A stretch of 64,000 nucleotides of DNA from Nemertoderma westbladi (taxonomy: Eukaryota; Animalia; Xenacoelomorpha), in the NCBI GenBank assembly GCA_032718475.1, contig JAUCBJ010008976.1, forward strand, positions 122,015-186,014. The letters run 5' to 3'. This document shows, in pieces, positions 1 to 64,000 of the stretch. Under the pieces are notes generated by a model. The model worked only from the letters and a program-made list of their open reading frames with translations, was not told the DNA's origin and searched no databases. The position numbers and the translations under genes were made by a program. How positions within the stretch are numbered: position 1 is the stretch's first letter; the number at the start of each line of letters is the position of its first letter.

Positions 1-38
1 TGCTTAGCGGCCCAGTTAAAACTAAGATCCCATGCAGT

Positions 39-647
39 GTGACAGAGACATCAGGGTGCATGTTACCAGGCACCGCAGGCGCAGAGGACGAAGAGGAGAA
101 ACAAGAGATAGTAGAGCCAGATAGGGAGGTGACAGTAAGAAAGTGGGCAGAGGAGAGTAGGTCTCCCAGCATGCATCGGTATGGAGATGGAGCGGAGCGG
201 ACAGCGAGGTGTCCGGAGGACAACACTCCGGGGGAGTGCCCGGAGGAGTGTCGGGAGGAGTGTCTAGAGGAGTGTCTGGAGGAGTGTCCAGAGGAGTGTC
301 CGGAAGAGACGCAGGTCCGGGTTGGAGGCATACCGACAAGGGGGAAGTCGAGAAGGAAGGCAGGATGGAGAGGGGTAGGACTGCTGTTGTACCTCCTGTT
401 TTGCCTGTTCTTTCACTTTCTATTCATTCTGCCACCGGGAGATAACAAGGAGGGAGATGGCATTTTGATGCCAGGAGACGAGATGGTTAAGAAGGCGGCG
501 GAGAGACCCGATTTTGGGGTGGCGGAAGAGGGAGAACCAATTCCTGGTCAGTTGGAATTGGCGAAGAAGGTGTGGCGAAGAGTAAGAGGACGTATAGGAG
601 GGCAGTGGGAGAGTGCCTACTGGAAGAAGGGGCACCTTAGAGTTTAG
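39..647 (+). other. Low-complexity ORF (EECx repeats, one hydrophobic stretch); possibly spurious or part of an unidentified repeat element
   Basis: 202-aa ORF built on a 12-bp GAGGAGTGTCNN repeat in strongly purine-skewed DNA; no recognisable domain. Confidence 0.2.
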
Positions 648-838
648 TCATCCAAGGTTTTGGACTGAGGGGGGTGGGAATGAGGGCGAGACAAGACGCC
701 CTTCCCACAAGAAAATTAATTATTTAATTAAAAATAAACAATAAAAATAATTAAATAATAGTTAGAAGAGATAGTAAGTAGTAGTCAGGAGATAAGTTAG
801 AAGAAGTAAGTAAGTTAGAAGGCGGCGGGGTAAGGGAG

Positions 839-1597
839 TGTGGCATATTGTCATGCCACGAGTAGTAGTAGGGAGGTTGTGGGCACCGTAAGCGCCACGT
901 AGAAGGATAGTAAGTAGAGAAGTTAGAAGGCGGCGGGGTAAGGGAGTGTGGCATATTGTCATGCCACGAGTAGTAGTAGGGGGGTCGTGGGCACCGGAAG
1001 CGCCACGTAGAAAGTAGCGGTGGTAGAGAGGTTGTGGGCACCGCAAGCGCCACGTAGAAAAGTAGTAGCAGAGAGTGGTTGTGGGCACCGGAAGCGCCAC
1101 GTAGAAAGTAGTAGGAGAGAGTGGTTGTGGGCACCGTAAGCGCCACGTAGAAAGTAGCAAGAGAGTGGTTGTGGGCACCGGAAGCGCCACGTAGAAAGTA
1201 GTAGCAGAGAGTGGTTGTGGGCACCGCAAGCGCCACGTAGATAGAGGTATTAGTTGAGGTGGAGATGTAGATAGAGTAGAGTAGTAGAGACGGGCACATA
1301 GGGTGCCAGAGAGTAGAGTAGTAGAGAGGGCACATAGGGTGCCAGGTAGTAGAGTTAGAGTGTTAGAGGTAGTAGAGAGGGCACATAGGGTGCCAGAGAG
1401 TAGAGTAGTAGAGAGGGCACATAGGGTGCCAGGTAGTAGAGTAGTAGAGGGTAGATAGTAGAGTGGTTGTGGGCACCACAAGCGCCACGTAGATAGAGGG
1501 TTTTAGTTAGAGTTAGTAGTAGAGTGGTTGTGGGCACCGCAAGCGCCACGTAGATGGAGGTAGTAGCAGAGGGTTGTGGGCACCCTAAGCGCCACGT
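839..1597. repeat. Array of ~16 short palindromes separated by C-poor (A/G/T) linkers
   Basis: 10x GGCAC-CNNAA-GCGCC, 4x GGCAC-ATAGG-GTGCC, 2x GTGGCAT-ATTGTC-ATGCCAC. Confidence 0.9.
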
Positions 1598-3125
1598 AGT
1601 AGAAGAGTTAGAGTTAAAGTTAGTAGGCTTAGAGAGATAGTTAGAGTTAGTAAGAGAGTTAGATAGTTAGCAAGTGAGTAGTAGGTAGATAGTATGATAG
1701 CACAGGGGTAGCATTAGAGGTCAGGGCCTTAAAGAGTGGCAGGGAGTAGAGAGGAGATAGTGAAAGGAACTGTTGACGAGAGAGAAGAGTGCGATTCAGG
1801 TGTGGGGAGAGGGTAAGAGCGAGTTGAGTCAGAGAGCGGAGTTAGAGTGGTGAGAGTGTTGGGGAAACAAAAATTGTGTGAGAGAAGCGCACGATCGGCC
1901 CGACACGAGACGCCAGAGGGTAGTGACATCATACCCATAGGGAGCGGCCCAGAAAGCCGACTCCAAGAAAATAGATCCACCCCACACCCGATAATAGATC
2001 GAGTTCCAGCGGAATTGAAGCGCACTTAGTGGTTGATGCTATCTTCTCACCGGGAAGATAGCATGGGGGGGAGTGTTAGCGAATCAATTCCGCCTCACCA
2101 AACCCCATAAAGTGAGCCATAAAGCAATATTGGGAGCACGAGGTTGATTACCAATATCAACCTCGTGTCACCCCAATAAAGTGGGAAGGGAAGGAGAAAC
2201 ACACAATGGAGGTCAGGGGCCAAACCCCTAACCCAAAGAGAACAGGTGGAGTGAACGGGAACACTCCAAAGGGCGCCAACAGGGGTATCAACATATCAGA
2301 GGGGGGAAAGGCATCGATTAGGTACAGCAATAAGGCCACCGTGCAATATAACCAGTTACCAGTAATCATACCAGTCAGTTATCCTAGTATCATATTGGTG
2401 CTAGTTAGGTTAGATAGTTTAGCTAGGGAAGGACCGGGACTTTAGTTACCGTATCCCGCCTTCCGTGTACAACAACCTATATCCATATCTATATCTTTAT
2501 GCCGATTATTATATACAACGAACGATACGAACTCATTTACTCTTCACACACGGCGGGGACGCGTGAACTAACACCGGATAAACCGGGATCCTTCCTGGAT
2601 CCCGTCACATTCATTGCTTCTTCCTATCACATAGAGACGTTGTATTTTATTGACAAAAGGCATAGTTATCATTTAGTCCTACATCTATTGCATACATTAA
2701 AGGGGGGCGGCGGGGGGGGGGGGGGTGGGCTATAACACATGTTGCAATTTATTTTTGCGCGTAAGGCATTTAATGTGGTACCTAAAATGGACGAAGTTAA
2801 TCACAATGAGACAGAAGTTATAAAGAAGGCGAATGATCGCTTGGTAAAAAGGTAAATGGGAAAATAAGGCAAAATGGAAAACTAAGTGCGATTTCTTGGA
2901 GTAGTAAGCACCTTGTTTCCATTATTATGTTGTTGAATTGGCCAACATTATTGGAAAATATTATAGCAGTGGGGAACAATTAATTAGTAGTTTAAATATT
3001 GTGGGGCGAGCCACGAAAGTAAGCGAGTTTAGCATACGGGTACCACTAACTCAATCGGTGTGTCTATCGTTCTGTTGTGTTCAATTTTAAACGTTAATGA
3101 CTCAACCAAATCTTGATAAAATCTA

Positions 3126-3477
3126 TAGCACTACCCGGGCGCGGTGCCACGTTCCATATCTAACAGCACTACCCGGGCGCGGGGCCACGTTCCATATCTA
3201 ACAGCTCTACCCGGGCGCGGGGCCACGTTCCATGTCTAATAGCACTTCCCTGGCGCGGGGCCACGTTACATGTCTAATACCAGTACCCGGGCGCGGGGCC
3301 ACGTTACATGTCTAATACCAGTACCCGGGCGCGGGGCCACGTTACATGTCTAATACCAGTACCCGGGCGCGGGGCCATGTTACATGTCTAATACCAGTAC
3401 CCGAGCGCGGGGCCACGTTACATGTCTAATAACACTACCAGGGCGCGGGGCCACGTTCCATGTCTAAAAGCACTACC
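3126..3477. repeat. 38-bp minisatellite, ~9 copies
   Basis: Unit CTAATACCAGTACCCGGGCGCGGGGCCACGTTACATGT with variants. Confidence 0.95.
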
Positions 3478-4162
3478 ATTTACCATAGCATTTACCAGAA
3501 TGTCACTGTTTGTGTATCCATGATAACAATGTTACCCTTCCCATACAAGCTGTGTTAAGCAATTGCATTTACAGTTGTACGAGTTCTAACTATGTTTCAT
3601 GGGAAACACGTTGTTTCGTTGTTATTTAATTAATTGTTCCGTGACATATTGATAAATAGAAATTAGAATGCTCACCTCTCACACTTATTTCACATTAGTA
3701 ACTACTTTAATAGTTATTTGGGCATTTATGGCGATATTAATTTGGGTTGTATTAATTTTGATTATTATTATTAATTTGTATTAAATATAAAATTTTGAAA
3801 ATTTTTCGCATATTTCTATGCTGGAAACGTCACACAAATCCGCTTCCACGATTGAGTATTGTCGTTAGTAATTAGTCACTTATTTTGCATTATTTAGGTT
3901 TGAAGTCAAATAATTTACCGTTAAATTAAATTGTTGCATATGTCATGATCATATACAACATTACAATTAAAGTAAGTAGGTTTTGTTGCTATGTGCGCAC
4001 CATAGTCTAATACTAATACCTACATTATACCATGTGGTTAATAATAATTCCACATTCAATCGTAACCTACTACAAGACGTTACTCAAGTTTGCCGGCAGG
4101 CTGGCTTCTGAAAGCCTCTGTTTATGAAACACATTACTAACATTCACGACCATGATAAGTAT

Positions 4163-5410
4163 GGCGGTTGAAACAAACTCGGCTGGGAGTTTGAACAATG
4201 TTGTGTATGGGGTTGAAACAAATTCGAATTACATTTGGAACAATGTTGTGTATGGGGGATGAAACAAATCGGGCTGGAGTTGAAACAAATCTGGCGGGAG
4301 CGCGCTAGGTTGGAGTAATGTTAAAAGACCGCAGGTATAACTAATGTTAAAAGGCTGGAGTTGAAACAAACTCTGTCGGGAGCTGTCTTGGTAGGACTAA
4401 TGTTAAAAGGCTGGAGTTGAAACAAACTCTGGCGTACGGTGGCCCATAACGGACATCACTACAACCAAAGACTCTCCATAGACCACCATAACCAAACCAA
4501 TTGTTTGTGGCTGTCACGGCAGCACGGCACTACGGCAGTACGGCAACACAGCATTTGTTTGTTGTTGTCACAACACTACGGCAATTGTTTGTTGCTGTCA
4601 CAACACTACGGCAGCACGGCACTACGGCAACACAGCAATTGTTTGTTGCTGTCACAACACTACGACAATTGTTTGTGGCTGTCACGGCAGTACGGCAACA
4701 CGGCATTTGTTTGTTGCTGTCACGGCAGTACAGCAAGCAGCAGGTGATTTCACAACAAATTCTGATTGGTTAACTTAGTTAACTTGAACTGCGCCAAATT
4801 TGAATGCCCTGGTTAGCTTTACCTGTTCAGCAATGCTGTATAGTATAAAGTGGTATGGTTGAATGTTTATTAGACAGTACTGCAGTAGCTAGTCTTACTG
4901 CAGTAGTTAGACTGTCCACGACATTATATTACAACGAGCTTTTGAGAAGTTGTGCGGTTTTTTCACAGACGTTTTTGATGAAAGTTTATTAGTTGAGGAT
5001 TTTGTTCTTTGCTACACTGACGGTAAATTGGCAAACAAAATGCGACGACCCAATGACGATGATGATTTTTGTTTGAAGAAACTGAAAGACTATCTTGAGA
5101 AAGATTATAACCGGATAACACTCGGTTTATGTTTGAAGCCACAAACAATTGTCGTACTGTACTGCCGTGACAGCAACAAACAAATGCTGTGTTGCCGTAC
5201 TGCCGTGCTGCCGTGACAACCACAAACAATTGTCGTAGTGTTGTGAAAGCAACAAACAATTGCTGTGTTGCCGTAGTGCCGTGCTGCCGTGACAGCCACA
5301 AACAATTGGTTTGGTAATGGTGGTCTGTGGAGAGTCTTTGGTTGTAGTGATGTCCTTTATGGGCCACCGTACTGGCGGGAGTGGGCTAGCTACGACTAAT
5401 GTTAAGACTG
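4163..5410. repeat. Degenerate ~45-55-bp tandem repeat interrupted by a MITE
   Basis: Recurrent GGAGTTGAAACAAACTCTGGCGGGAG / CTAATGTTAA; the unit resumes at 5372 after the MITE. Confidence 0.75.
4435..5371. mobile_element. Non-autonomous DNA transposon (MITE), IS3EU-like
   Basis: Ends TACGGTGGCCCATAA...TTATGGGCCACCGTA, long TIRs with internal short repeats, perfect 6-bp TSD CTGGCG (4429-4434 / 5372-5377); TAYGG ends with a 6-bp TSD fit IS3EU. Confidence 0.85.
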
Positions 5411-6355
5411 GCCCATAGCCAGCCTATTATAGATGTTAGTTCATTGCATAAGATGTCTGCAGCAACTGTAAATACATAATTATGAATGTTTTTATATTGC
5501 CATTCACGCCGGCTCTATATTTTATTGTTTGTGATTAAATATGTAATTGACGACACTTAAGTGAGCTGCTGTAATAATTTTGGAATTAATTTTTGTTGAA
5601 TATTGGTAGTAAACTATCAATATTTTTTTTGAATATTGGTATAGTTTACCCGTAGCGCCTGTACTGGACGTGCACAGTACAACTGAAATGTAATACCGGA
5701 TTATATTCTTAATTATTTTTTGGATATTAATATATTTTCCTTTGTCGGATATTTTAATGTTATTCTCTTAATATTTATTATCGATCATATGTATTAATAT
5801 AACTAATAAAAACTTAATTAGCCTAGTTATGTGTAAAAAATGTTATACTGTACTTAGTATTAATATTAAATATTTATAAAGTAAAAACTGTATAAAATAT
5901 GTGATAATTTATGTCCCGTAAATTACGACAAATCATCACCCCGTCACGAAGAGAAGAGTGCCACACAGCATGCCGCCGAGGAAGACATACGCCACATCAC
6001 TCCAGCCATAAACTTAATATTTACCAATATAGCTTCATTTTATGCGTGAGATTACTTTATGTGGCAGGTAAGAATCCTGTAAGTGGCCGTCATATTATTA
6101 CAGTATTATTGGAGTTAACAGGTTAACTCCTTTATGGGTCTGACTCAAAATACAACTTAAATACAGTATTTGTTCTATTTCTACTGTACATGATTCTCTT
6201 ATCTATATTTTCACCCACTGAGTAAGTTTGTTGTGTAAGAAACCATTCGGATCAGTGAAGTGCTACGTTACACATGTGTGTCAATACGGCAGGTAATTAT
6301 TATTTATTCAGTTTTACATGAGATTTATTTGTGATACATATGTATTGATTTTAGC

Positions 6356-6556
6356 ATGCCCAAGAAAGGTCCGTCCAATACGCAGTGGGAAGAAAGATTG
6401 AAAGGACTGGCGGCAGGATCGTTTACCTTCGGGAGTGGAGAGAGACCTCGTCCTGGTTCAAAGTGGCACATTCGTGTTGCTGCGATAGAGGGATGTCGTG
6501 GGGGTCGAGGAAAGGACGTGTTTGGGCGTGAAATAACTTGCACTTGTGGATACCAC
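6356..6556 (+). other. Candidate coding exon (MPKKGPS...CTCGYH), possibly an upstream exon of the transposase gene
   Basis: GC-richer island preceded by a short GT...TTTTAG intron-like segment (~6292-6354) and followed by GTAAAT. Confidence 0.3.
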
Positions 6557-6997
6557 GTAAATATTTAATTATTATTAATTCTCATTTAGTCATTACTATA
6601 GAAACATAACCACTTTAATTACCGGTCCGCTTTATGATATGGAGGTTGTCTTGCGGTTTATAAAAAATAATACATAGTAATACATATTTTTACATATTTT
6701 TACATATGTGGCGGTTGCAGTAGAAAAGACACATGGAAAAAAGTGGCGTTTTGAGAAAAACGTATTTAAAGTTTTGTGAAAGGTAGAAAACATTTAGATC
6801 AGCAAAGTAACGCCAAAATATAATATTTCTAGATGAAAATTTTACCATCTTTCCAGCTGCCAGATTTCTAGAAACGTAACTTCGTCTTAAAATGTTATGT
6901 CTGTCTGTCCGACTGTCTGTTTGTCCGTTTTTTCTACTTTTAGGTTGTTTGAACATAACAAAAGCAGACTAATTTGCTAAAAGTTTCCCCTTGGGGG

Positions 6998-7135
6998 TTT
7001 CATTTCCGATACTAATTTTCATGTTTGACTGAATCTATTCTGTCTGTCAGTCTATTTGTATACGTTTGACGGACAGAGAGTCAGTCAAACAGACTAAATT
7101 CCGCCAAATATGAAAACTGACATCAGAATTGAAAT
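6998..7135. repeat. Degenerate palindrome (MITE core remnant)
   Basis: GTTTGACTGA..TCTGTCTGTCA / TGACGGACAGA..TCAGTCAAAC plus outer imperfect arms. Confidence 0.55.
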
Positions 7136-7396
7136 CACTGAATAAGCAAACCCCATATTGAAAATGTTAGCGTTGATTGTAATGTGCTTTAATATTGTCA
7201 GACTACATTAACAAACAGGAGAAGGTGCAATTTCGTAAAAGCTTTATTAAAACGCTTATAAAATAACTTAAATGCAAAATCGAAAATTCTGGCTTCATGG
7301 GGTCAACGACGACGGTAAGTTGAACTAGCTAACTAGCTTTCAAATTTCAAGCAATATGATAAAGATTTGTAGAAATTTTTTTTTTTGGGGGGGGGG

Positions 7397-7500
7397 GAGC
7401 CACTAAATAAGCTGCTGCAAGGCTTGTAAGGTAATCAAATCCTATATGATTTTTATATTTTGTGTATTTGTGTTTTATTATTGTTTATATTTGTGTTTTG
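7397..7500 (+). mobile_element. Diverged LINE 3'-end fragment (same family as 53126-53272)
   Basis: AAATAAGCTGC..AAGGCTT..GGTAATC..CCTATATG..GTGTATTTG..TTATTGTTT aligns by eye with the reverse complement of 53126-53272. Confidence 0.5.
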
Positions 7501-7503
7501 CAG

Positions 7504-9889
7504 AAGTCTCGCCCCAGCATTTTTGCCACTCCACAAACAGTATCATCTGCACCCCTCGACAATGTTGGGGTTCAACTAACTGTGGCACCTACGTCAATAC
7601 CAGCACCTCCCAATACCGCTGGCTCACAAACAGTATCATCTGCACCCCTTAACAATGTTGGGGTTCAACCAACTGTGGCACCTACGTCAATACCAGCACC
7701 TCCCAATACCGCTGGCTCACAAACAGTATCATCTGCACCCCTTAACAATGTTGGGGTTCAACCAACTGTGGCACCTACGTCAATACCAGCACCTCCCAAT
7801 ACCGCTGGCTCACAAACAGTATCATCTGCACCCCTTGACAATGTTGGGGTTCAACCAACTGCGGCACCTATGCCTCTCAGTGCCGCTGGCATGCCATCAT
7901 CAGCTGCGCCGACTGATGACAGGAACATTGTATCGATACAAACGTATGTGGTCGAGAGGAACACTCAAAGTAGTAGCAGTAGCAGTGCAATTGCTGAAAT
8001 CCCGTGGAAGACTGTGTCATCTTCCAAGTCCAAGATAATTCTTGACAAAATTCCCGAGGGCTGGAAGAATTCAATTCTTCCATGGGATTTTGAGTGGGTA
8101 TACAATGCCATTTATACGACGCAGCATTCTGTCAACCCATCTTTAAAGTTATGGAACTACCCACCACAGATCTCACACAGAGGTAGCGAGGGGGCACAGA
8201 GTTTAAGAGATAGTCACTACAACCGCACTCGATTACTTTGCTGGTTCCCTCGCAAAATGTGGCACATACAGTTTCACTGTGTGAGGTCGGGTTGTTGTGC
8301 ACCCTTAACTTCTAAGGGGCCATACCGAATAATTCGTACTGTACTGGACATTGATAACTATTATTACATGGCTGTTGAGTATATGGAGTGTTCTTTTTGT
8401 AAGGCTACCTACATTGCCAATGACCGCCGAATGTTGGACCAACTAAATCAAGGCATCCGAGGAAGGTTTCCTGTTCTACTGACTCACAAGTATGCTTGTG
8501 ACAGGAAGATAATAAGTATAATGAAGTCCCGCACTATGGGTAACAGCCCAACAGCACTTTGTAACACCTTGCATGAGACACATAGTGACCAATGGCTGCA
8601 TGATACGCACTGCTATCTGCAAGATGTGATTCAAAGGAAATCAAGTGGATTAACTTCAGGGATAACCTACCCACCACCTCCTTTCTTTCGCCCATTTCCG
8701 ACACCTGCCTGGTTTTTATCTGTGTACGTAAAGGATGTATATTACCGTCTCCCTGAACTCCTTGCCTCTTGTACGTCTACCTACGGTAGAATCTTGAAAA
8801 TAGATTCTACCAAGAAGGTATGCAAGAAATTGCAAGGTTCAGGAGTTGCATCAGCAAGCTGGGCCACAGATGTTGGTAACGAGATTGGGCAGGTATTACA
8901 GTGTGTGTTAACACAGTCAGAAGGGCTAGACGACCTCAAGGAAATGGCTGATGGTTTAACCAAGAGGTTTAAATCTGCAGGAAAGCCACCACCTGAAGTC
9001 ATCTATACAGATCGGGACTGTTGCACATTGGTTAATGGAAAGCCTGGGAAGACAGCCAGTCTGTTTTCTGGTTGGCCTAGCACCCTTGTTCGTCTCGATT
9101 CATGGCACTTTATGAGGCGTATGGCCAAAGGTTGCACCTCAGAAAGCCATCCTCTTTATGGAGTGTTCATGTCTCGTCTCACAAACGCCATGTTTGAATG
9201 GGATGCTGAAGATTACCAACTGCTCCTTCGTGCTAAGATTAGTGAACAAACTGGAATTGTCTCCCTCTCAGAAGTTGCCGGGAAGAAAGCTGCCCAACAG
9301 GCAATCATATCACCCGAACTGGCCCGCCACTGTTGACGTCGCACCCGAGGTGTTGAAGCAACTCAGAAGGGAATTGAAGATCTTATAGGTAATCTTATGC
9401 AAGCAACTGATTTTCTAGGAGTCCCTCTATTCCGTACCAACATATTGGAAATATGGCAAGAGCAGAAACGCCATTTGCCTTGCCTTCAGGATGTTCCTGG
9501 TGTTACCTTATACACACCTACAGGACACCTGACTAAAGGAGACATTGAACTTCCAGTATATCGGTGTGCTCGAGGGACCACATCTCTTGAGTCTTTTCAT
9601 TACCACCTCGCGAAATTCATTCCTGGAAACTCTGCAAACCTTGTTAGCTTCCAAGCATATCTCTTAGAAGGAATTACAAGGTGGAATCAAAATCGTTCCT
9701 CTGAAGCCATCCAAGCAAAGGAGTCGAAAAACATACAGTCCTTTGATACACTTTTGAAGGGGCTTGTCAATGATAAACATAAAAAAATATATGGTGAGAC
9801 TCTATTGGATTCCTTTGCCATGCCATCTCCATACACTGGAGAGCGGATCGGTGTGAACTATCTTCTCCACCAAACCCATGAAGAAATTA
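7504..9889 (+). pseudogene. Mutator/MULE-like (DxxH-type, DUF6729-like) DDE transposase, 5' part
   Basis: Motifs KIDSTKK, YTDRDCC, RLDSWHF, RCARGTTSLESFH; a single TGA (9334-9336, likely ex-CGA) separates the in-frame ORFs 7462-9336 and 9397-9894; splice acceptor TTTTGCAG at 7503. Confidence 0.75.
7532..7870 (+). repeat. 93-bp coding tandem repeat, ~3.6 copies (31-aa P/T/S/A-rich unit)
   Basis: CACAAACAGTATCATCTGC recurs at 7532, 7625, 7718, 7811. Confidence 0.95.
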
Positions 9890-11116
9890 TGTAAAAGCTT
9901 TTGCGGAATTGCCCGGTTATTTTTCCTTATTTTTCCCGTAAAATACTCTGTAGTTGGTTTAGTAGGCGTAAGAGGCCGTATTATTGCTGTATCGGTGTTT
10001 TTTAGAGGACCTAAGAGCTATTTCTTCCGTATGTGTACTTTGGGGGACATGGTTGGTGATTCTATGGCAATTCTATGACGCAAAATAGCTAGATCCTCTT
10101 GAAACAGTAGTTACTATGACGATGGTTAACAGCTGAGCTGTATACGTGTCGATTTTCTTTGTTCTACGGTGCCTCTCAGTTCAGTCAACCAATCAGAGCG
10201 TTTTTACTGTTCTTGTACAGAAATTTCCTAGAAATCACGCAATGCTTTATGGGCAGTGTTATCATTCAGTCCTGAGCCAAGAAAGAACGGCTTTTGGAAT
10301 ATTTGTGCTTTTCTGCTTTTAGCCTAACACTAGTAGGCTTAATTATAAGGACATATATCCGTTATCACACTGACATCACACTGGGTAACTCAATGGTTAA
10401 CAACTTACTCAATGCTTGGCTGGTCTTGTCGTACATACTTTTATAACGTTATACTGCTATTTACTGTCGGTTATTCATTATATGGTTGATGAAATATTTT
10501 ATTTGGAATAACGAGAAATAACCCCGAAAACCCAATATTCTTGATATACCGAAGGTAAGAGAGACAGGTTACATATAACGATTGTGACTTATGTTAAAGT
10601 GGTTTGAAGTGAATCTAATGTTATCTGATAGACCCTACATGAGTCGGTCTGTGTTCCTTTTATATGTGACTAAAATCAGTGAAGATCGGCAGATCAGTGT
10701 GCAGTATTGTGCAGCATTGTGTATGAGTGAGACTGATAATGAAGCATTTCCTAAAGAATGTGCCATATATGTGAATTGTAACTAAGCCATATCGTTGCAT
10801 GTAGTTTAAGTCATAGCTCTGTTTATATAGATAGAGCGCCACGTCCAAAAGGAACTGTTAATATTCCCGAAGGTGAATAATATTGTCAGAGATTATATAA
10901 TACTGTCAGTCGAATAATACATTAGGCTTACATAGCAATAAGATTAAGCCGTCAAAGTCAATCTCCCGGGTATATCCAGCGGGTGAATGATCGCGCACAG
11001 ATTGGTTTCAACTAGTGTAGTGAATCAAATACTTGTCAGAGGCTAAAAGCGATTTATTATCTAGAAGACATCCTAATTTGGCGGGTTAAACTGCCAAAGG
11101 TCTGAAAGCGCGAACA
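9890..11116 (+). repeat. 5' LTR of element A
   Basis: TGTAAAAGCT...GCGCGAACA, near-identical to 16231-17125 apart from deletions in the latter. Confidence 0.95.
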
Positions 11117-11128
11117 ATAACGGATATA
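11117..11128 (+). promoter_or_regulatory. Self-complementary primer-binding site of A
   Basis: ATAACGGATATA is the exact reverse complement of LTR 10354-10365 TATATCCGTTAT. Confidence 0.75.
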
Positions 11129-11465
11129 GCTTCTTTATTGCAGTAAGCAATAAAGTTGAAAGTACCGGTCAACCGGTAAACCTGAACCGGTACTGCGGTA
11201 CGTCTGTAGGCCCAACTGCCTGAACCGGTACTGCTGTAGGTCTGTAGGCCCAACTGCCTGAACCGGTACTGCTGTAGGCCCATAGGCTCAACTGTCCTAA
11301 CCGGTACTTCCAGTACAGGTATAGCAGTATTATTCGATTTTGATTATTATATACCAGTAGGCCTTAATAATTAATCAGGGAGGGCCCGCCCTGGTTTTTT
11401 ATTGAGATTTTACTTATTTCTGTCAGTTTTATTTATTTGTAGGCCAATATTGAACAGAAGGCGTG

Positions 11466-12985
11466 TAAGTGAGTCCGAACAACTACATGTCCAATTCAGT
11501 GATGTGAACGACACTGACCAAAGTTCTGAGATGGAAGGATTCTATACGGACGAATTCTCCGACCAAAACGAATCCTGTTACTTAATAAACACCACCGCAG
11601 TGTATCGAGCACTCATGTATGAGAAAGACACAGACAGCGACCTCACCCTAACTACTTCAGATCAACAACATTCTTGGAAAGCGCCAACTTCAAATGTAGG
11701 AATCCGAGAATTTCCTGTAGTCCAGTTACGGGTCCACGGACCTCAGAAGAGCTATATAGTGAACGCCCTCCTGGACTCCGGCAGCACAGGAACATTCATC
11801 GATAAAGAACTAGCCGAAGACATCTTTGCTGGACAACCCAAGTTCCGAACCAAGCTAAACATGTCAGGGATCATGCAGGTTTGGAAATCTGCTGTGGCTG
11901 CCGACTATTATATAGGTGAGTTGTCCACTCCACAGGATAAACTAGGAGAACACAGTATAAGGTCAGTCAAAATGGTGGCAATAAAGAACTTCGCTACCAC
12001 CCAAGTGGAACCTTATAATTGGGACGAAGATGATCATGCCCAACAACTTAACATTCCTAGATTCGACACCGATTATCCTGGAGTACAAATATTAATCGGT
12101 CAAAACGCGCATGAGGCGCTGGAGACATTGGAGAAACGACCTGCTCAACCGCAACCACTTCAGACCTATGCGGTAAGAACTAGAGTAGGTTGGTACCTTA
12201 CTGGACCTTCCCGAAGAACGCTCAGAGAAAGACTGCTTCAAGATCGCGTCTGCCAGGTGAGTGAATGGGAAGATGATACTAGTGAGGGAGACGACCCAAC
12301 TGAGGGAACACCATACTCCTCAGATAATGACGATATTAGCTCCAATGTAGATCAATGGAGATATTGCCCCAAGAAGTTTAATCCAACTGACATCGCTTCC
12401 AGAGGAGCAACTCCTCAAGAACTGACAGATACTACAGACCGGTTAGGTGAACCCGACTTCCTGAGTAAGGAGGATGAATGGCCTCCCCATCTTACTCCAA
12501 CTGAGATTAGACCAGCCAAGGGAGCGGAGAAAGTCAAACCTAAAACCCGGACGGGTGGATCGGAGTTATTTGAACCCGGGATAGATCTGTCGGTATTACA
12601 TATTGCCAGGGACGACGCCGTGGATCTGGACCTCCCCACCGCGAGTGGATCCTTCATGAAGATCAGAGAGAGCGATTGGAGCTCTGGAACATCAGACGTC
12701 TCGCAGGGACTCTCACCTCTCCTGCAGGGAGCGACGGACCACTATAGCTCCTGGAATCGGCTTTGTAAGGCCGTCGTGTACCTAGAGCGATGTTTCTATC
12801 GTCACTATTCCAGGACGAAGAGGAAACCTGGAATTGTATTCGGGATGCAGCGACTCAAATCACCCAGTCAGTCGTTTGTGTTTACCGGAAGGGAATGGAG
12901 GACTCTCCGGAAACTGTGGAAGGCAAGATTCTCTTCCCACGACCACCTCCCTAATCCTTCAAACATCTAGGGACTCCATAACGTA
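11466..12985 (+). pseudogene. pol: Deleted pol remnant: aspartic protease + post-RNase H segment + integrase C-terminal tail
   Basis: ALLDSGSTGTFI; jumps from SSDNDDI to DQWRY..NPTDIASRG and from HYSRTK to KPGIVF relative to element C. Confidence 0.9.
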
Positions 12986-14634
12986 ACAACATATGGAGTG
13001 GGTGTGTGACTCTATTATTTTATATTATTTTATTATTTTTATATTTCTGTATGTATTACTATGTAATTTTATTATAATCGTTTTATTTAATTTAGTAGAA
13101 TATTATTTAGCGATTATTTAGTAGAATAGTGCAATATATTCGTGTTTATTGCGTACGTAATTACTTATATTATATTTAGTGTGACGGTGAGAAACAAGTA
13201 TTTTTCTCTTTCCTTACTGTCCGTGTTATATTATAAATACGTAACTACAGTAAGATGAAATGTCCGTACTTATTAAAGTACAATAAAGCCACTACTATAT
13301 TCAAGTATTATTGGTAGGCAGAGTATTAGGAATGCAAAGTTCAGATCCTCGTGTCTCGGCTAAACCAAGCTCTGGGTAGACCTTGGAAACGACTTGCCTC
13401 TTCACACTGACATTGCTTCGTGCGATATTGCTCTCATACCGTATATTAAATAATACATATAGTAGCGTGATGTCCCTCTAACAGTAGCGTGAAACGCAAA
13501 TAAATCTGTTAAACCTTTTGACCATCTGTAATTCTAGTCGATTAAGATATCGCGGCACCCACCGATATACTTGAAAGACAAATTCTAGAATCAGTGGTTA
13601 ACGTCCCCAGACAAGTTCTGGAATAAATCGGTGCCCATCTCAAATATTAATTATTTAATATTTGCAAATCTAATAAATCAAAATCTGTAAAATTCAGATC
13701 AACAATTCTAGTCAATTAAGACATCGTAGCATTTACCGATATTCTTAAAAGGACAATTTTCATAGAATTAAGGATCTTGTGTCCCCAGACATGTTCTAGA
13801 ATCAAAACATGTCAATTTAATTATCAAATAATAAAATTTCAGGGAATAAATTTAAATTCATGCCTTTTAATGAATTTAATAAATTGCCATTTTTACGCAA
13901 TTTATAACATTCCCAAAATTCCATTAATTAATAGATCAAGGGAGCGGAGATTTATCTTCTTATGCGTATGAGTGTGCGAAAGTCTCCCAAACATAGTCAA
14001 TAGCCGATAAAATTCATAAAGCCATGTATAAAACAGGACATTGACCATTAAAGAATTACTATTAAATAACATCCCAGATCTGTATGCATTGGAATTACCC
14101 TAATTCTACCGCTAGCTTTGCATAATGTCACCATAGCAACAACCACGCTAGAATTAGAATTGAGTTAAAAGAACAATAGAAAGCATGCCCCATTGAATAG
14201 CATAGGGAATAAATAGCGCACTGCTAGTATAAAAGGATACATGATAATAACGTGACATTCTGGAAGGCACTGACTAACGGACAAGTGACCCGAGTGTGTG
14301 TAATTTGTGACAAGTTGTGTGTGTGGTATTTGTGAGTTTATAGGCGAATGTTACTACTAAGGTGTGTTTACAGTAGCGAGTTGCAATTGTGAAAGTAACC
14401 CTAACTCTCCAGTAAGAACCTGAGGTGTATCTAAGCCTTTGGGACGGACAGTCGAGTGACTTGTGCCGGTTATCGTTGTCATTGTGTAGCTACATCGTTG
14501 GCGAAAGCACAGCGACGACGGTACATCGGCGCTGAGGATCTCGCACTGTCCGGGGGCTGATTGGGGTAGGCAGCGACGCTCGCTAGCCTAAATATAAACT
14601 CATTATAATATTAATAAACTCATATATAGCAGAT

Positions 14635-16282
14635 ATGACGGAGTTGATAGAAGATGGTCTTGGTATCAGGGAGCGATATACTCTACTTTCAAGCGTTTGT
14701 TGATAGCTTGATACGCGGTGATACTAGTCCAACTACTACGGAGGATGATGGTCGTTATATCGAACCTACGATTTCCTGGAAGTAACTTACGCGTGAATTG
14801 GACTATGGAAAATTCACCGCTCGCTATACGCATCGTAATGGTACGTATATGGACTTCTTGACTACTGGTCATCCTATTGATTTACACGACACCGACGATA
14901 TAGACACCGAAAGGGAAATGGTTTTATTTAAATATCATACCCAGCGGAGTCGAAACGATAAATCGAGAATAGAACACGAGAACTCTATTCGAAACAGACT
15001 CGAGAGGGAAGACGTTGAAGAACCTGATAAACGTCGCGACTTCAACGACTATCTAGAATTCCTAAGAGAGACCTATCTCAATATTGCCAGTCAACAAAAC
15101 CTCGAAACTCGATATCCTCAAGGTATACATCCAGACCCTATGATGGAACTCAAACGGCTCTATTTTACGATGCTGTATCTTACCGCCGATCGACCGCTAC
15201 CTGTCGTTCCAGATAGCTTCGAACAGATGGAGGAATATTGTAAAACTGGAGAGCGATCACCCGCGTTTCCCCTTCAAGACGTGCGTCTTTGGTATTATTA
15301 CGATAAATGCCCTAGACCCAGCCAATAAACGGAAAGACATAAACATCCACGGAAACGTTGTGTTAAACACAGTTGTGCTCGTTATATTTACTGGAGTTTC
15401 GAGCGAAACTTGTTTGACGTATCACCTATGCTCACTCGGCTCGAACGATCCTGGAGTAAACCTACGATCAGAGTCCCGGAATACTCGGTCAAACCTCCTC
15501 ATTCCTTAGTTGGACCTCAGACCTGCGATCCTGGTGGTGTCGCGGATCCTCGCGGACTGTATTCACTGTTCAAAGATCTAGTGCTACCCTAACAATTAAT
15601 CGGTAACACTCCGACAGTGATTTCTAGCTAGCCGCCCATCTTACCTAGCCGGATTGTGACGCGGACACCTAATATCACTATCCAACCGTATGGTCGTCCC
15701 CGTTTAACGTGATACAACCCTTCATCAAGGTGAAGGAGAGCGTTGTACGAAACGAGTTAAACGCTATTCTATAAAGATCAAAAAAGAAACCTGCGTTTGT
15801 TCAGATAAACGTAAGTTATAACAGTAAGTCCAATCGATAAACGAATTGGCCTTATCTCAGTTCGATTGGGAAATCTCGAATCTCTAAGAAGATATCAAGC
15901 TTAGAAAACCCTATTCTCTGCGAGAGTTTTGGACGAACGTATCCCATGACAAGCGGAGGAAAATCAGCTCGAGGAGAAGCATATCGAAATGGACGAGACA
16001 CCAACCGTAAACCCAAACCTTCTAATGCAATTGTATTGCACCCTTTACCCAGGAGTTATAGTCTTTCTAGTAAAGTGGCTCGCCCCAAAGAGAAAAGGAC
16101 TCTTGCTGGCCTCGGGAAACTGCGTGAACGCCGTCCGCGCAAGAAAAACTAACTGTTTAGAGTATCTTTATGTTTTAGAAACTGTGATTTTTATATTTTA
16201 TAGACTGAAAATCCCATTTTCTGGGAGCGGTGTAAAAGCTTTTGCGGAATTGCCCGGTTATTTTTCCTTATTTTTCCCGTAA
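14635..16282 (+). pseudogene. Third ORF (ORF3, unknown function) of element A, frameshifted
   Basis: Homologous ORF pieces at the same position in elements B and C. Confidence 0.8.
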
Positions 16283-17125
16283 AATACTCTGTAGTTGGTT
16301 TAGTAGGCGTAAGAGGCCGTATTATTGCTGTATCGGTGTTTTTTAGAGGACCTAAGAGCTATTTCTTCCGTATGTGTACTTTGGGGGACATGGTTGGTGA
16401 TTCTATGGCAATTCTATGACGCAAAATAGCTAGATCCTCTTGAAACAGTAGTTACTATGACGACGGTTAACAGCTGAGCTGTATACGTGTCGATTTTCTT
16501 TGTTCTACGGTGCCTCTCAGTTCAGTCAACCAATCAGAGCGTTTTTACTGTTCTTGTACAGAAATTTCCTAGAAATCACGCAATGCTTTATGGGCAGTGT
16601 TATCATTCAGTCCTGAGCCAAGAAAGAACGGCTTTTGGAATATTTGTGCTTTTCTGCTTTTAGCCTCTGTGTCGGTCTGTGTTCCTTTTATATGTGACAT
16701 CAGTGTGCAGTATTGTGCAGCATTGTGTATGAGTGAGACTGATAACGAAGCATTTCCTAAAGAATGCGCCATATATGTGAATTGTAACTAAGCCATATCG
16801 TTGCATGTAGTTTAAGTCATAGCTCTGTTTATATAGATAGAGCGCCACGTCCAAAAGGAACTGTTAATATTCCCGAAGGTGAATAATATTGTCAGAGATT
16901 ATAATATAATACTGTCAGTCGAATAATACATTAGGCTTACATAGCAATAAGATTAAGCCGTCGAAGTCAATCTCCCGGGTATATCCAGCGGGTGAATGAT
17001 CGCGCACAGATTGGTTTCAACTAGTGTAGTGAATCAAATACTTGTCAGAGGCTAAAAGCGATTTATTATCTAGAAGACATCCTAATTTGGCGGGTTAAAC
17101 TGCCAAAGGTCTGAAAGCGCGAACA
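16231..17125 (+). repeat. 3' LTR of element A (lacks ~315 bp and ~23 bp relative to the 5' LTR)
   Basis: Direct repeat of 9890-11116; deletion junctions near 16666 and 16698. Confidence 0.95.
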
Positions 17126-17130
17126 CATTA

Positions 17131-18566
17131 TGACTGAGGAGGAGCTTGATATTAAGATCGAAGCTGGTTTCGAAAATGTCGATTTCAATGAAGTCGACAT
17201 TGGACTTCTTGAAAGTGAACTTATTATGTCCAACATTCCCGAATGTGATGCTGCTGACCCTTTACTGGATGATGATGGCAATCTTGATTTTGAAAACTTA
17301 GAGCCGCCAGGTAGTAACAATGAACAGACAGTACTGCAGGATGTGGTGATGATTGATGATATGGTTGGTGCCAGTACTAGTGGAGGAGCAACGGATGCAG
17401 ACTCCCTTCCTGGTTGGGATCGTGTCCTTGCTTTGGCGGAACATCTGGCAGATCTAAATAGTTTGATAGTGAGCATAACTGATGCAACAGCTATTGTGAA
17501 GAAGTTCAATCAACTTCATGAGTATGATAAGAAACCTATCGAATTCCAAAGGAGTGTTTCTTCTACTCGACCTTCACGTCCTTCGAGTTTCAGATTAAAG
17601 AAAGCCATGAGTGGACAAGATGGAGCAGAAACTTTGCGAACTTGTATAGTTTCTGGAGGTCCACCAGCTTTGAGCCCTGCACTAAGTAGAGTGGTTCAGG
17701 CAATATTCATCAGGTTGGGAGAAGTATATATTGAAAATAAACGCATTGTATCTTCAGGGAAGAGGATATCTGTATCCCGCTGGAAGTTGATGTGTCAACA
17801 TTATCTAAGACTGCGGAATCGGATTTCCCATTGCTCTGCAATAACAGATCATTGTAATTTGACACTCTACAATGTCAACGAAACAACCCTCAGGCAGTGG
17901 TGGGAAAAAAAAATCCGACGGGAAGAGGCTAAAACTCTTATAGGAAATTTGGGGTTGCAGAGTTCTGCCCCAAATGTTGCAGAGGAACCACTCCCTGAAC
18001 CACAGCCTCTCAGGAAAAACATCGAGCAACCCATCACACCAATGTCTATCTATGATCCTGTGGATACCCGAGGCCACGCCACTGTCAGGAGTAGGAAAGA
18101 AACCGTTGATTCATCGAAGACTTCAGCCCCTTCAGTTTCACAACCCCCTCCACAAATGCCTTTTCAACCATATTTACCCTTCTACCCACCTTACATAAAC
18201 TGCAATCCAAATCCATACTACCCATATCCATACCCGATACCTTCCCACCCGAAGTATATCCAGCCGAGCTATGACCGACCATCCCAGGATCAGTGGGATA
18301 GCAAACAGCCTCAATCAGACATGAGTTTAGGTCCTGTCCAGGTGCAACATCGACCTATAAGCCGTACAACCGCTTGGCGAAGACGTAAAGTATCAACAAC
18401 AGAGCCTTTCACTCGTAAGATTCACAAACCTCGCAGATGTCATAAATGCCAATCACTATTAGGAGGGGATGTTTATCATCGTCATTATTTTGGGCATATA
18501 TACTGCCCATATGAAGTGGGGCAGGTATCATATGATGAGTGGTTGGATTCCATCAATCGCAAGTAA
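17131..18566 (+). pseudogene. Mutator-like transposase, 3' part (acidic region, PGWDRV motif, C-terminal CxxC..H..C finger)
   Basis: Removing element A and one TSD copy restores ...HEEI-MTEEELD... in frame. Confidence 0.8.
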
Positions 18567-19612
18567 ACTTCTTTACAACTCTGTCGAGCATAGACTTCAA
18601 TAATACTCATAATTATTGCACATTGCCAATATCAGTAGTAAATATATAAATAAATAAAATATATTTCATGTATATATCAAGGTATAAAATTACAAACAAA
18701 TTTTTGAAATTAAATTTTTTGCATAATTGCCTTTCATTCCATCAAATATAATTCCGTAAGTGGTGGCAAAACATAGATTATTGACTTGCTTCATAATTTG
18801 GCACTCTTCTGATGCTAAATAATATTGCTTTACAAAAACTCCAACTTTTTCCACCATTATTTTAAATACGCATTTTTTATATTTTAAATACTTCGGTGTA
18901 GTAGTAGGAGAATTATTTTGAGGTATTTGCATCTCATCTTATTGTTCTTTGTTTATTATCCATATTATCTATCACTTGTATTTAAATACCAAGATATAAA
19001 TAATCGCGATAGTTAGTATATCTATTATGGTGCTTGAAATAATTCCTATGCAAGTCCTGTTATTCATTCGCTGAATATAATGTGTATACCAATATAATAT
19101 ATATAATTGCGATAATTACCGATAGTATATGTATTATGGTACTTGAAATAAATCCGATGCAGGTCATGTTATTCTTTCGCAGATTATAATGTTTATACTC
19201 ATATTAAAAGGCGGTACTTTATATTTATAAACAATTTATTTATTTTTGCTCCTGGGTTGGTTGGAATCCCGCATCATCACTACAACACGTGGGGACTTCG
19301 CGCAGCACAGGTCAGGTCAACCTTAGCATAGCAGTACCATTAGCGAGCTAGTAATTCACCCCCTAGCGGCAGACAGAGGAACTATAGAGGTCTGTCTGTG
19401 TGTAGAATTTCTAAAGATTTTATAGACTACATGTGTACCTAGTTTAGATAGTAGCTACAGTCTAGGGAATCCCCCAAAAAAGATGCAGCTGATTGTGACA
19501 CTGTAAGGATTTCCCTTATAGAATCAGCTGATCTTCATATGATATTTTCGTCTTCCTTCCCCCTTTTTCCCTTTCCCTTCCCCCTCAGCACAGAGAACTT
19601 CTTCCCCCTGCC

Positions 19613-21310
19613 TGAGAGGCCTATCATTTAAATAACTCGCTATTTCCTCTAAGAGAGTTCGGAGTAGCTCATCAGTTAGATAGGCTTTACATGGAATAAT
19701 ATGGTGGAACGCGATCTTCGTACTCTTAATTAGTCGTTCCCAACTTCCACCCCACCAAGGTGCGTCGGCTGCGTTAAACGTCCATGTTGATGCCGATACC
19801 CTTAGGTGTTCTTCTAGCTGGTGATCGTTCCAATCGGCTATGAATTTAGCGATTTCCTTGTTGGCACCCACTAAATTCGTTCCCTGGTCGGGTCTCATAG
19901 TGCGGCTAGTACCAAATCAACCGATTTGTCTTCTCAGGCAAAGGATAAAACTTTTCAGTGACATATCGTTAACCATACCCAAGTAAATGACTCGAAAAGT
20001 CATGCAAACAAAGATGACACACCATCTTTTCACCATTGTACGGGCGCGCTTGACTTCGAAGGGTCCGAAAAGATCTACGTCGGTGTGGGTGAACGGGGGT
20101 TGGTAACATTCGACTCGTTCCCTAGGGAGCGCCGCTTCTAGTTGAGTCAGCAGCTTGCTATAAATCCTTTTGCAAGGTATACAGTTTCGTAGTGTTTGGT
20201 TGAGAGCTGTGGATGGGTGCACCAGGTAATATCGCATTCTGATCTCGCTTAATATATGTTCCCTCCCGGCGTGATAGAGACGGTAGTGAACGTCCTGTAT
20301 CAACTTGATCTGAATTTCCGGGTCGAATATTAGTATGGGAAACATAGTATCTCTAGAGATCGGAGCTTTAGTAAGGCGACCTCCAACTCGAATTAAACCA
20401 TTTATCATTATGCTGGAGAATTTATCCGTTAATGGAGTTAGGGGGTCAACACTGAGTTGGTTATATTTCTCAGGCTTCTCCAGTCTTTGTGAAACTCTTA
20501 ATAACTGTAAATTGGATTGATCTACCTTCATTAGCAGTTAATACTATCAAGGTACGGTCTTAGTACTGTATCGATAGTGAAAGAGTTGTTTTAGTATGGT
20601 TATAGCCCTACACATTTTATCCCACGAGCTATAATGGTTCATGGTTCGAGATATTAGAGGGGATAAGCCCATATCCACATTTGGTAACAGTAGTTGGTCA
20701 TTGGATTTTTCAGGGTCGTTAGTGGCAGTTTAGGGTTGGAAATCAATATTCGGGGGAAGGTTTGGAATTTGACTATTAATTTTGTTTACATAGCTGTTGG
20801 TTGCCATGTCAACAGGCTTAAAAAGCTTTGACTTATAGGGCCTGGTTTTTGGCTTAACGATTTCTAAACCCTTGACTTGCCTCATTTCCTCCGGTGTAAT
20901 ATGAGGAGGCCATAGTTCTTCTGGTTTGGAAAGGAAATCGGGCCCATTCAACCAACATGTTGAATTTAAGAGGTCATTAGGGGTCGCACCACGGGAGGGT
21001 ATGTCAGCCGGGTTTTGGGGTCCGGGGATGTACCTCCATTGATCTAACTTGCTGCGATTAAGTATTATTGATACTCGGTTTGTAATGTATAAATTAAAAC
21101 CGCAGACGGTGTTAGTCAAATATTCCAGCACTATGGCTGCGTCTGTCCATAAAACGGTTCTAGATTATTACAAAGTCAGTCTCGTCCAGGATATTTTTGG
21201 CAACAGTAGTTGCAAACAGTGCGGCCTTTAGTTCAGCTCTTGGAACTGTTAAATCGTTGTTTTTTATCAAAAATTTGGACGCTACTAGTGACACCCGAGT
21301 GTCTTGGGGT
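19613..21310 (-). pseudogene. pol: Older, diverged BEL/Pao pol fragment (RNase H end + integrase)
   Basis: NPADIPSRG, HAGRE, DLFGP, PDQGTNLVGA, WERLIKSTK motifs with stops and frameshifts; clearly diverged from element C. Confidence 0.9.
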
Positions 21311-22177
21311 TGTAAAAGCTTTTGCGGAATTAGCTAGTCATTTTTCCCGTAAAGTATTCTGTAGGTGTTTTAACGGACATAAAAAGCCGTTTCCTTACTG
21401 TACCGGTGTTTTAGTGGACATAAAAAGCCATTTTTCTGTATGTGTGTACTTTAGCGGACATAACTAGCAATTTTATGTCGCAATGCATCAAAATACTCTT
21501 GATACAGTGTAGTTCAGATTACGACATCTACCAGCTGATTTGCTGTACTCGTGGAGCTTTCTTTGTTCGGCTCAGCCAATCAGAGCGATTTTCATTTTAT
21601 TAGCACAGAAGCCTCCGGGAAATCGCGCAATGCATTATGGTTTATGTTTACCTTTTCCTGATGCCAGAACATCGGCTGTGGAATAATTCTGTGTTTCAAC
21701 TTTTAGCAAAACATTAGTAGGCTTAGATTATAGAAAAGTATAGCTGTTATCTCACATACATACTCAACTCAGCATATCTCAGTGCAGTCTCGCATGGGAC
21801 AGTACCAGTACACACCGCATTATTTTACTGCTATTTACTGTTGGTTATTAATTGTATCAGTTGATGGAATATTGTTATATTTGGATAATCTCGATAAATA
21901 ATCAGAAAACCCCCCATCTTCTTGATATACTGAAGGTAAGAGACTGGTTACATATAGCAATTGCGACTCACATTATCGTGGTTTTGGAGTGACTCTAATG
22001 CTAATTTATAGGCACTACATGGGTCAATTGCTGTTCTCTTTATATGTGATTAAAATTAGTGAAGGTCGGCAGATCGGTGTGCAGCATTGTGCGGTAGTGT
22101 GCATGATTGTGAATGATAACAAAGCATTTCCTAAAGAATGCGCCTTATACGTAAATCAATAGCCTTCCCATTGTGTC

Positions 22178-23397
22178 TGTTCGCGCTTTTAAGACCTTTA
22201 GCAGTTTAACCTGCCAAATTTATATGTATTTTAGATTATAAATTGATATAAATATTATTAGTATCTATAGTATTTGATACAAATAAACACTACATTAGCC
22301 GAAGCCAGCCTAGTGCGCGACCATTCACCCGTTGGATATACCCGGGAGACTGGGTTCGGAAGACTTGACCTTATTGCGTTGTAAGCCTACTGTATTATTC
22401 GATTGATCGTTAATATATAATCTCTGACAAATATTATTCACTTTCGGTAAATATTAACAGTTCCTTTAGGAAGTGGCGCTCTAATTACGGGTATGTAAAC
22501 AGAGTTATGACTTATACTAAACACAACGGTATGGCTTATGATTCATGTATAAGGCGCATTCTTTAGGAGATGCTTAGTTACCTGTCAAACCATGCACTCT
22601 ATCGCACAATACTGCATACCAATCTGCCGACCTTTACTAATTTTAGTCACATATAAAGAGAACAGCAATTGACCCATGTAGTGCCTATGAAATAGCATTA
22701 GATTCACTCCAAAACCAAAATAATATGAGTCGCAATTGCTATATGTAACCTGTCTCTTACCTTCAGTATATCAAGAAGATGGGGTTTTTATGATTCTTTC
22801 TCGATATTATCCAAATATAATAATATTCCATCAACAACTGATACAATTAATAACCGACAGTAAATAGCAGTAAAATAATGCGGTGAAAGGCCATAATGCA
22901 TTGAGTGCATGGTGGTACCGTAATACTTGGCTTGTTATGGTAACAGTTATACGTTCCGGTAATCAAGCCGTTCTAATGTTTGGCTAAAGTCTGAAACACA
23001 GAATTATTCCACAGCCGATGTTTGTGGCGTCAGGAAAAAGGTAAACATAAACCGTAATGCATTGCGCGATTTCCCGGAGGCCTCTGTGTAATAAACTGAA
23101 AATCACGCTGATTGGTCGAGTGATTGCACAGAGTGGGCCTGAACAAAGAAAGTTCCAGGAGTACACCAAATCAGCTGATAGATGTCGTAATCTGAACTAC
23201 ACTGTGTAGAGAGTATTATGGCGTATTGCGACATAGGATTGCTAGTTATGTCCGCCAAAGTACACATACAGAAAAATAGCTTTTTATGTCCACTAAAATA
23301 CCGGTACAGTAAGGAAACGACTTTTATGTCCTTTAAAACATCTAAAGAGTACTTCGCGGGGAAAAAATGACTAGCCAATCCCGCAAAAGCCTTTACA
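22178..23397 (-). repeat. 3' LTR of element B
   Basis: Near-identical to 51796-52999; PPT complement CCGCTCCC at 23398. Confidence 0.95.
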
Positions 23398-23399
23398 CC

Positions 23400-25001
23400 G
23401 CTCCCAGAAAATGGGATTTAATTCTATAAAATATAAAAAATCACAGTTTCTAAAATCTAAGAATACTCTAAACAGTTAGTTTTTCTTGCGAAGACGGCGT
23501 TTACGCAGTTTTTTGAGACTAGCAAGAGTCCTTTTCTCTTTGAGGCGAGCCACTTTACTAGGAGGGCTATAACTCCTGTGGGAAGGGTGCAATACAATTA
23601 CATCAGAAGGTTTAGGGTTACGGCCGGTGTCTCGTCCATTTCGATATGCTTCTCCTCGAGCTGATTTTCCTCCGCTCGTCGTTGGATACGTTCGTCCAAA
23701 AACTCTCGCAGATAATAGGGTCGTCCAAGTTCGATATCGTCCTAGAGATTCTGGATTTCCCGATCGAACTGAGATAAAGCCAATCCGTTTACTGCTTGGA
23801 CTTGCTGTTACAATTTAAGTTTATCTGAACAAACGTAGGTTTCTTTTCTGATCTTTTGTAGAATAGCGTCTAAAGCGTTTCGTACAACACTCTCCTCCAC
23901 CTGGGTGACGGGTTGTATCGGTGTTAAGCCTGTACGGTTGTACGGGTTAAACGGCGATATTAGAAGACCGCGTCCTAATCCGGCCAGGTAGGGTTGGCGA
24001 ATATCTAGCGAGCCCACTACCGGAGTGCCGCCGATTAATTGTTCGGGTAACACAAGATCTTTAAACAGTGAGTACAGCTTGGGAGGATCCGTCATACTAA
24101 TAGGATCAAGAGTCTGAGGTCTCATTAGGGAATGAGGAGGTCTGATCGAGTATTCCGGAACTCTGATCATTGGTTTATTTAAGGATCGTCTGAGTCGAAC
24201 GAGCGTAGGTGATACGTCAAACAAATTTCGCTCGAAACTCCCGTAAGTATAGCGAGTAAAACCGTGTTTAGCGCAACGTCTCCGCGGATGTTTATGTCTT
24301 TCCGTTTGGCGGCTGGGTCTAGGGCATTCATCGCAATAATACCAAAGACGCACGTCCTGCAGGGGAAACGCGAGTGATCCCTCTCCAGTTTACAATATTC
24401 CTCCATCTGTTCGAAGCTATCCGGTACAACAGGTAGCGATCGATCGGCGGTAAGATACATCATAGTGGAATAGAGCCGTTTGAGTTCTACCATGCGGTCA
24501 TGATGTATACCTTGAGGATATCGAGTTTCTAGATTCTGTTGACTGGTAATATTGAGATATGTTTCTCTCAAAAATTCCAGATATTTGTTGAAGTCGCTGC
24601 GTTTATTCGGCTCTTCAACATCCTACACTTTCGAGTCGGTTTCGAATAGAATTATCGTGTTCGAGTCTCAGTTTATCGTTCCGCTTCCGCTGGGTATGAT
24701 ACTTAAATAAAACCATTTCCCTTTCGGTGTCCACATCGTCCGTATCATGTAAATCGATAGGATGACCAGTAGTTAAGAAGTCTATATACATACTATTACG
24801 ATGCGTATAGCAAGCGGTGAATTTTCTATAGTCCAACTCACGCGTGAGTTGTTCCTGGGACATTGGCGGTTCGATATAACGACCATCGTCCTTCGTAGTA
24901 GTTGGACTAGCGTTGCCGCGTATCAAGCTATCAACAAACACTTGTAAATGTAGAGTATATCGCTCCCTGATACCAAGATCATCTTCTATCAACTCAGTCA
25001 T
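23400..25001 (-). pseudogene. ORF3 of element B, frameshifted
   Basis: ORF pieces 24615-25001, 24179-24571, 23808-24353 match ORF3 of A and C. Confidence 0.8.
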
Positions 25002-26657
25002 ATCTGCTATATGAGTTTATCAATGTTATAATGAGTTATAATTAGGCCAGCGAGCTTCGCCGCCTACCCCTCTCAGCCCCCGGACAGTGCAAGATCCTCA
25101 GCGCCGATATACCATCGTCGCTGTGTTTTTCGCCAACGTAGTAGTTACACAACGACAACGACAACCGGCACGAGTCACTCCACTGTCCGTCCCAAGGGCG
25201 TAGATTTACTTCAGGTTCTTACTGCAGAGTTAGGGTTACTTTCACAACTGCGACTCGCTACTGTAAACACACCTTAGTAGTAACATTCACCTACAAACGC
25301 ACAAATTCCACGTAACTGTCACAAATTGTACACATTCTATCACACATTCGGGCCATTTGTCTGTTAGTCAAGTGCTTTCCAGAATGTCACGTTGTTATTG
25401 TGTATCCTTGGATACTCGCGGTGTGCTATTTATTCCGTATGCTATTCAATGGGCAAGCTTTTATTGTTCTGTTAACTCGCTTCTAATTCTAGCGTGGTTG
25501 TTGCTATGGTGACATTATGGAAAGCTAGCAGTAGAATTAGGGTAATTCTCATGCATACAGATCTGGGATGCTATTTAATAGTAATTCTTTAATTGTCAAT
25601 ATCCCTCTTTATATATGATTTTATGAATTTTATCGGCTATTGACTATATATTGGAGATTCTCGCACACTAATACACTCAATAGGGTGAATCTCCGCTCCC
25701 ATGATCTATTAATTAATGGAATTTTGGGAATGTTATAAATTGTATAAAATAACAATTTATCAAATTCATTAAAAGAGATGAATTTAAATTTATTCCCGTA
25801 ATTTTATTATTTAATATTAAATAGACACAATTTTATTCCAGAAAATGTCTGGGGACGAGGATCCTTAATTTTAGGAATTTTGTCCCTTTAAGAGTATCGG
25901 TAAGTGCTACAATATCTTAATGGACTATAATTCCAAAGGATCTAAATTTTAACAGATTTTGATTTATAGATTTTTATAAATATTAATTATATAATATTTA
26001 AGATGGGCACCGATTTATTCCAGAACTTGTCTGGGGACATTAACCACTGATTCTAAATTTTGTCTTTTAAGTATATCGGTGGGTGCCACGATATCTTAAT
26101 CGACTAGAATTACAGATGGTCAAAAGGTTTAACAGATTTATTTTGCGTTTTACGCTACTGTTAAAGGGACATCACGCTACTATATGTATTATTTAATATA
26201 CGGTATGAGAGCAATATCGCACGAAGCAATGTCAGTGAGAAGAGGCAAGTCGTTTCCAAGGTCTACCCAGAGCTTGGTTTAGCCGAGACACGAGGATCTG
26301 AACTTTGCATTCCTAATACTCTGCTTACCAATAATGCTTGAATATAGTAGGAGCTTTATTGTACTTGAATAAGTACGGAGATTTCATCTTACTGTAGTCA
26401 CGTATTTATAATATGATACGGACAGTAAGGAAAGAGAAAAAGAATTATTTCTTGCCGTCACACTAAATATATAATATATAAGTACTTAAGTAATATATAT
26501 ATTGCACTAATCTACTAAATAATCGCTAAAATAACATTCTACTAAACAAAATTAAAGAAAACGATTATAATAAAATTACATAATAATACGTACGTAAATA
26601 TAAAATAATAAAAAACAAATATAAAATAATATAGTCACACACCCCCTCCGTATGTTG

Positions 26658-29600
26658 TTATGTTATGGAGTCCCTAGATATTTGTCGGATTAGGGAAGTG
26701 GTCGTAGGAAGAGTATCTTGCCTTCCATAGTTTCCGGACAGTTTTCGGTCTCTTTCCAGTAAACATAAACGACCAGCTGGGCGATTGAGTTGTTGTGTTA
26801 CTTTCTCCACTCCCTTGGCCTGTCTAATCTCCGCCGTGGTAAGCTGAGGAGGCCATTCATCTTCTTCTTTGCTTAGGAAGTCGGGTCCACTTAACCAGTC
26901 CGGAGTATCTATCAGTTCTTGAGGAGCTGCTCCTCTGGAAGCGATGTCGGCTGGATTAATCGTCCCAAGGCAATGTCTCCATTGATCTTCATTAGAGTTA
27001 ATATCGTCATTATCTGAGGAGTATGGTATTCCCTCAGTTGGATCGTCCACCTCACTGCTCTCCACTTCCCATTTACTTACGTGGTAGACCCGTTCTTTGG
27101 GCAACCTTTCCATGAGTGTTCTACGGGACGGACCAGTAAGGTACCAACCTACTCTAGTTCTTCCCGCATAAGCTTGTAGTGGTTGCGGTTGAGCAGGCCG
27201 TTTCTCCAATGTCTCGAGCGCTTCATGCGCGTTTTGACCGATGAGTATTTGCACTCCAGGGTAATCGGTGTCGAATCTAGGTATTTCAAGCTGCTGGGTG
27301 AAATCGTCCTCATCCCAGTTATAAGGTTCCACTTGGCTGGTAGCGAAGTTCTTTATCGCCACCATCTTTACTGACCTTATACTATGTTCTCCCAGTTCAT
27401 CCTGGGGGGTGGACAACGCGCCTACATAATAATCAGCTATTACGGTAGATTTCCAAACCTGCACAATTCCTGACAAGTTTAGCTTAGTTCGGAACTTGGG
27501 TTGTCCAGCAAAGATGTCTTCGGCTAGTTCTTTGTCGATGAATGTTCCTGTGCTACCGGAGTCAAGGAGGGCGTTCACTATATAACTCCTTTTAGGTCCT
27601 TGGACCCTTAACTGTACTACAGGAAATTCTCGGATTCCTACATTGGAAGTTGGCGCTTTCCAAGATGGTTGTCGATCAGAAGTAGTTAGGGTGAGGTCGC
27701 TGTCGGGGTCTCTTTCATACTTAAGTGCTCGATACACTGCGGTATTTATTAGGTAACAGGATTCGACTTGGTCGGAGAATTCGTCCGTATAGAATCCTTC
27801 CATCTCAGAACTTTGGTCAGTATCATTCACATCACTGAATTGGACATGCAGTTCGGACCCACTTACCTGACTCGGGCTGTTTCGTACGAATTCAGTGTGC
27901 AACAAGATATGATGTTTTGCACCGCACTTTGCACACCTTGTGTCGGAGTAACAGGTTCGCCGTTGGTGTCCTCGTCTGAGGCAATTATAACACAACCGCT
28001 TATCCCACATGACTTCACGTCTATCTTTTAATGATTTCCTCAGGAATTCATCACACGCACTTAAACGGTGGGGCCCGTCGCACAACACACATTTGGGCTT
28101 GATGTTACTTACTTTAACCTGTGCTGTGTGGTGCACACTTGTTCTTTCCTCGGGCTTTCTTCTATGAATTCTCTTAGGAGACGTAGGAGGAGTTTTTCTT
28201 ATCTGTTCTCTCCTGTCATGGGTTCGAGACTTGAATTTACTTACCTGTTCTTTAGGCGTTTTATTGACATAATAAGATCTTTCAGTGTCTTTACCGCTGT
28301 CCTCTCCTTGAGAAGTCTGGCTTTCGCCGTCGTCGGTATAACACACTGGTATTACCTTTCTCCTCCTAGAAACGGGTTTCTCACTTACCTTATTTTCCGG
28401 TGTCTTCTCTCTGGACTGTTTTAGGAGCTGTAATTTTACCTCTCTATCTAAGGAATGACATGAGATCAGCCATGGTAGGGTCTCTTCGTTGTTGTTCCAT
28501 CATATATAACACTTTCTTGTCCCAGCGTGTACCTACTCCACCCTTGGGCAAAGTAGATGCTAAGGCTCCTACAACCATAGAATTCTGGTATTCATGAGAC
28601 TTACCTAACCAATCTAGTTGTCTACAGATCTCCTGAATCTCGTCGGAAAACTCTATAATCCCGCTGCTAAGAAACTTTCGGGGCGCCATTAATTTCGCAT
28701 ATAAATACCTAGCTATGTTAGTCCTATTACCATACCTGATGTTTAGTGTATCCCAAACTTGTCTTAATCCATCTGGATGTCCAATAAACTTTAACGACAT
28801 TAACTTGGGAGATCCTTCCAAGCACTCGATGAGGTATCTAAGTTTCTCTCCATTGGATAATACAGAGTTCTGTAAGTTATCTTTGTAATATTCATTAAAA
28901 GGTAACCATTTCATCTCATCTCCGTTGAACTTGACTATCTCTCCAACCTTTACCGCTTGACGGGCTTCGGTTCTAGCCATTTGACGCGTAAAACTTTCTT
29001 GGGCCATCGTATTATTTAATATCGAGTTATCGGTATATAAATTTCTCGGATTATTATCAAGTCTATATGGAATATCATTGTCAACAGGTTTATAATTACC
29101 CTTAATAGGGTTTACTATAGTAGTTTCTACTTCACTAGCAGTATAGATGCGTGTAGGCTCCACACCTTGCGCATGAAATACTTCAGACCTAACAGGTTGA
29201 CACATTGTTACAGAGGGTGGTGGTATACCCTTTTGTATATTTACTAATTTATCGCATTCTAACGCGATATTTTGCTGCACTTCTCGCAACTCTAACTTAC
29301 TTTCTCTTACTGTTCCCTTTAGCTGTTGAACAGTCCCTTCTAACTCTCGGACCTGTTGGGAGGAGCGAACCTGATTCTCCTCCATCTTCCCGAGGAGAAT
29401 ATCCATCCCCCGCCTTCTCTCATACACCCAATCAACTGCCGAAGCAGGATACGCCAACGTTGTAGCGGGTGGACGAGGGACAACGGGCGACAAACCATTA
29501 ATATTTCGCTCGGAGTCAGGGACATGAACATTTTCAGGGGCGCAGGTAGCTTAGTGCTGTGAAGAGGGAATTTAGAGATATGTTCTGGGAGCACAGGTGT

Positions 29601-31353
29601 CTCTATCACCGAAGGGGTGATTTCAAGAACAGGCCTAATTATTTCAGGCTCATCTACTATAGTAGGGAGTCTTTCTATTTTAATTATTTGGTCTGTGGGC
29701 TCTGTACTACCTAAGCCTGTGTTAGTTAGTTGCCTTCTAACAGTTGGGGGCAAATCAGGCAATTTCTGATGGTGGGACATTCTTCTACGGCTGCTTAGAC
29801 GAGATCTATTTCCTCCACCTTCAGGATCGGTGGTATCGCCTTCATCAGATGATGTAAATCCCTGCCGTTTGGGAGTAGATCGTCTCATCATCTGCATTTG
29901 ACTAGCTGTTAACTGTTTATTTATGTAGTCTTGCCTCTCTTGAAGATTTTCCAACTCTAGTTGGGTTGTCTCTTCAGATGCCCTCCGTTCTGCTTCTGCC
30001 ACTGCCTCCGCCGCTGCTACAGCCGCTTTTCTTTCCGCTTCGGCCGCTACTTCTGCCGCCTTTCTTTCCGCTTCGGCCGCTGCTTCTGCCGCCTTTCTTT
30101 CCGCTTCTGCCTTTGCCATTGCCGCTGTTACTGCTGCTGTCTATCTGTCTTCTATTCGTTTTTTCTTTACTTGTTCCTCTTGAACCTTAGTGAGGCGGAT
30201 GCTTTCATCGAATCTAGCTTGGTTCGCAGCTAACATATCTACATCGATTGCGTCCAACACAAGTTTGGCTCCTTCACTATTAGGGCTAAGTCCATCCAGC
30301 CGTCTCCTCAACTCTTCGTCCCCTACAAATCGTTGATAGTCTGACAGATAGATGTCAATAGCATCCCTCTTATGCAGTTTCTCTGCTGTCGCTTCGCTTT
30401 CCACTTGGGAAAAGGTAGCGTCTGTTGATTCTCCATGGGTTGAGCGCTCATCCAACTGAGATTTCCACGGGGTAGTTCTTTGAACTTGGAGGCTCACCCG
30501 CTGAAACCAACGGCAACTTTACGGCAACTTGCAACGACGTGTCTTGTCTTCTTTTTGAAGCTTCCTCAAAGGCAGATAAGATTAGTCTGATTCTTAGAAT
30601 TCTTTCTCTAACTTGATAAAGCAGCTTTCCCTGCTCTTGAGGTCCTTGTGGTTGTCGAAACAATTGTTCCTCTAATCGCTCCATAGAGCTGAAGAATCCC
30701 TGCACGTATCCGGCTGCTGACCTCTTCCATACAGCTGGATCGCTGGTTTCTTTTGTCACTCCCATCCTGTGTATGTCTTCCCAGGCAGCTTCCGATAAGT
30801 AAAACAGGAGTCCAGGTCTGGGGAAGTTCCATTGCGACTCGACAATAGACTCCAGTTCTTCCCTTGTGTATCCCGCATAACTATCCTTAGTCGATCGCTT
30901 ACTTCTCGCCCAATCAATCTGGTGTTCCTCCACCGCAATCAATACCCTAGTGAGTACGGCTGCAGGAAGGATGATAAGGTGGTCCGAATAAACCGCATCC
31001 GCCATCTTCGCTCCGCGTTCGGGTGTCAGCTCTACAGTATCCGAACTACTGGAGCTATCGGGCCGCTGAGAACTAGGCTCTTGGCTAGGATGTTGCTGCT
31101 GCTCGACAGCCGCTTCTTGATCCCGCTTGACTTGGGCCCGAGTGCCGATAACAGACCTACGGCGCTTCACTAACTTCGCAAATTGCGAAATTGCTTCTAC
31201 TAACCTAGGTTCTGATACTACTACTGGAGAGATGACCTTTCTTACAGTAGGAGGTGAGTTGAACTTGGGTCTTACACGTTCCACACTCCTGTCTGGGTCA
31301 CAGATGGTGGTATCTAAGAGACTGTCTGACAGGTTCTGCTTTGTATCAGACAT
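26658..31353 (-). pseudogene. gag: gag-protease with deleted RT/RNase H/integrase (element B)
   Basis: DUF1759-like FNGD..W...EKLRYL, three Cys/His knuckles, LLDSGS protease, then DQWRH..NPADIASRG fused to TQQLNRP; several frameshifts. Confidence 0.9.
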
Positions 31354-32857
31354 GTTTACTTGTACAGTTGAATGCCTACTGCTATGATTACAGTTAAAGC
31401 AAGTCTAGTAACTCAGTATTACCGTTAGCCTAGTAATTAATTACCGATATCGTTACTCAGTGTAGCGTGATATATATACAATATATTAGAATACCGGTAT
31501 ACACTTATAGTATATATATAAGTATTATTACAAACTAGGTTTGTCACAGAATACCGGTATGTAATTTCAGCACAAATATATATAAATATATAATAGGCCT
31601 ATCGTGAATACCGGTATACAGCTTACACTTATAGTATATATAAGTATAATTATGGACTAGAATTAATTACAGAATACCGGTACCGGGTATATAAGTTCAG
31701 CCTAAATTTATTGAAATAAATATAATAAGCCGATTGTAAGTACCGGGTATGTCAATTATTTCAGAATAATTGAATTCCTGAATTTTAGGGGTTACTTGGT
31801 TACTTTACGTTACCTTTTTACCATTATTTAAGCAGTAGTCCAACTGATATTGAGACCTAATTGTTGTATGGCAGGCCTACTATTTATAAATTGTTTGAGT
31901 TGATTTATAATATATATATACCCGTTTAATGGGTTTTGTCAATATTTGAAATAAATGTTATTATTTCTGGGGGAAGTCACTACACAGAAGCTGTGCGCTC
32001 TCAGTGAAGTGCTACTTGTTGGACACTAAAACAAATAATTCTAATTTACCTAAGTTACTTAATACTACAAATTACGTACAATTCGTTGTGAGATTACAAT
32101 CTCTAAATAAACAAAAAAATTACAAGTACGAATTTTTAGGGTAATTTTACAAGAAGTCTACAAACCAGCCTAACAAAGGGTTAGAATATCTGGTTATTAC
32201 AATGGACAGGGTACTACGGTATTTGAAAATAACTAAGCGGTAGTAAATATACTGCGTTGTCCAGATAGGAAAATACCACCGTCTGACGACTTATTGCCAT
32301 ATCACTATAAGTACTACATTATGTATCACGGAGTGTTCCTACCTAGAAGTTAATTACCGCGGTCTACCAGAACCAACGTGCCTATTAACCACTTTACAAC
32401 ACAAATATACTGCCTACACACTAATTACCTTCGGAAAGCACTGTACACTAAACCCTAGATTAGGTACAAGTACTTGTATAACAAATAATCAGCAATTAAA
32501 AATACTTGTACAGCTAAAAGAACCACGGTATCTGCCGGAGTGACCAAAGCACAAAATCTCCAGTCTTTACCTACGCCGAGCAGCCCTGATGTAGTACCGG
32601 GGTTAATTTAACTATAACGGTATGTATAACAAGCACAATCACTGTATGAATAAACTTGGGGATATGAATGTTGCGAATAATCGCATAAACTCTGAATAAT
32701 AAATATTACGCTACCCGTACAGACTACTCAAACAAAATACAAACCAAACGCTGGCAGACTACTATCAAGCCTAAATAAACTACAGTATGTGCAGATTCCG
32801 AAATGGTTAGTTAGTATGCGTTCTAACCGAGTAGGACGACTTATTCTTTCGGGGGGT

Positions 32858-34020
32858 TTACCTTACAGTGAGGCGGATGCTTTCATCGAATCTAGCTTGG
32901 TTCGCAGCTAACATATCTACATCGATTGCGTCCAACACAAGTTTGGCTCCTTCACTATTAGGGCTAAGTCCATCCAGCCGTCTCCTCAACTCTTCGTCCC
33001 CTACAAATCGTTGATAGTCTGACAGATAGATGTCAATAGCATCCCTCTTATGCAGTTTCTCTGCTGTCGCTTCGCTTTCCACTTGGGAAAAGGTAGCGTC
33101 TGTTGATTCTCCATGGGTTGAGCGCTCATCCAACTGAGATTTCCACGGGGTAGTTCTTTGAACTTGGAGGCTCACCCGCTGAAACCAACGGCAACTTGCA
33201 ACGATGTGTCTTGTCTTCTTTTTGAAGCTTCCTCAAAGGCAGATAAGATTAGTCTTATTCTTAGAATTCTTTCTCTAACTTGATAAAGCAGCTTTCCCTG
33301 CTCTTGAGGTCCTTGTGGTTGTCGAAACAATTGTTCCTCTAATCGCTCCATAGAGCTGAAGAATCCCTGCACGTATCCGGCTGCTGACCTCTTCCATACA
33401 GCTGGATCGCTGGTTTCTTTTGTCACTCCCATCCTGTGTATGTCTTCCCAGGCAGCTTCCGATAAGTCAAACGGGAGTCCAGGTCCGGGGAAGTTCCATT
33501 GCGACTCGACAATAGACTCCAGTTCTTCCCTTGTGTATCCCGCATAACTATCCTTAGTCGATCGCTTACTTCTCGCCCAATCAATCTGGTGTTCCTCCAC
33601 CGCAATCAATACCCTAGTGAGTACGGCTGCAGGAAGGATGAGAAGGGGGTCCGAATAAACCGTATCCGCCATCTTCGCTCCGCGTTCGGGTGTCAGCTCT
33701 ACAGTATCCGAACTACTGGAGCTATCGGGCCGCTGAGAACTAGGCTCTTGGCTAGGATGTTGCTGCTGCTCGACAGCCGCTTCTTGATCCCGCTTGACTT
33801 GGGCCCGAGTGCCGATAACAGACCTACGGCGCTTCACTAACTTCGCAAATTGCGAAATTGCTTCTACTAACCTAGGTTCTGATACTACTACTGGAGGGAT
33901 GACCTTTCTTACAGTAGGAGGTGAGTTGAACTTGGGTCTTACACGTTCCACACTCCTGTCTGGGTCACAGATGGTGGTATCTAAGAGACTGTCTGACAGG
34001 TTATGCTTTGTATCAGACAT
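32858..34020 (-). pseudogene. gag: Duplicated 5' gag fragment of element B
   Basis: Near-identical to 30190-31353 (offset ~2.67 kb). Confidence 0.9.
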
Positions 34021-35201
34021 GTTTACTTGTACAGTTGAATGCCTACTGCTATGATTACAGTTAAAGCAAGTCTAGTAACTCAGTATTACCGTTAGCCTAG
34101 TAATTAATTACCGATATCGTTACTCAGTGTAGCGTGATATATATAGAATATATTAGAATACCGGTATACACTTATAGTATATATATAAGTATTATTACAA
34201 ACTAGGTTTGTCACAGAATACCGGTATGTAATTTCAGCACAAATATATATAAATATATAATAGGCCTATCGTGAATACCGGTATACAGCTTACACTTATA
34301 GTATATATAAGTATAATTATGGACTAGAATTAATTACAGAATACCGGTACCGGGTATATAAGTTCAGCCTAAATTTATTGAAATAAATATAATAAGCCGA
34401 TTGTAAGTACCGGGTATGTCAATTATTTCAGAATAATTGAATTCCTGAATTTTAGGGGTTACTTGGTTACTTTACGTTACCTTTTTACCGTTATTTAAGC
34501 AGTAGTCCAACTGATATTGAGACCTAATTGTTGTATGGCAGGCCTACTATTTATAAATTGTTTGAGTTGATTTATAATATATATATACCCGTTTAATGGG
34601 TTTTGTCAATATTTGAAATAAATGTTATTATTTCTGGGGGAAGTCACTACACAGAAGCTGTGCGCTCTCAGTGAAGTGCTACTTGTTGGACACTAAAACA
34701 AATAATTCTAATTTACCTAAGTTACTTAATACTACAAATTACGTACAATTCGGTGTGAGATTACAATCTCTAAATAAACACAAAAATTACAAGTACGAAT
34801 TTTTAGGGTAATTTTACAAGAAGTCTACAAACCAGCCTAACAAAGGGTTAGAATATCTGGTTATTACAACGGACAGGGTACTACGGTATTTGAAAATAAC
34901 TAAGCGGTAGTAAATATATACTGCATTGTCCAGATAGGAAAATACCACCGTCTGACGACTTATAGCCGTATCGCTATAAGTACTATGTTATGTATCACGG
35001 AGTGTTCCTACCTAGAAGTTAATTACCGCGGTCTACCAGAACCAACGTGCCTATTAACCACTTTACAACACAAATATACTGCCTACACACTAATTACCTT
35101 CGGAAAGCACTGTACACTAAACCCTAGATTAGGTACAAGTACTTGTATAACAAATAATCAGCAATTAAAAATACTTGTACAGCTAAAAGAACCACGGTAT
35201 C

Positions 35202-36389
35202 TGTAAAAGCTTTTGTGGGATATAACTGGCCCTTTTGCTTCGCAATCCAGTTTCCCTCAATGCGCTCAAATACTCTAAAGAAAAACTCCCTAACTCAAAG
35301 GATGAAAGCTACCGGCTGATTGGCTGATTTGCCTAGCGACGGCCTCTTTGTTCGGTTCGATCAACCAACCAGAGCAAGGTCAACCAAGCAGAGTGATTCA
35401 TCCTGTGTGTTAGCTACGGGCTGCAAAGGCTAGGGAGGTTTGGCATTTCGACATTCGTGGAACCTATGGAATCTGGAACTCTGCCAATGAGAGCTTTCCC
35501 TTTTGTGTTGAAAGCTACCTGCAACAGCTCACAGGGTTCAGTGTGTTGGTTTTTCCTGAGCCTAGAAACATCGGCTGTGGAATATTTCTGAATTATTCCA
35601 ACATTAGAACGTCTTTAATTATAAGATCACATAACTGTTACCGTGAGAACAGCACAGCACAGCACTGGACAGCGGAGGTACGGTACGGTACCTACTGCTG
35701 TATTGCACATTATTTACTGCTATTTACTGTTTGTTATTAATTGTATCAGTTGTTTACATATTGTTATTTGGAGAATAACGATAAACGATCAGAAACCCCG
35801 ATCTTCTTGATACACTAAGGTTAGAGAGAACGGTTACATATAGCAATTGCGGCTTATATTATCGTGGTTTGTAGTGAATTGAATGCTATTTTATAGGCCC
35901 TACAAATGTCGGTTGCTATTCTCTTTATATATGATTAAAATCAGTGACTATCGGCAGTGCAGTGTGCAGCGGTGTGCAATAGTCTGTATGTGCTTGTCCG
36001 CGTAACAAAGCATCTCCTAAAGAATGCGCCTTATGTGTAACTTATAATCCATTCCGTTGTGTTTAGTGTAAGCCATAGCTCTGTTTACATAGATAGAGCG
36101 CCACGTCCTAAAGGAACTGCTAATATTTCCCGAAAGTGAATGATATTTGTCAGGAATTATATTAACGATCAATCGAATATTACGGTAGGCCTGCACCGCA
36201 ATCAAATTAAAGCATCCAAATCCAGTCTCCCGGGTATATCCAGCGGGTGAATGGTCGCGCATAGACTGGCTTCGGCTAATGTTGGATTTATTTGTGTCAA
36301 ATACTTGTCATAGGCTAAAGTCGATTTATAACCTAGAAGACATATAGATTTGGCGGGTTAAACTGCCAAAGGTCTCAAAAGCGCGAACA
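35202..36389 (+). repeat. 5' LTR of element C
   Basis: TGTAAAAGC...GCGCGAACA. Confidence 0.97.
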
Positions 36390-36400
36390 GTAACAGTTAT
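36390..36400 (+). promoter_or_regulatory. Self-complementary primer-binding site of C
   Basis: GTAACAGTTAT is the reverse complement of LTR 35631-35641 ATAACTGTTAC. Confidence 0.75.
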
Positions 36401-36664
36401 CGTCTGATTGCAGTAGGCAATAAAGCTGAAGTACCGGACAACCGGTACCTAGTAGGCCTGACTACCTAACCACCCGGACCGGTACCTACAGCAGTACAGG
36501 TACAGCAGTATTGTTCGATTTGATAGTTATATACCGGTAGGCCTTAATATTAAATCAGGGAGGGCCCGCCCTGGTTTTTTATTGAGATTTTACTTATTTC
36601 TGTCAGTTTTATTTACTAGTAGGCTAATATTGAGCAGAAGGCGTGTAACCCTGCTCAGATCGTA

Positions 36665-37250
36665 CAGATAATTTGTAGGCTCGACTGTTGTCTGACCGTT
36701 GTTAAGGTCTGAATGGATTGCAGTGCATGTAGAGTGTATGTCCGATAAAGTGACGGTTAGGAAGTAGGGGCAGCCAGAGCTGTAAGGTAAATCCCCACCT
36801 AAAGAATAAGTCGTACTACTAGGTTAGAACGCATACTAACTAACCATTTCGGAGTCTGCATGTCCTGTAGTTTATTTAGGCTTGATAGTAGTCTGCCAGC
36901 GTTTGGTCTGTACTTTGTTTGTGTAGTCTGTACAGGTACCGTAATATTTCTTATTCAGATAATTTATAGGCTAGATTGTTGTCAGGCTGTTGTTAGGTCT
37001 GAAGAGATTGTAGTGTGTGTAGAGTGTCTGTCCGATAAAGTACTAGTTGGGAACGTTGGGGCAGCCAGAGCTGTAAGGTAAACCCCCTCTGAAAGAATAA
37101 GTCGTACTACTCGGTTAGAACGCATACTAACTAACCATTTCGGAATCTGCACATACTGTAATTTATTTAGGCTTGATAGTAGTCTGCCAGCGTTTGGTTT
37201 GTATTTTGTTTGAGTAGTTTGTACGGGTAGCGTAATATTTATTATTCAGA
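36665..37250 (+). repeat. ~291-bp tandem duplication in the 5' leader
   Basis: Units start at 36665 and 36956; also duplicated in D (53765/54067), single in B. Confidence 0.9.
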
Positions 37251-38586
37251 GTTTATGCGATTATTCGCAACATTCATATCCCCAAGTTTATTCCTACAGT
37301 AATTGTGCTTGTTATATATACCGTTATAGTTAAATTAACCCCGGTACTACATCAGGGCTGCTCGGCGTAGGTAAAGACTGGTGATTTTGTGCACCGGTCA
37401 CTCCAGCAGATGCCGTGGTTCTTTTAGCTGTACAAGTGTTTCTAACTACTGATTATTTGTTGTACAAGTACTTGTACCTAATTTAGGGTTTAGTGTACAG
37501 TGCTTTCCGAAGGTAATTAGTGTGTAGGCAGTATATTTGTGTTGTAAAGTGGTTAATAGGCACGTTGGTTCTGGTAGACCGCGGTAATTAACTTCTAGGT
37601 AGGGACACTCCGGGATACATAACGTAGTACCTATAGCGATACGGCTATAGGTCGTCAGACGGTGGTATTTTCCTATCTGGACAACGCAGTGTATTTACTA
37701 CTACTTATTATTTTCAAATACCGTACTATCCTGTCCGTTTGTAATAACCAGATTTCTAGCCCTTTGTTAGGCTGGTTTGTAGACTTCTTCAAAATTCTTC
37801 AAAATTCTAAAAATTCGTATTTGTGTTTTTTTTAATTTTTGTGTTTATTTAGAGATTGTAATCTCACCCCGAATTGTACGTAATTTGTAGTATTAAGTAA
37901 CTTAGGTAAATTAGAATTATTTGTTTTAGTGTCCAACAAGTAGCACTTCACTGAGAGCGTACAGCTTCTGTGTAGTGACTCTTTCTCAGAAATAATAACA
38001 TTTATTTCAAATATTGACAAAAACCCATTAAACGGGTATATATATTATAAATCAACTCTAAACGATTTATAAATAGTAGGCCTGCCATATAACAATTAGG
38101 TCTCAATATTAGTTGGACTACTGCTCAAATAACGGTAATAAAGTAAGTAAAGTAACCAAGTAACCCCTAAAATTCAGAAATTCAATTATTTAAAATAATT
38201 GATATACCGGTATTCACGATAGGCCTATTATCTTTATTTCTATAAATTTAGGCTGAAATTATACCGGTATTCTGTAATTAATTCTAGTCCAGAATTATAC
38301 TTATATATACTATAAGTGTAGGCTGTATACCGGTATTCACGATAGGCCTATTATATATATATATATATTTGTGCTAAAATTATATACCGGTATTCTGTGA
38401 CAAACCTAGTCTGTAATAAAATTTATATATACTATAAGCATACCGGTATTCTAATATATTATATATATATCACGCTACACTGAGTAGCAGTATCGGTAAT
38501 TAATTACTAGGCTAACAGTTAATACTGAATTACTAGACTTGCTTAGACTGTAATATAGCAGTAGGCATTCAACTGTGCAAACAAAC

Positions 38587-41500
38587 ATGTCTGATACTAA
38601 GCAGAACCTGTCAGACAGTTTATTAGATTAACTATTTGCGACTCAGATAGGGGTGTTGAACCGTCTAGATCTAAGTTCCGTTCACCTCCTACTGTGAGGA
38701 AGGTCATCCCTCCTGTAGTAATATCAGACCCTAGGCTAATCCAACACTGTAGGTCTATCATCGGTACTCGGGCCCAAGTTAAGCGGCATCAAGAAGCAGC
38801 TGTCAAACAGCAGCAACCTCCTAGCCTATAACCTAGTTCTCAGCGGCCCGAGAGCTCCAGTAGTTCGGATACTGCTGAGCTAACGCCCGAACGCGGAGCG
38901 AAGATAGCGGATACGGTTTATTCGGATCCCCTTCTCATCCTTCCTGCAGCCGTACTCACCAGGGTATTGATTGCGGTGGAGGAACACCAGATTGATTGGA
39001 CGAGAAGTAAGCGAGCGACCAAGGATAGTTATGCGGGATATACACGGGAAGAACTGAAGTCTATTGTCGAGTCGCAATGGAGCTTCCCCGGACCCGGACT
39101 ACCGTTTGACTTATCGGAAGCTGCTTGGGAAGACATACACAGGATGGGAGTAACAAAGGAAACCATCGATCCAGCTGTATGGAAGAGGTCAGCAGCCGGA
39201 TACGTACAGGGATTCTTCAGCTCTATGGAGCGATTAGAGGAACAACTGTTTAGACAACCACAAGGACCTCAAGAGCAGGGAGAGCTGCTTTATCAAGTTA
39301 GAGAAAGAATTCTAAGAATCAGACTAATCTTATCTGCCTTTGAGGAGGCTTCGAAAAGAAAGCAAGACACATCGTTGCAAGTTGCCGTAAAGACTTGGTT
39401 ACAGTGGGTGAGTCTCCAAGTTCAAAGAGCTGCCCCGTGGAAATCGCAGTTAGATGAGCGCTCAACACTTGGGGAATCCACAGATGCTACCTTTTCCCAA
39501 GTGGAAAGTGAAGCGACAGCAGAGAAACCGCATAAGAGGGATGCTATTGACATCTGTCAGACTATCAACGCTTTTTGGGTGATGAAGAGTTGAGGAGAAG
39601 GCTGGAAGGACTTAGCCCTAATAGTGAAGGAGCCAAACTTGTGTTGGACGCGATCGATGCGGATATGATAGCTGCGAACCAAGCTAAATTTGATGAACAA
39701 CTCCGCATCGCTAGAGTCCAAGAAGAACAAGTAAAGAAAAGGCGGATAGAAGCCAGAAAGGCAACAGCAGTAGCAGCGGCAATGGCAACGGCAGAAGCAG
39801 AAAGAAAAGCGGCGGTAGCAACGGCAGTTGCAATGGCAGAAGCAGAAAGAAAGGCTGCAGTTGCAGCGGCAGAGGCAGAAGCGGAAAGAAAAACAGCAGT
39901 AGCAGCGGCAATGGCAACGGCAGAAGCAGAAAGAAAAGCGGCTGTGGCAGAAGCAGAACGGAGAGCGTCGGAAGAGACCACCCAACTGGAGTTGGAAAAT
40001 CTGCAAGAGACGCAAGACAACATAAATAAACAGTTAACAGATAGTCGAATGCAGATGATGAGTCGATCTACTCCCAAACGCCAAGGATATACATCATCTG
40101 AGGAAGGCGATACTACCGATGCTGAAGGCGGAGGAAATAGATCTCGTCTAAGCAGACGTAGAAGAACATCTCACCGTCAGAAATTGCCTGATTTGCTCCC
40201 AGCTGTTAAAAGACAACTAACTAGCGTAGGCTTAGGTAGTACAGAACTCACAGACCAAATAATTAAAATAGAAAGACTCCCTACTATAGTAGATGAGCCT
40301 GAAATAATTAGGCCTGTTCTTGAAATCACCCCTTCGGTGATAGAGACACCTGTACTCCCAGAACCTACCTTTAAATTCCCTTTACACAGCACCAAATTAT
40401 CTGTGCCTAGAGGAACAGCCCCGGAAACAGTGTCGGTCCTGGACTCCGAGCGAAATATAAAAGATATATCGCCCGTAGTCCCTCGTCTGCCCGCTACAAC
40501 GTTGGCGGATCCCGCTTCGGCGGTTGATTGGGTAGACGAGAGACAGCGGGGGATGGACATTCTCCTCGGAGAGATGAAGGAAAATCGAGTGCGCTCCTCC
40601 CAACAGGTCCGAGAGTTAGAAGGGACTGTTCAACAGTTAAAGGGAACCGTAAAGGAAAGTAGGTTAGAGTTGCAAGAAGTGCAGCAAAGTATCGCGCTAG
40701 AATGCGATAAATTAGCAAATTTACAAAAGGGTATACCACCACCCCCTGTAACAATATGTCAACCCGTTAGGTCTGAAGTATCTCATGCGCAAGGTGTGGA
40801 GCCTACACGCATCTATACTGCTAGCGAAGTAGAAACTCCTATAGTAAACCCTATTAAGGGTAATTATAAACCTGTTGACAATGATATCCCATATAGACTT
40901 GATAATAATCCGAGAAATTTATATACCGATAACTCGATATTAAATAACACGATGGCCCAAGAAAGTTTTACGCGTCAAATGGCTAGAACCGAAGCCCGTC
41001 AAGCGGTAAAGGTGGGAGAGATCGTCAAGTTCAATGGAGATGAGATGAAATGGTTACCTTTTAATGAATATTATAAAGATAACATACAGAACTCTGTGCT
41101 ATCTAACGGAGAGAAACTCAGATACCTCATCGAATGCTTGGAAGGAACTCCTAAGTTAATGGCGTTAAAACTTGTTGGACATCCAGATGGATTAAGACAA
41201 GTTTGGGATACTCTAAACTTCAGGTATGGTAATAGGAATAACATAGCTGGGTATTTGTATGCAAAGTTGGTAGCGCCCCGAAAGTTTATTAGCAGCGGGA
41301 TTATCGAGTTTTCCGATGAGATTCAGGAGATCTGCCGACAATTAGATTGGCTAGGTAAGTCTCATGAGTATCAGAGTGCTATGGTTATTAGAGCAGTGAC
41401 TTCTACTTTACCGAAAGGTGGAGTAGGTACACGCTGGGACAAGAAAGTGTTATATATGATGGAACAACAACAACGAGACCCTACCATGGCTGATCTCATG

Positions 41501-44500
41501 TCATTCTTGGATGGCGAGGTGAAATTACAGCTCATAAAGCAGTCCAGAGAGAAGACATCGGAAAGTAAGGTAAGTGAGAAACCCGTTTCTAGGAGAAAGG
41601 TAACACCAGTATGTTATACCGACGACGGCGAAAGCCAGAATTCTCAAGGAGAGGATAGCGGGAAAGATACTGAAAGATCTTATTATGTTATTATGTTTAT
41701 GTTTATTATGTTATTCAAAACAAGGTAAGTAACATCAAACTGAAATGTGTGCTATGTGACGGGACTCACCGTTTGAATATGTGCGATGAATTCCTAAAGA
41801 AATCATTAACGGAGAGACGGGAAGTCATGTGGGATAAGCGGTTGTGTTATAATTGCCTCAGACAAGGACACCAACGGCGAACCTGTTACTCTGACACAAG
41901 GTGTGCAAAGTGCGGTGCGAAGCATCATATCTTGTTGCACACTGAATTCGAGCGAAACAGCCAGGGTCAGGTGAGTGATTCCGAATTACATGTCCAATTC
42001 AGTGATGTGAACGACACTGACCAAAGTTCTGAGATGGAAGGATTCTATACGGACGAGTTCTCCGACGAAAACGAATCCTGTTACATGATAAATACCGCAG
42101 TGTATCGAGCACTCATGTATGAAAAAGACACAGACAGCGACCTCACCCTAACTACTTCTGATCAACAACCATCTTGGAAAGCGCCAACTTCCAATGTAGG
42201 GATCCGAGAATTTCCTGTAGTCCAGTTATGGGTCCACGGACCTCAAAGGAGTTATATAGTAAACGCCCTCCTTGACTCCGGTAGCACAGGAACATTCATC
42301 GACAAAGAACTAGCCGAGGACATCTTTGCTGGACAACCCAAATACCGAACTAAGCTAAACATGTCAGGAATAATGCAGGTTTGGAAATCTACAGTAATAG
42401 CGGATTATTACGTAGGTGCGTTGTCTACCCCCCAGGATGAACTAGGAGAACACAGTATAAGGTCAGTAAAAATGGTGGCGATAAAGAACTTCGCTACCAG
42501 CCAAGTGGAACCTTATAACTGGGATGAGGACGATTTCACCCAGCACCTTAAAATACCTAGATTCAACACCGATTACCCTGGAGTGCAAATACTCATCGGT
42601 CAAAACGCGCATGAAGCGCTCGAGACATTGGAGAAACGGCCCGCTCAACCGCAACCATTACAAGCTTATGCGGGAAGAACTAGAGTGGGTTGGTACTTTA
42701 CTGGCCCTTCCCGTAGAACTCTCATGGAAAGATTACCGAAAGATCAGGTATATCAAGTACGAGAATGGGAAGTTGAGAACAGTGAGTTAGACGATCCAAC
42801 TGAGGGAACTCCATACTCCTCAGACAACGACGATATACACCGACTCTTCGATGAGGAGAATACAATAGATCTCCTTACGGAAAACGAGACTTGGCAAAAC
42901 CAAGTAAACCTATGTCAGCTCATTCGTCCATCGGAATGAGACGACTATAACGACGAACTGAATGACGTCATTGAACGTTATAATGCCAAAACTCGGGATG
43001 AACACGCCGTACGATTCTTTACTCAAGAGGCTGTAGAGCCCAATTCGTACGACAAGGCCCTATCGGTAGAAGAAGAAAGAGCCAAGCAGATCCAAGAGAC
43101 AACTACCCGTTTTCTGAAAGATCAAGGTAGATATGAAATCGGTCTACCTTTCCGAAAGCGAGAACCAAAGTTCATCAACAACAGACCCTTGGCGGAGAAA
43201 AGAATTGCTCAACTACATCGACGCCTTACGGCAAATTCTTCAGCTAAAGAAATGTATCAAACGCAGTTGAAGAAATTTATTAGCAAGGGATATGCGGAGC
43301 TAGTATCGGAAGAAACACCTATAACTGAGAGAACGTATTATTTAACTCACCATTACGTTCCCAAACCCGGTAAACCTCACGAAGTACGAGTAGTGTTTGA
43401 CGGCTCCGCCCTCTACATGGGCCAATCCCTTAATTCCGAATTGTTACTCCAATCCTTGTTGGGAATACTTTTAAGATTAAGACAATATTCAGTTGCTTTC
43501 GCCTCAGATATAGAAGGCATGTTCTTACAAGTCAAGGCACTGGATAGGGATCGAGATAGCCTACGATTTCTGTGGTGGCCTGAAGGAGACCTCAACCAGA
43601 AACCGGTGGAGTACTGGATGACCATCCAGGCTTTTGGAATAATCTCAAGCCCTTCAAACGCCTGTTCAGTGGTGCGCACCACTGTGGATGACAATCGGGA
43701 AGCCTTCTCTAAAGAGGTGATCGACAATATCAAACGAGACATATACATGGACGATAATCTAAAGTCCCTTCCATCAGTCAAAGAAGCCATTGATGTCGCT
43801 AAAGGAACGGTAGAGTGTTTAAAAAGAGGTGGATTTCGATTAACTAAATTCACCAGCAACTCCCGTGAGTTTCTGGAATCGATCCCGGTGGAAGATCGAG
43901 GAGCGAAAGACTTAGACCTAATCAAAGATGATCTTCCAGAGACTAAGACACTTGGTTTGAAATGGGACACAGAGAGGGATATCCTGTTTTTCCAGCTAAA
44001 ACAGCGAGATAATCCAGTTCGAACTAAATGGATTTGTTTAAGTATCCTGAGCACTTATTTCGATCCATTGGGATTTATTAGCCCAGTTATATTAATTGCT
44101 CGGAGTTTAGTACAACAAATGTGGCTAGAAAACCACTCATGGGACGATCCACTTAAGGGAGAATTATTAAAGAAGTGGATGAAATGGGAAGATTCTTTAC
44201 CAGCCATCGAGAACTTTATAATTTCCCGTTCATATTTTGGTCATGTTCTCCCTACGTATTCCTATCAACTCCATGTGTTTGGAGACGCCAGCGATATGGG
44301 AATAGGTATAGAAGCCTACCTAAGACTGGAAACTCCAGATGGAATCAAGGTTGCCTTGGTTACCTCTAAGGCGTTGATAAACAACAAGTTGAAGGTTCCT
44401 CGAGCGGAGTTAAAGGCGGCTCTATACGCTACAGCCATCGGTCGGAATGTAACGGAACAGATCGATTATCCATTGGAGAAAACTGTCTATTGGACCGACG

Positions 44501-46629
44501 CTTTACTCGTGTTGGAGTATATAACCAATGAAGTCTGTCAGTTCAGCGTCTTCGTTACCAACAGAGTAGCCATTATACTTAGTCGCACGACGATGGACCA
44601 ATGGAGACATTGCCCCGGAACGATCAATCCAGCCAACATCGCCTCCAGGGGAGCAACTCCACAAGAACTGGTAGATACTCCAGACTGGTTAGGTGGACCC
44701 GACTTCCTGTACAAAGAAGAAGAAGAATGGCCTCCTCATCTTACTACAGCAGAGATTAGACAGGCCAAGGGAGCGGAGAAAGTTAAACCTAAAACTCGGG
44801 CGAGTAAATCGAAGTTATTTAAACCTATGGTAGACCTGTCCGTACTACATACTTCCGGAGACGACGCTTTGGATCAGAAACCCACAGCCGCAAACAAGCA
44901 GGTTATGGAAATCCGTGAGAAGGATTGGAAATCTGGAATACCAGACGTTTCGCAAGGACTCTCACCTCTCCTGCAGAGAGCGATACATCACTACAGTTCC
45001 TGGAATCGGCTCTGTAAAGCCGTAACATATTTAAAACGATGTTTTCATCATCACTACTCCGGGAAGAAGACCAATAGTGATACAGCTCCACTGACATCAG
45101 TGCAGGTCCATGTTGCTAAAGATCTTCCCAAATATAAGATATCAGACAGGTTTCTGAAGGAGAAGATCAGCTATCAGGAGCATGAAGAAACCAACAAACA
45201 GATGCTGAGACTCCTGCAATGCTATGAGGATTCCGATAAGTATTTCCTGTTGTTGAGAAATCCACAGATGCGCTTAAGGGATCGTTTCTCTAGCACAATG
45301 ATAGATGGGTTGATACGTGTTGGAGGAAGATTAACGAATGCTCCATTATCCTTTGACACTAAGTTTCCCATACTCATTAGAAATCTTGAAATACAAGTCA
45401 AGATGATTGTAGATGTTCACAGCAAACTTTATCATGCTGGTAGAGAACGAGTTCTTAGCGAAATTCGAACTCGCTATTATTTCTACAAACCCCGTAGAGC
45501 TCTGAACCAAGTTCTTAGGAACTGCATACCCTGTAGGAAAGCGTTCAGTAGGCCTTTAACACAGCGAGAGGCAGAATTACCTAGGGAAAGAGTAAGCTTC
45601 TATGAACCACCCTTTACTAACACCAGTGTAGATTTATTTGGCCCTATTGAAGTGTATCGTGCTAGAACTATAGTCAAGAGATGGTGTGTCATCTTTGTTT
45701 GTATGACTTGTAGAGCTATCCATCTCGATATTGTGAACGATTTGTCTACCAACAGCTTCCTATTAAGCTTACGACGACAGATCGCTCGCTTTGGAACTAG
45801 TAACACAATGAGATCTGATAAGGGAACGAACTTCATTGGTGCCAACAATGAAATCAAAGCTTACGTCAAAGATTGGAACCAAAGACAGGTGGATGATCAG
45901 CTAAGAGTAACAGCGTCTAGCTGGACCTTCAACGCCGCCGACGCCCCTTGGTGGGGAGGAAGTTGGGAGAGATTGATTAGAAGTGTGAAGACCGCATTTC
46001 ACTTTATAGTGCCTTGCCGCGCGTATCTCACCGACGAACTTTTGCGGACGTTAATGGAGGAAATCGCCGCCTATCTCAACAAGAGACCGCTTATGCCAGT
46101 CTCATCGAGCCCCGATTCCCTGGAAGCGCTAACACCCGCGCATTTCCTACTGAAGAAACCTGTAGCCATGCTCCCACAATCGGAAATCACAGACGGAGAC
46201 GAATACTGCCGGCAAACTTGGCAACTTATGCAGTTGTTATCCCGTCGTTTCGCTGACCATTTCGAGAAACATTATCTGCCCACGCTACAACTTCGAACTA
46301 AGTGGTTTGCGCAGCAAGAAAACGTCAGCGCTGGAGACATGGCCCTTATTGTAGATTCAGATCTTCCACGTAAGCGGTGGCAAACAGGTCTTATCATCGA
46401 GACTCACATCTCGGATGACGGTTTGGTGCGATCGGTAGAACTCGTCGTCATGCGACGTAACTTCAAGAAACCGGGAATTGTCTTTGAGACACAGCAGCTC
46501 AATCGCCCAGTTGGTCGTTTGTGTTTACTGGAAAGAGACAGAGAACTCTCCAGAAACTATGGAAGACAAGATACTCTTCCCACGACCACCTCCCTAATAC
46601 AACAAACATCTAGGGACTCCCCAGCTTAG
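38587..46629 (+). pseudogene. gag-pol: gag-pol polyprotein of element C (frameshifts/stops near 38630, 38828, 39555, 41690, 42937)
   Basis: Gag knuckles CYNCLRQGH, protease LLDSGS, RT SDIEGMF/YMDD, RNase H FGDAS, integrase HAGRE/DLFGP/RSDKGTNF/WERLIRSVK, BEL-type C-terminal tail. Confidence 0.95.
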
Positions 46630-48263
46630 TAACATCTGGAGTGGGTGTGTGACCATATTATTTTATATTCTTATTATTTTATACTTATGTATGCATTATT
46701 ATGTAATTTTATTCTAATCGTTTTATTTAATTTTATTTAGTAGAATGTTATTTAGCGATTATTTAGTAGATTAGTGCAATATATATTCGCGTTTATTACT
46801 TAATTACTTATATATTATATATTTAATGCGACGGCGAGAAATAATTCTTTTTTCTCTTTCCTTACTATGCGTATTATATTATAAATACGTGACTACAGTA
46901 AGATGAAATGTCTGTACTTATCAAAGTACAATAAAGCCACTACTATATTTAAGTATTATTGGTAAGCAGAGTATTAGGAATGCAAAGTTCAGATCCTCGT
47001 GTCTCGGCTAAACCAAGCTCTGGGTAGACCTTGGAAACGACTTGCCTCCTCACACTGACATTGCTTCGTGCGATATTGCTCTCATACCGTATATTAAATA
47101 ATACATATAGTAGCGTGATGTCCCTTTAACAGTAGCGTAAAACGCAAAATAAATCTGTTAAACCCTTTGACCATCTGCAATTCTATTCGATTAAGATATC
47201 GCGGCACCCACCGATATACTTGAAAGACAAAATTCTAGAATCAGTGGTTAACGTCCCCAGACTTGTTCTGGAATAAACCGGTGCCCATCCTAAATATTAA
47301 TTATTAATATTTATAAAATCTGTCAAATTTCAGATCCTTTAAAATTCTAGTCGATTAAGATATCGTAGCACTTACCGATACTCTTAAAAGGACAAATCCC
47401 TAGAATCAAGGATCCCAGTCCCCAGACTTGTTCTGGAATAAAATTGTGTCTATTTAACATTAAATAATAAAATTTACGGGAATAAATTTAAATTCATATT
47501 TTAATGAATTCAATAAATTGTTATTTTTATACAATTTATAATATTCCCAAAATTCCATTAATTAATAGATCATGGGAGCAGAGATTCACCTATTAAGTGT
47601 ATTAGTGTGCGAGAATCTCCAATATAGAGTCAATAGCCGATAAAATTCATAAAATCATATATAAAGATGATATTGACCATTAAAGTCTTACTATTAAATA
47701 GCATCCCAGATCTGTATGCATGGGAATTACCCTAATTCTACCGCTAGCTTTCCATAATGTCACCATAGCAACAACCACGCTAGAATTAGAAGCGAGTTAA
47801 CAGAACAATAAAAAGCTTGCTCATTGAATAGCATACGGAATAAATAGCACACTGTTAGTATCCAAGGATACATAATAATAACGTGACATTCTGGAAGGCA
47901 CTTGACTAACGGACAAATGACCCGAATGTGTGACAGAATGTGTACCATTTGTGACAGTTACGTGGAATTTGTGCGTTTGTAGGTGAATGTTACTACTAAG
48001 GTGTGTTTACAGTAGCGAGTCGCAATTGTGAAAGTAGCCCTAACTCTCCAGTAAGAACCTGAAGTATATCTAAGCCTTTGGGATGGACGGTGGAGTGACT
48101 CATGCTGGTTGTTGTAGTCGTTGTGCAGCTACGACGTTGACGTCGGCGAAAGTACACCAGCGCTGAGGATCTCGCACTGTCCGGGGGCAGAGAGGGGTAG
48201 GCAGCGACGCCCGCTCGCCTAAATATAAACTCATTATAATATGGATAAACTTATATAGCAGAT

Positions 48264-49843
48264 ATGATTGAGTTGATAGAAGACGATCTTGGTATCAGGG
48301 AGCGATATACTCTACCTTTACAAGCGTTTGTTGATAGCTTGATACGCGGTGACGCTGGTCCAACTACTACGGAGGATGATGGTCGTTATATCTAACCGCC
48401 AATGTCCCGGGAGCAACTTGCGCGTGGGTTGAACTGTAGAAAATTCACCGCTCGCTGTGCGCGTCGTAAATGGTACGTATATGGACTTCTTAACTACTGG
48501 TCATCCTATCGACCTACACGATACGAACGATATAGACACCAAAAGGGAAATGGTTTTATTTATATATCATACCCAGCGGAGGCGGAACAATAAACCGAGA
48601 ATCGAACATGAGAATTCTATTAGAAATCGACTCGAAAGAGAAGACGTTGAGGGACCGGATAAACGCAGCGACTTCACCAAAATATCTGGAATTCTTGAGA
48701 GAAACATATCTCGATATTACCAGTCAACAGAATCTAGAAACTCGATATCCTCAAGGTATACATCATGACCGCATGGTAGAACTCAAACGGCTCTATTCCA
48801 CTATGATGTATCTTACCGCCGATCGACTGCTACCTGTTGTACCGGATAGCTTCGAACAGATGGAGGAATATTGTAAGCTGGAGAAAGATCACTCGCGTTT
48901 CCCCTACAAGACGTGCGTCTTTGGTATTATTGCGATGAATGTCCTAGACCCAACCAACAAACGGAATGACATAAACATCCACGGAGACGTTGCTTTAAAC
49001 ACGGTTTTACTCGCTATACTTGCGGGAGTTTCGAGCGAAATTTGTTTGATGTATCACCTACGCTCGTTCGACTCAGACGATCCTTACATAAACCGATGAT
49101 CAGAGTTCCGGAATACTCGATCAGACCTCCTCATTCCCTAGTGAGACCTCAGGCTCTTGATCCTATTAGTATGACGGATCCTCCCGAGCTGTACTCACTG
49201 TTCAAAGATCTGGTGTTGCCTGAACAATTAGTCGGTGGCACCCCGGTTGTGGGCTTCCTAGATATTAGCCCATCCTACCTAGCCGGATTGGGACGCGGAC
49301 ATTTAATATCGCCGTTTAACCCTTACCATCGTCCCGGCTTAACCCGATACAACCTGTCACTGAGGCGGAGGAGAGAGTTGTACGAGACGCGTTGGACACT
49401 ATTCGTCAAAAGATCTGAAAATGAACCTACAATGGTTTAGAGAAACGTAAATTGCAGTAGAAAAGTCCAAGTGATAAACGAATTAACTTTATCTCAGTTC
49501 GATCAGGGAATTCAGAATCTCTAAGAGGATATCGAACTTGGACGACCATATTCTCTGCGAGAGTTTTTGGGATGAACGTATCCAGCTACGAGCGGAGGAA
49601 AATCAGCTCGAGGAGAAGCATATCGAAACGGCGGATACCCCGACCATAATCCTACACCTTCTGATGCAATCATATTGCACCCTTCACCCAGGAGTTATGG
49701 CCCTCCTAGTAAAGTGGCTCCCCCCAAAGAGAAAAAGACTCTTGCTATCTTTAAAAAACTGCGTAAACGCCGTCCACGCAAGAAAGACTAACTGTTTAGA
49801 GTATTTTTATATTTTAGAAACTGTGATTTTTTATATTTTATAG
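48264..49843 (+). pseudogene. ORF3 of element C, frameshifted
   Basis: ORF pieces 48457-48768, 48608-49099, 49042-49440, 49538-49843 homologous to A and B. Confidence 0.8.
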
Positions 49844-49869
49844 AATTAAATCCCATTTTCTGGGAGCGG

Positions 49870-51056
49870 TGTAAAAGCTTTTGTGGGATATAACTGGCCC
49901 TTTTGCTTCGCAATCCAGTTTCCCTCAATGCGCTCAAATACTCTAAAGAAAAACTCCCTAACTCAAAGGATGAAAGCTACCGGCTGATTGGCTGATTTGC
50001 CTAGCGACGGTCTCTTTGTTCGGTTCGATCAACCAACCAGAGCAAGGTCAACCAAGCAGAGTGATTCATCCTGTGTGTTAGCTACGGGCTGCAAAGGCTA
50101 GGGAGGTTTGGCATTTCGACATCCGTGGAACCTATGGAATCTGGAACTCTGCCAATGAGAGCTTTCCCTTTTGTGTTGAAAGCTACCTGCAACAGCTCAC
50201 AGGGTTCAGTGTGTTGGTTTTTCCTGAGCCTAGAAACATCGGCTGTGGAATATTTCTGAATTATTCCAACATTAGAACGTCTTTAATTATAAGATCACAT
50301 AACTGTTACCGTGAGAACAGCACAGCACAGCACTGGACAGCGGAGGTACGGTACGGTACCTACTGCTGTATTGCACATTATTTACTCTATTTACTGTTTG
50401 TTATTAATTGTATCATTTGTTTACATATTGTTATTTGGAGAATAACGATAAACGATCAGAAACCCCGATCTTCTTGATACACTAAGGTTAGAGAGAACGG
50501 TTACATATAGCAATTGCGGCTTATATTATCGTGGTTTGTAGTGAATTGAATGCTATTTTATAGGCCCTACAAATGTCGGTTGCTATTCTCTTTATATATG
50601 ATTAAAATCAGTGACTATCGGCAGTGCAGTGTGCAGTGGTGTGCAATAGTCTGTATGTGCTTGTCCGTGTAACAAAGCATCTCCTAAAGAATGCGCCTTA
50701 TGTGTAACTTATAATCCATTCTGTTGTGTTTAGTGTAAGCCATAGCTCTGTTTACATAGATAGAGCGCCACGTCCTAAAGGAACTGCTAATATTTCCCGA
50801 AAGTGAATGATATTTGTCAGGAATTATATTAACGATCAATCGAATATTACGGTAGGCCTGCACCGCAATCAAATTAAAGCATCCAAATCCAGTCTCCCGG
50901 GTATATCCAGCGGGTGAATGGTCGCGCATAGACTGGCTTCGGCTAATGTTGGATTTATTTGTGTCAAATACTTGTCATAGGCTAAAGTCGATTTATAACC
51001 TAGAAGACATATAGATTTGGCGGGTTAAACTGCCAAAGGTCTCAAAAGCGCGAACA
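49870..51056 (+). repeat. 3' LTR of element C
   Basis: Preceded by GGGAGCGG; direct repeat of 35202-36389. Confidence 0.97.
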
Positions 51057-51783
51057 GTATCTGCCGGAGTGACCAAAGCACAAAATCTCCAGTCTTTACC
51101 TACGCCGAGCAGCCCTGATGTAGTACCGGGGTTAATTTAACTATAATGGTATGTATAACAAGCACAATCACTGTATGAATAAACTTGGGGATATGAATGT
51201 TGCGAATAATCGCATAAACTCTGAATAATAAATATTACGCTACCCGTACAGACTACTCAAACAAAATACAAACCAAACGCTGGCAGACTACTATCAAGCC
51301 TAAATAAACTACAGTATGTGCAGATTCCGAAATGGTTAGTTAGTATGCGTTCTAACCGAGTAGGACGACTTATTCTTTCGAGGGGGTTTACCTCACAGCA
51401 CTGGAAGCCCCTACATTCCTAACTAGTACTTTATCGGACAGATACTCTACACACACCGCAATGTCTTCAGACCTAACAACAGTCAGACAACAGTCGAGCC
51501 TACAAATTATCTGTACAATCTGAGCAGGCTTACACGTCTTCTGCTCAATATTAGCCTACAATTAAATAAAACTGACAGAAATAAATAAGCTCCAAAAGAA
51601 ACAAGGGGTGTACAGTCCCTAATCTCTTAAGCAGCCTACCACTATACAATATCACAATTGAAATAATACTGATGTACGGTACCTGTACTGTAAGTACCGG
51701 TTCCGGTGGTTAGGTAGTTAGGCCTACAGGTTACCGGTCGACCGGTACTTCTCTCTTTATTGCCTACGCCGCAATAAAGAAGC

Positions 51784-51795
51784 TATAACTGTTAC
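51784..51795 (-). promoter_or_regulatory. Self-complementary primer-binding site of B
   Basis: Minus-strand GTAACAGTTATA pairs with the LTR 12-mer at 52542-52553 (also 22940-22951). Confidence 0.75.
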
Positions 51796-52999
51796 TGTTT
51801 GCGCTTTTAAGACCTTTAGCAGTTTAACCTGCCAAATTTATATGTCTTTTAGATTATAAATCGACTTTAGCCTATGACAAGTATTTGATACAAATAAACA
51901 CTACATTAGCCGAAGCCAGCCTAGTGCGCGACCATTCACCCATTGGATATACCCGGGAGACTGGATTCGGAAGACTTGACCTTATTGCGTTGTAAGCCTA
52001 CTGTATTATTCGATTGATCGTTAATATATAATCTCTGACAAATATTATTCACTTTCGGGAAATATTAACAGTTCCTTTAGGACGTGGCGCTCTAATTATG
52101 TAAACAGAGTTATGACTTATACTAAACACAACGGTATGGCTTATGATTCACGTATAAGGCGCATTCTTTAGGAGATGCTTAGTTACCAGTCAAACCATGC
52201 ACTCTATCGCACAATACTGCATACCAATCTGCCGACCTTTACTAATTTTAGTCACATATAAAGAGAACAGCAATTGACCCATGTAGTGCCTATGAAATAG
52301 CATTAGATTCACTCCAAAACCAATATAATATGAGTCGCAATTGCTATATGTAACCTGTCTCTTACCTTCAGTATATCAAGAAGATGGGGTTTTTATGATT
52401 CTTTCTCGATATTATCCAAATATAATAATATTCCATCAACTGATACAATTAATAACCGACAGTAAATAGCAGTAAAATAATGCGGTGAAAGGCCATAATG
52501 CATTGAGTGCACGGTGGTACCGTAAGACTTGGCTTGTTATGGTAACAGTTATACGTTCCGGTAATCAAGCCGTTCTAATGTTTGGCTAAAGTCTGAAACA
52601 CAGAATTATTCCACAGCCAATGTTCATGGCGTCAGGAAAAAGGTAAACATAAACCGTAATGCATTGCGCGATTTCCCGGAGGCCTCTGTGTAATAAACTG
52701 AAAATCACGCTGATTGGTCGAGTGATTGCACAGAGTGGGCCTGAACAAAGAAAGTTCCACGAGTACACCAAATCAGCTGATAGATGTCGTAATCTGGACT
52801 ACACTGTGTAGAGAGTATTATGGCGTATTGCGACATAGGATTGCTAGTTATGTCCGCCAAAGTACACATACAGAAAAATAGCTTTTTATGTCCACTAAAA
52901 TACCGGTACAGTAAGGAAACGACTTTTATGTCCTTTAAAACATCTAAAGAGTACTTCGCGGGGAAAAAATGACTAGCCAATCCCGCAAAAGCCTTTACA
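51796..52999 (-). repeat. 5' LTR of element B
   Basis: Direct repeat of 22178-23397. Confidence 0.95.
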
Positions 53000-53125
53000 G
53001 TGTCTGGTATAAGTCATAACTCTGTTTATATATTTAGAGCGCCACGTCCTAAAGGAACTGTTAGTATTTCCCGAAAGTTAATAATATTTGTCAGAGATTA
53101 TATATTAGTGATCAATCGAATAGTA

Positions 53126-53272
53126 TAGATAGATAGATTTATTTATACATTATGTAAAAACAATAACAAATACACCAAACAATGTACCGGTATAAAGGTA
53201 TTGTCAAACATAACATATAGGATTACCCCTAAAGCTTTGCAGCTTATTTCCAAGGGGGTCCTTTATGTTACT
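53126..53272 (-). mobile_element. 5'-truncated LINE (CR1/L2-like) 3' end inserted in D's LTR
   Basis: Absent from the other LTRs; the minus strand has stem-loop AAGCT-GCAA-AGCTT, AATAAA and a (TCTA)n tail; flanked by TAGTA direct repeats. Confidence 0.7.
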
Positions 53273-53486
53273 TAGTACAGTAGGCCTACCCCGCAATAAG
53301 GTCTAAGCCATCCGAATCCAGTCTCCTGGGTATATCCAGCGGGTGAATGGTCGCGCACTAGGCTGGCTTCGGCTAATGTAGTGTTTATGTGTATCAAATA
53401 CTTGTCACAAGCTAAAGTCGATTTACAAACTAAAAGACATATAAATTTGGCAGGTTAAACTGCTAAAGGTATTAAAAGCGCGAACA

Positions 53487-53497
53487 ATAACAGTTAT
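53487..53497 (+). promoter_or_regulatory. Self-complementary primer-binding site of D
   Basis: ATAACAGTTAT pairs with LTR 21740-21750 ATAGCTGTTAT (one G-U). Confidence 0.7.
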
Positions 53498-55566
53498 CGC
53501 TTCTTTATTGCAGTAGGCAATAAAGTTGAAGTACCGGTCGACCGGTAACCTGTAGGCCTGACTACCTAATCTCCCGAACCGGTACTTACAGCAGTACATG
53601 TACATCAGTATTATTCGATTTTGATAATTATATACCAGTAGGTCTTGATATTTAATCAGGGACTGCAGCCCTAGTTTTTTATTGAGATTTTACTTATTTC
53701 TGTCAGTTTTATTTATTTGTAGGTTAACATTGAGCAGAAGGCGTGTAAGCCTGCCCAGATTGTACAGATAATTTGTAGGCTGGATTGTTGTCTGACTGTT
53801 GTTAGGTCTGAAGGGATTGCAGTGTGTGTAGAGCATCTGTCCGATAAAGTGCTAGTTAGGAACATAGGGGCTTCCAGTGTTGTAAGGTAAATCCCCCCCC
53901 CCCCCCCCCCCGAAAGAATAAGTCGTACTACTAGGTGAGAACGCATACTATCTAACCATTTCGGAGTCTGCATATACTGTAGTTTATTTAGGCTTGATAG
54001 TAGTCTGCCAGCGTTTGGTTTGTATTTTGTTTGTGTAGTCTGTACAAGTAGCGTAATATTCTTATTCAGATAATTTGTAGGTTGGATTGTTGTTTGGCTG
54101 TTGTTAGGTCTGAAGGGACTGCTGTGTGTATAGAGCATCTGTCCGATAAAGTGCTAGTTAGGAACGTGGGGGCATCTTGAGTTGTAAGGTAAACCCCCCT
54201 GAAAGAATAAGTCGTACTACTAGGTTAGAACACATACTAACTAACCATTTCGGAGTCTGCATATACTGTAGTTTATTTAGGCTTGATAGTAGTGTGCCAG
54301 CGTTCAGTCTGTATTTTGTTTGAGTAGTTTATACGGGTAGCGTAATATTTATTATTCAGAGTTCATGCGATTATTTGCAACATTCATAACCCCAAGTTTA
54401 TTCCTACAGTAATTGTGTTTGTTATACATACCGTTATAGTTAAATTAACCCCGGTACTACATCAGGGCTGCTTGGCGTAGGTACAGACTGGTGATTTTGT
54501 GCTCCGGTCACTCCAGCAGATGCCGTGGTTCTTTTAGCTGTTCAAGTATATTTAACTGCAGGTTATCTGTTGTACAAGTGCTTGTACCTAATTTAGGGTT
54601 TAGTGTACAGTGCTTTCCGAGAGTAATTAGTTTGTAGGCATTATATTTGTGTTGTAAAGTGGTTAATAGGCACGTTGGCTATAGTAGGCCGCGGTAATTA
54701 ACCTCTAGGTAGGAACACTCCGTGAAACATAATGTAGTACTTATAGCGATACGGCTATAAGTCGTCAGACGGTGGTATTTTTCCTATCTGGACAACGCAA
54801 TATATTTACTACTGCTTATTATTTTCAAATACCGTAGTATCCTGTCCGTTGTAATAACCAGAAATTCTAACTCTCTGTTAGGCTGGTTTGTAGTTCCCTG
54901 TAAAATTACCCTAAAAATTCGTGCGTGTAAATTTTTGTTGTGTTTATTTAGAGATTGTAATCTCACCCGTATTGTACGTAATTTGTAGATAAGTAACTGA
55001 GGCAAGTAGAATTATTTGTTTTAGTGTCCAATAAGTAGCACTTCACTGAGAGCGTATAGCTTCTGTGTAGTGACTCCTTCTCAGAAATAATAACATCTAT
55101 TTCAATATTGTAACAAAACCCCTCATACGGGTATATATATTACAAATCAACTCAAACTGATTTATAAAATAGTAGGCCTGTCATATAACAATTAGGTTTT
55201 AATATCAGTTGGACTACTGCTTAAATAACGGTAATAAAGTAACGTAAAGTAACAAAGTAACCTTTAAATTTCAGAAATTCAATTATTCTAAAATAATTGA
55301 CATACCGGTATCTATAATAGGCTTATTATATATTTATATATATTTGCGTTGAAATTATATACCGGTATTCTGTAATTAATTCTAGTCTGTCATTATACTT
55401 ATATACATACTATAAGTGTATACCGGTATTCCAATATATTGTGTATATATCACGTTACACTGAGTAACAGTATCGTTAATTAATCACTAGGCTTACAGTG
55501 ATACTGAATTACTAGACTTGCTTTAACTGTATTTATAGCAGTAGGCATTCAACTGTATAAACAGAA

Positions 55567-58500
55567 ATGTCTGATACAAAGCAAAACCTGTCAGACAGTC
55601 TATTAGATGTAACCATCTGTGACTCAGATAGGAGTGTAGAACCGTTGAGACCTAAGTTCAGCTCACCTCCTACTGCAAGAAAGGTCATCCCTCCAGTAGT
55701 AATATCAGACCCTAGGCTAGTCCAACACCGTAGGTCTATCATCGGCACTCGGGCACAAGTCAAGCGGGATCAAGAAGCAGCTGTCAAACAGCAGCAACAT
55801 CCTAGCCAAGAACCTAGTTCTCAGCGGCCCGATAGCTCCAGTAGTTTGGATACTGTAGAGCTGACACCCGAACGCGGAGCGAAGATGGTGGATGTGGTTT
55901 TTTTGGACCTCCTTCTTATTCTTCCTGCAGCAGTACTAACTACGGTATTAGTTGCGATAGAGGAACACCAAAGCGATTGGGTGAGAAGTAAGCGGTCGAC
56001 CAAAGAAAGTTATGCGGGATACGCAAGGGAGGAACTGATGTCTATTGTCGAGTCGCAATGGAACTTCCCCGGACTCGGACTCCCGTTTGACTTATCAGAG
56101 GCTACTTGGGAAGACATACACAGGATGGGAGTGACTAAAGACACAATGGATCCAGCTGTTTGGAAGAGGTCGGCAGCAGGATATGTACAGGGATTCTTCG
56201 GCTCTTTGGAGCGATTAGAGGAACAACTGTTTTGACAACTCCAAGGACCTCAAGAGCAGGAAGAGCTGCTTTATCAAGTACGAGAGAGAACTCTACGTAT
56301 TAGACTAATCCTATCGGCCTTTGAGGAAACTTCAAAAAGAAGACAGGACACGTCGTTGCAAATGGCCGTCAAGACTTGGTTCCAGCGGGTGAGTCTCAAG
56401 GTTCAAGAAACGGACAAGTGGAAATCTCAGTTGGCTGAGCGCCCAACCTATGGAGAATCAACCGACGCCACCTTTTCTCAAGTGGAAAGCGAAGTGACAG
56501 CAGAGAAACCGCGAACGAGAGACGCTATTGACATCTATCTGTCAGACTATCAACGATTCCTCGGTGACGAGGAGTTGAGGAGACGGCTGTCTGGACTTTG
56601 CCCTAATAGTGAAGGAACTAAACTTGTGTTGGACACAATCGATGCGGAAATGTTAGCTGCGAACCAAGCTAAATTTGATGAACACCTCCGCATCGCTAGA
56701 GTCCAGGAGGAACAAGTAAAGAAAAGACGAATAGAAGACAGAAAGACAGCAGCAGTAGCAGCGGCAATGGCAACGGCAGAAGCGGAAAGAAAGGCGGCAG
56801 CGGCAGCAGCAGAGGCAGAGGCAGAAGCGGCAGCAGCAGCGGCAATGGCAACGGCAGAAGCGGAAAGAAAAGCAGCAGTTGCAGTGGCAGAAGCAGAACG
56901 GAGAGCGTCTGAAGAGATCACCCAACTAGAGTTGGAAAATTTTCAAGAGACGCAAGACTGCATAAATAAACAGTTAACAGCTAGTCAAATGCAGATGATG
57001 AGTCGATCTACGCCCAAGAGACAGGGGTATACATCATCTGAGGAAGGCGATACCACCGATCCTGAAGGCGGAGTGAATAGATCTCGTCTAAGTAGGCGTA
57101 GAAGAACATCTCACCGTCAGAAATTGCCTGATTTGCCCCCAGCTGTTAGAAGACAATTAGCTAGCACAGACTTAGGTAGTACAGAACCCACAGACCAAAT
57201 TATTAGAGTAGAAAGACTCCCTACTATAGTGGATGAACCTGAAATAATTAGGCCTGTTCTCGAAGCCACCCCTTCGGTGAGAGAGAAACCTGTACTCCTA
57301 GAACCTACTTCTCAATTCCCTTTGCACACCACTAAACTACCTGTGCCCCACAGATCAGCCCCTGAGACAGTTCCTGTCATGGACTCCGAGCGAAATATCA
57401 ATGATTTGTCGCCCGTTGTCCCTCGTCTGCCCACTACTATGTTGGTGGCTCCCGCTTTGGCGGTCGAGTGGGTGGAAGATGGACGGCGGGGGATGGATCT
57501 CCTGCTCGGGCAGATGCAGGAGACTGTCCACCAACTCAAGGGAACAGTAAGGGAAAGTAGGTTAGAGTTGCAAGAAGTGCAGCAGAGTATCGCGTTAGAA
57601 CGCGATAAATTAGTAAATGCACAAAGGGGTATACCACCACCCCCTGTAACAATGTGTCAACCTGTTAGGTCTGAAGTATTTCATGCGCAAGGTGTGGAGC
57701 CTACACGCATCTATACTGCTAGTGAAGTAGAAACTCCTATAGTAAACCCTATTAAGGGTAATTATAAACCTGTTGACAATGATATTCCATATAGACCTGA
57801 TCATAATCCGAGAAATTTATATACCGATAACTCGATATTAAATAATACGATGGCCCAAGAAAGTTTTACGCGTCAAATGGCTAGAACCGAAGCCCGTCAA
57901 GCGGTAAAGGTGGGAGAGATCGTCAAGTTCAATGGAGATGAGATGAAATGGTTACCTTTTAATGAATATTATAAAGATAACATACAGAACTCTGTGCTAT
58001 CTAACAGAGAGAAACTTAGATACCTCATCGAATGTTTGGAAGGACCTCCCAAGTTAATGGCGTTAAAATTTATTGGACATCCAGATGGATTAAGACAAGT
58101 TTGGGATACACTAAATATCAGGTATGGTAATAGGAATAACATAGCTAAGTATTTGTATGCAAAACTGGTAGCGCCTAGAAAGTTCATTAGCAGCGGGATT
58201 ATAGAGTTTTCTGATGAGATCCAGGAGATCTGTAGACAATTAGATTGGCTAGGTAAGTCTCATGAATATCAGAGTTCTATGGTTATTGGAGCCGTGGCCT
58301 CTACTTTACCAAAGGGCGGAGTAGGTACACGATGGGACAAGAAAGTCTTATATATGATGGAACAACAACGACGAGACCCTACCATGGCTGATCTCATGTC
58401 ATTCTTCGATGGAGAGGTAAAATTACAACTCCTAAAGCTGTCCAGAGAGAAGACACCGGAAAATAAGACAAGTGAGAAACCCGTTTCTAGGAGAAAGGTA

Positions 58501-59376
58501 ACACCAGTGTGTTATACCGACAATGGCGAAAGCCAGGCTTCTCAAGAAGAAGACAGCGGGAAAGACAATGAAAGATCTTACTATATCAATAAAGCGCCAA
58601 AAGACGTAAGTAAATTTAAGGCTCAAACCAATGACAGGAGAGAGCAGGTAAGAAAAAACCTCCCTCCGTCTCCTAAGAGAATTCATGGAAGAAAGCCAGA
58701 GGAAAGAACGAATGTGAACAACGCAACGCAGAGTAAGGTAAGTAACATCAAACCCAAATATGCGCTGTGTGACGGACCCCACCGTTTGAGTGTGTTTGCT
58801 GAATTCCTCAAGAAATCCCTGATAGACAGACGTGAAGTCATGTGGGATAAGCGGTTATGTTATAATTGCCTCAGACAAGGACACCAACGGCGAACCTGTT
58901 ACTCCGACGCAAGGTGTGTAAAGTGCGGCGCGAAACATCATATCTTGTTGCACAGTGAATTCGAAAGAAATAGCCCGAGTCAGGTAAGTGAGTCCGAACT
59001 ACATGTCCAATTCAGTGATGTGAACGACACTGACCAAAGTTCTGAGATGGAAGGATTCTATACGGACGAATTCTCCGACGAAAACGAATCCTGTTACCTA
59101 ATAAATACCGCAGTGTATCGAGCACTTACGTATGAAAAGGACACCGACAGTGAGCCCCCCATAACTACTCCTGATCCACAACAATCTTGGAAAGCACCAA
59201 CTTCCAATGTAGGAATCAGAGAATTTCCCGTAGTGCAGGTGAGAGTCCACGGGCCCCGAAAATGCTATATTGTGAACGCCCTTCTTGACTCCGGCAGCAC
59301 AGGAACATTCATCGACAAAGAACTAGCCGAAGACATCTTTGCTGGACAACCCAAGTTCCGAACTAAGTTAAATTAG
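55567..59376 (+). pseudogene. gag: gag-protease of element D, one premature TGA (56233-56235), truncated within the protease
   Basis: ORFs 55567-56235 and 56356-59376 are in the same frame; best-preserved Gag in the window. Confidence 0.9.
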
Positions 59377-59662
59377 CGGTAGAATTAGGGTAATTCTCAT
59401 GCATACAGATCTGGGATGCTATTTAATAGTAATTCTTTAATTGTCAATATCCTCTTTATACATGATTTTATGAATTTTATCGGCTATTGACACTATATTG
59501 GAGATTCTCTCACACTAGTACACTTAATAGGGTGAATCTCCACTCCCATGATCTATTAATTAATGGAATTTTGGGAATGTTATAAATTGTATAAAATAAC
59601 TATTTATCAAATTCATTAAAAGAGATGAATTTAAATTTATTCCCGTAAATTTAATTATTTAA

Positions 59663-60790
59663 GGGGGGGGGAAGGCATTTTCTGACCAAAAAGTCGAATT
59701 TTTGAAACATATCCTATCTGATGCAGAATTTCATGCTGAATCCAAATATGGAAACCGTTTTCCCATATCTAGCTTAGTTTTCGAGATATCTGGGATAGAA
59801 GATACTGGCTTCGATATATCGTGATATCGGTAAGGCGATGAAGTTTGGGGTTTGCATTCAATTTCAGCAAATTTCTGTGCTCAGTGGTGCTAATTGGATG
59901 TCTTCACGGAAAAGAGCACAAAATTTTAATTGAGAAAGTATTTTTTTTATGATTATTGGACCTACTGAACAGTTTATAAGACAACTTCAAGTCTAAGGAA
60001 TGAAGACGGGACTCGAATAAGCGACTCTGCGGTCTTTGCGGGATTACACGGAATAGACTTATCGGTCATCGGAGATCTTCAAAATGTATAATCTCCAGTT
60101 CTAGTGGTCGTACGGAGTTCGTTCAGGGCTCATTCGAAAGCTCTTTTCTCAGAGACCAAAGTTACCATTTGGTTTGGCAAACTCTTGAAAGCTGCCTGAG
60201 CAATCATAACTTGAACAAAATTTGCAAGGCATATTTTACCCAAATTCATGTTATGTTGCTTTACAACCATTTTGTCTTAAATCAAATGGTAACTTTGTTC
60301 TCTAAGAAAAGAGCTTTCGAATGAGCCTAAAACGAACTTCGTACGACCACTAGAACTGGAGATTATACATTTTGAAGATCTCCGATGACCGATAAGTCTA
60401 TTCCGTGTAATCACGCAAAGACCGCAGAGTCGCTTATTCGAGTCCTGACTTCATTCCGGAGACTTGAAGTTGTCTTATAAACTGATCAGTAGGTCCAATA
60501 ATCATAAAAAAATACTTTCTCAATTAAAATTTTGTGCTCTTTCTCGTGGAGACATCCAATTGGCATCACCGGGCACAGAAATTTGCAGAAATTGAATGCA
60601 AACCCCAAACTTCATCGCCTTACCGATATTGCGATATATTGGAGCCAGTATCTTCTATCCCAGATATCTCGAAAACTAAGCGAGATATGGGAAAACGGTT
60701 TCCATATTTGGATTCAGCATGAAATTCTGCATCAGATAGGATATGTTTCAAAAATTCGTCTTTTTGGTCAGAAAATGCGCTACCCCCCCC
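59663..60790. mobile_element. Palindromic MITE, Kolobok-like
   Basis: GGGGGGG...CCCCCCC ends, ~520-bp TIRs, TTAA on both sides (59659-62, 60791-94). Confidence 0.8.
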
Positions 60791-60794
60791 TTAA

Positions 60795-62347
60795 CCCTAT
60801 TAGTACCGGGCTATAAAATGCTGTACAAATACCGGGAGGGGGTCATATTGACCCCCCCCTCTAAAATCTACAAATATTTACGAAAACGTCTGATTTTTTG
60901 TTTGTACGTAGGTATCACTTGTCTGGATCCGACCGAAAAAAAAATTTTTCGAAAAAATGTACTGGGGTGGTTATATTGCAGCACCAAAATTACAAGTAGT
61001 GCACAATTTTCACAAAATTTGAAAGTTACATTTTCGGCTAATTATTTTTCAATACAGGTTTTCTGGGGTGCAAAAAACATTGGAAAATATTTAAAAATGA
61101 TATGATTACTATAAATGGCTGTTTAGTCCTCTCTGCGTAGGAAAAAAATGAAAAAAACAAGTAACCAGCACTTTTCAGGTAGAACACAAAATTTTTAATT
61201 CACTTATACGATGCTATAAATTCACATTTTCAGGTTTTCGATTGCGCTGATTCTAATGGAATACATTTCTAATATGCCAGATCATTGATACTTGTATTTT
61301 TCGGCGTAATTTGGCAAATTTTGGTGCTAGCACCAAATTTCGTACCCATCACCAAAAAGTACAAGTTTGCGATGTCCAGTGCTGTTTTTATGGATTCCAT
61401 CGGATTCAGGACCCTCATAAACCCGTATAACGCAAGAAACAAGGTGATACTATCTACTGATAAATTTGCATATTTTCCAAAATTTGGTGCTGGCACAACA
61501 ATTTTCACCCACTGGCGAAAAATACCAGTTTGAGAACTCTTATGAAATTTTTACTGATTCCATTGAATTCAGAACCATCACAAACCCGTATAACGCAAGA
61601 AACAAGGTGACACAATCAATTGATATATTTGATGGTTTTCAAAATTTGGTGCTAGCACCACATTTTGCACCCACATCCGAAAAATACAAGTTTGAGATGT
61701 CTAGTTCGATAATTATTTATTCCATTGAATTCAGAACAGCCATAAACCTCTAAAACGCAAGAAATAAATTGTCACAAGCAATTTTATCTATCGAATGAAT
61801 TTTCAAAATTTCGTGCTAGCACCAAAATTTGCACACAGCACCGAAAAATACAAGTTTGAAACGCTTGGTGAAACTCGTATATATTTCATCGAATCCAGAA
61901 CCCCAAAAAACCCCAATTGCGTAAAAAACAAGTTTCAAACAAACAATTTACAAAATTGACATAATTCAAAATTTGGTGCTGGCACCAAAATTTGGCACCC
62001 ACCGAAAAAAACAAGTTTGAAATTTCTAAATCAATTTATATGAATTCCATCAAATTTCTAACACCAAAAAACCGGTGTAAATCAAAAATAGAGATGTTAC
62101 AATTCATATTTAATGAAATGTAATTTTCAAAAAACGTCTCAAAAAAAGTGCCAAAAGTAGGGTTAAAAAATGGTGCTATAACTCGAAAAGTACCCAATAT
62201 TTTTGAAAACAGTTTTCACTACTAGGAAGACAATAGATTTTTAGGAAAAGTCATAAAATTTCAGATTCCCAACTGCGTTTGTTTCAGAATTATAATAAAA
62301 AAACCACGGGGGGGGTCATATTGACCCCCCCCCCGGGTTTAATAGGG
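60795..62347. mobile_element. Non-autonomous piggyBac-like element
   Basis: TTAA|CCCTATTA...TAATAGGG|TTAA; subterminal GGGGGTCATATTGACCCCC at both ends; internal ~160-bp tandem repeats (~61310-62100). Confidence 0.8.
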
Positions 62348-63185
62348 TTAATATTAAAGCAGACACAATTTTATTCCAGAACATGTCTGGGGACATAGGA
62401 TCCTTAATTCTATGAATTTGTCTTTTTAAGAGTATCGGTAAGTGCTACGATATCTTAATCGACTAGAATTTTTAAAGGATCTGAATTTTACAGATTTTGA
62501 TTTATAGATTTGTAAATATTAAATAATTAATATTTGAGATGGGCACCGATTTATTCCAGAACTTGTCTGGGGACGTTAACCACTGATTCTAAAATTTTGT
62601 CTTTCAAGTATATCGGTGGGTGCCACGATATCTTAATCAACTAGAATTACAGATGGTCAAAAGGTTTAACAGATTTATTTGCTTATTATTATACTGTTAG
62701 AGGGAGATCACTCTACTATATGTATTATTATATACGGTATGAGAGCAATATCGCACGAAGCAATGTCAGTGTGAAGAGGCAAGTCGTTTCCAAGGTCTAC
62801 CCAGACCTACGAGGACACGAGGATCTGAACTTTGCATTCCTAATACTCTGCCTACCAATAATACTTAAATATAGTAGGAGCTTTATTGTACTTCAATAAG
62901 CACGGACATTTCATCTTACTGTAGTCACGTATTTATAATATGATACGGATAGTAAGGAAAGAGAAAAATAATTATTTCTCGCCGTCGCACTAAATATATA
63001 ATATATAAGTAATTAAGTAATAAACCTAATATATTGCACTAGTCTACTAAATAATCGCTAAAATAACATTCTACTAAATAAAATTAAAGAAAAACGATTA
63101 TAATAAAAGTACATGATAATACATACATAAATATAAAATAATAAAACTATGAAATAATATAGTCACACACCCACTCCTGACGATA

Positions 63186-63857
63186 TTACGTTGGGGAGTC
63201 CCTAGATGTTTGTTGAATTAGGGAGGTGGCCGTGGGAAGAGTGTCTTGCCTTCCGTAGTTTCCGGAGAGTTCTCTGTCTCTTTCCAGTAAACATAAACGA
63301 CCAACTGGGCGATTGAGCTGCTGTGTCTCAAAGAAAATTCCCGGTTTCTTAAAGTTACGCCGCATGATGACGAGTTCTACCGAGCGCACCAAACCATCAT
63401 CCGAGATATGAGTCTCGATGATACGACCTGTCTGCCACCGCTTACATGGAAGATCTGAATCCACAATAAGCACCATGTCTCCGGCGCTGACGTTTTCTTG
63501 CTGCGCAAACCACTTAGTTCGAAGTTGTAACGTGGGCAGATAATGTTTTTCGAAATGGTCAGCGAATCGACGGGATAACAACTGCATAAGTTGCCAAGTT
63601 TGTCGGCAGTATTTGTCTCCGTCTGTGATTTCCGATCGTGGGAGCATGGCTACAGGTTTCTTCAGTAGGAAGTGCGCAGGTGTTAGCGCTTCCAGGGAAT
63701 CGGGACTCAATGAGACTGGCATAAGCGGTCTCTCATTGAGATAGGCGGCGATTTCCTCCATTAACATCCGCAAAAGTTCGTTGGTGAGATACGCGCGGCA
63801 CCGCACTATAAAGAGAAATGCGGTCTTTACGCTCCTGATTAATCTCTCCCAACTTCC
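63186..63857 (-). pseudogene. pol: Inverted integrase C-terminal fragment
   Basis: WERLIRSVK...LTPAHFL...RPVGRLCLLE, homologous to ~45960-46629. Confidence 0.9.
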
Positions 63858-63874
63858 TACTTCTTTCTCCCAAC

Positions 63875-64000
63875 TTCTAAAGGAGAAGATCAGTTACCAG
63901 GAGCATGAAGAAACCAATAAGCAGATACTGAGACTCCTACAATGCTATGAGTATTCCGATAAGTATTTCCTGTTGTTGAGAAATCCACAGATGCGCTTAA
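63875..64000 (+). pseudogene. pol: pol fragment resuming on the + strand
   Basis: Matches element C from ~45152. Confidence 0.85.

Follow-up and report, generated by a model that had tools for sequence, protein, structure and literature searches.

The window, by which we mean the whole 64,000-nucleotide stretch of the Nemertoderma westbladi contig analysed here, contains a nest of four related LTR elements, with A standing alone, B inserted in D, and C inserted in B (Table 1). The insertion of B interrupts the 5' LTR of D, and the target duplication is found at positions 22173-22177 and 53000-53004. Target duplications are 5 bases long, including that of C, and 4 of the 5 bases match in the duplication of A. 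The two LTRs of C are identical at 1181 of 1187 aligned bases, and those of B at 1179 of 1202. Within the window, the RT motif was detected in the C copy only, where the RNase H region is also present with one of its four motifs unmatched. A and B have a common deletion in the RT region (12336-12350 and 26987-27001), and they may represent a non-autonomous subgroup that would have spread in trans. The approximately 3.2 kb between pol and the 3' LTR (46630-49869) is 84-90% identical in A, B, and C, and no open frame of 200 codons was found in it. In the U3 of C (35240-35540), most bins have 20-50% identity to A, B, and D, compared with 60-95% for other LTR parts, and this segment appears to be a swapped promoter region. 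Further features of the window are a 2.35-kb direct duplication (98.5%; 30184-32534 and 32860-35203) adjoining the insertion site of C within B, a minus-strand fragment of a more distant BEL element (19639-21321) into which D appears to have been inserted, and, to the left of A, a 628-codon open frame with DUF6729 and a 93-base tandem repeat (7450-9336).

Table 1 Coordinates of elements A-D and of predicted RNA features in the window, with the relatives whose partner spans a splice junction.
Feature	Positions	Strand	Remarks
Element A	9890-17125	+	stands alone
A, 5' LTR	9890-11116	+	partner at 10354-10365
A, PBS	11117-11128	+	
A, 3' LTR	16231-17125	+	internal deletion, partner lost
D, 5' LTR, left piece	21311-22177	+	partner at 21740-21750
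B, 3' LTR	22178-23397	-	
Element C	35202-51056	+	nested within B
C, 5' LTR	35202-36389	+	1188 bases, TG...CA
C, arm upstream of partner	35601-35607	+	complement of U5 at 36276-36282; one compensated pair in A
C, partner (candidate self-primer, paired part)	35631-35641	+	second copy in the 3' LTR of C
C, candidate poly(A) signal	35934-35939	+	GT-rich tract follows; putative end of R
C, LTR arms of predicted U5-leader stem	36189-36204	+	pair with 36405-36418 just 3' of the PBS; two compensated pairs
C, LTR arm of predicted stem just 5' of the PBS	36252-36260	+	pairs with the last 9 LTR bases (36381-36389)
C, predicted U5 hairpin	36349-36370	+	8 pairs, kept in 4 of 4 elements
C, PBS	36390-36400	+	complement of 35631-35641
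C, leader arms of predicted U5-leader stem	36405-36418	+	
C, gag region	39551-41728	+	DUF1759
C, pol region (RT, RNase H, integrase)	42940-46629	+	Peptidase_A17, Integrase_H2C2, DUF5641
C, 3' LTR	49870-51056	+	preceded by a short purine tract common to A, B, and C
B, PBS	51784-51795	-	
B, 5' LTR	51796-52999	-	partner at 52553-52542
D, 5' LTR, right piece	53005-53486	+	
D, PBS	53487-53497	+	
Junction-type relatives: L003, L010, L014, L016, L031, L042, L043, L065, L069, L074			10-15 bases

The elements were assigned to BEL/Pao because Pfam searches gave DUF1759, Peptidase_A17, Integrase_H2C2, and DUF5641, in this order and with the integrase last. Their best protein relatives have 31-41% identity and the same domains, and the named ones are from aquatic animals. 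Like Belpaoviridae (Semotivirus), they have a Gag with DUF1759, a Pao-type pol, DUF5641, the order PR-RT-RH-IN, TG...CA LTRs of about 1.2 kb (within the 0.2-1.2 kb of the family), a purine tract, and a 5-base target duplication. They differ from the ICTV description in the missing 18-base PBS for host tRNA-Arg or tRNA-Gly, a descriptive trait in a family drawn by phylogeny (PMC8742986), since a TGG start was found neither in the four elements nor in any of the 13 relatives described below. In a tree of 194 unlabelled RT-RH stretches, the window element was placed on a long branch with weak support. The family was present at very high depth in public runs of one organism. A protein search of viral contigs gave no relatives, and an LTR-end pattern search of viral contigs and genome contigs gave no match.

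In each of the four elements, the 11-12 bases following the 5' LTR (the PBS) have a contiguous complementary partner about 750 bases upstream in the element's own LTR, at LTR position about 430-476, which is the Tf1-type arrangement of about 11 bases after the LTR complementary to that LTR. All 12 pairs are Watson-Crick in A and in B (the latter on the minus strand), as are all 11 in C, and D has 10 Watson-Crick pairs and one G-U. The sequence-only reading had reported these positions and letters, the lack of TGG after the 5' LTR, a pairing that ends exactly at the terminal CA of the LTR, and PBS positions 1, 6, and 8 that covary with the partner, and all of these were borne out. In A, B, and C, the 25 bases that follow the LTR contain no TGG, nor was it found in D, the base following the partner is C in 4 of 4 elements, and the three positions amount to three compensated pairs in the four elements. 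In a 4 × 4 cross table, cognate pairs scored at least as high as any non-cognate pair and non-cognate pairs gained mismatches, with the exception of B/C, which have one common 11-mer.

A perfect 11-base complement appeared in 4, 1, and 2 of 5000 dinucleotide shuffles of the LTRs of A, C, and B, respectively. Across 1180 gap-free columns, 11 helices were common to the four LTRs, and among these the PBS-partner pairing was the longest and alone had three compensations; column shuffles in two modes gave a helix of at least 10 pairs with at least 2 compensations in 0 of 60 cases each. The covariation nevertheless rests on few events, because there are only three distinct PBS forms and positions 6 and 8 change jointly, in A alone. 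All four 11-mers begin with A preceded by a pyrimidine, and pyrimidine-A is a usual start context of RNA polymerase II. Identity among the four LTRs drops to 17-57% across the 80 bases following the partner.

The partner of D was compared with contigs of four public runs, in which PBS and partner are unphased. Three of the four runs (two of them from one sample) contained a partner form exactly complementary to the PBS of D, so the G-U pair of D is probably a later private change. One run had a partner form with the change of A at a single position only. Run coverage dropped to zero one base past the partner, as expected of a functional edge. For one PBS variant (an extra T) and one partner variant, no mate was seen in the runs.

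Related BEL families were collected through a metagenome scan with a 30-protein alignment, from which 79 BEL loci were taken as the best of 508 confirmed. Long-range direct repeats were present in 38 of the 79; 17 were examined, and the 13 that allowed both the 5' LTR end and one complete LTR to be delimited were kept (L025, L034, L066, and L078 were dropped, the LTR of L043 ends in TA, and the end of L060 was set by hand). A first test for contiguous anchored complements in the relatives was mostly negative. This is explained by a splice test with canonical donors and acceptors (GT-AG) at offsets 0-4, for which the list of 13 had been fixed beforehand: the partner would mostly be split by an intron. 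A complement of 10-15 bases in the own LTR at offset 0-4 was found in 12 of the 13 relatives, and in 10 it exists only across a canonical GT-AG junction predicted from signals, with introns of 67-186 bases, 4-9 bases from exon 1, and 5-7 from exon 2. These 10 loci represent about seven families, L010/L016/L065 and L069/L074 being sisters. The complement is contiguous (10 bases) in L038 and L052, and L060 scored 5, with 12 contiguous bases at offset 9. By comparison, 1 of 146 non-cognate pairs reached 10, so that the check on related families suggested at the outset came out in favour of a PBS that follows its own LTR partner. Compensated changes were seen between sister loci (L010 versus L065, and L052 versus L060). 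Among eight further loci with cut 3' LTRs, four (L002, L022, L024, and L032) reached 10-11 bases at a predicted canonical junction, compared with 1 of 46 controls, and two of these four repeat families already counted.

The window family is contiguous, with a best spliced score of 0-4 in A, B, and C. A splice-built primer was considered for it and rejected; the junction-like matches in this family have weak donors, 4-18 of 48 fake junctions do as well, and the PBS of A tracks the contiguous partner. In a pruned tree (midpoint root, support 0.57 near the window element, L065 left out), contiguous forms are found at three separate places among the spliced ones. Rather than the private invention of one lineage that had been proposed, the self-complementary site looks clade-wide, with a partner mostly built at a splice junction.

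An aligned candidate poly(A) signal lies about 300 bases past the partner (ATTAAA in C and D, ACTAAA in A and B), and AATAAA or ATTAAA is found downstream of the partner in 11 of the 13 relatives. There is no conserved AATAAA within the four LTRs, and no TATA box about 30 bases upstream of the partner in the window elements; among ten relatives, L014 alone has one, 31 bases ahead of its paired segment. With such signals located past the partner, the RNA probably extends beyond it. These signals favour a primer from the 5' part of the RNA and disfavour the processed transcript 3' end that had been offered as the other option. Within the putative R, a possible 75-base intron was noted at about 10556-10631 (positions 667-742 of the A LTR) and at equivalent positions; its donor is strong in A, B, and D and weaker in C, its acceptor is conserved, and it is unrelated to the primer.

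A consensus fold of the four sequences, with the PBS constrained to be unpaired, predicted a stem on each side of the PBS, the one 3' of it being the two-part U5-leader stem, and a U5 hairpin. Pairing is retained in 115 of 116 cells of this predicted structure, and two pairs show compensation, a degree of covariation that 60 of 500 shuffles equalled and that is not significant. The Tf1 "pretzel" comprises, in the accessible part of its description, three duplexes, with two further stems joining PBS-adjacent stretches to the LTR (PMC10085805), and the stems predicted to flank the PBS here are consistent with this layout. In unconstrained folds, the probability of the primer duplex was about 1.0 in A, 0.27 in C, 0.21 in B, and 0.01 in D, and forcing the duplex, whose loop is about 750 bases, costs just 0-2.1 kcal/mol. 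In A alone, the U5-leader stem had a probability of 0.05 and faces competition from a local hairpin. The leader also contains AATAAA at 36419-36424, about 30 bases past the LTR, with equivalents in the leaders of A, B, and D. Predicted to be hidden in a hairpin competing with the U5-leader stem, it is a possible switch for early polyadenylation. Bases 22-28 upstream of the partner also form a covarying helix of 7 pairs, one of them compensated, with U5. This would place the RNA start upstream of the partner or else imply pairing of the 3' U3 with the 5' U5.

We consider it probable that these BEL/Pao elements prime themselves, given a PBS whose complement in the LTR covaries with it: the RNA would fold back, be cut, and prime, the relatives would act alike, and the window family would be an intron-less form. 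The predicted flanking stems, the poly(A)-type signal, and the site in 12 of 13 relatives add to this best reading. The sequence-only reading had arrived at self-priming as well, and we still infer it; what falls away are its option of a 3' end and its private origin. Very improbable, and largely refuted, is a chance likeness or by-product, through low-complexity or palindromic similarity or one old inherited inverted duplication. The sequence is AT-rich, the window holds only three PBS forms, and structures were selected after the sequences had been seen; against this stand both sets of shuffles and the compensated changes, and the unrelated PBSs of distant families each match their own LTR at a level that non-cognate pairs almost never reach. 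We also regard as unlikely a pairing that serves structure alone (as a dimer contact or a translation or packaging switch) while an unrecognized host RNA or tRNA fragment primes. A fixed host RNA would not explain a PBS that varies among families yet always follows the LTR partner, and the site abuts the LTR end, exactly the position of a primer, with no TGG start in 13 of 13 relatives. No tRNA genes were found in the window or in the 79 loci, and an Rfam search of the window gave no match. A structural role would fit the nearly palindromic PBS, in which 8 of 11 positions equal their own complement, and it has a parallel in the fungal GalEa Copia elements. In these, a near-palindromic motif by the LTR, the Conserved Hairpin Site, replaces the tRNA site with no known mechanism, but, as far as the available part of that study goes, no complementary LTR sequence was found there, whereas the complement is perfect and covarying here (PMC5445492).

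A third possibility retains self-priming and takes the primer from another copy of the partner, either the one in the 3' LTR of that RNA or one on a second, shorter transcript of the LTR that would work in trans. The partner is indeed found in the 3' LTRs of B and C, the covarying helix between the upstream bases and U5 could circularise the RNA, and the leader AATAAA, present in 4 of 4 elements, could end a short transcript. We nevertheless judge it quite unlikely. In the window elements and in 11 of 13 relatives, the poly(A)-type signals come after the partner, R would be lost if the 3' copy were cut, and an intron at the primer would persist most simply if the spliced 5' copy were the discarded primer.

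Under self-priming from the 5' copy, the 5' part of the element RNA would fold back to pair with its own PBS. A cut immediately 3' of the paired bases, which by analogy with Tf1 the RNase H of the element would likely make, would create a 3' end able to prime minus-strand DNA at the terminal CA of the LTR. R would run from just after the partner to a point beyond the poly(A)-type signal located some 300 bases further, with strong-stop DNA transferring to the 3' R and progeny taking the partner from the 3' LTR. In spliced relatives, the spliced 5' piece would be discarded as primer and the stretch recopied from the 3' LTR, which may be why the intron persists at the primer; the 3' LTR would therefore have to stay mostly unspliced, and splicing of the 3' copy could give rise to a contiguous family such as that of the window. 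A tRNA primer is copied during plus-strand synthesis. If the same holds for the primer here, any mutation of the partner would carry over into the PBS, and covariation would arise without double mutation.

The odds are about even between a primer of precisely the first 11 bases and a 5' fragment of greater length. The pyrimidine-A start in 4 of 4 elements and the TATA box of L014 speak for a 5'-terminal primer. The upstream helix speaks for a longer fragment, as does the very short first exon that would otherwise be demanded in spliced relatives, and the upstream helix together with the lack of a TATA box about 30 bases upstream fits poorly with a strict 11-base 5'-terminal primer. On a wider scale, we lean slightly towards a large animal BEL/Pao clade in which own-RNA priming would replace tRNA and, in most families, the host spliceosome would assemble the primer by removing an intron from the 5' LTR, with the high-copy window family as an intron-less branch.

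Self-priming has been described for Tf1/sushi elements (PMC4600332, PMC5341516, PMC7175516, PMC10085805, each as far as accessible), and the available part of one of these reports describes, for Tf1, a PBS paired with RNA bases 1-11 and an RNase H cut that separates base 11 from base 12 (PMC7175516). Tf1/Tf2 of Schizosaccharomyces pombe and other Tf1/sushi elements (Ty3/gypsy chromoviruses; Tj1, Tosmo, Tcn1) resemble the window elements in having no tRNA site and in having about 11 bases after the 5' LTR that complement the own LTR (PMC7175516, PMC10085805, PMC4600332, in their accessible parts). The likeness in those texts extends to two further stems between PBS-adjacent stretches and the LTR downstream of the primer, which are predicted here. 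The proteins here, in contrast, are of BEL/Pao and not chromovirus type, with no chromodomain hit, and the loop is about 750 bases. The BEL relatives differ further in their predicted splice-junction partner, since Tf1/sushi elements are not so described in the parts of these sources available. The window elements would work like Tf1/sushi elements but are not members of that group. Self-priming was also predicted from sequence for the TAR lineage of plant Ty1/copia elements (Houba, Osr-1), a second superfamily, in the accessible part of that work (PMC6317226); that lineage differs in being Copia and from plants. With self-priming having arisen more than once, a third origin would be less surprising.

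Our search of largely open-access literature found no BEL/Pao self-priming and no splice-built primer, in agreement with the earlier view that the former is unreported, and ICTV describes tRNA priming (PMC8742986). Searching two papers by term gave no text on PBS or tRNA (PMC554778, PMC3118150), and the available portions of three others contain no BEL self-priming (PMC5443660, PMC3601003, PMC5445492). Strong sequence-level evidence points to a known mechanism in a superfamily without such a description. Among LTR superfamilies, BEL/Pao alone has a replication cycle that is almost unstudied, and it is described as tRNA-primed. If self-priming is true, it would be a third origin of the Tf1 mechanism and would explain why PBS-based annotation misses these elements, and the model gives exact predicted RNA ends. 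A splice-built primer in the relatives, if true, would connect host splicing with the onset of reverse transcription in a new way, and the replication of most families in the clade would depend on splicing.

Follow-up and report, generated by a model that had tools for sequence, protein, structure and literature searches.

The LTR retrotransposons at this locus raise the question why LTRs of a single family, alike over much of their length, turn unrelated in a short block directly past a putative self-primer, and whether the edge of that block marks the place where strong-stop cDNA ends. The window, i.e., the whole 64-kb stretch of DNA that was analysed, contains four copies (A, B, C, and D) of one BEL/Pao LTR retrotransposon family, in which a Pfam scan finds the domains Peptidase_A17, DUF1759, DUF5641, and Integrase_H2C2 in gag-pol order. 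The copies and their parts are located as follows:

9890-17125: element A
5′ LTR from 21311: element D, split by B
22177-52999, minus strand: element B, split by C
35202-51056, plus strand: element C
35202-36389, plus strand: 5′ LTR of C, TGT...ACA
49870-51056, plus strand: 3′ LTR of C, with a primer copy at 50299-50309 and a block at 50310-50382 identical to the 5′ copy
51796-52999, minus strand: 5′ LTR of B
22177-23397, minus strand: 3′ LTR of B
38832-46629, plus strand: gag-pol of C, four open frames with DUF1759, Pao peptidase A17, a YMDD RT motif, integrase H2C2, and DUF5641

The LTR ends read TGT...ACA, and the 5-bp target duplications are exact in B and C (in C, 35197-35201 and 51057-51061) and contain one mismatch in A. 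The 5′ and 3′ LTRs agree at 1181 of 1187 aligned bases in C and at 1179 of 1202 in B. Homologues of the window protein number 128, with fish, amphioxus, molluscs, echinoderms, and arthropods as named hosts; the protein is at most 44% identical to its closest relatives and occupies a long branch on a quick protein tree. An LTR pattern search of viral and metagenome contigs found nothing, a protein scan of viral contigs found no relative, the Pfam domains of the window elements include no chromodomain, and Rfam has no match within the 64-kb window.

Between 21311 and 59376 the family is nested at three levels, with B inserted into the LTR of D, and C into the 5′ leader of B; element A precedes the nest by about 4 kb, and a further family fragment is found at about 62350-63860. 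Such nesting may stem from a tendency to insert into related elements, or from a high density of repeats in the region. From pol to the 3′ LTR of C extends a 3.2-kb stretch (46630-49869) with broken reading frames and 84-90% identity across A, B, and C; this region is possibly an extra gene, and the three pieces of it that were scanned have no Pfam match. The remains of D enclose a 1.1-kb palindromic element (59659-60794) that is 90% self-complementary. Two further frames are present in the window: one of 628 codons (7450-9336), with DUF6729 and a tandem repeat of 93 nt, and one of 483 codons (17115-18566), without a Pfam match.

In all four elements, the sequence that directly follows the 5′ LTR can base-pair with a segment of that LTR located some 750 nt upstream:

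35631-35641, plus strand: predicted self-primer of C, 11 Watson-Crick pairs, exact reverse complement of the PBS (0 of 60 shuffled PBS)
36390-36400, plus strand: PBS of C, no TGG, directly past the LTR-terminal CA
10354-10365, plus strand: predicted self-primer of A, 12 pairs with the PBS at 11117-11128 (0 of 60 shuffles)
52542-52553, minus strand: predicted self-primer of B, 12 pairs with the PBS at 51785-51795 (0 of 60 shuffles)
21740-21750, plus strand: predicted self-primer of D, 10 Watson-Crick pairs and one G.U with the PBS at 53487-53497 (2 of 60 shuffles)
36381-36386, plus strand: LTR-end hexamer of C, which in the fold prediction pairs with 36255-36260 as one PBS-flanking duplex

Primer and PBS co-vary: the three differences between the primers of A and C are all compensated in the PBS of A, and D has one compensated change and one G.U. 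The PBS of the window elements lack TGG, the tRNA-site motif as used in the accessible text of PMC6317226. Predicted folds of A, B, and C contain the primer:PBS duplex, with most pair probabilities above 0.9 (range in C, 0.67-0.99); the central and one flanking duplex are predicted, and the sequence 3′ of the PBS forms a local hairpin. Hairpins are predicted in A, B, and C near the LTR end (36349-36370) and just 3′ of the PBS (about 36408-36428). The closest TATA-like motif lies a mere 11 nt or so upstream of the primer, which weighs against the explanation favoured below. The self-priming geometry put forward in the preliminary description is supported by primer:PBS complementarity and co-variation in the window elements.

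The blocks, measured from the primer edge to the shared TACTGCTATTTACTG motif, differ in length:

35642-35714, plus strand: block of C, 73 nt, predicted start of R, at the 5′ end of the template after cleavage
10366-10451, plus strand: block of A, 86 nt
21751-21825, plus strand: block of D, 75 nt
52475-52541, minus strand: block in the 5′ LTR of B, 67 nt, beginning at 52541 and going down
22873-22939, minus strand: block in the 3′ LTR of B, beginning at 22939 and going down, with two differences from the 5′ copy

The preliminary description had placed them directly past an 11-mer (11 or 12 nt in this analysis), correctly so, coordinates included, for A, D, C, and B. Its statement that the LTRs align on both sides holds for A, B, and D, whose mean pairwise identity is 0.69 in the bin before the primer end, 0.25 and 0.28 in the next two 40-column bins, and 0.87 thereafter; it is less true of U3, C having large private indels. 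The near-identity of the block within LTR pairs was likewise borne out, with 0 of 73 positions differing in C and 2 of 67 in B; agreement of this kind is to be expected wherever part of an LTR has been copied in a single round and does not set the block apart, and it can be judged from B and C only, since the 3′ LTR of A (16231-17125) has lost about 314 nt, primer copy and block included, and only one LTR of D falls within the window. The micro-duplications are present as claimed: CAGCA and GGTAC three times each in C, ACTCAATG twice in A, and ACTCA twice in A and D. Between blocks, local alignment finds a common 9-mer in two of the six pairs, a borderline result (22 and 46 of 2000 shuffles reach the score), and the remaining four window pairs align at chance level. 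The shared 9-mers lie at differing distances from the distal edge, and the four window blocks are not a nested series. In A, a 9-nt repeat whose start lies 2 nt within the primer end has its second copy 11 nt farther along; in D, a 7-nt repeat begins 3 nt inside the primer end. The block of C contains internal tandem units, and its proximal part (35642-35681) is the least shared, its distal part (35683-35714) being common to more copies. A 13-nt match of this block at 61373-61385, considered as a possible donor, was set aside as likely chance (it falls within a degenerate tandem repeat, and in this one of four tests 4 of 200 shuffles did as well); a convincing block donor was found neither within the window nor in Rfam.

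For this organism, variation beyond the window was followed in contigs from four public runs (at most three samples), mapped at 80% likeness to C, the only copy profiled. Summed contig depth, which is not copy number, is 22934, 16581, 9942, and 250 in the bin 35630-35642 and 1310, 763, 396, and 5 in the bin 35643-35655, a fall across the primer edge of 17- to 50-fold in all four runs. Past the edge it recovers stepwise over five bins (768, 1937, 6169, 14519, and 109359 in run X1). Among the joints listed, all four depart from C at 35640-35642, with re-entry points at 35678, 35683, 35688, and 35708, and none starts mid-block; three of these four have just 29 nt on one side. The three shorter joint forms keep successively less of the distal GGTAC array of C, and none keeps the proximal half alone. 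In one block-spanning contig variant, 7 of the 11 listed differences lie within the first 18 block bases.

The relatives compared are 80 related loci from metagenomes, among them 14 families in which a repeat boundary fixes the LTR end. Three of these 14 have a contiguous primer, as has the window family; in eight, the primer is completed by removal of a GTAAGT...AG intron, one has a TGG tRNA-type site, and two are unassigned. The split primers, in the LTRs of L002, L005, L025, L044, L056, L063, L064, and L079, are interrupted by introns of 76-164 nt, all with GTAAGT donors, whose removal lifts PBS pairing to 11-15 bp, a level reached by 0 of 60 shuffles in each. In L079, one of two LTR copies (L079:1-214 and L079:6769-7265) is precisely without the intron and has a 14-nt primer ready-made, whereas the other keeps the intron; the intron-less LTR is likely spliced RNA copied back into an LTR. 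A complementarity scan without offset missed most relatives, and a loose scan with the LTR ends left free returned many matches by chance at 9-10 pairs; with the threshold raised to 11 and judged against a shuffled null, at least 11 pairs are found in 25 of the 80 loci versus 9 of 400 shuffled trials. On the quick protein tree, spliced and contiguous primers are not clustered (173 and 34 of 500 shuffles as low), and because of this, the quickness of the tree, and the long window branch, no order of primer-type events is drawn.

Twenty-nine self-primed LTRs, from 25 families plus the four of the window, were used to locate repeat starts. Left out were L053 and L061 (11-12 pairs, but with a repeat boundary or the relative L038 placing the LTR end elsewhere), L031 (a block of just 23 nt), and near-identical copies within families. 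In 7 of the 29, a left-maximal repeat of at least 6 nt has its start at block base +1, against 1.20 expected from offsets +1 to +60 of the same LTRs (p ~3e-5); upstream offsets give an expectation of 0.76 and a same-first-base control 0.85. The excess amounts to 7 of 25 without the window and to 6 of 20 (p 6e-5) and 5 of 20 (p 1e-3) in two kin-thinned sets, and is weaker at a 5-nt threshold (8 of 29, p 0.006). No 6-nt repeat begins exactly at +1 in the other 22 LTRs, C and B among them. The primer ends in AC in 24 and in AT in 5 of the 29, and 23 of the blocks begin with C, giving a conserved junction of A(C/T) on the primer side and (C/G) on the block side; primer ending served partly as a criterion when choosing among candidate primers. 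The expectation for an ordinary microsatellite or VNTR, that repeat starts are unrelated to the edge, fails on these counts; distal indels are seen as well.

Individual families illustrate the pattern. L066 contains a perfect 16-nt duplication beginning at +1; L007, L008, and L010 carry three nested versions of the block, each one 5-nt unit longer near the primer (within the first 7 nt); and in the L045/L054 comparison, one L045 LTR has 13 extra nucleotides at +1 to +3 that repeat its own first bases. L066 and L079 were also tried as a polarity pair and rejected, their blocks failing to align and giving no polarity information. Eleven non-redundant pairs of related LTRs (of 12), unrooted for gain versus loss, comprise five without an indel of at least 3 nt, three with one at the primer edge (within 7 nt), and three with distal indels only. 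Since 13 of the 15 non-redundant indels of at least 3 nt fall at +1 to +51, the whole block is indel-prone. Blocks are identical across samples in several families, so that block change is occasional.

A polarised duplication hot spot marks the predicted strong-stop end in these self-priming BEL/Pao elements; as far as sequence comparison can tell, it is general across the clade sampled and constitutes a noisy barcode. The polarised, growing barcode of the preliminary description stands as regards the sharp edge, the events at primer +1, and the primer-side units in two families, and does not stand in the three of six informative pairs with distal-only indels; unanchored indels farther in reshape the block too, which is why it is noisy. 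The idea that the block changes in each cycle is not supported, young copies having identical blocks, and neither is the proposed addition of non-templated or foreign bases, given the lack of a substitution peak at the edge (3/113) and of a convincing donor in the window.

The block is probably the 5′ end of a template produced by a Tf1-like cut, where strong-stop cDNA would end and jump, and occasional misaligned landings would duplicate or drop a few bases at the edge. The series of events would begin with the observed primer:PBS complementarity and co-variation. The RNA duplex would then form and RNase H would cut past the primer, as in Tf1 and as the conserved junction suggests. Minus-strand cDNA would end at block base +1; from the same analogy, we infer a strong-stop cDNA end at the block start. 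A cDNA that landed in the 3′ copy of R with a downstream shift of one unit would re-copy the first bases, a cause that would fit the observed repeats, so that a new unit would appear beside the primer and push older sequence distally; a shortened cDNA would on landing delete proximal bases, while selection would preserve the primer and events reaching into it would be lost. One round would pass the change to both LTRs, consistent with the identical blocks of C, and arrays once seeded would also gain and lose units internally, as is observed. Such misaligned transfers would be occasional rather than a feature of every cycle.

It is unlikely, though worth serious weight, that the block is instead an unconstrained spacer between a selected primer and the selected TACTGCTATTTACTG motif, in which ordinary slippage operates and the left edge reflects selection on the primer in place of a mutational hot spot. 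The unanchored indels in three of the six informative pairs would fit such drift, as would a U3 that is likewise indel-rich and the presence of internal tandem units in C, with no anchored repeat in either C or B. Selection on the primer would indeed bound deletions, yet it fails to predict repeat starts at +1 over those at +2 to +60 (7 versus 1.2), and neither the one-sided depth gradient nor the left anchoring of all four listed joints is predicted.

Exchange at the first strand transfer offers a different source of unrelated sequence: U3 and R/U5 halves of different subfamilies would be swapped, and one primer would meet many unrelated R starts. Breakpoints near U3-R are known for fission-yeast elements, where the accessible text of PMC10085805 ascribes them to minus-strand transfer; the U3 of C, in which four-way identity falls to 0.09 in one bin, is far more diverged than its R/U5, and one listed joint (35640 to 35708) replaces the whole block. 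Swapping can reshuffle blocks but cannot create their diversity, given that the LTRs of A, B, and D differ in the block yet match to either side of it, and it leaves self-duplications starting at +1 unexplained; as a general account it is improbable. That the block owes most of its sequence to additions at the cDNA end, either captured host RNA or non-templated bases, is highly improbable: Tf1 RT adds such bases to most cDNA 3′ ends (accessible part of PMC11042837), the units behind the first in the L010 family differ by one base each, and two listed joints contain 1 and 4 unplaced letters, but substitutions do not peak at the edge (3 per 113 aligned bases in the first 10 nt versus 7-13 per ~110 in the bins from +10 to +89), the added sequence mostly copies adjacent bases, and the longest block match outside LTRs within the window is 10-13 nt.

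Misaligned transfer at a cleaved template end, if it is the cause, gives the block a wider meaning. It would provide a primer-edge footprint, readable from DNA alone, for the strong-stop cDNA end, would independently support self-priming outside Ty3/gypsy and Copia, and would let first-strand-transfer errors be seen to build tens of LTR bases over time. Should the layering hold genome-wide, the block would allow copies within young element families to be ordered, as a marker both fast and directional. Misaligned transfer also makes a sharp prediction for Tf1, the biochemistry of which is known. A bolder generalisation, for which the case falls somewhat short of even, is that a large, mostly aquatic BEL/Pao branch self-primes with its own, often splice-assembled RNA, that RT stutters at the cleaved end, and that rare transfer errors accumulate in both LTRs of each lineage as a record layered in one direction only. 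Such a natural recorder of lineage would mark the cleavage site to the base and order retrotransposition events that the flanking LTR cannot resolve.

Self-priming is recorded for Tf1/sushi, Tcn1, and TAR/Houba elements in the accessible parts of PMC6317226 and PMC4600332; general background is found in those of PMC3601003 and PMC12789967. A term search of the accessible portions of three BEL/Pao surveys (PMC554778, PMC3118150, PMC6238403) found no mention of PBS, tRNA, or priming, and a full-text literature search, with most subscription papers beyond its reach, found neither BEL/Pao self-priming nor an expanding primer-adjacent block. In domain set, TG...CA LTRs, and 5-bp target duplications, the window elements resemble BEL/Pao (Belpaoviridae); unlike those with a tRNA-type PBS, they have no such site. 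With Tf1, Tf2, Tj1, and Tf1/sushi elements they share an 11-nt LTR segment complementary to a PBS beside the LTR end and the absence of a tRNA site (accessible text of PMC7175516, PMC4600332, and PMC10085805). According to the available text of PMC7175516, the PBS of Tf1 pairs with the 11 bases at the start of the RNA, which RNase H cleaves between bases 11 and 12, and a cut past the primer is predicted to set the end of strong-stop cDNA in the window elements as in Tf1/sushi as far as that literature was accessible. Whereas Tf1/sushi elements have a Ty3/gypsy chromovirus pol, the window elements have BEL/Pao domains and no chromodomain; their primer lies about 750 nt from the LTR end, and of the two flanking 'pretzel' duplexes only one appears in the predicted fold. 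The accessible Tf1/sushi literature describes a recombination breakpoint near U3-R and no expanding block. A predicted primer with LTR-PBS complementarity of at least 10 bp is also shared with self-priming Copia elements (TAR, Houba/Osr-1) and Tcn1 plant lineages; these belong to other superfamilies, and the available part of PMC6317226 describes no adjacent hypervariable block for them. At the U3-R junction of HIV-1, for which misaligned minus-strand transfer plus cap copying has been proposed, errors are likewise fixed at the end of strong-stop DNA (accessible text of PMC12172438). The HIV-1 end is the capped start of the RNA, whereas the end predicted here is an RNase H cut; and while the HIV-1 changes amount to a few bases, tens of bases turn over in the window family and its relatives, and short tandem arrays build.
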